From: Haliotis cracherodii
Lineage: Eukaryota
Direction: 5' to 3'
Length of the DNA: 64,000 nucleotides
Assembly (NCBI RefSeq): GCF_022045235.1
Contig: NW_027266269.1
Span: forward strand, 6,386,001 to 6,450,000
The notes beneath the pieces are model-generated. The model was given only the letters and a program-made list of their open reading frames with translations. It was not told where the DNA came from and made no database searches. The position numbers and the translations under genes are program-made. How positions within the stretch are numbered: position 1 is the first letter of the stretch; every line of letters begins with the position of its first letter. Shown here in pieces: positions 1 to 64,000 of the stretch.

Positions 1-100
1 TACATTCCAGGTATTTGTAATTAGTCATACGTGAGATGAGATGAGATTTACTTTGCTAAGGTAAGCTAATCAAAGGCATCAATGATATCTATGTTTTCAG

Positions 101-219
101 CAAGGCACAGAATATTTCAATATCGATCACTTATGACAAACATGTTGCTGCTGAGAACCTGCAAGAAGGCGATGTGTTCTTGTCATCGTGGACTGGGCGT
201 ACGATTCTGTTTCGAACGG
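101..219 (+). CDS. Schlafen-like gene copy A, internal exon (degenerate helicase Walker-B region)
   Basis: Acceptor ttttcag| and donor |gtaagt; 119 nt, phase 2->1. Translates SKAQNISISITYDKHVAAENLQEGDVFLSSWTGRTILFRT. Same length as copy B exon 37929-38047, with about 30/40 aa identical. Confidence 0.85.
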
Positions 220-1532
220 GTAAGTGTCAGACATTTTCTAATGATTAGATACTGCTCACAAAGAGAAGGCAATACTGAAATATGTTGTTTGTAAAAACCG
301 TAAGGAATATGGATATGCAAAAGGTGATTGGTACGTTAATTGGCTCAAGGACAAAACGGACCTGGGGATCAGGGACCTGACTCGGTTAAACAGAAGCATA
401 TAGTTAGACTCCCATCAGGCAATAGACATCCGAGTCAGAAGACAAACGGTTCCGAATTGGTCGAGAAGTCAGACCCCGAATAATAGCAAAAATGTGGTGC
501 AGACCTGGCGACCGAATGGGATGTGATTTTTCATAATCAGGAATGATTTAGCTTTGATTTAAGACCGGTTGTCATCACCTTGCATGACTACCACGCAGAG
601 GCCCTTTTAAAATAAGGTGCAACATTTCATTTCAATTAAGATAATATCTTTACTGGAAAGTTTTACTTAATAACTTTGGTTTGGATTAGCCGATTTTAAT
701 CAAGTAAGTATCTATGGAATGCTCAGGCCATGATGTATAGTTTTGAATAATATTCTCGCAATCATCGCAAATATTTTTGGGTGAGGTTAAAGGTCAATTT
801 TGTTAGAAAATCCATTCTTCTCCATTTCAAATGAAACTTAATTTTGCCCAAACTAATGATTTTCTAGGTTCAACTGTGTCATTTGAAGAACATATATACT
901 TTTGGTTAATGTCGTATTCATGACAATCCGTCGCGTGTAAACAAAGTTATGTGTTTTGTATTTAGATCAACAAATTATCATTTAATTTGCTTATTAGTTC
1001 GTTCATTAATAACAGCTCGACGTTTTACAAAATATCAAATATACCACATATGTCGAGCAAACAGTTGGACTAGTATTAAAACCATACAACATAATGCATC
1101 GCTTTCAATGAAATTCTCCCAAACGTGTAAAGTGATAGGCAGACAAAATGTATTTTCATGTAAGTGCTGAATGGACTTTCGTTAATGCAACTGCTATTAT
1201 ATTTTTTATGATGTTTCTTATTTTAAACTTTCATTTATAAAATGCAAATATCTCAGATAAGACACACTTCAAGCAAAATTTAACGTATATTCACAGTTTT
1301 TCACATGATTAACAATTAAGTTGATAAAACTGTTGTCAGTACGAGATTTTGTTTTGATAAGTGTCAAGATTGTTTATGATTGTGTCACTTCACTCCCCAC
1401 CTGCGCTGATATGCTGTAAACCCTTGACACTGATGAATATTATTATGATATCAGAATGAAAGGTTTGTAGGTAACGTTATGTTTTTATGATGCATTCTTT
1501 CGTGTTTACAATATGACATATTACCACACTGA

Positions 1533-1777
1533 GACCCGTGAAGATTCCGGGGTAGAATAGGTCTTCAGCAACCCATGCTTGCCGTAAAAGGCGACTGATG
1601 GGATCGGGTGGTCAGGCTCGCTGACTTGGTTGATGCATGTCATCGATCCCAATTGCGTGGATCGATGCTCATGATATTAATCACTGGATTGTCTGGTCCA
1701 GACTCGATTATTTACAGACCGCCGACATAGATGGAATATTGCTGAGTGTGGCGTTAAACAACCAACCAACCAACCAA
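1533..1777 (+). mobile_element. SINE-like family A (bipartite, Nimb-LINE-derived)
   Basis: GACCCGTGAAGA..GGTCTTCAGCAACCCATGCTTG head and GGCGTTAAAC+(AACC)n tail; more than 15 related copies or fragments in the window. Confidence 0.9.
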
Positions 1778-1839
1778 ATTTAGCACCTAAAGGCCTTCTT
1801 CAGCTTCATATCTGTACATGTAAAAGTCAATGTACAGAA

Positions 1840-2103
1840 GTGAGAGAGTTGCTGATATAGCGCTGATTTTAACAGTATTACAGTTACATCGCAGCGTGTC
1901 AGCGTAATGTGGGAGGAAAGCTCGAAGAGATTCAGGTCTCAGGCATTTACCACTTTTGTGCAACCCACCGGCATGGGTATGGTGCTGACACACCTAGAAA
2001 CATAATTGGGGCGAACCGGAATTCGAACCAACAATCATAGGTTTCTGGCGTGCTCAAATGACGCAACTCTGCACAGCAAATCGGGGCACCTTAGACGACC
2101 CCC
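1840..2103 (-). mobile_element. tRNA-headed SINE family B
   Basis: Aligns to the full-length copy at 61348-61627; B-box GTTCGAATTCC on the minus strand. Confidence 0.8.
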
Positions 2104-3327
2104 TCGTTGACATTGACATTTACTAGCATGTCAATTGGGATTGCTCTATTACTTAGCAGTATGGATCATTCCGAGTGCACATGAGATAATAATGAACTGA
2201 CTTTTGTATAAGCAGTATATGAATTTTGTTCTTGGTGAAACAGATTGAGTTATCTGCATCATCATATCGTGTTTGTTTTGTAAAGAAAAAGATGAAAATG
2301 TTATGCATGAGATTGATCTTTGTTCAACGCCTTTAGAAGTGTATATTTAAGACTGTTTATTTATGTCGTTTATAACAAACACGCTGATAGCGCACTGACA
2401 TATATTCTTTGGTCCTGGCCAACTGAAATGAAATGTTGCACCTGACAAGGGCAGCTGTACGGTAGTCACGCAAGGTAGATGATGACAACCGGTCTTAATT
2501 CATTCCTGTTGACGGTATCATTTTAGTGTGTTCGGGCCTGGCCTGTCTTTGTTACATGTCCTCATCGATCCTTTTAATTGGTTAAGAATAATATCAGACC
2601 ATGAACTCATGTTGTGTTAGTGTTGTGATCAGCAAATTACCAGGACCTAATAACCGATTAAAGATGTCTATTGATTATATTAGCGACAGCTACACCGAAG
2701 CTACCCCAAAATATCCTGACACCATCATCGCCCTATTGATTTCTTGCTTCCTTGGGCAAACACTTCGACTTTCTGTCGCCATCGCCATCGCCATCGCAGG
2801 TAATGGATGCTCCAATTGCCTGGGGAGTAAATACGGCTACCTTAATGCCAAACTGCGCCAAAACGAACCAGAAAATATCACTTTTTTAATGAAAACCATA
2901 TTATAATCATGTACAGTAGTGCGCATAACCCCCATCGATACAGGAAGTGACTTATGAGTAAGCAGTGACAATTGCCTTAATAGTCATCACTTAGGGCCAT
3001 TAAAAAGTCAGTTTCATTGTACAAGTTGTCTGTATAACCAAAGTGAGATATTGTGAAATGGACGTCCATGAATGTAAACCAGGATCCGCTACTATATTTC
3101 ATTATACCTTGGAGCCCGCATCGTTGCTTGCAACTATATTTATTATTATTATTATCATATTATTTATTATTCCGCCGATTTTTGTACCAGAGCTAGCAAA
3201 ATAACCACTGGCTCGATTTTGTTCAAATTTTTATGTGTATGAAGACCGTTGAGTACTAGATTCCATCACTTGTGTTTATTATTATTGAGATGCATGTGTT
3301 AAAAATTACTACTTTAATTTTGTTTAG

Positions 3328-3591
3328 AGATGAGAGATATTGATGCTGCTCGAAGATCCTTGGCACTAGCTGTTGTTGATCGAAGAGCAAAGATACAGCA
3401 TGAAAAAGGACGCAAGAGATTGCTGGACCTAGTTTGTTTGAATGTGAAGATGATGGAGGAACAATTAGAAAACACTCTGAGTCATGCTGATTCTAAATCG
3501 CAAATAGCACAACTGGAATCGTTAACCATAGACATACAAGACAAATTAACAGAGATTGTCAGTGTACACAATAAACAGTATTCCATGCAGA
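3328..3591 (+). CDS. Schlafen-like gene copy A, helical/coiled-coil exon
   Basis: tgtttag| acceptor and |gtaagt donor, phase 1->1 and in frame with exon 101-219. Matches ORF 3330-3623 and is homologous to 41667-41924. Confidence 0.85.
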
Positions 3592-3915
3592 GTAAGTATA
3601 TCCTTACTGATTTTTATTGCTGAGGAAATACAGTTCAGTGTGTGCCAAAAACTGCCTTATTATCTATAATGTTTTTGACATATTTAGGCAGACATTTACT
3701 GCTCTTTGTGACGTCAGTGATGCTTTGAAAAAGATTGGTATAAGAAGGATTAATGCTGTGGCAATTCATCGATCACTCAGTCGATTTTCATGTTCATTGT
3801 CGCATTAAGCATTTTAGTAAATTTGAAAAGCTTAGAAAATAGCTAAAGCATTTGATCTACACGGTGAACTTCTGTCAGCGCCGTTGCATACTTTAGACAT
3901 TTATCATTTTGACAG

Positions 3916-3964
3916 GACCACACAGAGCAGCTGGTATGTTACCGACACAGAAGACCAAGGCTGG
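3916..3964 (+). CDS. Schlafen-like gene copy A, short exon
   Basis: ttttgacag| acceptor and |gtaaga donor; 49 nt, phase 1->2, open (RPHRAAGMLPTQKTKAG). Positional homolog of 42270-42327. Confidence 0.75.
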
Positions 3965-4269
3965 GTAAGAATAAATTTTGCTTTTGACCTATTATCAGTG
4001 AAATATCTCAACTTAAATCAATGTAGGTAAGCCTGTCAATATACATATTTCGCATAATAGAAACGGCAAATTATAGGAAATATCTTCAGCCAGAGCCCCT
4101 CAGTCCAGAAACTTTCAATACCAAGGTGATGAGGAATAACTGCAAAGTCAACTGTTTTCAATGAATGACATGGCTGGATATTCAACGAAACGTATCACAT
4201 GTCACCCTAAGGATGGGGTATTGAAGTGATACTGATATCTGAAGGTTGATACTGTTTAAAGTTCAAGAT

Positions 4270-4397
4270 CGCAGTGATGACAATTCTATCCTGTTAGATT
4301 GTCTGGTCAAGACTCGATTATTTACAGACCGCCGTCATATAGCTGGAATATTGCTGAGTGCGGCGTTCAACAACAAACCAACCAACCAACCAACCAA
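4270..4397 (+). mobile_element. SINE family A, 5'-truncated copy
   Basis: GACTCGATTATTTACAGACCGCCG...GCGGCGTTCAACAAC(AACC)n. Confidence 0.8.
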
Positions 4398-4978
4398 GTG
4401 TTCAAACATGCAATTAACTGAAACTGAGGGTAAAATTCATTAGGCCTAAGAGTGAAACTATCTAGAGTAATAATTCTTTCCGATAAAACGTTCCCTGAAC
4501 ATCATGTTATGTCATTTAAATGGAAGTGCATATAACTTTCCTATTGAATTAGCTTGTGGTATTGGACTTTTCATCTTAACGTTACTGCATGTTTCTATAA
4601 CCATTAGGAAACACATCAGAGATCAACTTTTGTACTTCATCAGATGGCATTTGAACCGATTGGAATACCGTGGATAATATTTTCTTACCCAAGATAGTAT
4701 ATGAATATGCATTTGATTGGTATGAACAGACAAATAAATTCTATGTCTGTTAAATATATAATTTTTACTTTATGTAATGTGGCGATATACATGATTTTTG
4801 TTGTTGCTCAATGATAGGTATATAGCAAAATATATTCCTATACTTACCTTATGTTCGGCTTAGTTAATAAAATGTGTATGTGTTTGCTAACAAGGCAATA
4901 TGATATGACATTAAAAGAGTTGCCGAAAATGTGATGAGATGAAATGATATTTTGTTTTAAATTTGTTCTCTGTTGTAG

Positions 4979-5411
4979 CGTTGATGAGAGTAAAGTAAAA
5001 CAAGATCATGATTTTGAGATACCACAATGCAGTAATCCTTCCAATACTTCACAAATCACTCACCAAGTTACATCAAGGCAACCAAGAGAGGCCAGCTTTA
5101 CCAAAGACAGCAGTAATCCTGGTGATGTGTCACACATGAAGCCAAAATACGAAGGAGACCAATCATTCTCTCGACCCAATTTGCATCAAGTGGGTGAATC
5201 ACGCCTCACAGACAAAGGGACAACAAGGTCACTAAACAGATATTATGATGACATGTCTAATGAAGTTAAGACGGTCATACAGAGATCCCAGAGTCAACCT
5301 AATATTTACAATGCTTTTATTGACAATGACATCGTCACAGAGCAGAATATGGAAGACCTCTGTATCGTACCCCCAAACATTGTGAAAAGAATGAGTCAAG
5401 CTTTCCAGTGA
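4979..5411 (+). CDS. Schlafen-like gene copy A, terminal exon (short Ser/Thr/Gln-rich tail)
   Basis: tgttgtag| acceptor, phase 2, in frame with ORF 4944-5411. C-terminus (RSQSQPNI..IDNDIVT..IVPPNIVKRMS) aligns with the copy B C-terminus (RAKSQLNI..IDKDIVT..IIPKYIVKRRS). Confidence 0.85.
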
Positions 5412-6179
5412 TCTCACTATCACCATCAACAGTTTCCTGTAGGATGACAAACGTTATTCATTTTCAAGGTTCATGGTATTCCAAACAGACAGTCACCAAG
5501 CATAATTGGGAGTACAACAATTGAATTTCATGTTATATTCCCTGAACCGTTTGTAATACAAATAGGAAACATGATATATAAAATACACGAGTACAAAGTA
5601 TTAACCAGTGATATGTATAACTGGTTCTGGATCATATATGTTGTATCAGAACTCCGTTCAATTTGTAGATGACTTACTTATGAATGTGTACGTAGTCAGG
5701 GCAGGTTTGATACCAAGGTACATTGTTGAATATTTAGTTTCAATCTGACCGAGACTCGATGATTAACACAATTCCGCAATGTACGTTTCCGACGTTTATG
5801 AATCGCTATCAAAAAGTGATAGTACAAGATGATACCGAGTGTTTCGCAAATGCAACAAATAAGAAAGTCATCCACTCTGGGATACGTGTTGCAGGACTTT
5901 GCAAACATATGATTGTCATATTCACTGATATCCTACTTGGGAACAAGAGACATCATCCTCAAATGTATTGAACAGATAATGTGTTTGTGACTTCTCAGCA
6001 CATGATATAGCAAACCACCTGGGGACCTATATTGACACAGTGTATACTGAACCTTCATGTTGAAACAGAGATTACCCGGTTGTTAACGTTTTCGCCTTTC
6101 CAATTGTCCTTTATGCATCATGTTGCCATGCACATTTGGCACTCTTAAAATAAGATAATTACATATTTAGAATAAAAAC

Positions 6180-6602
6180 TGATCCTGCGGAATAATCAAC
6201 GTCTCCTGCTGGTGCGCTCACAAACAGTCTGATGGTAATCAACAATTAGTCAATACATGATGAGATCATTTTCCCATGGAAACCTGACGAGCATGAACCT
6301 CCTAAGTGCATCCCTTGTGATTAAATGTATTTTGCTTGACTGTGTAGCAATCACATGGTCGTATTATGAACCAGCAAGTTTGAGAGATCTGTTGCCCCGT
6401 TCGTGATTGATTTTGAAATGTTTCTGTGCTGTTAATAGTGAAAATGTGACTGTTTTATAGCTCAGGTGATTGTCTGGATATGTTTTACTTTCGACGTATG
6501 ATATGTTGCATCTATATTTACCATACTGTCTGAATGTATAATTTGCTCCGGTCGATAGATGGCTGAGATATTGCCATTGTGGCGTTAATCTAACTCACTA
6601 AC
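6180..6602 (+). mobile_element. Degraded 3' fragment of a Nimb/I-clade LINE
   Basis: EPPKCIPCD/CILLDCV-like zinc-knuckle remnant matching 28735-28920, ending in ATATTGCCATTGTGGCGTTAAT+ACTC tail. Confidence 0.55.
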
Positions 6603-6908
6603 ATTTCTGTTAATGGCCATGTTTAACAATGTATTGTTATTATGACAACATATGTGACATTTGCTTCTGGAACTAAAGTATTTTCTAATGGCATACAAAT
6701 GCATTTTTCTCCTAACAAAAAATCCCAAAACAAACCTCACAAAGGTAAGTGAAGAGCAGATTCATGTAGGTGAACCCTAAGGGAGTCAATGTACAAATAT
6801 TAACTATATTTTTATTTCCAAGGTACCATACACGTATCTTCTGAAAAAGAAAACCATTTTTGCTAAAAAGGATAAACTGTTTTAAATCCCGTTTATATTA
6901 ATGTTATA

Positions 6909-7322
6909 TTTTAGCTCATCTGACCGAAAGTCAAGTAACCTTTTATTGTGGGGGTTGTTTTCTCTGAAATTACAAGGCCTATGTAGCTGAAACTTTGTAT
7001 GTATGATCCCTAAAACTTCCAATTCGATTTTGAACATGGCTGAAACTGCGACCATGAGGGCCATTACTCAGCCATTTCTGCATGCATCATGCGCTGACTT
7101 TTTACTTTTGCATTCATCCTCTTGTTTCTCCTCTGAAACTAGAAGACCGATGGTAATGTAAATTTTTCATGAATGATCTTACTGCTGTGTAGCGTCAGAC
7201 AACGAACACATATTTTTTATGCAAATTTTGTGAATGGAGGGTGCTAACGGTAGGACATGTTTAGCATTATCGCGAGCACCTGGTGTCCTCACAGATTTTC
7301 AGTGATCCATTCATATATTTTT
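6909..7322 (+). mobile_element. pearl/CvA-like (Helentron-type) non-autonomous element
   Basis: Starts TTTTAGCTCATCTGACCGAAAGTCAAG, resembling the molluscan pearl-type 5' end. Internal repeated CTCTGAAA..AAG.CC.ATG..AAACTTT modules; T-rich flanks. Confidence 0.45.
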
Positions 7323-7777
7323 TATTCACATATTTTGCCTTTTACACCCGATGGAATCTTTTTCGTCTGGCGTTTAGCTATGATGTCTCTTATGTTAAAC
7401 ACTGTACCTACCAGATGAAGAAACCCTTTGATTGAAAATTTGAATCCTTTTGATAATTTGAAAAAGGTATATTTATAAGTGGGGCCTAACACATATGTTC
7501 CATGTTTTGCGATAATATTAATTTTCACCATGATTCAACCTTTACAGCGTAATAGTTTCACCAAAGAGAAAATGAGAAAAGAGAATTTTTTTATTGGTAA
7601 TGAAATTTAAAGTAAATGCAATATTGGAATATCATTGATTAGACCACACCACACACGAGTTTGCCAACCTGTGTCATCAATAGTATCTGCATGCAGTGGG
7701 GAGCAATTGACGAAAAGTATGCTTTTGCATATGGTTCCCATGGAAACCGAACCTGTTTTTGAAAAGAAATTATTCGA

Positions 7778-7971
7778 GCATTCAAATCCCGGTTCGCCCC
7801 AATTATGCTTCTCGGTTTTATCAGCACCATACCCGCGCTCGTCGGTTTCACCAAAGTGGTAGACGTCTGTGACCTGCATCACTTCGGGCTTACTTCTTAC
7901 ATTACTCTGACATATAACTCGAATACTGTTCTAATCGATGTTAAGCCAACTTACTCACTCACTCACTCACT
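7778..7971 (+). mobile_element. SINE family B, 5'-truncated
   Basis: Aligns to 61348-61627; (ACTC)n tail. Confidence 0.8.
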
Positions 7972-8559
7972 TACAGGACTACTGTCACTTTGTAATATGT
8001 AACTGTATCTTTCCTTAATATCTAATTACAGCAGGAATGTATTTCATGCAATGCCATGCACAGCAAACTGTGGGCATCCATTCAGACCCACCAATATAGC
8101 ATCACGAAGAATTGTCACATTATTTTTGTCGCATAATTTTCAGTGAGTATGTTGTTGTTTTATCTCAAATTAAAATTAGATGTCAAATGGCATCACCCAT
8201 CTCAAGGTTTCTGTGCGGATTGAAATACATTTTTTCAGGATTTTATAAACAATAATTGCATTCGTCTCAATGTAAACAATATCATTTTTAGTACCAAGGA
8301 TAGAGATTCATTTTCAAATGTAAAGCATGACCTATTAGTGTCGTTGATGATATTCTGATTGCTCAATACAGTCAATTCATTAGAGATCAAATACAGTAAT
8401 TTGGATGATAGATGACCCAAAATGTTCAAAAGATGTCATTTAATGCTTCTCTATAATGTTCATACCATAAATCTGAAAAATTGCATTACCTAAGGCTGTT
8501 ACAAATGTAAACAAGTAGTACATTATAAGGGCCTGATTGGCATTGATGGACAAAAAACA

Positions 8560-8870
8560 CCCCCGCGGTATGGTGGATAAAGCGTCTGTCCGGATCCCAT
8601 GGCCGCGTCATACCAAATGACGTTGATAGATGGTACTTGTTATTCTACCTGTCGCTCTGCATTAATTGGATAAAACAAGAACTGTTCGACTCTGAGTCTG
8701 TTAACTGTGTCTTAGTGGAGTACCCATGTTGAACTGTGGCATGGTATAGTGGAGTATCCATGTTAAACTGTGGCATGGTATCTCATTGGGTTATCACTAT
8801 AACGCCGGCTTCAGTCCCAAGTAGAACTAACACAAGCAGCCACATCTCCATGTATGTCACTACAGAAGTG
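8560..8870 (+). mobile_element. Meta-domain-type SINE (family C)
   Basis: GCGTCATACCAAATGACG..GGTACTTG..GCATTAA..AAAACAAGAACTG..GAGTC..TGTGTC core resembling molluscan MetaSINEs; related copies at 17.4, 17.7 and 49.2 kb. Confidence 0.65.
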
Positions 8871-10335
8871 CACCAATCTTAAAGCCTATTTCACCTTACC
8901 ACCACACCCATGGACAGTTAGCTTGGATACACTGAAGGGTGATCACACTCCGTATGTTATTCATGATAAAAAAAATTCTCCATCCATCAGCTGTATGAAG
9001 GTGGTTATTTATCTGAAAACAATTTTAGTGTTTCTATATTTTATGATTGTCACAAAAACAAAAACGCAGTAGTCTTTAAAAACATTAAATTGTAGTATAC
9101 AGACAGATACTCATTAGTTTCCTTAAATATTGAAGGCACATGACATAAATTTATGATAGAACAGAAAATTAATCAATGGAAAGTTTAGTGAGATAATATC
9201 ACGTTGACATATTTACGCGATTTACAAATATCATGTCTTATATAGCTGTAACTGCTAACAGTTTAAGGCCTTGACATACATACTACTCGCCCAATTTTTC
9301 CGACATCCTCGTGCTATAAACTTGCTAGTTTCCTACCAGAACGGTCGTACACTAATATTTGAGAACAGCTTTATATTACAAAATAGTATGTAAACGCTAT
9401 GCCTATGACAGACTATTCTGAAGCAAGACGTCACAACTTTGGAGACCCCAATGCGGGATATAACCGAAAGAGTCAAACACAACGCTTCTAAAGGTGCTAG
9501 AGTTCACGAGAGCTACGTGAAATTATGGAATGTTTGATGCAGTAGATACATGAACTGCACTCGAGGTCAAATGAATCTCCTACTATATTGAATACATGAT
9601 ATTGCTAACAAGGAAGATTTGGAGCTCAGTATAAACCTGTCTTCGACTCCATTGATGTTCCTATTCCCAGATTTTGCAGTATATGAACACCACAGGCTCA
9701 GTGCTTGTGACAGAGATCGAGTTACATTTATTCGCACCGCAGACAGACAGTCCTTATTGATGAAATATATATCCGCCGACAAAGAAGGAATACTGTTAGA
9801 ACTGACTAACCTCCCTGCACAAATCAGGCACACGCTGAACTGGCCAAAAACGCTTACCCTCTATATAAAGATCACAAATATTAAACAAGACTCGAAATGG
9901 GTCTGGATGTAATCCTTAAATACCAGATAAACCCTCATTCAGCCTGGACACCACTGGGACTTCATGAAAACCCAAAGGAATTCGAATCCAATGGAATGAG
10001 GTGTCTTTTACCCTTTGTGCATTTTTCACATACCTCAATTCCTAGCCTAGGTACACTTTGAAGCAGAACCTATTACTACCTTAATTTAAGTTTGTTCAGG
10101 TGTAACGGTTGTTATTACCCCCTCCGAGATTGCTTTCATAATTTTATGTATGCTTCGTAGTGACCGAGTGACGATTGTAGGAGTACCGGATCAAGGGGAG
10201 AGAACTTTTGGTGGCCTATAAGCTACCAGCACCAACATGGCACAACCAACTGCACCGTCTGTGTCAAGGGACCTACGGAGTTGTTGAAGCAGCCACACAC
10301 GTACGTATATACGCATCTAGATAAGTGCAACAATA

Positions 10336-10690
10336 CGAGGGCTGACCAAAACGTTCTAAGCCTAACAACAAAAACAACAACTATGAAAGTGTTTTTTGTT
10401 TTGTTTTTATTGTTCAAGATAATCTGCTGTTCAATACACTTCTCATATACATAGTGAAGCTTTTCCATCCCTGTGCTTTCCCCGAATGTGTTTCTTTCAG
10501 TGGTGGAAATCTCTTGGTGCCAGGTCTGGCCAGTATGGAAGGTGAGAAACATTACGAATCCATATTGTCGCACTGCAGTCTTTGTCGAGAAGTGTGACAA
10601 GAGGCATGTCATTGTCATTAAAGAGCCTTCCTCGCCTTTTTTCTTTGAAAGAATCTCTCAGGCAATGAAGCGAATCAGCCTTGATAACCA
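10336..10690 (-). mobile_element. Mariner (DD34D-type) transposon remnant
   Basis: TA+CGAGGGCTGACCAAAACGTTC terminus. Minus-strand peptide HLPYWPDLAPRDF resembles the mariner HPPYSPDLAPSDF motif. Confidence 0.7.
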
Positions 10691-10849
10691 TCCGCATATT
10701 ATTCATTAGCTATACACACGCTTGCACACACACGCACGCGCGTACGCACGCACGCGCACAAGGACACAGACACAAACATACACAGACATTCATGCGCGTC
10801 GCTATGTAAGTGCAATAATCTTGAACGTGACGTCAAAACCAGTTTCTCT

Positions 10850-11750
10850 CATGAGAGATTCAAATTATGTTCAATCTGTCAAACATATTATTAATTCAGT
10901 TATGAAGCAGTATTCCACTGGTAAAGATAGGGATATGATAGATGTGTCTACTAGTAACTTTGTAGGTGATGATCTGCTGTTGAGATCATGGAAACAGTTC
11001 TCATGGAGATAGGGTGTAAAACTATCTCCAATTCTTCCTTTACGAAAGAAACTTGATTAAAAAGGGAAATATATTTTCCTAATGAAATTTTAGAAAATGG
11101 CTCTGGAAGTACCAAAGTTGACAGAAGTAAGTATCAGGGAAAATGACGGAAGGAACTTTAATCAGGTCCAGAGACAAAAAGATTGACGAGGGTAGAAAGT
11201 CATCCGATGTTTTTTCGTGGCTTTGAAAATGGAAACTTCATAATTCGTGTGTATAGCTAATGGTAGACGATGTCTCAAGTTGAGTTTGGCTGATGGAACA
11301 TTGATTGATGAAACAAAGGTTATTGTTTTGGAGGCCTTCCCTCTTTTTTATGACACTGTTTATACCTTTCAAGGACATTCGATAACAAATTGTAATGTTT
11401 TCAGATGAGGATTTTAAAAAGTAAAGTAAGGCGGATGCGGATTTGTTAGGTCCAAACATAACAATTCTCTGGCTCACATATGAATTCTATAAGTTCTTTA
11501 GGAAAGATGTGTCACCGTTTCTGTTAAAATCTGTTAATTGTGGGTTTTTTAATGGTAATGGTTTCTTTCCAAATACATCGTATTAGCTCCTCTCTGTAGT
11601 TATTGCTGAACGTATGAAATCAGTTTTCTCGAAACTGATATGTTTTTTACTAAACTTGATTTCTGTCTGGCAGGTACATTGGCAATAACGTAAGACTCTC
11701 TTCCCATTTTATCTTGTGTGTTGAGGTTCTTGCTGCCCTCATTAGGAAAA
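10850..11750 (+). mobile_element. Degraded L1/Tx1-like LINE ORF2 fragment
   Basis: Broken-frame motifs such as GRKSSDVFSWL and TYEFYKFFRKDVSPFLLKSVN, typical of the pre-RT region of Tx1/L1 ORF2. Confidence 0.55.
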
Positions 11751-11753
11751 TTC

Positions 11754-11925
11754 GGGGGCCCAGTCATCTAACGCGCCACGATTCGCTGTTAGAGTTGCGT
11801 GGGATTCACCGAAGTGGAACACGTCTGAGACCTGCATCCCCTCGGGTTTTCCTCCCACATTAAGCTGACACGCCGTGATATAACTGGAATACAGCTGCGT
11901 TAAACCAAACACACTCACTCACTCT
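11754..11925 (+). mobile_element. SINE family B, internally deleted
   Basis: GGGGCCCAGTC head and CTGAGACCTGCATC...(ACTC)n tail. Confidence 0.75.
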
Positions 11926-11929
11926 CTAT

Positions 11930-13900
11930 AGAGATTTATCCTGTAATACAGTTAAAAAAAAAAAATTCTGGTTGTAACAATGATTGCATAATGCTTGACA
12001 AAGTGTGAAGAGGGAATTTGTTGGTGCCAGTTTTGCTGAAAGATAATAATCTTTGTTTAAATGTAGTTAAAAATAGTTTTTCATTGCCGGTGTCGTGTGA
12101 AATCCACACAATGGAAAATCCAGTGTTAAATATTATGCTTCTTACACCGGACACCCAATTCGTTTTCCCTTCATCATCTAATTGCTTTAGCATGTTGTTG
12201 CATTCAAATGGGTACCTATGAGCTTCCATTATTAATAATGTTATCCAATAGTTAACAACACGCAGCTGCCTATGAACACAGATACTTCGGCGACCAGTTT
12301 CACCAAGTACCGCCTTATTGGAAGCATATTTACCAATGCCTAAAAATCGCTTAAAATACAAAGTATGAACTTTTTCAATGGATTCAATATACTGCCCTAC
12401 ATTTCCAAGCCATATAAGTTTTGGTACAACTTACCATCAAATATCGAATCTGTTTTGCTTAAATAATTATAAACAGGAAACATTGCCTTAGATGCCTGAA
12501 GCGCTAAGGTCTCACAAGCATTGGACTTGAGGACATTAATAGTCCTACATACATATAATTACTAGCGATTGTTAAATGTTTATCACCATATATCCAGTTT
12601 TCATGCTTCGATACAGTACCACAAATTCTAAAAACAATAACATTGGTTTTCTCAAGGTTTACTTCTAAACCCCACTTAACACAAATGAACTGCAATACAT
12701 TAAGCTGTTTCTGCAAACCTACCACATAGTAGAACATCAGGGCACATCATCCGCGAACAGCAATAGCATAATATCTTAACGTACTTTGTTACAAACGCAC
12801 CAAGATGCATTATTTGTAAATTTCTTAAACAAGTTCGTTTATAAAAAAGTAATTAATAAGACGGGGCTTAAGATGCAAACTTGACGATCTCCATTGGAAG
12901 TAGTCAAGCAAGGAGTTATAAACGAGTCAGTTTCAATACATGCTTTGAATGAGGAATACATATTTTAAAGAACTATTGACAGTTTTTCACAACATCGTTT
13001 AGTGATCAATAGGTACTGCAGTTGTTTATTTCTATCTAACGCTTTGGGGAAGTGAAAAAAGGCGCAATAAAAACGACCTCTAGGTTTACATTAATATTTG
13101 GAACAAAGTAACTGAGAACAAAGATATTGTCAACTGCAGAATACTCAGAGCAAAACCTTGCCTGAGCTTCAGATATATCATTTACTTCAGGCCAAAGTCG
13201 TTTTTCAAAAATAAATTCAAAATGTTTTCCCATGACATTAATACAGATATGCCTCTGTAAACCCATGTACCAAAATACAGACTTCCTCCTGAGCAAGTTG
13301 TTTACAGTACCTGCCATTCAAACTGATATGCCTTGGTTGACTTGTAAGACATTATCATTATCATTCCAATATTCCATGCATCAGGGAAACATCTGTGTGA
13401 AGAGTTTTATTGAATAGAAGCAACAAATATGGTATTAGAAAATCCCCTGATGTTTGGTAAAATTCTGATGGGAGTCCATCAACGCTTTACCATTTTTAAG
13501 ACTTTTTTATGCTTCTCTCACTTCATGTTCTGTAATCTCACAAGATCACATTTTTTCCATTAAAGGAAGTTCTGTACAGTCATAACACATATAAGTATTT
13601 AACAAATCAGCTAGTGATAGATCAAATTCTGATTTTGCCGTCATGCACATCGGATTCAATAAATTCTGAAAATAGGAAAGCCATGCATTAGCAGTTTTTA
13701 CGTAACGACATCTAAAGTATTTTCCAAAACGATTTACAATCTCCATAATGCGCAGCTAACTTAATTTCTTCACTGAGTTTTGTTATGCTGCATTTTCGTA
13801 CGTTCAAAAATGCAAGTTCAAATCACAGTTATGATTTCTAAACTTTTTCTAATACTTTCTAGATTTCATATCCTGACAAACCAGGCTGGCTGAGATAAAC
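11930..13900 (-). mobile_element. Degraded L2/CR1-group LINE reverse transcriptase
   Basis: Fragmented minus-strand ORFs: EAQARFCSEYSAVDNIFVL, a LLFADD-like RT motif near 12750, WGLEVNLEKTNVIVF, KRFLGIGKYASNKAVLGETGR; many stops. Confidence 0.85.
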
Positions 13901-14019
13901 GACGTTTACTCAGTCGTCAGATACGTGAATGGAGGTACTTCAGTTTTAAACCGCTCAGGCGGGGGAGTGCACTGTATTCTAGATGTTGGTGGTGAAATCC
14001 TATTGTTATTAACAATGTT

Positions 14020-15100
14020 ATAAAATGTATATTAGTGATCTAAGCAGTTCCTTGTCTTCCTGAATCCGTTTTGCTCGTTGACCAAGATCTTACGTTCTTT
14101 GATAAAAAAAAGTCTTTTATTCAATAATTCACTTATTATATCTTGAAATATCTCTGCACGCCAACGGTTATCTTATGCCTGTGGAACCTGGTTTCAAATT
14201 TGGTGTTTCATTCCCTGCTTGTTTGAAACAGGAACACATCCATTTAGAAACGACGAACTGATTACCTTTGCAATATTTCAATACGTGTGTCGTATCCCAG
14301 GGCCTGTGTTTGAATATTGTCCACAGCAACAGATTTGTGTTGTTTTGCTCTAAACAAGGCAGCATGTACTTCATTCTTTGCAATAATGTCATTAATTGGA
14401 GCTCTTTCAACTGAGTCAGCAGAATCAACTTCAATGTTTTCTTGTAAGTGTTTAATTGTCTGTAGTTGGTTGTCATCAAATGTCGCTATTTCCTATCAAG
14501 TTTTCATTGCTCCTGTAATTCCGAACGCCAGTAAGTTTCGAACGGGAATTGTTTGGTTTGCTGTAGTCACAGGACATAATTTATCGAAGGTATTGGTCAT
14601 ACGAGAAACAAACTCACTATATGTCTGACTGATCTCATGTTCATGCGCTATTCGTCTTATTTCGTGTAGAACACCCTCCAAATCATCGTTGAGAAAATTG
14701 TTTGTGATATATTTAACAGGTAGACTCCAAAGTCCAGCTAGGTAAAAAGTACATACCAAAGGCTTTCGTCAGAGTCAGTATTTATTACCTCTATCGACAA
14801 ATCTATCAATGAGTGATCGGTATTTTATTTGGGCCACATTAGCATTGGTAAGTAATTCAGTCAAACTTCCCACTGCGAAAGCATGATATAACGGTATTCC
14901 AGGAGTCGTAAAAACTATTTATGCATCCCGCCTTTTCGGTTAAAACCTAAAAATCATGTGAAGTGTTAGGAAGAGGATCGAATAACGACTCGTGAATAAC
15001 TTTGTTCAAAGTTAAAAGCAGCTTGAATGTTAATCACTGGCGCCATTCAGTCTATCCCTTTTCAAAGCATCGCCGCGCAAGCAAGGAAGTGTATCTAGGT
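14020..15100 (-). mobile_element. Further LINE (L2/CR1-group) remnants
   Basis: PNLKPGSTGIR (pre-RT motif) and an FVSRMTNTFDKLCP linker-like peptide, frames broken. Confidence 0.45.
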
Positions 15101-15429
15101 CAGTTATCGTTGTTATCACGCTTGCTGACGTGCTAAGGATCAACCATGGTCTTTTGATCTGCCAATGTAAGTTTTAAAATGAACATGTCAAATAACATCA
15201 ATATTACTTCTAATATACTCTGCAAAAATAGAAACGCAAGAGTAGTAAAATCTTAAATAACTGACAACAAGTGTTGCCAACATCCATACAAAAATAATAC
15301 CAAAATAATACCAAATATGCACTGAGATTTATTTGTGTGGAAACAATGAGGTACTGCAGAGATTTGGTGAAAAGATGGAAAAATCGCAAAAAAACACAAT
15401 CACCTGAGAGCCTGTCGCCGAAACCCATC

Positions 15430-16235
15430 AACATGACATGCACGTGCAACAACACTTGTTGGCCTAGAAAAAACCCGTTGGGTTTTCATTTGCATGCCAT
15501 CACAATTTTACAACAAGTGACAACGAAAACATGCCACGTTTGACGGAAGCCAAACGCAGCAACGCCATCGGCCGACTGCAAGCAGGAGAATCATCTTCAG
15601 CTGTGTCCAGGTTTTTCCACGTAGCACCAAGCGCCATTACAAGACACAGGGACAACACGTGACCTTCCCAGATCCGGTCGACCACGTAATCACTCCTACA
15701 GCACAGGTCTATTCATACGGCTACGTCACTTACGAGAAAGAACCACCACAGCCACCTCCACAACTACGGCAATACCAGGATTGCATACGATATCAGTCCA
15801 GACAGAGAGGAACCGTTTATGCGCTGAAGGTATTCGTGTTAGGCGACCAGTTCGAGATGTCATCTTGATGGACGGCTGCGACGTCAGTGGTGTCAAGGTC
15901 ACAGAGTATGACCACAACTGCGATGGATTCAAGTTTGGTTCAGCGGTGACTCACGAATTATGCTTCTCCATGTATTTAGTAGATGTGGTGTTGACAAGCG
16001 TGGCGGGGTGGCAGTAGTGTGATCATGTAGGCAGCCATCAGCAAGTTTTAGCAATTTAACGACACAACGTTACACGGATGAGATTCTTCGGCCCCATGTC
16101 CTTCCCATGATGCAAAACCGAACGTCATTTTCCATCAATACAACGGCTGACATCACATGGACATCCAGATCTCCAGATTTAGGTCCAGTCGAACATTAAT
16201 TTTTACGCACTGGATCAACGACTACGAGCGCGTCA
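15430..16235 (+). mobile_element. Tc1-family transposon relic
   Basis: MPRLTEAKRSNAIGRLQAGESSSAVSRFF HTH start near 15530 and an SPDLGPVEH-like motif near 16170; homologous to 55635-56640 and 60165-60808. Confidence 0.75.
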
Positions 16236-16373
16236 GTGAGTGAGTGAGTGAGTTGGATTTAACGCCGCTTTTAACAGTATTCCAGTTATTTCACGGCGTG
16301 TCAGCTTAATGTGGGAGGAAAGCCCGAAGTGATGCAGGTCTCAGACGTTTACTACTTCGGTGAAACCCACGAG
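16236..16373 (-). mobile_element. SINE family B, 3' part
   Basis: (GAGT)n then AACGCCGCTTTTAACAGTATTCC, matching 61348-61480. Confidence 0.8.
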
Positions 16374-16678
16374 TACATTTTAACATGATTGTAAAACTGC
16401 CCCTAGACAGAGCAGTTATTCTCAATATTGGTTTCATTATTTGATATTGGAAACATGATCTTATAAAGTTCTAACAGAGCAATGAAAAGAGTATATGTCC
16501 AAGCTCAAATTAATGAATTGAAGAAAACACTCGTGGATCTATTACAATCTTATAAGATCAGGTTTACCAATACCAAACGATGTAAGTAGAGTGATGTTCT
16601 GATATTATTCATATAACCATTTATATTATTAATAGTATTATTTTATGTTTTTATTTTATTCTTGGTTTTATTGTTTTT

Positions 16679-16739
<61 letters not shown>

Positions 16740-16760
16740 TAGCAGTAGTATTGGTAGTAA
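16679..16760. repeat. (AGT)n microsatellite
   Basis: About 18 perfect AGT units followed by degenerate units. Confidence 0.95.
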
Positions 16761-17432
16761 TAATAATGAACTCCTTCTCACCACATCTCATACACTAGTT
16801 TAAAACCAACATGAAGTTCATAATACACCGTTACTAATATCATTTCGTTATAAACAGAGAGCCAGTCGTAACAATATTAAGTAACTATAGTCAACGTGAC
16901 CAACAGCGTGTAGCTCCCATTGGTGACCTCCATACACAATTGTTATCAATGACAATGACAAGGCTTATTTATACGGCAATGGTTCAAGTGGAGCAACATG
17001 TGGATACTAGATAACATCAACCAGAGGCTAGACTAACATTTAGTCCCAGACATAAAGGTTTCTTATTTAAAAACATATATATATGCAATAAATAATACAA
17101 TCCTAATGGAGCCAAGAACAATGCTTATCTGGACCAAATCATTCTAGCTCGAGTTGGATTCTTTTTTTAGTTTCTTCTCTAGCGTCAAAGAGACTGACTA
17201 ACCAGAGGCATGCTTCACCACGTATCAGCTGGAGTGACCTGCACAGACTTTGTTGAGTCACAAACTCACGAAATCTGACACTGTGCACGGACAGGGAGGT
17301 CGTTGAGTGTTGCCGTAGGACGAGCTGGGAATGAAATGATTTCATTTTGTTATAAAATTTAGTTTTAAAAATGGTTGTTACACAGTGCACATGATGATCA
17401 AACTTTAGATCGCAATGTCCATTTAAAGATAA

Positions 17433-17660
17433 GGTGAGGTGAAATGGGGTTTAACGTCGCGTCCAAGATTATTGCACTTACATAGCGACGTGCATGCACG
17501 TGTGTGTGGCTGCTTGTACTAGACCGGACTGATGCCGTTGTTACAGCGCTAGCCCACCGAGATACTATACCGCAGTTTAACATGAATATCCCACTCAGAC
17601 ACAATACACTGACTCCGAGCCGACCAGTCCTTGTTTTAGCCCTTTAATGCAGGGTAACAA
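17433..17660 (-). mobile_element. Meta-domain-type SINE (family C)
   Basis: Reverse complement reads AAAACAAGGACTGGTCGGCTCGGAGTCAGTGTATTGTGTCTGAGTGGG...GTACAAGCAGCCACAC...GACGTTAAAC. Confidence 0.75.
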
Positions 17661-17721
17661 CCACCGTGCTGGTCATATTGGACATCAGATTCAAACCTCT
17701 TGAACAACTTTTGGTGTCATC

Positions 17722-18035
17722 AGTGGTGATCGCCTCAATTGTCTGGCGGATAGAGAGTCTGTCGGGAGATCAGAAGGTCGGTGGTTGAATCCCCAGACGC
17801 GTAATACAAAAAGACCTGGATTGATGGCGCTCAGGATTCAGGGGCTCAAACAAGGAGTATGGGCTCTGAGTTAGTATACTGTGTTACAATGGGGTTTCCA
17901 TGATAAACTGGGCGTGGTATTTCAGTGGGCGTGAACCATCAAACAGGCATAAGGCCGGACTAGTACAAGCAGCCACACACATACACTCAGGCACGTCGCT
18001 ATAGTGTAACAATCATCAACGCGACGTTAACAAAC
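17722..18035 (+). mobile_element. Meta-domain-type SINE (family C) with degenerate tRNA head
   Basis: GGTTGAATCCC B-box-like motif, family C core, GCGACGTTAAC tail; head-to-head with the previous copy. Confidence 0.65.
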
Positions 18036-18419
18036 ATACTTTATTAAATAGCACAGTTACCAGTGAGTGAGGTAAAAATTATCGTCGCATCGGCATTATT
18101 TGTAGCAATATAGCGACTAGTTAACAAGACATAGTGACTGAAATCTAGTACACATATCTGATATATTAGAAGCTAATAAAGGTACACTCACACATATACT
18201 TTAATAATCTGAATTGGACACGAATAAGGAATGAATACAAACATATCGGTTGATGAATAAGAGGAACCACACATATGTTAATTAGCTCCTATATATTTCA
18301 ATAAATAAAGCTACTTAACCCTGTCCATGTCCAATAGAAATCTCTGAATTACAATCTCTCGATTGTACGATTCCGACTATATCATGAGTATGTGTTTATG
18401 AATCACTATCAAATAGAAA

Positions 18420-19040
18420 TGATACGAGGTGAGCGTACCCTGCCCCATCGGTGGCACACATCATAAACACACGCAAGGCAGGTCAATTGTTCACCTGCAA
18501 AAATACGGGAACAAACGGTACAAGTCAATAGAGGGAATTGCATCGGACATCATTTTTGTCAATGATGCGTAAAATTTGGAAATGTCCTCCACACTCGATT
18601 GTATCTCAAAAATTGTGAAATGTAAATACCAAAGATTGTAGCTGCTGGAATATTGCTCGACATGAAGGGAAAGTTGACCATTGGAAAGCTTAAGTCATCC
18701 CGCTTGTCATATAGTCTTGTTGAGAGTGCTTTGTCACTCTGAATCCTTATACATAGATCTAAATATGAATCAGATGAGGCGGTCTCACTGGTCGCCTTTA
18801 TTTCTAACGGGATCAGGCAGTCAGGCTCACTGACTTGGTTGATGCATATCATCGATCCAAATTGTGTGGCTCGATGCTCATGATATCAATCACGGGATTG
18901 TCTGTTCCAGACTCCATCATTTACAGACCACTATCATATTGCTGACTGCGGTGTTATGGAACAACCCAACCAACCAACCTTTATTGCTAGTTCAGGTGGG
19001 TAAATCAGTGGGAGGTGAACCAGCAAGATGAACTGGTAAA
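18420..19040 (-). mobile_element. Penelope-like retroelement RT C-terminal fragment, interrupted by a family A SINE
   Basis: ORF 18559-18852 gives SYLDL..LYDKRDDLSFPMVNFPFMSSNIPAA..GIYISQFLRY. The upstream LIYPPELAIK lies beyond the SINE (18803-18977), which has 8-bp TSD CCTTTATT at 18795 and 18978. Confidence 0.75.
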
Positions 19041-20399
19041 CCTTGCGAATGTCAACTGACATTTTTTTTTATCACAACACAATATTTTAACACTATGACA
19101 TGACCAAACATAAAATACCAAAGAGAACTGTTTAGTCCCACTTTTTTGTAAAAGTCAAAAAAGCGAAACTGTCAGTTTAACAAGCACAACAATGTCAAGC
19201 GGTTCTACGCAGCCACGCAGTCAGCTTGCATCAAACATCTACATTCAGCTACAAGTTTAGGAATGAAAGTTTAACTGTAACGCACATCCATGCTTGACCT
19301 TTAAGATTTTGGTGAAGCCAAAGGTTTTCCAACCTTATCGATTCTGATCTGATCTGTGTTTGTCTGTCCCTGTACAGTTGACTGACGATACACGCGTTAT
19401 TTTATCTTACCCTCAGTGATAGTGGAGCTAGCAACTGCGTCACCATCCTTGGATCCAACTTGTAGGTATCATATCCACTTCTTAGCTGTTATATTTTTGG
19501 TGTTTTTTAGTTGATGTGTTTCAGATTTCTTTAATATTATATTGTGTATATTGTACTTATTTTTGTATATCGGGTATACCAACCTGGTTGTGGAAACTAC
19601 ATCCATATGTTTCTTTAGACTTTGATCTAACCACATAAATAATTGTGAAATTAAATGTTGAAATGGCATTTGTATATCTATCTCCTTAAATTTTGTCGGC
19701 GTATTCACTGACGTGTTCCTTCTAATCATTAGACGCCTAGTAAGTATGCTATACATAATTTTATTATCTGTTACTTTCAATGACGTAGCAGTTCGAGTAA
19801 CACGTACACGTAGATTGTTACAATTTTATTCAACATATCTGTATGTATGTCAATCATGTACATATCTGGACAATAGTTAAACGCTATACATATATTCATA
19901 TCTGGACGCAACCTCTGTTGTCCAGGATATATACATTCTGTTGTGATAAATGTCCTAGACCCATTCCCTACCACAGCTTCGTTTCAAACCGTATTCGAAA
20001 TACACAACATGAACAGTAGCCGTCCAATCAGCGTATACTCATGAGAGAGAATTCCTGTGCTTAGTTAGTGACAATCGCTTCTATGAATAGCCTGGATATT
20101 CGACATATTGAAAAACGCAGTGAAAGACCATATCCATATTACGATATGTTTAGGGTTTTTTTTAAATGATAGTGTTACTGTCATAAATGATAATGAGCAA
20201 TTACATTTATTTTACAGTTTTGCTTCGAATCATATGCGTCACATGTGCAATAATATTATGCAATAAATTTCTCAGTTACTCTGTTCGCAAGTTTGTCGAA
20301 ATGCATGGGACCTACGCATGCATGTTATCTCAGACTTTCAAGGAGGCGCACCGTTACAATGTTCACCTGAGCGAGATTGTATTCACTGTGTCGCTCGTG

Positions 20400-20507
20400 A
20401 CCTAACTCGCCATATCTAACAACTACATCACACGACACAATACGCCTCCCTGATCGCAACATATATGTAACTAACTGCGCACCAGTCCACGGAGACGGAT
20501 CTTCAAG
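20400..20507 (+). other. Candidate 5' exon of Schlafen-like copy B
   Basis: Strong donor CAAG|GTGAGA at 20507, after a relatively GC-richer stretch upstream of the SLFN core. The left boundary is arbitrary. Confidence 0.3.
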
Positions 20508-21634
20508 GTGAGAAACATAACTTGCAAAAGCTAGTTTAAGCTCTATTCATGTATTTTCTTATACAGTGATTGGTATAGTGCATAAATGAAACGTTCTGCC
20601 CCCCTGAGGTGGCTATGTTAATAATGGACGGTACTTTTCATAAAGTATGAGGTTTAAATACACTTAGCAAGGCCACACATAAAAGATTCGTACTTTGTTG
20701 TATTTCCTAAAAACGTTATTATGTTATAGCAGTGAGTGAGTATACATCGTACCGACAATATTTCCGCCATATAGCGATTGAAACAAGTTTTTAAATATTA
20801 AATACCTGCCGACAAAGGAAGTAAAACAATTCTGAATATAAAACAAACTCAGTTTATTCATTCAGTTAAAACATTCGTTCAACAAATTACTTATGCTTAA
20901 GACTCTTAATAAAGAGAGATTCTGTCTGCCACAAAAATATAGTGTGGCAAATTGCTTTATATTATTTTTATTAAGGGTAATAGTTCTTATTAAAAACATG
21001 TATGGTTTTGCAGATGTAACTGCCATCAGGATCTATATTATCACCCCAGTCACCAGTGGAAGTGTGCAACATCGTATAACGCAAGAAAAACTCAAAACAG
21101 TTTAACATTAGTTGATAATAGATAACATCATTTCTGTAAAAATGAATTTTAGACTTTCATTTTTAAACCCAATTGACACCGTGTCAAGAAACATCGGTGT
21201 GCAAAATTTCATTTCTCTTACCTAAAAAGTTTTAGAGTAAGTTTTTTTTTAAGAAGCGGATGGAAGGTCGAAAGTCTATATCCCCCGTTCAGTTTCATGG
21301 AGGGAGCGTGCAAAGTCCACACAGTCAAACAAATATGTTTGACGGTCAACTTCAAATCAAAAGGGATACATTTGGCAGATTCATCCTCATCATTAACACA
21401 ACTCATGAATAAAACGTATATGACAATTCGACACAGTCTAAAAAGGACCTCATACATGTAAAAGGACCTCATAGCCTATTGTTGATTTAAAATCATAAAG
21501 TTTATTAATACGTACTTGGGTGTCCTACCTCGTCTGCATTAGATACATGATGTAGGTTTTAGCGAATGGTTTAAAATCAATGTAGTTGCAAGCGTATGAG
21601 TGCCACAGTCTTAAACAGAAACATCATCTACATA

Positions 21635-22950
21635 GATGATACTTACATTTACGTAGGTGATACTTACATTTACGTAGATGGTACTTGCATTTACGTAGAT
21701 GATACTTACATTTACGTAGATGATACGTACATTTACGTAGGTGATACTTACATTTACGTAGATGATTCCTACATTTACGTAGATGATACTTACATTTACG
21801 TAGATGATACTTACATTTACGTAGATGATACTTACATTTACGTAGGTGATATTTACATTAACGTAGGTGATACTTACATTTACGTAGATGATACTTACAT
21901 TTACGTAGATGATACTTACATTTACGTAGATGATACTTACATTTACGTAGGTGATATTTACATTAACGTAGGTGATACTTTCATTTACGTAGATGATACT
22001 TACATTTACGTAGATGATACTTACATTTACGTAGATGATACTTACATTTACGTAGGTGATATTTACATTAACGTAGGTGATACTTTCATCTACGTAGATG
22101 ATACTTACATTTACGTAGATGATACCTACATTTACGTAGATGATACTTACATTTACGTAGATGATACTTACATTTACATAGATGATACTTACATTTACGT
22201 AGATGATACGTACATTTACTAAGGTGATACTTACATCTGCGTAGATGATACTTACATTTACGTATATTGATACTTAGATTTACGTAGGTGATACTTACAT
22301 TTACGTAGATGATACTTACATTTACGTAGATGATACTTACATTTACGTAGATGATACCTACATTTACGTAGATGATACTTACATTTACGTAGATGATACT
22401 TACATTTACGTAGGTGATATTTACATTAATGTAGGTGATACTTTCATTTACGTAGATGATACTTACATTTACGTAGATGATACCTACATTTACGTAGATG
22501 ATACCTACATTTACGTAGATGATACTTACATTTACGTAGATGATACTTACATTTACGTAGGTGATATTTACATTAACGTAGGTGATACTTTCATTTACGT
22601 AGGTGATACTTACATTTTCGTAGATGATACTTACATTTACGTAGGTTATACTTACATTTACGTAGATGATACTTACATTTACGTAGATGATACTTACATT
22701 TACGTAGATTATACTTACATTTACGTAGGTGATACTTACATTTACATGGATGATACTTACATTTACGTAGGTTATACTTACGTTTACGTAGATGATACTT
22801 ACATTTACGTAGATAATACTTACATTTTCGTAGATGATACTTACATTTTCGTAGATGATACTCACATTTATGTAGTTGATACTTACATTTACGTAGATGA
22901 TACTTACATTTACGAAGGTGATACCTTATTCTACGTACATGTAGATGATA
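21635..22950. repeat. 21-bp minisatellite (GATGATACTTACATTTACGTA)n, ~62 copies
   Basis: Directly visible tandem array with variant units (GGTGAT, CATTAACG, CCTAC). Confidence 0.97.
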
Positions 22951-23130
22951 CTAAGGAAAGGGACAGAGGAAAATAAACAACCAACATGCTCCAAATAAAA
23001 TTAGCACTAAATTAAAAAATCACCTTTATTTAAAATATCAATGTTTGTATCGAACTTGGGTCACAACTGCACAAGCCATCATAACTGTCTGTGTAACGAT
23101 ACGTACGATTATAAATCACATACGGAGTTG

Positions 23131-23215
23131 AAAGTATCTTGTGCGTAGATGAAAGTATCATCTACGTAGGTGTAAGTATCATCTACGTATATGAAAGTAT
23201 TATCTACGTACATGA
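23131..23215. repeat. Inverted copies (~4) of the 21-bp unit
   Basis: GTAGATGAAAGTATCATCTACGTAGGTGTAAGTATCATCTACGTA is the reverse complement of the array unit. Confidence 0.85.
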
Positions 23216-24402
23216 TAACAATATTTAGACTGTGGCACTTATACCCTTCCATCAATGTTTCGGATAACATGTATAGATATCGACAGGTCAAGTGCTGCTT
23301 CAGCTGCAGCATGAGCCATTGTGTTACCCACTATGACAATATGACCAGGCTACAACTCTTATAACAGCTATGCAGAATGTGTATGAGAGGGTCGTGACAA
23401 TACAGTTGTCTATTTAGAACTTTATTTGCGGCACAATTTATCATAATAATATGACCACTTATAATGCACTGAACTCCATGCAATTAAGCATGTTGATTCC
23501 GGATAAGAATATCGGTCCCCAGCAACCTATGCTAGTCGTATTTATGAGAAGGATACACAATGATATGTACTTAGATCATGGGGATGTTGTGTCGAGAGCT
23601 TCGTGTTTAGACCCTAAACTAGGTAACATACATTACACCAAATATGTATTCCATTTAGGATTTTAACACATTCCTAAACATGTCTTGTATTTGTTTACAT
23701 TCCAAACACATTTGTTTACAGCGCAGCGTGGCTATTGTAAAGATAGGGCGATAAAGCTCGAAATAAGCAGAAATAATGACCCCCACTTGTATTTTGTATG
23801 GTGTAAAATAATTAACCCTCTGGATGCCACGGGAACATATATGTCCCACCTCTTAAACTCTCACTCAAAATACACCACGCACACATATACACTTAACAGT
23901 TGTGAATTCTGTTGGAAATTCACTGTTCTGAGAAATCATTCGAAGTCATTTTAGGCAAAATTCAATTTCTGAAAACGACCTCTGCAAATTAAGTTTATCG
24001 TAAATATCGCTACTTTTGAAAGACTTTGCTTATTCCGTGATTTTGAGCAAGAGTTGTATCATGCTCTTTGAAAACATCGAAGAAAGGGCATGCTCAATTG
24101 TACCTCAAAAGTCAAAAGTTGAGAAAGACCAATCCTCAAACATGTTGCCAAGTTGTTTGATGTTTACTTCTTTAGCTAAGCCGTAAACCGTTTTTCGAAT
24201 CCCAGTTTCGCCCTGATTATAATTCTTGCTCTGTCTGTATCACATTTGTACCCACCATTTGTACTCAGGCAAACGATATTACATTGGTCTTAACATGCGT
24301 TGAACCCAACTCTAAAAATAGCATTAGTCCATTGTAGTAAGACAGCATTATTTGTATATTTGGTTGGATACGTGTTCTGTCTGAAGTCGTTTTTCGCCTA
24401 AT

Positions 24403-25055
24403 TGAGTGAGTGAAATTTATCGTCACATCGGCAGTATTTGAGCCATATCGCGACGAAACAGTTATAATAATTATATTTTGATTTAAGCTGTCAACGATGG
24501 ACAGTAAGATTACTAGAATATCACAGTTTCAATTGTAAAACTAGTTGACAACAGTTAAAACAATACATTTTTAATCAACAATACAATATACAAATGGGCT
24601 ATAGATCACCAGCAACCAAAGTTAGGCCACCTTACTAGAGACCGAGGGGACTTACATTACTTCTGCTACCTGCACGGCTCCCCAGGAGGATTAACACCAA
24701 CCCTTCAGCTGCTGGTAATGGTATGCAATTTAGCCAACCGATAAAATAAACAAATATACTACATTTAAAACCGAGGTAAGAATAAATGTACTTTGAATGA
24801 TGTGGTTTAACATATCCTCTCAGGGGGACAATAATTTCACGTTACTTCAACCCCCTTCAACAGCCCAAGTAGGTAGCCAATAGTTGGTTTAAGTTCATGT
24901 AATTTATTTATACCTACTTGAGTGTCCCACTTCTTTTGCATTAGATCATGGATGTAAGATCTAATTACGGGTTATAATCAGTGTATGGTGTAAGAAGTAG
25001 TGTCACAGATTTGGTGAGTGCTGCTTAAGCAGCAGCATCGGCCATTTTATTACCA
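24403..25055 (-). mobile_element. Nimb/I-clade LINE 3' fragment (RNase H end plus 3' UTR)
   Basis: Reverse complement gives KMADAAA.AAL.KSVT.LL.PYTDY...MQKKWDTQVGINKLHELK; ends in ATACTGCCGATGTGACGATAAA+ACTC tail. Confidence 0.7.
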
Positions 25056-26028
25056 ATGGTACCAACATGTTTTTTCGCCTAAAGTTTTTAGTTTGGACAT
25101 AAGTGTTTTCAGTGTAGGGCCAGGTTACCTGTAGATTTATTCGCGCTAAATTAAATTTAAAACGGGCAGAGTGACGTTTCAAATGTTAACTTTATTGTGG
25201 TTAAATCTACAGGTATTCAAGCTCGATATTGAAAACACAGTATGTTTATTTTAATTCTGGCATGGCTTGAGTCAAGTGTTTTTTGAGTTGGGGTTCGATC
25301 TGAATGTCGGAATCACCGATTGCAGCCTCTAAACAAAATATTGCGATGAATATGATCAAGCTGTTTGTTTACACCATAATACTTCACTCGAATATATGCC
25401 AACTTTGTAAGCTGACATGAGGTGGTGCTGCCGCCAAAGAAAACCAAGCAAGCACGCCAATATTATGACTATTTGAATCTGTTTCATTGATATGATGTTT
25501 CATTTTGTTTGCCAATATAATATTACTATTAAAGGAATCGTCTAAATTGTGTCAGCCAAACCTTAAATTTCCAGGATGTCGTACCGTGGCGGTTATATAC
25601 AACGAAATAATGGCAGAGCATGACTGAATGGATAGACAGTAAGTATTATCTATTATATTACTTAAACTGCACTTGTACCTTAGGAGTATGTAGTGCACAT
25701 TAACAATATAAGCTTCCAATCTGATGTCATAGTCAGTAATAGACATAACTGTATCCTTCAGGACATGAACAAATATCACCACAACAGCTGAAAGTAAAAT
25801 TGTAGTTCTTTATGACATCTAATTGAAACCACTTCTAAGGTTGTGAACGGATTTTTCCAGTTACTTCTGATGTCACTTTTTAAGTAACATTGCATATCTT
25901 AAAGATGCTAAGATAAATACCCATTCCAAATACACATTACTTCAGACACGCATGATGCTTCTGTGAAAGATAGCCGTGTGGAGGTGATATGTAAGTCGTT
26001 TTGTTGATTCCATCTTATTTCTGAACAG

Positions 26029-27229
26029 CCTGCTGCTACTGTGAAGAGGCAGCAACAACGTTCTTATCTTATTGCAAGGGAATATATTTCTACATACACC
26101 TGGATGTTAATCTGTTTTCTTCTAAGTTGAAACATAACGAGACAAAAAAGAGAAAGTTGAAAGAAATTGAGAAGAAGGTGTCCGCATTACGAAATACGTC
26201 AGGTGGAGAAATCCTTGTTCATCTGTATGGTCAAGACCCAGGAGACAGGTACCTTGGGCACTTTGACAGCTTCACAGACTCCTGCCTAAAGAATTTAATC
26301 CCTGACGGAAAACTGTTTACTGACGTTTATAAACGTGAGTGGTTGTGTGATGTTATTTCCAATGACGAAGGTCACCCTATACTTCTCCTCTCTGTAGAAA
26401 AATCAAAGTTTGTGACTACAGTACATTTCTACACAAAAGTCGCATCGGATTGCATGATTGAAAATGCGTCGACCACTGTTTTTGTCTCACTCCTGTCTAG
26501 AGATGTGAACAAACCAGTGAGAGAACCAAAACTAAGAGGACTTCACAACTTTTCGAAACGACTGCATGAAAACAGAAACATTGAACTTAAAAGTGTGTTC
26601 GTAAAGAAAGACCGTACATTTCGTGATATTTCTTCAGTTGTTGATTACATCTGGACAAATCTCAGATTCAGAGAAAATTTATGTTCCATGTCAAAACTTG
26701 AGAGAGGAGGTTCTTTCTTCGTGGGAATAAATGAAAGCAATGGAGAGCGAACATACGAATCAAAGGAAATAAATCCCAATGGTTTTCCTTGCCCCTGGAG
26801 TGTTGATGAGTTCCAAACGTCTTTGGAAGTGAAATTACAGTGTGACGCATCCTATCAAAGTCCAGAGGGCACTCTGACTTCAGTCCCCACCAGCATCATC
26901 ACGGTCGCACTGTACAACTCTCCTGTGCAGCCAGGTGCTAAAGTTTTAGAAATTGCAGTCGGATTTGCCGCGGGTATTGTATTCTATAATAAGAAGGGCC
27001 CGGAAACCTACACCATAGACAAAGAGGGACAAATTAGTAGAATGGAACATTGTGAATGGTTGGAGAAAATGAAAGCTTTTACTGTTGTTGACATAAAGTC
27101 GCAGTGATTTGAACACCATGTCTATCCACGGAAGTGACGCATCTTCATTTTCGTATCCTTCCTCTTTCTCTGACCAAGATTTCAAAGCTTTTGGTGGCCC
27201 TGCATTGAAATCCACCATTGCTGTTAGGG
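26029..27229 (+). CDS. SLFN: Schlafen core (SLFN/AlbA_2-type RNase) exon of copy B, with a +1 frameshift at ~27096-27105
   Basis: VSALRNTSGGEILVH (cf. SLFN CALLNSGGGVI), HENRNIELKS (E-x4-E-x-K, cf. ESQLVEFKQF), LCSMSKLERGGSFFVGINE (cf. VPAFANTGGGYLFIGVDD), GIVFYNKKGPETYTI..RMEHCEWLEKM (cf. AVFSEAPNSWIV..LTTEKWVGMM). Frame open 26025-27107; strong donor G|GTAAGA at 27229. 5' acceptor uncertain (26028 or 26126). Confidence 0.85.
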
Positions 27230-27559
27230 GTAAGAATGGTTGGCTTTGTTGTAATGATGTTTATTATATGTTAGTTTTAAGTTCAAATTCCTGTGTATTA
27301 TCGACAGTTCAATCAATAGTAAAGTACATGGTTTCTGACATGCATGGTCCATATGATAGTCATAATACATACCATTTATATAAATTATCACATGGACCAT
27401 TGTGATATCCATATCATGAATGCAGTAGCAACATTACCACAAACAAAATATGGGCGCAGTTTATTCAATATTGGTGGTGGTACCCAGGGTGAAGCTAGCT
27501 AGCAAAAGTAATATCCGAGTGCCTCTTTAAATTACCGGCACAACTCTGAACCCCAATCC

Positions 27560-27749
27560 ATGCGAGTAATCATTGATGAGCAACTCCCCTCCTTGATTCG
27601 GTCGACAAGCCATCGAAGCAACCTAGCAAATAACACCGTCAACAGCCGAGGAACTAGATCGCAGGGGAGATCATGCACGAAGGTAATAATCGACGAGCAG
27701 CTTCCCCACCTGCCCCAGTCAACAAGCCGTCGTCCAGCCACATTGCTCG
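27560..27749 (+). CDS. Probable linker exon of copy B with a duplicated VIIDEQLP motif (acceptor unclear)
   Basis: Two copies of VIIDEQLP differ only at synonymous positions; phase-1 donor G|GTATAA at 27749. Confidence 0.5.
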
Positions 27750-28139
27750 GTATAAGATAAGACACGACTCAGAGTTTATGCTTGGGATTGTAAGACTCGA
27801 GGAAAGAAAGACGTTATCTCCCTTTGAAGTGCCAGTTATTTTCTAAAAATGCACTTCTAAAGTAAGTGATATTAACAAAAATCTCATTTGCATGAACCAC
27901 AAAGTTGATCATTATGCTAAAAGTGATATGAATGAACATACTGAATTCGTGTTATCTAAAATTCAGCAGCACTTCATTGGGAGGTGGTAACTGTAGGTGT
28001 GTTGGCATAATGAAAATAATCAGGATTTGGGTTTATGTCAGCATTGTGAAAAAAACCACTAATCTTGTTACACTTTTTGTTAGTTTTTGCTGTTAGGTGT
28101 TTGTTTGTATGTCAGGTTAACCAGTTTTTCTTGTTTCAG

Positions 28140-28214
28140 ATTCAGACAAAACTGCACGAGTGCGTAGACCAACTTCATTAGTCGGGTCAGTGCACGAACA
28201 TGAGACTTTTAAAG
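28140..28214 (+). CDS. Copy B linker exon
   Basis: ttttcttgtttcag| acceptor and AAG|gtatgc donor; 75 nt, phase 1->1, open (DSDKTARVRRPTSLVGSVHEHETFKG). Confidence 0.7.
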
Positions 28215-28559
28215 GTATGCAAGTTATATTTCTTCAAAATGTTTCAAGTAACTTTTGACCAATTTCTGCAACCTGTCACTCTTGCCCTTCTTTTATGAGG
28301 AACTCTTAGAAGCCTAAATTCTACGTTCATATTTATTAATCACAATGTATTACATTGATCTTGTTAACGTGTGTTAGCAAGGTTGGTCATTGAACAAAAG
28401 AGTTCATTGAATTGTGCAGGGTCCGTTGCGTTTCCTGTCAATACCCCTTGCCCTTGCTCTAGTGGTCGTGGAATAAAGGACACACTCATTACTATCTTCT
28501 TTAAATAAACACCTGTGGGGACCCGCGGCAGATAAGAATGTGTCCTCAGCACCCATTGC

Positions 28560-31500
28560 ACAGGGGGGCAATCATTTTACGCTATGTCAACCCCCTTGAG
28601 AGTATAGTCACTTACTAACGCATCAAATTTACATATACCAATGTTACATTTTTTTATTTATTAATTTCAAAATATGATCTTAAAAAATGTATTTGTTTCT
28701 TTGTTGTTTAACGCCGCACTCAGCAATATTCCAGCTATATGGCGGTTTTTAAAAAACAAATGATTAAATGAGACCTCACGCTGTTAAAAATGTCCTTCAC
28801 ACTTGAAGCTTTGAAATATTTATCCCTTGCGATGGCACAATGAATGCAGTCAAGCAGGACATGCGTGACCGAGATTCTTTCATCACACGGGATACACATC
28901 GGTGGATCCTCACCTTTCAAAATATTTTCATGAGTGAGTGAGTGAATGAATATGCTTTACGCCGCATCAGCAATTTTGCAGCTAACCGCGGCGAGAAATG
29001 TCTTTTGTGTAATCATGTATCAACCAATACAATAAAAGTGATGTTAACTTTAGGGTTGTATAGATTGCCACTGAGGCATTGCTGGTTTTATGCGTCTCAA
29101 AGTAAGACAGGGTTCATTTGCCTCCACATACAAACTGTCAATGGATGATGTCCTAAATGCTCCAAGGCACAATTTGAAGTCCTTGGCTATATGACTTATG
29201 AGCTGAACCGTAAATGAACTACCATAGTCCAGTTTAGATCTGCTCAAGGTTCTATAGTTGTGCAAAAGTGTTTCTCTATCTCCACGCCATTTAGCATTTG
29301 AGACCATTTTAAGAATATGCTTTAAAAAATCTAGCTTCAAGATTTTTAATTTGAGGTATAAATGATAACCTATGATCAACGGAAATGCCATAAATCTTTG
29401 TTTCTTTGACCACTTTTATGGTATTATTATTTAAAGTCAATTCTGGATCTTTATGTACCTTCCGTTTAAAACTTAAGACCATTTATGTATTTTATTTAGA
29501 CAGAGCTGTAACTGTCTTTCAATGGTATTCATATTGACACCACGGCATGATATATTAAAATCATCAACAAATAACAAACAATCAATATTCATTTAAAACT
29601 TTAGCAAGACTGTTGAATTTTATTATAAAAAGCGTCACTGATAAAATGCTGCCCTGTGGGATCCCAATTTCCTGATCATATATCTCAGATAATGTGGAGC
29701 CCACTCGAACTTTAAATTTTCTTGTAAAAAAATAGTGATAAAATCAGGCATACTGCCACGAAGACCCATATTATGGAGATCTTTTAAGATGCCATATATT
29801 CATAATCAAAAAAAGATTGATACGCCATGATGTTTATTAATAAAACCATTGCATAGATATGACTCTGATCTAACGAGATGATCAATGGTGCTCCTCTGAT
29901 TCCTGAAACCGGACTGAATATCAGTTATCAAGTTATTAGAATCCAAATACCAGACAAGACGCGTGTTGATCATTTGTTCGATGGTTTTACAGCTTCAACT
30001 TGTTAAAGCTATTGGACCATGATTAGAAGGATTCGTGTGATCCTTCCCTGGTTTTGTCACAGGAATGATAGTAGCCTCATGCCAACAAGAGGGTCAAGAG
30101 ATATGACTCAGGTAGATGTTTCAATATTTGATAATGGATATCATCTGGCCCAGATGCTGTATCATCAGCTTCGTTTAGAGCCTCTTACAGTTCACACAAG
30201 GAAAAAGATTCATTATACTCTTCAGAACTCACGGATTTTAAATTAAGAATCTTCTGTACCTTCTGACTTTGATATCTTTGAAATTTTTTCACAGTTGGCA
30301 GACGATGAATATTTACTAATTGTCTCTGCCAGCTTATTAACGATGTCATTTTTGGAAGTTAATGTCTCAGTATCAGCTTTTAAGATTTGAACACTGCTTG
30401 TGGACCCTTTATCTTTCATCTTTTGAACCATATTCCATACTTTATTGATTGGATTACATGTAGTCAATTAGGAAACAAAATGTCTCCAGTTGCTACGTAT
30501 ATTTTGCTTGATGGTTTTGCTATGGTGCCATGGTGTACTAACATGTGGAGTTTTCGCGGTCTCGATGGCAATGTTGAGTATGGTATCAGAAAACAATTGA
30601 AGTTGGTCATGATCATTTATGAATTAATCAGCTTTCAGTTCAGTACTGCACAAAGTACCCAAAAGACAGCCAATCAGCCTTTGAAAATTGCCATTTGAAA
30701 ATGGAGGTATCCACACATGGAGAGACAGTGTAAAGGACGATAGGAAAGTGACCACAAATTATCATGAACAGACCAAGTAAACTCATTATTTGTGTGTTTG
30801 TTTGTTGTTTAACGCCGCACTCAGCAATATCCCAGCTATCGTTAACTCATTAAAGAGTGATGGACCAGAAATGGACATATCCAATGCTGCATTGAGGTAG
30901 GAGTTACTTCCGTCATTAAGCAGACACAGACTATGCTTAACAAGCATTTCGTCTTGTAGCTTTCCTTCGTCATTGTGATCACATGAACCCCATAAGGGGT
31001 TGTGACCATTATTAAGAAAAGTTTGGGAAGCTGGTCAATGAGATTATCCAGATCCCTAATTTGAAGCGCAGATGATGGAGGAGTATAATGGGCACAGAGC
31101 TATTGCAACATGTAAAGCTAAACGCACTGCAACAGCTTCCTTGAAAAGGAACTATATGCATCATACTGGCCCAACTAATATGAATAATCATCTTTTAGAA
31201 TGTTTCCTGGAGGCAAATTAACCACATGGTTATAATCGTTGGCTAGAAGTATGATTTCTTCAAAATTTGCTTTAACCCCACGACAATTCCATTGTATTAT
31301 TCATGGTTGGTGTGTGGATCGCTCCCAACCTTTTTCTTAGGAGAATGGCTCCTACAGTGGGTGTTCTGATTGACTGACACTTCCATGTCATCTGAAACAC
31401 CGGACAGCGGACAGCGTCTTGGCGTCCTTTTGTAAAACGATCACTTGAGCTTTTGTTTTTTTTTCAATAATTCACATTGACATTTTTCTTTTTCAAAGTG

Positions 31501-32410
31501 GTGAAGATGGTGTCTGAGTTTCAAATGATTTTGATGTAATATGTGAGGAGGATTTTGGTGACAGTAAAGTCTTGAGTTCACAATGACTCACCGGTTCTTC
31601 AGTATTTACCCAAACTGGACACTCTTTAGAGGAGTACATGTGAGGACCGAAGCAATTAACACATTCGAATTCACATTCACATGGCTGCCGTCATGATCTC
31701 CTCCTCCACAACGATAACAAGCGGCATTTTTTGTACATGTTTATAAACTTCTGACACTTAAAACACCTGAACGGATTAGGAACATACATGTCAATTCTCA
31801 TAGAGGAGCATCCTACTTTAATTGATTGAGGTAGCTTTTATTTGGAACATTAAATGTAAACAGGTAGGTTTTCGATGGTGAAAAGATTCCAACCTTCTAA
31901 AGGGTGAAACGCTTTGCCTCCACTACGACCCTGCATAGGTATCTGACTTACAATGTCATCTGTAGTTAGAACAGCAAGATTCTTATCTCTGTCTCTGATA
32001 ATGCCTTTGCTGAAGTTCAGGGACTTGTGTGGATAACATGTTATTCCTCATGTTCAGTGTCATCTGTATGATAACCTTTTTGTTTTGGGGGTTTTGAGCC
32101 ATGGAGGGTCAACAAGGACGATGCCAACAGGTGGCTCAAAGGATACCAAGAGGTATACTCAAGCAGAAACATTACAAAGAATGAACTACAACACTTTCTA
32201 GCAACATATAAACATACATATTTGGTTTGAATACAATTTAAGCAGAAGTAATATTTGCCAAATGAAAAACTAAATTGAGTCAAATCTGTGCTGATAAAGG
32301 TAACCCACAGGGCTCGGCATGATTAATAGGACCAGGCCATCCTACCACCTGTCTAGGTAAAGTTAGGGCAAAATGGTGTATGGGTCAAAGGAACACAACT
32401 CCTTGACCTA
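28560..32410 (-). mobile_element. Degraded near-full-length Nimb/I-clade LINE within a copy B intron
   Basis: 5' UTR homologous to 39930-40020; ORF1 YVPNP/CCHC knuckles (~31650-31800); APE IQWNCRGLKANF (~31300); RT/post-RT (RSKLDYGS, GAFRTSSIDSLYVEA); C-terminal CIPCDERISVTHVLLDC. Confidence 0.85.
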
Positions 32411-33402
32411 TTTAATAATATTATTTCTCATTTAATACTTGTTTTATATAAAAGAAACAGAACTGCCAAATACATTTTGAAACACGTGTTTTGTAATTAA
32501 TAAATGATCTCTAAATATTGGTAGAATAAATTGGATAACCAAGATTGTTAGTGGCTGTATCCCTTGAAGTAGTGTAAGAGTTGCTGGCTACCTATAGCTC
32601 GTTTTTTTATGTATTGTTCTGTCTAGTGATGTATTTTTATGGTTCCATGCTAGGTTTACATCATAATCTGTGAGAAGACATGTATTTATTATATATAAGC
32701 TTTGAAAGTCACGATATGGCTGAAATATTGCCGATGTGACTTTAACTTTTAAGTCACTCACTCACTCTCAAGAGAGATAAACGCGGCAAACACTTGTGAG
32801 CCTGGCCACTCGATCTAGTTCGTCGCCACTTACGAGAAGCATGCATGGTTGCTGAAGACCTCGTCTAATCTGGATCGCACAATCAACTGATTGGAAAACT
32901 AGCTGACAGTGTGCGACAGGAACGTTTACATTTGTATCACCATACATCCCCTCGATTTTAAATTATTTTGCTGGAAGCTCATGATAGATTGAAGTTCAAG
33001 GTCAGTGGGGACATGAAGTACTAACGTAGTCATAAGGGTTACTAGAGGCATTTTCAAAGTTATACTGCATAGATCAAACGTTTTCCAAAACCATTTGTGA
33101 TGGTTTTACACGAGAAGTGCTCACTAATGTGTTGTCTAGGCAGATATTAGTTGTAATGCACTGGCATGTATTTTGCAAAGCCAAACATGATGAATTCAAA
33201 CCATCCTATTAGTTGTTTTGAGATGCTGCATTCTGGATGAACGATAAATTTAGAAAAAAATATTGTTGCTGTCAGCTGTTTCTTGGTTCGGAAAAGTCAT
33301 GGTTCATTTCAACATTTCTGTTTGGAAAATCTGGGGCCTACGGGAAAAAGTGGCTGCCTTATTGTTTATCAACGTGTTTCAGAAACATTGTTCTACTTTC
33401 AG

Positions 33403-33480
33403 ATACTCAAATGTCAGCCGAGTTGCATCTGTCTACCACATTCACGAGTAGCTTGTTTCAGAAGCACATATATGATTCAG
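33403..33480 (+). CDS. Copy B linker exon
   Basis: ttctactttcag| acceptor and CAG|gtatgt donor; 78 nt, phase 1->1, open (DTQMSAELHLSTTFTSSLFQKHIYDSG). Confidence 0.65.
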
Positions 33481-34814
33481 GTATGTTAACCCAATGAATA
33501 ACAATAACATATTCTTATTTGCGAAAAAGATATGTATACCATATAGTTTTCAAAACTCAAGACAACACTCCCATGTAATTTAACTGATCGCTGTTTTTGC
33601 TCTATTTAAATCTTTAATGTCTGAAGCTAAATCGTGTTCCTCATTCATAAATCGTAAGCATTTTGGCTTGCGTAAACCTTTATCTCACGTTGTCCATCTA
33701 CCTGTCTGTCTGGCCGTCATAATCTTTTATATGTTACACATATTGACTGAAACCACAAGTCCTGAATTTTTTCAATGATGATTCAGCAAAAATGTCTCTA
33801 CCATATCCCAACCAAATTCTGATTCCATGGCCACAGTATCGAAAATGTTACTTGTTGCCCAACATTCGACATTTTGTTCATCATCATGAGATGCGAAGTT
33901 TGTATGATGTATTAACATACATGTTTTGGGAGCTATGTGTCTTTCCCTGCTTCGGCCTTTGGCCTTTGGTAGTTCAATGAAACTTACAGTATACAGTGTG
34001 GTAGTTCAATGAAACTTCCAGTATACAGTATGTCTTGTAGGTTTGGGCCCAGATCGGAAATGGTATTGAGTGACCTACGTGTAAGGTCAATGTCACATTC
34101 GTAGAGTAGATTATTATGCTATTTGAATACGATGCAGATGTTTTGTCTTATCTGGGCACGTCAAGTAAAGCAACAAAACCCTTTCCACATTCATAAGAAA
34201 TCTCTGATATCAGTGGTAGGCCACTGTGACCTACTCCCGAGTGAGTGAGTGAGTTAATATTTAACGTCGTTTCGGCATTGTTTCAGCCATATGGCTAGGA
34301 GAACAAGTTTTAATAGCAACAAGCATGTCATAAGAATACATCAAATACATAATGTTTAAAAGCAAATTTGCCAAGTATATTTTAGCATAACATTTCTATA
34401 TAAACCTGTTTAAACATGGGCTTTCTTGCTACCAGGAACCAGAGCTAAGCAACCTTACTGGGGATCATGGAAACTTACTCCTGCATCCTGCAAATACGTC
34501 AGTATTTTAGCTACCAATGATTGTGCACAATGATAGCCAATATTGGAAATTATCACCTTTGAGTTGGCTTAAGACCAATTTTCAAAGAGTAGCATGTGCG
34601 TTATTTGCTTGTTCCGTTGATTTTCACCTTGGCACATCATTGTCGGTTGATATGCTACATAGCCCTTTGGAATGTTGAAATACTTGTCACTGACACTGAA
34701 GATCAATTTCCTTATCAAGGTCATACACTAGAAATATATACGATGGTGAAGTGTTTACTATAGAATAAAGTTTGTACATATCATACATGTGATGGTTGGG
34801 TATGGGAATGGTAC

Positions 34815-35038
34815 GACATCCGGGAAGATCCAGGTTAGAATAGGTCTTCAGCATTCGATACCTGTCGTAGGAGGCAACTGACGAGATTGGGTGTTCAAGC
34901 TCGCTAACGTGCATGCCATCTCATCTAAACGTACATCGATGACCGATGGATTGTCTGGTCCAGACACGATTATTTAAAGACCGCCGTCATATTGCTTGAA
35001 CGTTACTGAGTGCGGGGTTAAACAACAAACAAGAAACC
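34815..35038 (+). mobile_element. SINE family A (diverged)
   Basis: GAAGATCCAGGTTAGAATAGGTCTTCAGCA head and GCGGGGTTAAACAAC tail. Confidence 0.8.
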
Positions 35039-35399
35039 CAAAATGGTAAGGTTTTGAGCGTTCTTCACTTATGGTCACGGTCCTGAGGCAGATCGCAAAT
35101 GGAATTAACTTATGTTCCATAATATGTTAGCTAGAGGCAAGGTTCAAACTAAAGGTATTGGTGTCACACCGTTAGTCTGAATGGTATGTGGGCGGGGACT
35201 AATAGAAATTACTGAGAGGGGTTGCTCCTTTTTTACAAGTACTTGCAAAATCTTTTGTAGGTTTATTAAGTCTTAGGCATATGTTATTGGAACACATTGT
35301 ATGGAAAGTATGACATATAAAACTCATCAAACATATGAATGTCTCCAAATTTGGAAGTACAATTGCTATTCTTAGTTTGAAGCAAGTGGCATTCTGTGT

Positions 35400-35635
35400 A
35401 AAGTCGTCATGATTCAAAGAGCGCCATACGGCACAGAAGCTGTTTGATCAAAGTTATAGCATTCAAGGCCTCAGTAAAGGTTTCCAAACGATTTGTGGTC
35501 GATACGTGGAGGATGTTTCCGTATTTTAGGTTCAGGTGAACAATTGACATGCCTTTGCATATGTTTTATGACGGGTGCAACTGGTAGTGCAGGAGACGAT
35601 CACCTTTTCGCGAACACCTGGCAACATCACTGACA
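35400..35635 (+). mobile_element. Penelope-like 3' end fragment
   Basis: QKLFDQSY-like peptide followed by ACGGGTGCAACTGGTAGTGCAGGAGACGATCACCTT..GAACACCTG, resembling the motif near 18430 on the opposite strand. Confidence 0.45.
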
Positions 35636-35693
35636 GTGATTCATGAACACATGTTCAAGATATAGTCGGAATGGTACAATCGACAATGCTTTT

Positions 35694-35853
35694 GAGCGAG
35701 TTAGTGAGTATGGTTTGACTCCGTTTTTAGCAATTTCACGGCGGGGGACACAAGAAATGGGCTTCACACATTGTACCCATGTCGGGAATCGAACCCGGGA
35801 CTTCGGCGTGACGAGCGAACGCTTTAACCACTAGGCTACCCGGCCGCACCCCT
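35694..35853 (-). mobile_element. Short tRNA-derived SINE family D
   Basis: Reverse complement GGTAGCCTAGTGGTTAAAGCGTTCGCTCGTCACGCCGAAGTCCCGGGTTCGATTCCC has A and B boxes; second copy at 62867-63020. Confidence 0.8.
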
Positions 35854-35929
35854 TTTGTATGAGACTCTTTATGAATATGGAAAGGTTTATGTTGCTTTTA
35901 TTCTTAGAGGTATTTTTGTAATGGAATCA

Positions 35930-36201
35930 GTGAACGTACCGGTTAGAATAGGTCTTCCTCAGCCCATGCTTGTTGTAAAATGTGACTATGCTGGTCCTGA
36001 GGGGCGACTAATGGGATCAAGGATCAAGGGGTCAGGATCGGTGACTTGGTTGAAGATGCATGTTATCGTATCCAAATTGCTTGGATCGATGCTCATGATA
36101 TCATTCACTGAATTTTCTGGTCCAGACTCGATTATTTACATATCTGGAATAGCTGGAATATTACAAAGCGTGGCATTAAGCAGCAAACAAACGAACGAAC
36201 A
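35930..36201 (+). mobile_element. SINE family A (diverged)
   Basis: GGTTAGAATAGGTCTTC..GGTCCAGACTCGATTATTTAC. Confidence 0.8.
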
Positions 36202-36350
36202 AATTGTACCAGGAGGTTCAAAGTTATCTTCCAATAATCGCAGGTACTTCAAATACAAATCGGCACAGTACATATATCATCTTTACTTTGAATGTTAAGA
36301 GTTGGAATGAGCTATAATCACAGTATAAAATGATTGTTTTCGTATTTCAG

Positions 36351-37059
36351 GTGCATTTGTCATCTATCCTAAATGTATGCATAGGATGTTGTCAAGAGAG
36401 TACCCAAAGATTCTGTCAGTACTTGAAGCAACGTATCGACTTGGAGCATTTATCTACGTCGGATCGTCTTTGCAATGTCTGTTTCTTGGAAATCAACAAT
36501 CTTTTAACAAAATCCACACTAACTTGATATGCGACATGTGCATTTTTCCAAAGAACAAGCCAGTCACCTTATTCACTGTTGCACGAGACAACATAGTGCA
36601 GTATCAACTCAACAGGTACAATTTACAAATGAGAAATAACTTGGAAGCATGTATAGACGGGGGAAGAGTTGGCTTCAAAGCCTTAGCTGGAGTTGTAACG
36701 CCTGAAGACTTTATAATCGGAGGAAAATTTGAGCGCCTAATTGCTGAGCAACAATCGGTGACGAAAATTCTTACAGAGACCCAGATGATTTCGTCTGTTG
36801 ACACCTTTCTACAGAAGCAAGCAGCCTGCAAGTTCATACAACGGTTTCGTGCAATTCCTGAAGAAACCGTATATCTAGTTCACGACCTATTTGAAGACTT
36901 TATTGAACTCATGGAAGACACCGAAAAAACAATTGTGTATTCCAAATGGTCAGGAAATACAATGTCTCTAATTTGTGAACTAGCTTACAGGTTAGCTTTG
37001 ATTGGCCACACATCCCTCCATTCGAAAACAGATGTGAAGGCAGAATTTGAAGAACTAAG
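36351..37059 (+). CDS. SLFN: Copy B exon: Schlafen SWADL-like linker domain plus start of a degenerate helicase domain
   Basis: tttcag| acceptor phase 1 and AG|gtatgg donor phase 2. PKCMHRMLSREYPKI (cf. PESLWRDLISEHRGL), GAFIYVGSSLQCLFL (cf. GILIFSRSWAVDLNL), NLICDMCIFPKNKPVTLFTV (cf. GVICDALLIAQNSTPILYTI), IVYSKWSGNTMSL (cf. FVHGLPGSGKTIM). Confidence 0.8.
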
Positions 37060-37928
37060 GTATGGTTTTGATTTATAATTGTCTTCACTTAAAACTTGTG
37101 AATATGGTGTAGTTCAAGTTCATGCATTCAATACGCTCTTGAAATTACGTGTTCATAATTTCTTGGGTATTGTCGACATACCATTAGTGACTAGACAGGT
37201 GGTTTCATGACAAGCAAAAACGTCAGCAGCCCAGCCCCCACTTTTTCCTGATGGCCCCAAAACGTTTCACATGGTCATTCCATGTTAAAAAGGGTCCACC
37301 AGAAACGCACCAAATCATGTGACAACTGACCTCACCCACGTTTATCACTATTTTCATCGATGATCCCAAATGTTGTCTAAACCAGTACAACATGAAAGTC
37401 CTACGTAGGCTTAATGTAACACTGTAGCATACCCCAGCACACATGACAAGTACAGAAGAAAGTGCTTAAACAATATTGCTCCTTGGAAAATATTTTGTAT
37501 AAGCATGCATAAAAACCAAGAACTTCATGCAATGAAACTACTTAAGTTATTTCATGAGTGAAAGACCTTCCATGGGACCTTCACATTGACATAACCGTAA
37601 CATATGACACTTTGGTTAAAAACAGCTCACACAAGGGTTGAATTGTTTGAGTGAAACGGAAGGAAGGTCATTGTAGTCAGGATATTGAGTAAATCATGTA
37701 GCCAAATCATTTAAGTTTGCAAGGACGTGATGTGATTTTCAAATGCACCATCACTGTCAAATTAAGAAAGTAACATTGTAATAGATGTTACTGTGCACAC
37801 AAACATACTGACTACATATCACATGAACATCTTTCGTTATATTAGATGGGATGTAGTTTTGTTAAGGTAAGCTAGGCAACACACCAATTCTTGGAAATGT
37901 CATTTCAAAATTATGCCTATGTCTTCAG

Positions 37929-38047
37929 GAAAGCAGAAAACATTTCCATATCGATCACTTATGACAAGAGTGTCACTGATGAGAACTTGCAAGAAGACGA
38001 CGTATCCTTGTCATCGTGGAAAGGTTGTACGATTATATTTCGAACGG
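37929..38047 (+). CDS. Copy B exon (degenerate Walker-B region)
   Basis: cttcag| acceptor and |gtaagt donor; phase 2->1, in frame with the previous exon; paralog of 101-219. Confidence 0.85.
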
Positions 38048-38559
38048 GTAAGTGACTTTCACTTTCTAATAATTATGTAGAATCTAAATAATAAAACGGA
38101 AAGAATAGAGATAGGCTAGGGGAGATGGGTATATCATGTAGCCAGACCACGGATGTTTACAAATTAGGGTCCTGGGAAAAAACGGACCAGGGGATCGTGA
38201 AGCATGTCTGCCGAATCTGACAACAACATAGGCAAAATGGTAGACAGGCCGCCAAAACAGAGGTCACAAGATCGCCAAAAAATGTTTCTCGCTTGTAAAA
38301 ACTCCATCAGGCAGTAGACACCCGTGTCGGCACACAATCGGACCCTATCATCAGGAAGCTCATAATCGTTTGTTCATTTGATCAAGGCTTTGTGTACATC
38401 ACACGACCCTGTCGGAATTCCGGGTTAAAATAGGTCTCCAGCTTGTTGGATCGGGTGGTCAGGCATGATGACTAGGTTGATGGTGTGACATTGTTCAATC
38501 TCATAATTCTATCTAACTTTTTTCTTTGTTTTCTGTGATAACAACTGGTTCTTCAGGAG

Positions 38560-40160
38560 GATTCTAAGACGAAGTCTGAGTCTGCCTAAACACTATCGGG
38601 TGGTGATGCAGACTGACCGTCAGATATACCGATGTTAGAGATAGACGCAGAAGTGACCCATGTCGGTTTGACACTGAACAGATGAAGTGGTTTTAACAGG
38701 CTTTGCCACAGCAGCAGAGTAGTTCATAGTTGAAGGAGATCTTGACTGACTGACAAGCTTCCTAGCATCTGCAAAAGATGGGTTTTTTTTACAAATTGGT
38801 TTCAGAATTTGCGTTTCTGGTTGATACACTGGGCAGGATTTGGAAGAGGCCATGTGGGCCTCACAGTTGCTACACTTTAGATCTCGACTACAGTCTGTAC
38901 TGTCATGGTTGCCAGCACAACGACTACAAATGATAGAGAGTGTACAAGTTTTTGAACCATGTCCAGACTTTTGAAACTTATAGCACCAAAGTGGATTGGG
39001 GACATACACCTCCACTCCGATGTTGACATAACCAGCTCTAGTTGAGGTCGGAACCGTTTGACGGTCCAAAGTGAACAGATATGTGTCCGTGTTAACGATT
39101 TTTTTACTTTTCATCCTTTTGGGTGAAACGTTTGACTGACTGCACTCCTTGAATTTGAAGTTCTGAAACAATTTCAGCTTCTGATATATCCCCCATTGAA
39201 CGTGTCCTGTCACGGACAATACCACGACAAGAGTTGAGAGTCCGGTGAGCAGAATCAACAACCTTCACATTAGCAAACTGGGTGATTGATAATAAATTGA
39301 AAGATAGCTGCTTTCGCACACATTCTACCAAAAGAGATCCACTGCTCTGCCGTGTCACGTATTTTTACATCCCCGCAATAGCCATGGACAGCTTTAGATA
39401 TAGCGAAAGGGTTCAATTTGATGGGTTCATGATCTGCAGCTTCAATCACAAGGAATTGAGCCCAGCAATCAACATGTGTTTCAGTCTCATCAGACGAACT
39501 TGTATCTAAATGTCTTCGTTTAGAACCAGAGTGATTTTGAGCCATGGTGAAAGAAAATATTTCAACAACCCTGCTCCGCACCCACCATGGAGTGTCAACA
39601 AGGACAGTGTTAAATTCATCGGATGTCCATGATGTAAATACCAGGGATACGGGGCTGTTATACGCCAGTGAATATGACACAAATAGCAATATTTGTATAC
39701 CAAATTAAATGCCCTACTGGTTCTGGCCATGACAAGAAAATGGATACATATTGAATTTGGAGGTCAACAACACCAGATTGGCCCATGAGCCACCGCCTTC
39801 TGGCTTTGGACACAAGGCAAAAATTTATATCATAACATTTTCATGAACAACATTCAAATACAGCAATCAACTAATGCAGAAGAATTTCAACATGAATGTT
39901 TTCCATACACCGGCCATGGCGTGACCAGCCGATTGATAGAACCGGGCCCATTCTACCACCCGTCTAGGTGAAGTCAAGGTCAAAGTGGTGTGTTGGGCAA
40001 AAGGAACACTGTTCCTGGTTCCAGTGCCCTCAACCAACAGACTCCCTTCCTCCACCGATGCGGGCGCAACCCAAGGCAAACAAGTTGCCCAATTTTGTCG
40101 CCTCTTACAACAATCAATGAGGTGCTGAGGACACATTCTTCCCCGGGTCCACACGGGGGA
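38560..40160 (-). mobile_element. Nimb/I-clade LINE 5' half (5' UTR plus frameshifted gag-like ORF1)
   Basis: ORFs 39270-39689, 39104-39358 and 38635-39261 join into FLVIE..LNPFAISKA..SGSLLVEC..HRTLNSCRGIV..YVPNPLWCYKFQKSGHGSKTC with three CCHC-type knuckles. Confidence 0.9.
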
Positions 40161-41666
40161 GGCTGTTCTGACATGACCAGTAATGGGATGTCCTCCGATC
40201 TTTGTTTAGCGGCAGCGAGAACTTAGATCTGATTTTAATGAGATTGGACATTGTTTAGTTTGTTGTCTAACGCCTCACTCAGCACTAGTCAAGCTATATA
40301 ACGGCAGTCTGTATGTAGTCGAGTATAAATACAAGCAGAGCATCGTCCATCATATCAAGATTTGTTTCTTAATTTTGCTATTAAGAAAGTATGATATGCA
40401 ACAAAATATATGTGAGTGAGCTAAACTTTAACGCCACATCGGCAATGTCGTAATCTGAATAAATTATACATTAATGATAAATACACTTAGACTGTGTTAA
40501 ACGTGTCGCCGATGGATTATATTATCATATCTTTTCAAACGATTGTTAGACAGTACTAAAATGGACTATATCGCCAGCAGCCAAAGGCAGGTCACCATTA
40601 TATAAAGACAAATGCAAAATGAATGTAGGAGATGTTAGTAAAACTGCATTGATAATGTGATTTCCACTTGTCGAATGTGAGAGAAACATTGCAATAACTA
40701 TAATGCATTGGTTAATGAATGTGGTCGACGAGGTACATAATTAGCAAAATACTCACTGATTTACGTCTTTAGTAGAGTAGAGTAAAAAGAAATTTGCAAC
40801 CTGATTTGTGGAAGTGATAACTTTGACGCTGCTTGGTGTGTAGCAAATCTATTTATTACCGTCAGAAATGAAAGCTTTTGGAACACGTTTCAATTGTTGA
40901 ATATGGTCAGTAGGAATACAAAGAGACATAGCAGTGAAATGAAGTAAAAGGGGTCCCTACAGGAAAGGTACAGAAAACACAAGTCTGCTCAGGGCGATGG
41001 TTAGACCTGCAGCCTGTAGTCGGCAGCCTACAGTCCTCTCTGGTGCAAGTGGGGATTCTTTGCCATCTGTGATATTCTTTGCCATCTGTGATACCTGCTG
41101 ATAGCGGTCTCTGAGAAGAGACACAGCGATGAAGGGCCCTGAGCAGGGTGTGGTATTTTGTTGTTGTCCGGATCTGGAACTGTCGAGAACGCTGTTAGTT
41201 TGTCGTTATCTTACTGATATGGTCGCAGTTAAGTCGCCTGGAAAATCATGAGCTGACAATCCTGTTTGCAAGATCCCTTTTGCCCGCCCCCATTCACCTG
41301 CGGTCAAACTATGCATTGTTTCTCCATTGACAGTAGAGCAGCCTGTCTGACTGAAAGACATACTGATTCAGAACCATTTTGAACGTATCTTATTCTTGAA
41401 TTCCTGCACAATGTATTGGTGTCAAATGTCATACTGCCAGATACCAATGTAGAACAGGTCGCCTACAATCATTTCCACTTGCATGGTGCATTAAAACATC
41501 TTTGGTACGTTATGGTTACTTTAGACAACATAATGCATACGGAGACTTTCTTTTGCCTTTCAGTATTGTTAACTTTCGACGAGGATGGTTCATGTCACAC
41601 AGAATATACAATGGGTTTAGATGAAGAATTCATGTGTTAAAAATTTAGTAGTGTAATTTTTTTCAG

Positions 41667-41924
41667 GGATTGCAGCTGCTCGAAGAACCTTGGCATCAGC
41701 TGTTGTAAACCGCAGTGCAAAGATAGGGGATGAAGAAAGACGCAACAGACTGTTGGACCTTGTTTGTTTGAACTTCAAAACGTTGGAGAAACAATTGGAA
41801 AACTTCCTGAGTCGTGCTGAAGCTAAATCGCAGGTAGCAGAACTTGAATCATTAACTACATCTCTAAAAGACAGAATGACGGAGATTGTCAGTGTAAACG
41901 AGCAACAGGCGTATCACATGCAGA
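41667..41924 (+). CDS. Copy B helical/coiled-coil exon
   Basis: tttttcag| acceptor phase 1 and |gtaagt donor; ORF 41690-41953; paralog of 3328-3591. Confidence 0.85.
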
Positions 41925-42269
41925 GTAAGTATATGTTTACAGATGTTGATTGATGAGTCAATTCAATTCAATCTGTGTCTTATTACGCATTACGTAATGC
42001 GTTTGACATATTTAGGCAGCCATTTACTGCTCTTTGGCATATTTATGCTTAGAAACTGGTTGATATAAGGAGGCTTTATGTTGCGGTCATCTGTCACTCG
42101 TTCATTTGTCTATGAAGTATAAACATGTTCATTGTCGCTTCAGGCATTGTAGTAAATTTAAAAAAAAGGTTAAAAACACATTACATGATGAAATTGCCAA
42201 GACATTAGATCTCAACAGGGAAATTCTGTCAACATCAGTCTATTCTTTACGCATCTATCATTTTGACAG

Positions 42270-42327
42270 CACCATGTGTTGCAGCTCATGTGCCTAGGTC
42301 ACTGACAACGAAGACTGGGAAGACACA
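42270..42327 (+). CDS. Copy B short exon
   Basis: ttttgacag| acceptor and |gtaggt donor; 58 nt, phase 1->2, open; joins the terminal exon in frame. Confidence 0.7.
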
Positions 42328-42367
42328 GTAGGTATACATTTTACTTTAGGTATATTACCAGTCAGTG

Positions 42368-42576
42368 AGACCCGTGAGGATCCGGGTTAGAACAGTTCTT
42401 CAACAACCCATGCTTACCGTAAGAGGCAACTATGCTTGTCGTAAAAGGCGACTAACGGGATTGGGTTGTCAGGCTCGGTGACTTGGTTGATCCATGTCAT
42501 CATATACCAATTGCGTAGATTGATGCTCATGACGTCAGATTCAGTTTAAGTCTGCACTCAGCAAACAAGCAAACAA
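42368..42576 (+). mobile_element. SINE family A, internally deleted
   Basis: GACCCGTGAGGATCCGGG head; short AGTGAG duplication at the flanks. Confidence 0.8.
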
Positions 42577-43364
42577 GTGAGTTATCTGAACTGACCCGAT
42601 ACTAGGTAAGTCCGTAAACGTATATATTTAATGAAAATGGTCAATCATTTTTTTATTCGAAATGTCTACATCCAGAACACTTTTTGTTCAGCACTTTTCC
42701 TCAATATTGTTATTTATCTAAAACCCTACTTATGTTGCTACTAGTGAACCTATAACATTACTTAGCAATCAATAATCTGGCTGGGCATTCATAAATCACT
42801 CTAATTATCATACAGTAAAATATAATGCTATGATACACCTTTAGGGCATTGAAGATTTTTAGTATTACTGTTTAAAGTTCAGGATCACAGCCAGAATAAT
42901 TCCACCCTTATGTTCAAGCATGAAAGTTCATGTAGCTATCCTTTTTCACATTAGTGCTATTGGGTTTTCCCTCTCAAAGTGAACTCGGCTTCAAAAGAGG
43001 CTATTACCAAAATGTAACACAAAACAATTTAACTTCTGTACTTCATCCCGATTGCACTTGAACTAACCCGAATACCGTGGGTAATGCAATGGAGTGGTTA
43101 AGATAAGGAGAAAGAGGAAAGCTTCTTTGTTAAGTATTTTCACTTCATACAATGTGGCCATACACATGTAATTGCAATGCCTTTGCTCTCGATGATAAAT
43201 AGTTGTTGAAAGTTATTCCTAAAACTGGTATTCAAGAAAATAAATATGCAATAAATTGATGTATGTGTTTGTTTCTTCATGATGCACGTATGAATGATCC
43301 AATGATGTGGCATCAATTAAATTGCCTAGAATGAGTAAAATGTTTTTTTTTGCCTCTGCTGTAG

Positions 43365-45858
43365 CTTTGAAGATGGTACAGTGCAATATGATTCTGACAT
43401 CGATTTTGGGGCACCACAACGCAGTAATGAAGTGTTTCTGGAGGAAATAAAAGAAACACGGAAAGAGCAAGATCCTGCTGAAGATTTGGATCATATGATA
43501 CCTCGGCACAACACAGATCTGGAAGAGGCAACGGGCAAATCATCTGCTCAACAAAGTAAGCAAACTTTGAATGAGTCAGATAATACTATATTTGGTGTAC
43601 ATAATAACAATTACATCAATAGATGGCTGAGTATGCACAGTTTACCAGTTAACAGTAGAGACCTGGAAAAAGGTTCACGCATCACGAAAGAAGACTCCCA
43701 AACACCCGGCAGAGATCCAACCTTTTCAAATACGTTAGAACATACTGCTTCAGACTCAAACCAAAACGGAATGGCTGCGAATTATCGGGTCGCCCAGCAT
43801 CAAGACGAACAACAGGCAAGTAGACAACAACCCTGTCTTCGACAACCAAGAAAACATTCAAAGACCACGCCCCAAAGGGAACAAAGGTACACAGGAGAAA
43901 AACCATTCCCTCAACAAAGCAAACATCCCACAACACAGATGGTAACAAGACCCACTACAGGCCGTCCCTCTTCTCAGGACATTGCACTTACTAGGGTTAG
44001 TTCAGACACCACACGCCAAGATCAACGTCTGTTTGGTTTAGAACAACCATTCCCTCAACAAAGCAGAAATCCCCCCAAACGGAATGAAACAACTCCCACT
44101 ACAGGCCGACCCTCTTCTCAGGACATTGCACTTACAAGGGCTAGTTCAGACACCACACACCATGATCAACGTCTGACTGGTTTAGAACAACCATTCCATC
44201 AACAAAGCAGAAATCCTACAACACAGAAGGAGACAAGATCCACTACAGGCCGACCCTCTTCTCAGGACATTGCACTTACTAGGGCTAGTTCAGACACCAC
44301 ACGCCAAGATCAACGTCTGACTGGTTTAGAACAACCATTCCATCAACAAAGCAGAAATCCTGCCTCACAGAAGGAAACAAGATCCACTACAGGCCGACCC
44401 TCTTCTCAGGACATTGCACTTACTAGGGCTAGTTCAGACACCACACGCCAAGATCAACGCCTGACTGGTTTAGAACAACCATTCCCTCAACAAAGCAGAA
44501 ATCCTGCCACACAGAAGGAAACAAGATCCACTACAGGCCGACCCTCTTCTCAGGACATTGCACTTACTAGGGCTAGTTCAGACACCACACGCCAAGATCA
44601 ACGCCTGACTGGTTTAGAACAACCATTCACTCAACAAAGCAGAAATCCTACAACACAGAAGGAAACAACTCCCACTACAGACCGACCCTCTTCTCAGGAC
44701 ATTGCACTTACTAGGGCTAGTTCAGACACCACACACCATGATCAACGTCTGACTGGTTTAGAACAACCATTCCCTCAACAAAGCAGAAATCCTGCCTCAC
44801 AGAAGGAAACAAGATCCACTACAGGCCGACCCTCTTCTCGGAGAAATCCACTTACAAGGGCTAGTTCAGACACCACACACCATGATCAACGTCTGTTTGA
44901 TTTAGAACAACCATTCCCTCAACAAAGCAGAAATCCTACAACACAGAAGGAAACAAGATCCACTACAGGCCGACCCTCTTCTCAGGACATTGCACTTACA
45001 AGGGCTAGTTCAGACACCACACACCATGATCAACGTCTGTTTGATTCAGAACAACCATTCCCTCAACAAAGCAGAAATCCTACAACACAGAAGGAAACAA
45101 GACCCCCTACAGACCGACCCTCTTCTCGGAGAAATCCACTTACTCGGGGTAGTTCAGACACCACACACCAAGATGAACGTCTGACTGGTTTAGAACAACC
45201 ATTCCCTCAACAAAGCAGAAATCCTACAACACAGAAGGAAACAAGACCCACTACAGGCCGACCCTCTTCTCAGGACATTGCACTTACTAGGGCTAGTTCA
45301 GACACCACACACCATGATCAACGTCTGACTGGTTTAGAACAACCATTCACTCAACAAAGCAGAAATCCTGCCTCACAGAAGGAAACAAGATCCACTACAG
45401 GCCGACCCTCTTCTCGGAGAAATCCACTTACAAGGGCTAGTTCAGACACCACACACCATGATCAACGTCTGTTTGATTTAGAACAACCATTCCCTCAACA
45501 AAGCATTCCTGGTAAAGGTTCACATTTGGAACCAACATCAAAACATGGTTTTCATCAAAGGGGTGAATTACGCTTCACTTATCATGGGACACCAAGAGAC
45601 AGAAGATCACTGCAATCAAATTATGATCACATGTTTAAGTCTACTGACGTCACAACACACTTATCAAGAGCCAAAAGCCAACTCAACATAAACAAGGCAC
45701 CCATTGACAAGGACATCGTCACAGATAAAGTTGTCAAAGCGCCAAAAGTCACTTTGATATCAGTAAGGCCGCTGAGGGACAGAAGGGAAAACCTCCGAAT
45801 AATTCCCAAATACATTGTGAAAAGAAGGAGTATAGCTTTGACGGATACTAATAATTGA
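43365..45858 (+). CDS. Copy B terminal exon: ~830-aa Ser/Thr/Gln/Arg-rich tail with 48-aa repeats
   Basis: ctgctgtag| acceptor phase 2, in frame with ORF 43381-45858; C-terminus homologous to the copy A terminal exon. Confidence 0.85.
43897..45504 (+). repeat. Coding 144-bp tandem repeat, 11 full units plus a partial unit
   Basis: GAACAACCATTC recurs at 44041, 44761 and 45481 (720 = 5 x 144). Unit EQPFPQQSRNPTTQKETRSTTGRPSSQDIALTRASSDTTHHDQRLTGL. Confidence 0.97.
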
Positions 45859-45942
45859 CCATATTGGTTAACGTTGTGTAAGAACCAACAAATATGCGGA
45901 TCAAGTGGACAGATTGTGTTGACTGAGTTATACCCTACCCTG

Positions 45943-46171
45943 CAGTCTGCAAAATAATCGAGTCTGGACCAGACAATCCAGTGATTGATATCATGGGCAT
46001 CGATCCACGCAATTGGGATCGATGACATGCATCAATCAAGTCAGCGAGCCTGAACCCCCTATCCCGTTAGTCGTCTGTTACGACAAGCATAGTCGCCTTT
46101 TACGGCAAGCATAGTCACCTTTTAAGGAAAGCATGGGTTGCTGAAGACCTATTCTACTCCGGATCTTCACG
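45943..46171 (-). mobile_element. SINE family A just downstream of the copy B stop codon
   Basis: Matches the family A consensus on the minus strand, with an extra CAAGCATAGTC.CCTTTTA module. Confidence 0.85.
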
Positions 46172-48865
46172 TGTTTACAACGATGTCGTATTGACCATAG
46201 TAGATATACCCACGAATATTTAATGAATAGTGAGGATCCTCAATTTTGTATCCCTTGTATGTCCTGCTTGACTGTTGATTTTTCCCTCACAAGGAATAAA
46301 TATTCCTGACCTCAGACACACCAATAGAAGATCCTGGTCATCGTCCACGGTCACATAATGCACGTGCAGGCAAAACGTTCTTCGTTTTTAAACTCATCGG
46401 TATTTCAGACAGATAGTCTGCATATCGACAGAACGCATAATGTGTACATTAATTTAATATCATATTATATTCACTGATGCAAAGAGGAAAAAAGAATTCA
46501 AAAAGAGAAACAGGTCGAACTTAACAACCAGTGATATGTACAGCTGAGAATGTTATTCTCTGGCGTTACGTTTTATATTTAGCTATGGTGTATATACCCT
46601 CGGTTAAACACGGCTGGCTGTGTGCCATATGAATGTTAATAGAGCTGAGTACTTTACCATTCTCTAAGATGTCTTCCCCTTTGATACCACTGTACTGATG
46701 AAGCTGAAATATGGCATGCAGCTTCCTTCCTATGAACACATTATCTTGATCAAAACAATGTCATGTTATTGTAATCTATCATAAGGGTTAGTTTTGATAA
46801 ACACTGAGCTTAAATCTTTTGCGATTGTAATGATTATAAGACGATCCAAGTTTGTTCAAGGCACCACTATTTCTACATTGATGTCATAAACGATGGTGCA
46901 AAATTAATCAATGTAGATGTTTGTAATAAGTGTAAATGTGTTATAAAATTCTTATTCATAAGTCAGCTTGCGGGTGAGCTTTACAGACTTGTGGCTCTGT
47001 TTTTCAGCCGTGTGTCACTATTGCGTCATAGAATTGACATATCACTCACACGCGTTGTTGGGCTCAACAAAGATGTTCCGTTTTTTGCAATATTATAAAT
47101 GCTTATCATTATTTACTAAAATCCTAAATGTTCCTTATTTCTCTCAAGACGTATATGTTCAATGTAAATATCATTTCCTCTTCATCCCATTTGATCAATG
47201 AAGCTGAAACTTCACACGCTCCCAATCAACTGTAATACAGCTACTTTTTGTGTATATATATTTACAATGTGCATACAAATTTCCATAAATTATAAGCATA
47301 AAAGAATAGAAAGTTAGAAGTTAAAAGTAAAGTAAACCCTATCGTCCAGCACGGATGGCGCACTGACGTCAGACAATAAAAGGAATAATGTACTCTTAAA
47401 TAATTAAGTGTCACAGCTTGACCTCTCCGTCCTTGGTGACAGTGTCCGTTATTTGTAATTGAGGATTGCTGATTGACGCCCCAAGCGACATGCCACCTGT
47501 CATGCATGTTAAGTCTCAGCTTCATTATAGATAGATAAGCATAAATATCAGTCAGGTAAAATCAATTTATTCATGTCCATTCAAATGAAATTGTATTATA
47601 TTCAATGCTTATATTGTCCAATCGGAATGTTGTACTTATATTGTAAATACATTGACTACTATGTTAAAAATTGTACTGGTAAGAAGAAGAGACATGGCCG
47701 GAGTTGCGGTCGACGCCTACCACTCTCCTTGTAATAAAATACACTACTTACAATTATGTCTTATGTCAGGAGACGACACCCGTCCTCTATATGTTCAAGA
47801 GATTAAAATCCGATTTTCAGTATTGCCGCCATGACCACGAAACCACTTTCGTACAGAATATAAGTTAGTAGTGTTGCTAAGAATATATGTTCATTTTTTG
47901 TGACATTTTACATTTTAAATCTTTTCACTTCGATAATACTGAAACTTGAAACTTGTTATCGCCACTACAGGGTCATTTTTAAAAACAAAATGTTTCTCGG
48001 CGTATGTGTAGTTAGCACTGGAGCTCAAGATACGTAGTATATATTTTTCGAAATTTTAAAGTTACAACTTTTTTTACCATGCTCTGAAATTTCTTGAAAT
48101 TCACATTTTCTCTGAAGGTTCGGTGCCTCGGTTTATAGAGTGCCATCAGATCCCAATTGCGGTAGATTGCTGCTCAAGATGTCAATCTCTGGATTGTCTA
48201 GTTCAGATTCGTTTATTTAAAGACTGCCGTCATATATCTGCATTAAACAATAAACAAACAAATCCTTTGAAATTGCTGAACTTTGGCTTGTATGTTTCTT
48301 CATAAGATCACATCATATTTTCTTCAACTTATGAGATTGTATTGTTACTGTTTTATGCAGAAAATATTTCAATATCAATGCTGAGAACAACTACTTTTTA
48401 CTTGTCTTTATTGATATTTAAAGTTGTTGACTACATATCCAGGTGAGATACAGTGCTGTGTCACTATTGTTTACAGGTTATACATATATATATATATATA
48501 TATTTTAATAAAACATTGTAAATTAAAAGTGTTTTGTTTTATCATTCAACTAGCATATGGGAGCTTGATCAGAGTACATTCCAAGTGGAAATGCCAGCGT
48601 TCTGAACTGGTCCCGGGGCCTGTTCTTGGAAACCAATATAAATAGTATGTAAATATATTGAAAACCAACTGAACCATGTTCGTACAGATGTGATTTTTGC
48701 AACGTAGCACTAAGTCATTTCCAAAACTGGGTTATCTGGTTTTACTATCTTTTGATTTGTCACGGCAAAACCATACCTATTTGTCCTTATTTTTGAATAT
48801 GCGTTTATTTACTGTACTATGTTTCGAAGTTTGGCGTGTGAAGTATGGCGTGTGCCCCAACCTTA

Positions 48866-49088
48866 GAGTGAGTGAGTGAGATGGGCTTTACGCCGATTTT
48901 AACAGTATTCCAGTTATATAACGGCGTGTCAGTGTAATGTGGGGGGAATGTGATGCAGGTCTCAGACGTTAGCCACTTCGGTGAAACCCACGAGCACGGG
49001 TATGGTGCTGACAAACCTAGAAACATAATTGGGACGAACTGGAATTCGAACCCATAATCAAGGGACGCAACTCTGCACAGCGAGTCGC
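48866..49088 (-). mobile_element. SINE family B
   Basis: Aligns to 61348-61600. Confidence 0.8.
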
Positions 49089-49164
49089 ATTTACTTTAGA
49101 GCATTAACCCTCAAACTATTGAATATTGTAGCTTAAAACTATATGTCTGCAAAGCAAAAGTATT

Positions 49165-49285
49165 GTCAGTATATTTTTCTGAGTGGGGTATTCGTGCTGA
49201 ACTGTGGCATTGTATCCCAGTGGGCTAGCACTACAAAATCGGCATCAGTACGGACTAGTACAAGCAGCCATACACACAGACACGG
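49165..49285 (+). mobile_element. Meta-domain-type SINE fragment (family C)
   Basis: CTGAGTGGGGTATTCGTGCTGAACTGTGGC..GTACAAGCAGCCA. Confidence 0.65.
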
Positions 49286-49836
49286 GCATGCAATACTCCC
49301 CATCTTAACTCACCTCGACTGCAATGCTGCTTCATGAGAATCAGAATCTGTACATGAATGTTTTTGGTTTTTTTGTATTTGCAAACACATCATAGTAACA
49401 ACTTGAACTAATGCATCAAAAAAGGAGGGGTGGGCATCTGTATTTATAAGTAAAAACACATTCTAGTTTCTATTTCTTATTATTGTGATTTGTTTGTAGT
49501 CCTCAATATTTATGCAGACTATTGTTTAACAAACATGCTGAAAGCACTTTTAGACATTTAAACTGTTGACAACATACCCCCGGAGCCATAGAACATAGAG
49601 ACTGGAGGAATGCAGACACACATTATCAGTTCGCTCCTAATGGCGCTGGACTTGCCGACACACACATTATTTCCTGCCTTTGTGGTATCTGCACAGAAAC
49701 AGCAGAATTGTTTGTATTTTATTTGTAATAGACTGCTCAGTATGGGATATAGAAAGCGGTATTGAATGATCAGTCAAAGAGGTCGGGCCTTTCATAGCAT
49801 TAATGCTTGTGCACATACAGTGTCAGAAGTCTTTTC

Positions 49837-50105
49837 GACCCGTGAAGATCCGGGGTAGAATAGGTCTTCAGCAACCCATGCTTGCCATAAACGTTGACTA
49901 TGCTTGTCGTAAGAGGCGACTAACGGGATTGGATGGTCAGGCTCGCCTACTTGGTTGATGCAGGTCATCGATCCCAATTGCGTGTATCGATGCTCATGAT
50001 ATCAATCACTGGGTTGTCGGGTCCAGATTCGATTATTTTACAGACCGCCGTCATATAGCTGGAATATTGCTGTGTGCGGCGTTAAACAACACACAAACAA
50101 CCAAC
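49837..50105 (+). mobile_element. SINE family A, full length with 13-bp TSD
   Basis: TSD CAGAAGTCTTTTC at 49824-49836 and 50106-50118. Confidence 0.92.
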
Positions 50106-50584
50106 CAGAAGTCTTTTCTCCCGACGTACATTGGCAGTTTCTCACACACCCGGGGATTAATGTGATTAGATACAACTAAGTGCAAACTTGTAGAACACAT
50201 GTATTAATAGCTATTGAAGTTTGTGGGGGTGGGGTGAAAAAACAACAAAGGGTATGAATCACACGAGTTTACAATCGCATTTCCATGAGATATTCACCAC
50301 CAGCAGTGTTTATTCAGCACAAACTGAATATGTGATTTTTTCTTTAATGTTCTATCTGCGTGTGATTTGTGAGCGTTTTAGGGAACTACTTTATTTTAAA
50401 TTGCATCGTATCCTTGCGAGAGTTTCATGAATGGAGAGTGCTGAGGTGATAATCTCGAGACGACAGGCTTACCTTAGTTTCATGTAATGGGGACCTGGCT
50501 GAAAGAACCCCGAGGTACAGAGCACGGTGTCAAGGGAGTCAGTTCGCAACATGCTCCATTTTTGCCGAGGTGCCGACCGTACGT

Positions 50585-50842
50585 TTTGTTTGTTTATTTG
50601 TTGTTTAACGCCATACTCAGCAATATTCCAGTTATATGACGGCGGTCTGTAAATAATCGAGTCTGGACCAGGCAATCCAGTGATCGACATAATGAGCATC
50701 GATCCACGCATTAGGGATACGATGAAATGCATCAACCAAGTCAGCGAGCCTGACCACCCGATCCCCTTAGTCGCCTCTTACGACAAGCATATATAGTCGC
50801 CTTTTACGGCAAGCATGGGTTCTACCCCGGATCTTCACGGGC
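50585..50842 (-). mobile_element. SINE family A
   Basis: Full-length match on the minus strand. Confidence 0.88.
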
Positions 50843-51308
50843 CTAGGGGGTTCAAGGAAGACCAGACACAAGCTACGGTTGTGAGTCTGTATTACAGATA
50901 AACGACCAATTTATATCACATACCATTTCAATGACAAAAGAAGTAATCCTAATAATATTCCTTAGAAAACATACGCAACAAATGAAACTATACAGAAATA
51001 ATGACATTGTCGATTGAATCAACCATCCACGAACGATTACTCCTTGATAATACAAACACAAGGCAAATACTTCACACAAACGCATTCGTTGCGATGAACG
51101 TTAAACACATTGGATACTAAAAATAGAGAGCTATTTTTCCAACATAATTGCAATATATAATACACAATAATAAGTTTCGTACCCTGTAGGTGATACTGGG
51201 GTGCAGATGTATCACGTCCTCAGGGTGAATATGGTGCTGCTATAAAAAATAAACAAACCACATTCAGAATATCTAAATTTGAATGTGGTATTTAATATAT
51301 TACTAATG

Positions 51309-51571
51309 GTTGGTTTGTTTGTTTGTTGTTTAACGCCGCACTCATCAATATTCCAGCTATATGACGGCGGTCTGTAAATAATCAAGTCTGCACCAGACAA
51401 TCCAGTGATTAATATCAGTAGTATCGATCCACGCAATTGGGATCGATGACATGCATCAACCAAGTCAGCGAGGCTGACCACCCGTTAGTCGCCTTTTACG
51501 ACAAGCATAGTCACCTTTTACGGCAATCATGGGTTGCTGAAGATCATTCTACCCCGGAATCTTCACGGGTC
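51309..51571 (-). mobile_element. SINE family A, full length with 12-bp TSD
   Basis: TSD ATATTACTAATG at 51297-51308 and 51572-51583. Confidence 0.92.
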
Positions 51572-53042
51572 ATATTACTAATGAACTTCATGACGATGAT
51601 GTATATGACATGTTATGTCATGCCTCTATCATTCGTCCATTCATTCCTTCTTTCTTTCAACAATTATACACCGACAGACATGTTTATTCAGTAAAAGGCC
51701 AATGGCCCAAAATACAGACATGTGAGCATGACATTAATGATGAAGTGTATTAAATTTATGCTTAAACGCTTTGCACAAAACACAACTAGGCAAGTACACA
51801 ATCCAGCAAATATTATATATTTAATTGACGTCAACACCATTACTACTCATCACTTAACATATATACAACACTTAAACATTATACTGCCCTTTAGATTTGT
51901 TTATTCCTGAGACGTGCTCTGATTGTTGTGAAGTGCAATGGCTGACGTGCAAGTAGCTTTTAGTATTTTAAAACAAGCCCATCAACACAAACGGCCGCGC
52001 AAGACCAGGAACATAAGACAGGCAATGACACAACACAACCTGCCACCCCTTATACCCGTAGTAGACGTGACAAAGATGCAAAAATGAATATATTCAAACG
52101 TTTAAAGATGATACTACTAGAGGTAAAACAATAAACAATCACAACTCTTAAAGCAACCTGAAATGACCACAAGCTCTATAGTTGATTATTCAATATTTCC
52201 ATATTCATACGATTCTGACTATACCATTGGTATGCGTTTATGAATCACAAATAGTTATAATACCAAGGTGTATAGTATTGAAGTGACAATAAAACTTACA
52301 AATGGAATTAAATGAATATCCGATTTATTCCTGTACAGTAAAATTTTAATGTTTTTTAAGCTAAAGAAATAAAACAAATGATGACACCAGATAGTATCAA
52401 AACGATTTTTCAAGAAACAGACATTCAAACAATGAGCAAAGTTTTGCCAACTGTTCACGGTATAATAATGAATGTGCTGTATTCAAATCAAGCCAAACAT
52501 ATCTTATCTTTATTGATTCGCTTTCAAAAGGAAAATGGTGGGACGCAAATAGTTTTTCAGGTCACATAAACACTTTCGCACAACCCTAACAAGTCCTATA
52601 CAACCTGCTGTTGATTGACACATGTGAATACCTACATGACAGAACATGATCTGTGATAACACTATGAGTGAGTAAAAAACGTCACAAACCAGTATTTCAT
52701 TGAAAACCTGTGTGAACGTTTACGTCTTTGTATGAAACACTGTGTCGATATAATATAATAATATATGAAAAACTGTCCCTCTGAAGTCCAGCTTTGGAAA
52801 CACACTCGCACCTCAATGCTGTTTAAACGTATTCTGTGTAGCTTAACCGCGGTTGTAACGGAGCTTTCAAACATAATGTTGTTGTGGCTCTACTGCTGAC
52901 ACAAATTGTCCGTGAAGAAATAAAGTCACCACCTTCTTTGAAAGACAAGCACGGCCAAAGGAACTGAAACCGTCATGACTAATAGCTTCACCTTCATCTT
53001 GATAGCTTTTGTCCTCGGTAAGTTCTTGTGTTTTTAACAACA

Positions 53043-53260
53043 TTAATAGTGCTATGATGGCAGTGTGGGTATATAACACTATGAATAGTGTTATGGTATC
53101 GGTGTGTGGTATATAACCGCATGAATAGTGCTATGATATTGGTGCATGGTAGTATTAACCAGTATGAATAGTTCTATGATATCGGTGTATGGTATATAAC
53201 AGTATGAATAGTTCTATGGTATTGGTGTATGGTATATAACAGTATGAATAGTGCAATGAT
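53043..53260. repeat. 40-bp minisatellite, ~5.5 copies
   Basis: ATGAATAGT.CTATGATAT.GGTGTATGGTATATAACAGT at 53081, 53121, 53164, 53204 and 53244. Confidence 0.9.
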
Positions 53261-53858
53261 GTCTGATGTGAGGATCCTACACATTACTTCTGTTCATGTC
53301 GCATCTACTGCAATCTTCGGAACAATATGTACTACTATATACAGGGATATGACTTTGATTCAGTATTATATGGACATGCTACAAAATCTACTGATACTAA
53401 CCTTGCTATTGTACAAACTGTCCATTTGTTTATTGCAAAATCAAAAAGATTTAACATTTAAATATGTCTTCTTTACGATTACATCAATCAAATAGTTTTT
53501 TGTATGTGTGATATGCTGGTATGCTGGCACGTAGAGGTATAGGAGTACAAGCATATATGGGTATACTCACATGTACATGGATGCACCTGTTTGTTTATAT
53601 ATCGATATATGTATGTGTGTATTTGTGTGTGATTTCTATATTCGCATCATAATATTTGCAACAGCAGGTACAAATAATAGTACTGCGCATGTCAGCTGAG
53701 AGAGAAGACGCGTTGTCCACTAGTTCCTGCAAAAATCGACAAAAACTCTACAATCTTGTCAATAACCTGAAAGTTTTATAACCAAAAGCGATATTTAGTA
53801 ACTTTTTGCTGAGACGGTGACGGCCATTCTGACTCTAAAATCACAGATTTGATGAAAG

Positions 53859-54824
53859 ATGGTCGATGTATGCCTGGATAGAGAATTCGTTCAAACAGTA
53901 ATGGCGGCTCCCCATGTCATCCCGACAATCGAGGCCCATGAAGTAAGTGACCGTAAACGCCATAGATCACAAGAGTTAAACTGTAATGAAGAAAGTGTTC
54001 CTGTTCAAATGATTAAAGACTCAATTGAACATTCTGAACATCAAGAAATTAGTATCGACTCAACACAATGTGATAGCATGAAAAGTCCGTGCAGGCAAGA
54101 TGACGGCCAAGCAAGTGTAAACAAACAGTGTGATAATGCCAAGGGTGAAGTTATGCTGTTATTTAAATCATTGTCTAATGATAAGAGAGACATGTTTAAA
54201 GCAGTGAACGATATAATTACTCAACTTGACTCTAACCTAGAACGGAAGCTAACTCGGACTTTAGAAGATATCATTGACAGGAAATTGAAGGTCACAATTG
54301 AAAGCGAAGTCAGTAAAGTGTGCAGGGAATTTAAAGATGAGATAGAAAAGCTAACCGTTCACCTAAGTGACTTAGAAGATTCTTTCAAGGAGAGTGATGT
54401 TGTGCCTAAAAATGAGTGTAAATTTGTGATTAAAAATTTGCCAGAAGATCGGAGGGAGAAAGATAACAGCTCTCTCACCAGAAGCAAGGTTGTGAGTCTT
54501 ATCAAAGACGGACTTGCCCTCCGCGATGTTACCGTCACGTCCGTCGTACGGAGAGAGAGCAGAAATAAGAAGTACCCGGGTGTGATTGTTGCTACCGTTG
54601 GGGACCAGGAACAGCTGTCGCAAGTCATGAAGTCAAAGGCGAAGTTAAAGGACCACAGAACATTCGTTAAAACCTACATCGAAAGGGACCTCCCAATTGA
54701 ACCGAGGAAAGCTGAAGCAAATATGAGGACTTTGTTAAAAGAAATGGCCAAAGATAAACAATATTTCGTGAGGAATGGCCGTGTGATCAAAATTGATAAA
54801 GATAGTCAAAATAAACTTAATTAG
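53859..54824 (+). CDS. LINE ORF1 (coiled-coil plus RRM-like) protein
   Basis: Open 321-aa ORF directly upstream of the APE domain; heptad-rich middle, then FVIKNLPE..GVIVAT..TYIERDLP typical of LINE ORF1. Confidence 0.75.
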   Translation: MVDVCLDREFVQTVMAAPHVIPTIEAHEVSDRKRHRSQELNCNEESVPVQMIKDSIEHSEHQEISIDSTQCDSMKSPCRQDDGQASVNKQCDNAKGEVMLLFKSLSNDKRDMFKAVNDIITQLDSNLERKLTRTLEDIIDRKLKVTIESEVSKVCREFKDEIEKLTVHLSDLEDSFKESDVVPKNECKFVIKNLPEDRREKDNSSLTRSKVVSLIKDGLALRDVTVTSVVRRESRNKKYPGVIVATVGDQEQLSQVMKSKAKLKDHRTFVKTYIERDLPIEPRKAEANMRTLLKEMAKDKQYFVRNGRVIKIDKDSQNKLN

Positions 54825-55361
54825 GGATGTGCCCAACTCGGCTTTTGGAATGTAGGGGGGTGGTCTTGTAAGGACTCTGAAAATGCTGTTTTTAGATCAA
54901 ATGTTTTAAATGCTTTTAACCTTGATATATTCTCTGTGCGTGAAACGTTTTTAACTGATGATAATGTTTTGATTTTGCCTAATTATACATGGTTAGATAA
55001 AAATCGCTCTAGTCGCCAAATATCAGCCAAAAGAGGGTCAGGTAGTGTGGGTATGTTTGTGAAACACGACTTCCTAAAATTGTGTGATGCAACGGTACTT
55101 GATGATTCACACAATGATGTTCTGTGGATTAAATTCAGCTCTAAAATAACGGACTGCAAGTTCTGTGTATGTGTTTGTTATTTGCCGCCTGCTGGGTCAA
55201 CGCGACCTAGTGACGCAGAGGAGGTCTTTCGCGTGCTGCACGAGCAAACGTGTTCATATCAGAATATAGGCCGACTGTACATGTGTTGTGATTTAAATGC
55301 GCGGTGCGGGCAACACCCTGATTTTATTGCCCAAGTTGATCATATCCCGCCTCGCAATGTA

Positions 55362-56877
55362 AACTGACGTCCAAAAGAAACTTTACCAACTGAAAATATA
55401 AATTTCAGACAAAAAATTAAAAAAACTTCGATGAAGTCTATCTAAAACACATAACCTAAATACAACAATAGTGTATGCAGAAAATGTTAATCATCCGTTA
55501 CATGTTTGCGAGATAACACGCGAAAAAGTGAAAAACACGTGCACCACGGACAACTGCAAATGCACGTGCGGGTAAGGGTATAAAACGATTGCAACCGCAA
55601 GTCAGACATCAACAGTGATAAAAAAACAAAACAAATGCCACGACTCACAGTCGAACAACGTGAACGAGCCTTGGGTATGGTACAGATGGGAGCCACCCAC
55701 GCCCATATTGCACGAACCTTCGGTTGCCGTTACAAACTTGATGTAACGTTACAGACAGACAGGGCGGACCGCTGACAGGCCAAGAACAGGCAGACCCAGG
55801 GTGACCACGCCCCATGATGACCGGTACTTGCGTAGCTTGCACCTCCGAAATCGCTTCCTGACAGTGACGTCATCGGCGACAAATGCCTTATGTCACAGGG
55901 TTAGTCGACAGACAGTGGCCAGGAGACTCAGGGCTCATAGAATCAGGGCTTTTAGACCATACAGAGGACAGCTATTGACAGCGCAACATCGTCGTCTGCG
56001 ATTGAGAAGGGCCCGGGCTGTACGACGTTGACAACGACGTGACTGGCGCAGGGTTGTCTTCACTGACGAAAGTCGATTCTGTATGTTTAGGGCTGATGGA
56101 AGACAACGTGTTTACCGCCGAAGGGGTGAACGAATAGCGACGTGTTGCGTGCAGAGGTCGTACCATATGGTGGAGGGAGTGTCATGGTGTGTGGGGAGGG
56201 ATCTGTGGGCAGGAGAGGACACCGCTGGTCACCGTTGACTTGACAGCTCAGCGTTACATGGATAACATTCTTCGTCCAGTTGTCCTACCATTTCTCTAAC
56301 AGCAGCCACGTGGTGTCATTTATCAGCATGACAACGCTAGAGCCCAGACAGCCAGCATTGTCACTAACATCCTTGCAGCCAACAACGTCAACCTCCTGCC
56401 GTGGCCTGCATGTTCACCCCACATGTCCCCCATAGAACACCTCTGGGACTTGATGGATCGTCGTTTTCGACAACGACCAAACTCTCCATCCAGCCAACCG
56501 GCAAGAACTGATCTTGGCCCTCAAAGAAGAATGGCGTCAAATCCCACGTGACCTCATCAGACGACTGATGAGTTTTTTGAAGAGTTTTTTGAAGAGTTTT
56601 TGCGTGTATTGAGGCATTTGGTGGTCACACACGCTACTAATGACTTGTTTTTGAACGTGAGCGTATTCTCCATGATTCTGAAAGCTCGAGTTTTGTACCA
56701 CACCCAACTTTGGGGGGCTCTGACGTCATTCTCGGTCGCAGTATGATTGTCTTTTTCAGTGTTGATTATGTTGATATATTGATCTTCTCAATGCACTTTA
56801 CTTCATGCATGTATGTTTTGTTGGTTTTGAGCAAGAGTGATTTCAAACTCTGGTAAAGTTTCTTTTGGACGTCAGTT
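55362..56877 (+). mobile_element. Tc1 (DD34E-type) transposon, full length, transposase pseudogene
   Basis: Perfect 27-bp TIRs AACTGACGTCCAAAAGAAACTTTACCA; TA TSDs at 55360-61 and 56878-79. Peptides MPRLTVEQRERALGM, VFTDESRF, QHDNAR, WPACSPHMSPIEHLWD and GGHTRY* are broken by stops and frameshifts. Confidence 0.95.
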
Positions 56878-59800
56878 TAATTGACGAAACTGAGAACGGA
56901 CATGGAGATTTATTCACGGAATTCCTAACAAGCAGCAGTATGTGCATGTTGAACGGAGGGCTCGGGTACAATGACTTCACACACGTTTCATACAGAAGCA
57001 GGTCTGATGTTGACTATGTTGCTGTACCATATGAACAGTTACCATTCTGCTCAGATGTCTCTGTTACTCTACTGTCAACTGTCATGTCGGACATGGATGT
57101 ACCTCCGTCTGACTAAGTTCCAGATCACAGTGTTCTCACCTGGACGATTCGCATAGAGACGACCCCGGAACCTCTAGAACTAACTGAACAACTTAAGAAG
57201 ACTCAAAAGCGGAACGACACTAGAAACATCCCAGAGAACTTTTTAAATGACAACAACGCAGACACTAAAATCCACGAATCTATTTGTGCAATGAACGACA
57301 ACGACATTGATGCAGCGAATAATATACTTACCTCCCTTGTTCACGATGAAATGGACAGTAAGCTCAAACATAAAGTAATACAGCTTGGGCCCTGTGGACA
57401 GAAACGGAAAGGAAAAAGAGATAAAGCATTCTGGAATGACAATCTTCAGAATTTATTTCAACAGGAAAGACTTTGGCTTAAATGTAAAGGCAGTAAGCAG
57501 GAGAGAGTAAAACTTTAAGAAGAATTCTGCATTCACCGCAGACATTTTGACAAGAACCTAAAGAAAGCTAAACGCAACTATCATCAGAAGAGAAATGATA
57601 ACCCAAATCAGTTGTTAGAAGACAGTGATAGAGATTTCTGAAGGGAACTGGGTAAAATAGGAAGTGGTAATGAAAGAAAAACGTTTATACCGATGGAAGT
57701 CGTACAACAGGGTGGTTCAGTAGCCAGAGATGTGGAGACTGTGGTAAACACTTGGGAGAGCGAATATAAGCAGTTATACAACCCGACTCAGGAAGAACCT
57801 TTTACAAATAGTGTACCCAGCAGATTCTCAACACCCGAAGTTCACCTGTACCTGTACTGAACTCTCCGATAACACGTGAAGAAGTAGTTAACGCCGTTAA
57901 CCGTGCTAAAGTTGGAAAAGCAATGGGATTAGATAATATACCTGCCTCAGTATTGAAGAACAAAGTATGCATAGAACTTATATTCAGAATCATTACCTAC
58001 TGTTTTGATAACGGAGAAGTGCCTGGTATATGTAATAAAGGAAAAATAAAACCTATACCAAAACCATCAAAGGACACCGACCCACGTGACCCTTTGAGCT
58101 ACAGACCTCTCACACTATTGTCTATACCATCTAAGATATATGCCGACGTCATAAACTAAGGACTGTGTAAGTACCTAGAAAACCGTGATATGTTAGTTGA
58201 TGAACAAAATGGGTTTAGAAAAGGACGCTCCTGTGTGTATCATGTGTATAATGTTTTACTATTGTAAACAACAATAAAAAATAAGAAAAAAGAAACATTT
58301 ACATGTTTTATTGACTTCCAAAAGGCGTTTGATACCGTTAATAGAGATTTGTTGTGGTTTAAGTTCATTGACTATGGTATATTAGGAAATATATTGCAAG
58401 CCATACGCTCCCTTCATAATGACGTCACATGTACAGTTCAAGTTCATCAGTGTGAATCAAATGCCTTTCCTGTGAAGAGTGGAGTAAAACAGGGATGTGT
58501 ATTATCACCAACACGTTTTGCTATTTACATTAATGACCATGCTAATGAACTTAAAGAAAGTAACTGTGGAATAAAGATAGATGATTCAAATGTAGCTTAC
58601 TGCTTTATGCCGACGATATCGTCCTCTTAAGTCCTGACGCTAAGAGCCTACAAAATCTCATAGATATCCTCCAAGGAAGGAAGCAGAAGTGGAAACTGCG
58701 GGTAAATATTAAGAAGACAAACGTTTTACACTTCAGACCTCGGAATACGGAATACGCACAACGGAAGTTTTCATTGTGGTGACAATGACCTAGATTACGC
58801 CGACAGTTACCGTTATCTGGGACTCTGGTTGCACGTGCATTGTGATATGTGGCATGCTGTTAGAGAACTCGTGAAGTCTGTGTCACGTGCCCTTGGATAT
58901 TTAAGCCACAAGTACTTCTCGTGTGGAGATATGCACTATGACGTATTTACTAAGATGTACGACAACATTGTTCAACCAGTCTTGATGTATTGTTCTGGAT
59001 TATCGGGGATATGTAAATATCTTTCATTCAAGTCCAACGATAATAACACCTGGCTTCAATCCTTGGAAACTTAACCGAAAATGAGAATATACAGAACATT
59101 TAAAACAGCTATTTATACTGAGCCTTATGTCCTCCTTCCCCGTTATAAAAGGTTGGTTTAATCATCTTTAAGATGCGGTTCAATGAAGCTCGAGATTGAA
59201 TTGGGACGTTATTCTAATCCTCCTGTGCCAGTTAACCAACGTTTTTGTAAAAATTGCCCTGGATGTGTAGAAGATGAAACTCACTTTCTTCTCATCTGCT
59301 CACTTTAGGATGATATTCGTGTTACCCACCTTCCACAAGTATTTAACTCCACAAATGGCAACTTACATAATAATATTTAACTTGTATATATTCTAAATGA
59401 TTATAGTATTATAGTATTATTCAACACATGATAGTATGTGCTACAAAATGGCTGTTCGAAGAAAATCGCACTTCCCATAACACCATATATATTTATACTG
59501 CTTTTTATATGTTTAAACTCAATTTGTTTTACTATGTATTATGTATGGGTGGCAGAGATACTTTATAGTGTACTTTTATAATAATGTATATGCTTATAAC
59601 CTGTATCTCCGATGAGACAAAAATAAACAATTTGTCATTGTCATTGTCATTAATCTAAATTTATTTTTTTATGTAGAGTTTACTCTTATTAATTGTTAAA
59701 AGTCCCTTGTAGTTAGAGTAGGGAGGTTTAACCTGTTCACCAATCCCATTCCTTTTTTGGAAAATAATATTGTTTAAATCCTATCCATACACAATTTCTG

Positions 59801-59977
59801 CATGGATTGGGATTGATTTGTGTAAATTGATTATTAAAAGGTTTTATAGGTGTTCAGACAACTAGGCCCATTTACACCTTGCCTATAATAAAGGTTTGCT
59901 AAGTAACGAGATAGTTCATAGAGTAGTAAAACTGCAAGACGCTTTAAAATCACCACACACTACTTTAAAAATGGAGA

Positions 59978-60128
59978 CTGATCATGAGCATCGATCCACG
60001 CAAATGCATCAACCAAGTCAGCGAGCCTGACCACCCGATCCCGTTTGACGCCTTTTACGACAAGCATAGTCGTCTTTTACGACAAGCATGGGTTGCTGAA
60101 GACCTATTCTCTCCCGGATCTTCACGGG
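59978..60128 (-). mobile_element. SINE family A, 5' part
   Basis: Family A match on the minus strand. Confidence 0.8.
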
Positions 60129-60164
60129 CAGTAGAGCCATGTTTTTCCTCTTAGCACCCAGCAC

Positions 60165-60808
60165 CATTTTCAAGACCGTTGAACCGTTTACGCGCTGAAG
60201 GTATTCGTGCTAGACGACCAGTTCGAGAATGTCAGTTTGACAGACCTGCATCGTCGGCTGCGACGCCAAAAGCGTCAAGGTCACAAACTGTGGGAATAAC
60301 TGCCAAGGAGACAAGTTTAGTTTTTTGATGAGTCCAATTTTGTTTCTACACTGGTAGAACAGACCTGGTGAAGGTTCAAGGGAATTTCAAGGCACAATAA
60401 TACACGCATGAGATTCTTCGGCCTCACGTCCGTCCCATTATGCAACACGCGAACGTCATTTTCGAAAAAGACAACATCCAGGTCCAGCCATGCCAGCAAC
60501 AACCACAGAACCTCCCGACAGTTGCCACAAGCATTGAAGGAAGAGTAAGTGAACATTGCCCAGGCCAGTCCATGGGACAACAATGCCAGTTAGTGTTGGA
60601 CTCTAATGGTGGCCATACAAGATATTGAGCACAGATGAACTTAACCTTGGAAATCTACTGTTCCATGTGTGTCAACTGGAACCGGGGTCAATGAGAATGA
60701 TGTGTGCAAATTTTGAACAATCGATTACCATGTGTTGAATATTTATGATATATAAAATATACAATATAAAATCAGTTTTGAAATCATTTCTCCGTTTTGC
60801 AGAGTATA
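60165..60808 (+). mobile_element. Tc1-family relic (3' part)
   Basis: FFDESNF, EILRPHV, GGHTRY*; closely similar to 15800-16140. Confidence 0.75.
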
Positions 60809-61057
60809 TTATACTGTCCATTGTCGACAGGTGTTTCGGTACTGTTATTGTGCATCTTGTGATTGACAAGACATGACAGAAGAACTGCCGATGTGGCTCA
60901 ATTTTTTTATCAACTATCTTTGTTTGATGATTGAATATTCTAGCATATGCCAGATGTGAGAGAAACATGTATGATTCTGGGTTTATGAAGTGTATTTGTT
61001 TCTGTCATAATGGGTATATGTCCCAGATTTGATGAGGTAGTTTTACTGATTGTGTTT

Positions 61058-61282
61058 GTTGTCTTATCAAAACAACGTCATTTCAAGTTCACCTATCTTA
61101 CATTAGAGTAGACGATTTCATGCATTGTGCGCGGTTCATTGGTATGTAGGTTTAGGGGGCTATGTGCATAAGGAAGGTGCTGCGGTGAGTTTATTTTCAC
61201 TTTGCCAGCAGGTCGAGGGGAATCATAACCAAAGGTTGCGTAATTTGAACGCTATAGTCAGTTCCACACTTGATTTTAACTC
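61058..61282. repeat. ~225-bp local direct duplication (second copy at 63043-63288)
   Basis: Near-identical GTCATTTCAAGTT.ACCT.TCTTACATTAGAGTAGAC...GTTCCACACTTGA.TTTTAACTC. Confidence 0.9.
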
Positions 61283-61347
61283 CGGGTGAGGCCATTCAGC
61301 ATGGCGGGACTAACTGGCTCTGGGACAAGCCCAGTTTATTACCAGTA

Positions 61348-61627
61348 GTGAGTGAGCGAGTTGGGTCTAACGCCGCTTTTAACAGTATTCAAGTTATATC
61401 GCGGCGTGTCAGCTTAATGTGGGAGGAAAGCCCGAAGTGATGCAGGTCTCAGAGGTTTACCGCTTCGGTGAAACCCACGAGCAAGGGTATGGTGCTGACA
61501 AACCTTGAAACATAATCGGGGCGAACCGGGATTCGAACCCACAATCATAGATTTCTGACGTGCCCAAGGGACGCAACTCTGCACAGCGAATCGCGGCGCC
61601 TTATACGACTGGGCCACCCGTGCCCCC
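61348..61627 (-). mobile_element. SINE family B, full length
   Basis: Reverse complement has A-box TGGCCCAGTCG, B-box GGTTCGAATCCC and tail GCGGCGTTAGAC+(ACTC)n; TSD TTATTAC(C/A)AGTA. Confidence 0.9.
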
Positions 61628-62060
61628 TTATTACAAGTAAGTGATCTATGTTCACCTGAACTGTTTTTATTCGACGTTTATCATAAGTTGTGAATATATA
61701 ATTACCAAATAAGAAATAATGTGAGCAAGTCATGGCAATTCTATAAATACTCTTCGGGCCATTGCAAGATGGACGATGCATATGTCTACTTAACTTTGGA
61801 TAGTTATTCATTCTGTGAAATATGTTCATTGAACTGGAACTGAAACCGAAATATGCAATAGCATATTGAAAATAATAATCCTCTTTGTGAAGTGAAAAGA
61901 AAATATATTTCGATGTTTATACATTATTGTCTGTGGCAAATTATTCATTCTGTCAAATATACTGTGCACCTGAAACAGAAAATAACGTAATAGTTTAATA
62001 GAAGTGAATAATGTATTGCGTCCAGTAGGGTAACCCTGTGTACAAGTTACATTATGTCTA

Positions 62061-62458
62061 GGACCCGTGAAGATTCCGGGGTAGAATAGGTTTGGTTTGG
62101 TTGGTTTGTTGTTTAACGCCGCACTCAGCAATATTCCAGCTACATAACGGCGGTCTGTAAATAATCGAGTCTGGACCAGACAATCCAGTGATTAATATCA
62201 TAAGCATCGATCCACGCAATTGGGATTGATGACATGCATCAACCAAGTCAGCGAGCCTGACCACCCGATCCCGTTAGTCGCCTTTTACGACAAGCATAGT
62301 CACCTTTTACGGCAAGCATGGGTTGCTGAAGACCTAGTCTTCCCCGGAATCTTCGAGGGTGTGGGTCGAATAGGTCTTCAGCAACCCATACTTGCCGTAA
62401 AAGGCGACTATTGCTGAGTGCGGCGTTAAACAACAAACCAACCAACCAATCAACCAAC
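62061..62458. mobile_element. Nested family A SINEs (inverted copy inserted into another copy)
   Basis: A + strand head (62061-62090) is interrupted by a minus-strand copy (62091-62355) and resumes at 62368; GAATAGG is duplicated on both sides. Confidence 0.8.
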
Positions 62459-62581
62459 ATTTTGTCTAGACCAGTTGCATTCACTTTACCATCAGAGCCT
62501 GGAACTAGGTATGGTTTTAATCCACATCATGTTCATGGATTCTGGATTAGCTCGGTCTGCTGGTTTTTATATACTGTTATC

Positions 62582-62830
62582 CGAGAAGATACAGGTTAGA
62601 ATGGGTCTTCAGCAACCCACGCTTGTCATAAAAGGCGACTATGCGTGTCGTAAGCGGCGACTAAAGTGATCGGATAGTCAGACTCGCTGTCTTGGTTGAT
62701 GCGTGTCATCGTATCCCAGTTGCGTAGATCGATGCTCATGGTGGCAATAACTGGATGGCCTGTCCTGACTCGATTATTTACAGCCATAGCTGGAAAATTG
62801 CTGATGGCGCTGATAAACAACACACAAACA
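62582..62830 (+). mobile_element. SINE family A (diverged)
   Basis: GGTTAGAATGGGTCTTCAGCAACCCACGCTTGTC... Confidence 0.8.
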
Positions 62831-62866
62831 TGTACTCTGTCCAATACTTTGTCTTGTCTTGTCTTG

Positions 62867-63020
62867 CGGGGCGGTGGGGTAGCCTCGTGGTTGTAACGTT
62901 CTCTCGTCAAGCCAATGACCTGAGTTGAATTACAATGTTCAATGGATGTCACCTATTCTCGTGTCTCCCGCCGTGATATTGCTGGAATATTGGTCACTCG
63001 CTCACTCACTCACTCACTCA
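62867..63020 (+). mobile_element. SINE family D
   Basis: GGGGCGGTGGGGTAGCCTCGTGGTT head and (ACTC)n tail; related to 35694-35853. Confidence 0.7.
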
Positions 63021-63597
63021 CATATATGATATGTAACCCTTCGTTGTCTTATCAAATCATTGTCATGCAGCAGTGATTTGTGTCATTTCAAGTTGACCTC
63101 TCTTACATTAGAGTAGACAATTTCATGCATTGTCCGCGGTGCATTGGTATGTAGGTTTAGGGGGCTATGTACATAAGGAAGGTGCTGCGGTGAGTTTATT
63201 TTCACTTTGCCAGCAGGTCAAGGGGAATCATAACCAAAGGTTGCGTAATTTGAACGCTATAGTCAGTTCCACACTTGAGTTTTAACTCACTCACATATAT
63301 GATATCCCTTCTTAGCATGTGTGTATATGTCGGTAAGGGTTGGAAAGGGTTTGTCACTTTTATTCTTGAGTAACACTATTTTAAGAAGGTACATGTTCCC
63401 GATATCAGTACTGTTATTGCGTTCTTCCCATACATACATGGCAATCAATAAACTAGAAAATAAAGACAAAAAGAAAACTTTTATGGGCCAAAAACCAATC
63501 ACATTTACATTCATCTTTTGTGGGGGGTGAACATTTAATGTTTGTTTGAGACATAAAAAAAAATTTCAGTCTGCTTTAACCAATCTCATTAAAAATC

Positions 63598-63990
63598 TTA
63601 GTTCTCGCTATCGCTGAACAAAGATCTGAGGACATCCTATTACGGGTCCTCAGAACGACCTTTCATCCGACCAATCATGAAAGTGACAGGCGGAATTTTT
63701 TTTCTAATCATGCAACCTAGAAAACGTTAACACGCGGTATTCCGAACGACAGTTACGGTCCGTACGACTGATTCGTCAAAATTAGCTTTTATCTCTCGCT
63801 TCCTTGGGATAAACATTTGAACGGAGAAGGCGTTGCACAGTGCGTGGGAAGCACTGCCATACAATCGCAACCACATATTAGACATTCCGGAATGTTCGAT
63901 TGTTCAGTTTTCAAAATTTTAATCGAGAACTGTTTCAACATATTTTTCAAACGTAGTTTGAAATGGAAGTCGCCAGGTAAGCTCAAGTGA
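63598..63990 (-). mobile_element. Possible helicase-type (AcademH-like) transposon end with a RecQ-like N-terminal remnant
   Basis: Minus-strand peptide QFSIKILKTEQSNIPECLICGCDCMAVLPT resembles the RecQ motif 0/I lead-in (F.i..Lk.eQ..i...l.G.D...vLPTG.GKS) but lacks GxGKS. Confidence 0.35.
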
Positions 63991-64000
63991 GTGAGTGCCG

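What the first reader, a model, noticed from the sequence alone, without database searches (positions are those of the whole stretch)
26029..45858. Unusual Schlafen architecture: RNase core, SWADL-like linker, dead truncated helicase, coiled coil and giant repeat tail
Seen: exons 26029/26127-27229, 28140-28214, 33403-33480, 36351-37059, 37929-38047, 41667-41924, 42270-42327 and 43365-45858 join through canonical GT-AG sites with matching phases (1,1,1,2,1,1,2). Known: vertebrate long Schlafens (SLFN5/11/13/14) consist of an RNase core cleaving tRNA/rRNA, a SWADL linker and an SF1 helicase. The motifs of the first two, plus a helicase start, appear here in the same order. Inference: a mollusc long-type Schlafen whose helicase has been replaced by a helical bundle and a disordered repeat tail. 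I do not recognise this architecture from described Schlafens; it is a candidate invertebrate antiviral or translation-control nuclease system.
Basis: partly seen in the sequence, partly recalled or inferred. Interest (0 to 1): 0.9.

Follow-up and report, generated by a model that had tools for sequence, protein, structure and literature searches.

The report
Split Schlafen gene pair in abalone
The abalone locus does hold a Schlafen RNase core and a Schlafen linker domain, but as two back-to-back reading frames separated by a conserved stop and a conserved new start codon, a layout repeated at dozens of loci in this genome, so it is probably a two-protein ("split") Schlafen and not one long protein.

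Summary
Every boundary is GT-AG, the phases are 1,1,1,2,1,1,2, and each exon lies in a block conserved with a tandem paralogous unit 38 kb upstream.

The single long protein is not supported. ORF1 (25620-25638 + 26029-27107, 365 aa) is a complete Schlafen core:
- family profile against SLFN11-N, E 2e-19;
- AlphaFold pLDDT 93;
- the top 25 Foldseek hits are all Schlafen cores;
- the E..E.K and G.xE acidic residues are kept.

ORF1 ends at a stop that the paralog and four Haliotis rubra RefSeq proteins share. Ten bases later, ATG 27118 opens ORF2 (about 1300 aa over eight exons). ORF2 holds an acidic Ser-rich start, a true Schlafen linker fold (Z 12-14 to SLFN5/11/12/14 linkers, next hit 4.5), a doubtful P-loop stump, a helical exon and 11 x 48-aa repeats.

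Thirteen paralogs show the same stop-then-ATG layout (A at -3), with gaps of 10-286 nt and all three frame offsets. That argues against frameshifting and pseudogene decay.

The genome holds at least 118 cores and at least 95 linker exons, mostly paired. Other first-stage notes of this scan flagged similar split modules elsewhere in this genome.

No RNA data could be obtained, so one bicistronic mRNA versus two transcripts stays open.

The parts
25620..25638 (+). 5' coding exon of ORF1: ATG + 6 codons + 1 nt (MTEWID..), donor GTAAGT. A short overlapping upstream ATG (about 25609) runs into a TGA.
   Evidence: Matches the N-termini MAEWIES/MAGWIDS of the H. rubra proteins once joined to acceptor 26029.
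26029..27107 (+). Main exon of ORF1: complete Schlafen core domain (365-aa protein with the 5' exon), ending at TGA 27105-27107.
   Evidence: Pfam SLFN_AlbA_2 in 30 of 47 family members. Profile against PDB SLFN11-N E 2.3e-19, with SLFN14/12/13/5 also hit. AF2 pLDDT 92.9. Foldseek top 25 are all Schlafen cores. Stop shared with the paralog and H. rubra proteins.
27108..27117 (+). 10-nt spacer between the ORF1 stop and the ORF2 ATG.
   Evidence: The spacer is 13 nt in the tandem paralog and 17-286 nt in other paralogs.
27118..27229 (+). First coding segment of ORF2 (MSIHGSDASSFSYPSSFSDQDFKAF...), context ACCATGT, donor GTAAGA, phase 1.
   Evidence: ATG, Ser/acidic composition and the SD(E/Q)D(I/F)..F motif are conserved in paralogs in variable frames.
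28140..28214 (+). ORF2 exon 2 (75 nt).
   Evidence: GT-AG sites and open frame. Conserved block and splice sites in unit A, indels +6 and -3.
33403..33480 (+). ORF2 exon 3 (78 nt).
36351..37059 (+). ORF2 exon 4: Schlafen linker domain (about residues 1-160 of the exon), then a poorly modelled helical part holding a degenerate P-loop-like 'SGNT'.
   Evidence: AF2 pLDDT 70 overall, 80-90 over residues 1-160. Foldseek top 13 are all linker-bearing Schlafens. VIA Z 11.8-13.9 to the linker residues of SLFN5/11/12/14. At least 95 such exons in the genome.
37929..38047 (+). ORF2 exon 5 (119 nt).
   Evidence: dN/dS 0.25 against unit A.
41667..41924 (+). ORF2 exon 6, charged helical or coiled-coil-like segment.
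   Evidence: Only weak Pfam coiled-coil hints. dN/dS 0.50.
42270..42327 (+). ORF2 exon 7 (58 nt). This is the least supported exon: the donor in unit A seems to lie elsewhere.
43365..45858 (+). ORF2 last exon (830 codons): unique N-part, repeat array, and a conserved C-terminal part of about 110 aa.
   Evidence: Open frame. The C-terminal part is 38% identical to the 155-aa tail of unit A at window 4944-5411.
43896..45505 (+). 144-bp (48-aa) tandem repeat, 11.2 copies, Ser/Thr/Pro/Gln/Arg-rich. Present only in this copy.
   Evidence: TRF. Unit A has at most one degenerate unit.
3330..5411 (+). 3' exons (helical exon and short tail) of the upstream paralogous unit A. Its core lies at genome C6:6374501-6375562, outside the window.

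Best explanation
The locus encodes a split Schlafen: two separate polypeptides from two consecutive, co-oriented reading frames.

ORF1 (365 aa) is a free-standing Schlafen core, the pincer-shaped endoribonuclease domain that cleaves tRNA/rRNA in vertebrate SLFN11/13/14. It keeps the acidic metal-binding residues (E182, E187, E237 of the exon translation), so it is probably an active RNase.

ORF2 (about 1300 aa) starts 10 nt after the ORF1 stop at its own ATG. It carries:
- an acidic Ser-rich N-terminus with a conserved short motif;
- the Schlafen linker domain;
- a possible vestige of the helicase P-loop;
- a helical segment;
- a disordered repeat tail expanded only in this copy.

Inferred mechanism: the ORF2 linker domain docks in trans on the core, as the linker does in cis in SLFN5/11/12. 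It would then regulate or target the nuclease. The variable C-terminal module of ORF2 (here coiled coil plus repeats; nSTAND3 NTPase plus ankyrin in a paralog) would act as adaptor or sensor in an expanded innate-immunity-type family.

Shown here: domain identities, the conserved stop and start, purifying selection, and the pairing of core and linker exons across the family. Inferred only: binding in trans, RNase activity, an immune role, and whether both ORFs share one mRNA.
For: Core identity.

Linker identity. Domain limits come from PMC8789055 (SLFN5 core 1-336, linker 337-552). The SLFN11 active site E209/E214/D252 comes from PMC11615386.

Conserved stop:
- unit A ends with TAG two codons earlier;
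- four H. rubra RefSeq proteins of 369-370 aa end within two residues of our stop;
- RefSeq proteins from H. asinina and H. rufescens end exactly like the core ORFs of two other split loci.

Conserved start: 13 paralogs have an ATG with A at -3 that opens a Ser/Asp/Glu-rich frame 10-286 nt after the core stop. Frame offsets are 0 (3 loci), +1 (7 loci) and +2 (3 loci). In at least two loci, stops in the gap exclude frameshifting or readthrough.

Selection: all exon indels between units A and B are multiples of 3. dN/dS is 0.32 for ORF1 and 0.25-0.63 for the ORF2 exons.

Pairing: at least 95 linker exons were found. By eye, roughly 80 of them lie 0.8-10 kb downstream of a core exon on the same strand.

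No AATAAA or ATTAAA lies between the ORF1 stop and exon 2, a weak hint that the ORF1 transcript continues into the ORF2 exons.
Against:
- No annotated protein holding the ORF2 tail was found among proteins of 454-1444 aa. No own-species annotated ORF1 protein of 198-630 aa was found either. A long, frameshift-corrected RefSeq model over 1444 aa at this locus therefore cannot be excluded.
- A fused relative exists: H. rufescens XP_048251734 has core, linker and ApoL in one CDS.
- The complex prediction for core plus linker gave no verdict.
- Translating a second long ORF after 28 upstream ATGs needs reinitiation, an IRES or a separate transcript. None of these was shown.
Confidence: 0.7

Rival explanations
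1. One long Schlafen polypeptide. The ribosome shifts +1 at the stop (CAG UGA U, antizyme-like), or an RNA-level event removes the stop, giving a core-linker-tail protein of about 1660 aa.
For: In this copy and in unit A the ORF2 frame is open 8-26 nt before the stop, so a +1 shift is formally possible. A fused core-linker relative exists in H. rufescens. The searches could not see proteins over 1444 aa.
Against: The frame offset differs among paralogs (0, +1, +2). In two paralogs the gap holds stops in the ORF2 frame. All 13 keep an ATG with A at -3, which a read-through product would not need. RefSeq CDSs in other species stop at the core end. The only phase-compatible GT sites before the stop (27037, 27052) lie in codons kept for protein reasons and are absent from other paralogs.
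Confidence: 0.1
2. Two ordinary neighbouring genes with separate promoters and mRNAs. The ORF2 gene starts transcription inside or just after the core exon. The proteins may or may not work together.
For: In many paralogs the gap is 137-286 nt, room for a transcription start. Eukaryotic ribosomes rarely reinitiate after a long ORF. RefSeq annotates the cores as stand-alone CDSs.
Against: With 10-20 nt gaps in three loci, the ORF2 5' UTR must overlap the core coding sequence. No poly(A) signal follows the ORF1 stop before exon 2. By-eye pairing at roughly 80 loci, at down to about 30% identity, argues for functional coupling. This rival differs from the best explanation only in transcript structure.
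Confidence: 0.3
3. A decaying pseudogene: an ancestral long Schlafen disabled by a frameshift, with the downstream exons drifting.
For: Stop and frame change at the domain boundary. Degenerate P-loop. A runaway repeat expansion in the tail.
Against: The arrangement is shared by paralogs and by another species. dN/dS is below 1 in every exon tested, all exon indels are in frame, and splice sites are kept in exons 2-6.
Confidence: 0.04

Closest known systems
Vertebrate subgroup II Schlafens (human SLFN12, mouse Slfn3/4): core + linker
   Same: Same two domains in the same order. The core fold matches at Foldseek E about 1e-14 and the linker at VIA Z about 13 to SLFN12 387-559.
   Different: Here the two domains lie on separate reading frames with a conserved stop and start between them. 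The SWAVDL motif is replaced by a non-conserved SSLQCL. Sequence identity is only 10-15%. ORF2 adds an acidic N-terminus, a helical exon and a repeat tail.
Vertebrate subgroup III Schlafens (SLFN5/11/13/14): core + linker + SF1 helicase
   Same: Core and linker folds. Acidic active-site residues aligned to E209/E214/D252 of SLFN11.
   Different: No helicase. PF09848 finds nothing in the whole genome. Only a P-loop-like 'SGNT' ('SGTGAT' in a paralog) follows the linker, and it is not significant by profile. Not a single polypeptide.
Subgroup I Schlafens (mouse Slfn1/2) and poxvirus v-Slfn: core only
   Same: ORF1 alone is a core-only protein of about 365 aa.
   Different: It is coupled genomically to a linker-bearing partner ORF.
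Bacterial Schlafen defence proteins fused to diverse sensor domains (Nat Microbiol 2026, PMC13056530; abstract only seen)
   Same: A Schlafen nuclease combined with variable accessory modules. In this abalone family the partners carry nSTAND3 + ankyrin, ApoL, or coiled coil + repeats.
   Different: The bacterial modules are fused to the nuclease. Here most sit on a second ORF joined through the eukaryote-type linker domain.
Metazoan dicistronic genes translated by reinitiation or internal initiation (from my own knowledge, e.g. Drosophila stoned, mammalian SNURF-SNRPN)
   Same: Two long ORFs in one orientation with a very short spacer.
   Different: A shared mRNA is not shown here. The layout recurs across an expanded family rather than in one gene.

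Membership tests
Schlafen core domain (Pfam PF04326 SLFN_AlbA_2 / Slfn core) | Sequence-profile match across the whole core of about 340 aa | tested here: met
   The single sequence is below the Pfam cutoff (22.6 against 25.3 bits). However, 30 of 47 family members hit PF04326 (best E 6.8e-8), and the family profile hits SLFN11-N at E 2.3e-19 over positions 25-360, plus SLFN14/12/13/5.
Schlafen core domain (Pfam PF04326 SLFN_AlbA_2 / Slfn core) | Pincer-shaped two-lobe fold | tested here: met
   AF2 pLDDT 92.9. The top 25 Foldseek PDB hits are all Schlafen cores, E 4e-15 to 5e-10, TM about 0.6.
Schlafen core domain (Pfam PF04326 SLFN_AlbA_2 / Slfn core) | Acidic active site (SLFN11 E209, E214, D252) | tested here: met
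   HENRNIELK and GGSFFVGINE align to ESQSIEFK and GGSLFIGVDD. In the family, E182 is kept in 44/47, position 187 is E in 20 and Q in 23 (E here), K189 in 45/47, and E237 in 44/47. The third residue is E, not D, and its exact equivalence rests on the profile alignment only.
Schlafen core domain (Pfam PF04326 SLFN_AlbA_2 / Slfn core) | tRNA/rRNA endoribonuclease activity | not testable with these tools
   Needs a biochemical assay.
Long Schlafens (subgroups II/III) | Linker domain fold after the core | tested here: met
   VIA Z 11.8-13.9, rmsd about 3 A over 141-162 residues for most rows (up to 6.6 A over 188 in the top row), to SLFN5 384-563, SLFN11 404-573, SLFN12 387-559 and SLFN14 401-568. 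The next hit has Z 4.5. Foldseek top 13 are all Schlafens.
Long Schlafens (subgroups II/III) | Conserved SWAVDL motif in the linker | tested here: not met
   At the approximately equivalent position, estimated from the alignment offset, the sequence is SSLQCL. Paralogs have HSL, FRL, SGL, PSV and others.
Long Schlafens (subgroups II/III) | Core and linker on one polypeptide | tested here: not met
   TGA at 27105 and a +1 frame change. The stop and a downstream ATG are conserved in 13 paralogs with variable frames. RNA was not examined.
Long Schlafens (subgroup III) | C-terminal SF1 helicase with Walker A/B | tested here: not met
   PF09848 gives no hit in the whole genome. No Pfam hit in any ORF2 exon. 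The stump profile has no significant PDB match. The Walker A lysine is absent ('SGNT').
Programmed +1 ribosomal frameshift genes (antizyme type) | Conserved shift site and a constant frame relation between the two ORFs | tested here: not met
   Offsets 0, +1 and +2 occur among paralogs. Stops lie in the gap in two loci.
Dicistronic mRNA with termination-reinitiation | Both ORFs on one mature mRNA | not testable with these tools
The only indirect hint is that no poly(A) signal lies between the stop and exon 2.

The most novel reading that the evidence does not exclude
Abalone carry an expanded family of two-component Schlafens. The RNase core and a linker-bearing partner are made from one dicistronic mRNA by reinitiation a few nucleotides after the core stop, and they assemble in trans. 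The partner's swappable C-terminus (coiled coil/repeats, STAND NTPase-ankyrin, ApoL) would act as the pathogen sensor or targeting module. This would be a eukaryotic counterpart of modular bacterial Schlafen defence systems, and a rare case of conserved dicistronic translation in a metazoan immune family.
Probability: 0.3. Interest if true: 0.8.

Novelty: new variant of a known kind. Interest (0 to 1): 0.62.

Why it matters
Schlafens are studied almost only in mammals, as single-chain interferon-induced RNases. I found no paper describing invertebrate Schlafen architecture. Two full-text searches returned only a passing mention in a mussel transcriptome study.

A family of at least 118 members, in which the nuclease core and the linker domain are routinely encoded as separate but tightly coupled reading frames, would show two things:
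- the linker can act as a detachable adaptor;
- accessory modules are exchanged on the partner rather than on the nuclease.

It would also offer a natural system for asking what the linker domain does, which is still unclear for SLFN5/11/12. If the two ORFs share one mRNA, it is also a testable case of reinitiation after a long ORF in an animal.

Tried and rejected
- Single-sequence searches of the core and linker against PDB sequences found nothing. Family profiles were needed.
- Pairwise BLASTP of the linker exon against long relatives found nothing. A profile later found the linker in P0033 and P0084.
- The search for homologous proteins with the linker exon returned only two unspliced genomic Logan ORFs. 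With the tail N-part it returned nothing. With the core it returned only H. rubra proteins. All three searches are length-limited.
No RNA evidence was obtained.
- Complex prediction (core + linker exon) gave no verdict: score 0.00, and the alignments were not used. This is no evidence either way.
- A profile of the putative helicase stump against PDB gave no significant hit (best E 0.21).
- PF09848 (Schlafen helicase) gave no hit in the genome.
- A search for an own-genome ortholog of the fused H. rufescens protein P0033, to see how a fused form bridges the junction, found no close copy (best 38% identity).
All searches were exon by exon, by reference.
- Rejected readings: recent frameshift pseudogene, assembly error, and antizyme-like frameshifting. 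Reasons are given under the rival explanations.

Full report
**Source and setting.** The window is G000:C6:6386001-6450000 of a 1.18-Gb genome. Contig C6 has the same length (40,864,218 bp) as the contig that carries a Haliotis cracherodii RefSeq protein. All close protein relatives come from Haliotis species. The genome is therefore an abalone, very probably H. cracherodii.

**Checking the observation.**
- All eight proposed exons have AG acceptors and GT donors. Each is open in the frame that the stated phases 1,1,1,2,1,1,2 require.
- A paralogous unit A lies 38 kb upstream, with its core at C6:6374501. A blastn comparison with it gives collinear conserved blocks that coincide with every exon: 25552-27275, 28010-28320, 33336-33499, 36323-37077, 37909-38075, 41628-42274 and 45549-45725. 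Most intron sequence does not align.
- In the aligned exons 2-6 the splice sites are kept, and all indels are multiples of three.
- dN/dS between the two units is 0.32 for the core, 0.49 for the linker exon, 0.25 and 0.50 for exons 5 and 6, and 0.63 for the first ORF2 segment.
- The tail repeat is 144 bp x 11.2 copies at 91% matches. So the exons are real coding exons under constraint.

**The 'first exon' holds two reading frames.**
- The core frame runs from acceptor 26029 to TGA 27105-27107. The chain to the downstream exons uses the +1 frame.
- The start codon of the core protein sits in a 19-nt upstream exon (25620-25638, donor GTAAGT). Joined to 26029, it gives MTEWIDT-CCYCEE..., which matches MAEWIES-CCDCEE of H. 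rubra XP_046549566. ORF1 is then 365 aa.
- Four H. rubra RefSeq proteins of 369-370 aa, 74-76% identical, end within two residues of our stop.
- Unit A ends with TAG two codons earlier. The stop is therefore native and conserved, not a recent frameshift or an assembly error.

**ORF1 is a Schlafen core.**
- The single sequence only grazes Pfam SLFN_AlbA_2 (E 1.6e-4). However, 30 of 47 aligned relatives hit it.
- The family profile matches pig SLFN11-N (7fex) at E 2.3e-19 across the whole domain. SLFN14, SLFN12, SLFN13 and SLFN5 follow.
- The AlphaFold model has pLDDT 92.9. Its top 25 Foldseek PDB hits are all Schlafen cores (E 4e-15 to 5e-10), followed by AlbA_2-type bacterial domains and the SAMD9 tRNase domain.
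- The motif HE(182)NRNIE(187)LK(189) aligns with ESQSIEFK of SLFN11, and GGSFFVGINE(237) aligns with GGSLFIGVDD. SLFN11 uses E209, E214 and D252 for Mn-dependent tRNA cleavage (PMC11615386).
- Within the family, E182, K189 and E237 are nearly invariant. Position 187 is E or Q, and it is E here. An active RNase is plausible but untested.

**ORF2.**
- ATG 27118 (context ACCATGT) lies 10 nt after the stop. It opens a frame that runs through donor 27229 and exons 28140-28214, 33403-33480, 36351-37059, 37929-38047, 41667-41924, 42270-42327 and 43365-45858. That is 3903 nt, or about 1300 aa by arithmetic. Every search was exon by exon.
- No Pfam family hits any exon.
- For the large exon 36351-37059 I built an 11-row alignment from paralogous exons. 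Its AlphaFold model is good over residues 1-160 and poor beyond.
- The top 13 Foldseek hits for that model are exactly the Schlafen structures that include a linker: SLFN14, SLFN11, SLFN5 and SLFN12 (E 2.5e-6 to 1.7e-3). The next hit has E above 0.1.
- VIA-align gives Z 11.8-13.9 to SLFN14 401-568, SLFN12 387-559, SLFN5 384-563 and SLFN11 404-573. Most rows have rmsd about 3 A over 141-162 residues. The first unrelated chain has Z 4.5.
- These ranges fall inside the published SLFN5 linker (337-552) plus the helix that anchors the helicase (PMC8789055). The exon therefore encodes a genuine Schlafen linker domain.
- The SWAVDL motif is not kept. SSLQCL stands at roughly the equivalent place, and paralogs vary there.
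- The end of the exon has a strand / small-residue loop / helix pattern. It reads '..VYSKWSGNTMSLICELAYRL' here, '..VKADSGTGATTLLLEVACRL' in one paralog and '..SSGGRTLIREVATRL' in another. This looks like a Walker A without its lysine. A profile of the segment finds nothing significant in the PDB, and the Schlafen helicase Pfam model finds nothing in the whole genome. The 'dead helicase stump' remains a plausible lead only.
- The repeat array is specific to this copy. Unit A has a 155-aa tail with at most one degenerate unit, but shares the last roughly 110 residues at 38% identity.

**One protein or two?** I compared the junction in other paralogs of the genome.
- In 13 loci, the core ORF ends with a stop. 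Then, 10-286 nt later, an ATG with A at -3 opens a Ser/Asp/Glu-rich frame. Several carry a motif like SDEDIxC.F, SDGEIPCCF or SDQDFKAF, and the frame then reaches a donor.
- The frame offset between the two ORFs is 0 in three loci, +1 in seven and +2 in three.
- In two loci, the gap contains stops in the ORF2 frame up to a few codons before the ATG.
- A conserved initiation codon in a good context, with no conserved frame relation, is what independent initiation predicts. Programmed frameshifting, readthrough or decay do not predict it.
- RefSeq proteins from H. asinina (368 aa...RLPPWII) and H. rufescens (406 aa...CILCKS) end exactly like the core ORFs of two of these split loci.
- I therefore read the locus as a split Schlafen that makes two polypeptides.

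**Transcript structure is open.** Indirect hints are weak:
- No AATAAA or ATTAAA lies between the stop and exon 2.
- Twenty-eight ATGs precede 27118 on a putative common mRNA, so leaky scanning is out.
- With 10-20 nt gaps, a separate ORF2 transcript would have to start inside the core coding sequence.

**Family context.**
- The core has at least 118 matches in this genome.
- The linker profile has at least 95 matches.
- I compared the two coordinate lists by eye. Roughly 80 linker exons lie 0.8-10 kb downstream of a core exon on the same strand. Some clusters, such as the ten copies on C20, are cores without a detected linker.
- Most public relatives are annotated as proteins of 310-440 aa, that is core only.
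- The partner's C-terminal module varies. One paralog carries an nSTAND3 NTPase and ankyrin repeats after the linker exon.
- H. rufescens XP_048251734 is annotated as a single protein with core, linker and an ApoL domain. Fused forms therefore also exist.
- Other first-stage notes of this scan describe split or 'bicistronic' Schlafen modules with ankyrin or STAND partners elsewhere in this genome. I treated these as leads and checked only the one example above.

**Mechanism (inferred).** In SLFN5 the linker packs against the N-lobe of the core and is held there by the connecting loop (PMC8789055). If the abalone linker does the same in trans, ORF2 would be a detachable regulatory or targeting subunit of the ORF1 nuclease. 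The conserved acidic N-terminal peptide might replace the covalent connection. The single complex prediction returned no verdict and is not evidence either way. An immune role is inferred from three things: the massive lineage-specific expansion, the STAND/ankyrin/ApoL partners, and what Schlafens do in vertebrates and bacteria.

**Novelty.** Full-text searches for Schlafen with mollusc, Haliotis or invertebrate found no description of such genes. The only mention was that 'Schlafen proteins' rise in infected mussel gills. The domains are known. What is new is the split, conserved stop-start arrangement and its scale. I rate it a new variant of a known kind, with moderately high interest. The rating is limited by the missing RNA and protein evidence.

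Noticed in passing
window 25600-25640: The ancestral start (ATGGCAGAG, as in H. rubra MAEW...) now runs into a TGA after 5 codons. An insertion of about 10 nt supplies a new in-frame ATG at 25620. Unit A shows a similar shift. The ORF1 start is thus preceded by a short overlapping upstream ORF.
   Followed up: partly
L024:5079-7001 (G000:C78:50701578-50703500): In a paralogous split locus, a 641-aa open frame after the linker exon carries an nSTAND3 NTPase domain (E 5.7e-24) with an intact GEGKT P-loop and ankyrin repeats. This is a Schlafen-linked NLR-like partner.
   Followed up: partly
protein P0033 (H. rufescens XP_048251734, 798 aa): Annotated single protein with a Schlafen core (46-374), linker domain (424-553, profile E 4e-11) and an Apolipoprotein L domain (561-699, E 6.7e-12). 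This pairs a nuclease with a pore-former-like module.
   Followed up: partly
protein P0084 (Batillaria attramentaria KAK7475777, 723 aa): The linker domain (51-278) precedes the core (349-691). This is either a permuted order or a gene model merging the end of one tandem unit with the start of the next. Either way, the family exists outside abalone.
   Followed up: no
H. rubra LOC124265948 isoforms X2, X3, X6 (P0097, P0095, P0096): These 'isoforms' differ over their whole length (87-94% identity), including the first six residues. They are tandem paralogous cores grouped under one gene. This may mean the RefSeq transcripts share non-coding exons.
   Followed up: partly
window 38635-39689 (-), 28300-31000: Retroelement remains sit in the introns: a gag-like ORF with a CCHC zinc knuckle (Pfam E 2.3e-4) and further ORFs that I took for retroelement remains without testing them. 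Short interspersed repeats are shared among introns (e.g. 35941-36199, 42352-42532, 49837-50000).
   Followed up: no
window 53859-54824 and 54936-55367 (+); 21596-22222 (+): Open frames of 321, 143 and 208 aa with no significant Pfam match. The only weak hit is DUF7513 (E 2.7e-5, below cutoff) for the last one. Not examined further.
   Followed up: no
units A and B, ORF1 versus ORF2 exons: Synonymous divergence is lower in the core (dS 0.24) than in the ORF2 exons (dS 0.40-0.54). This could reflect gene conversion between the tandem cores.
   Followed up: no
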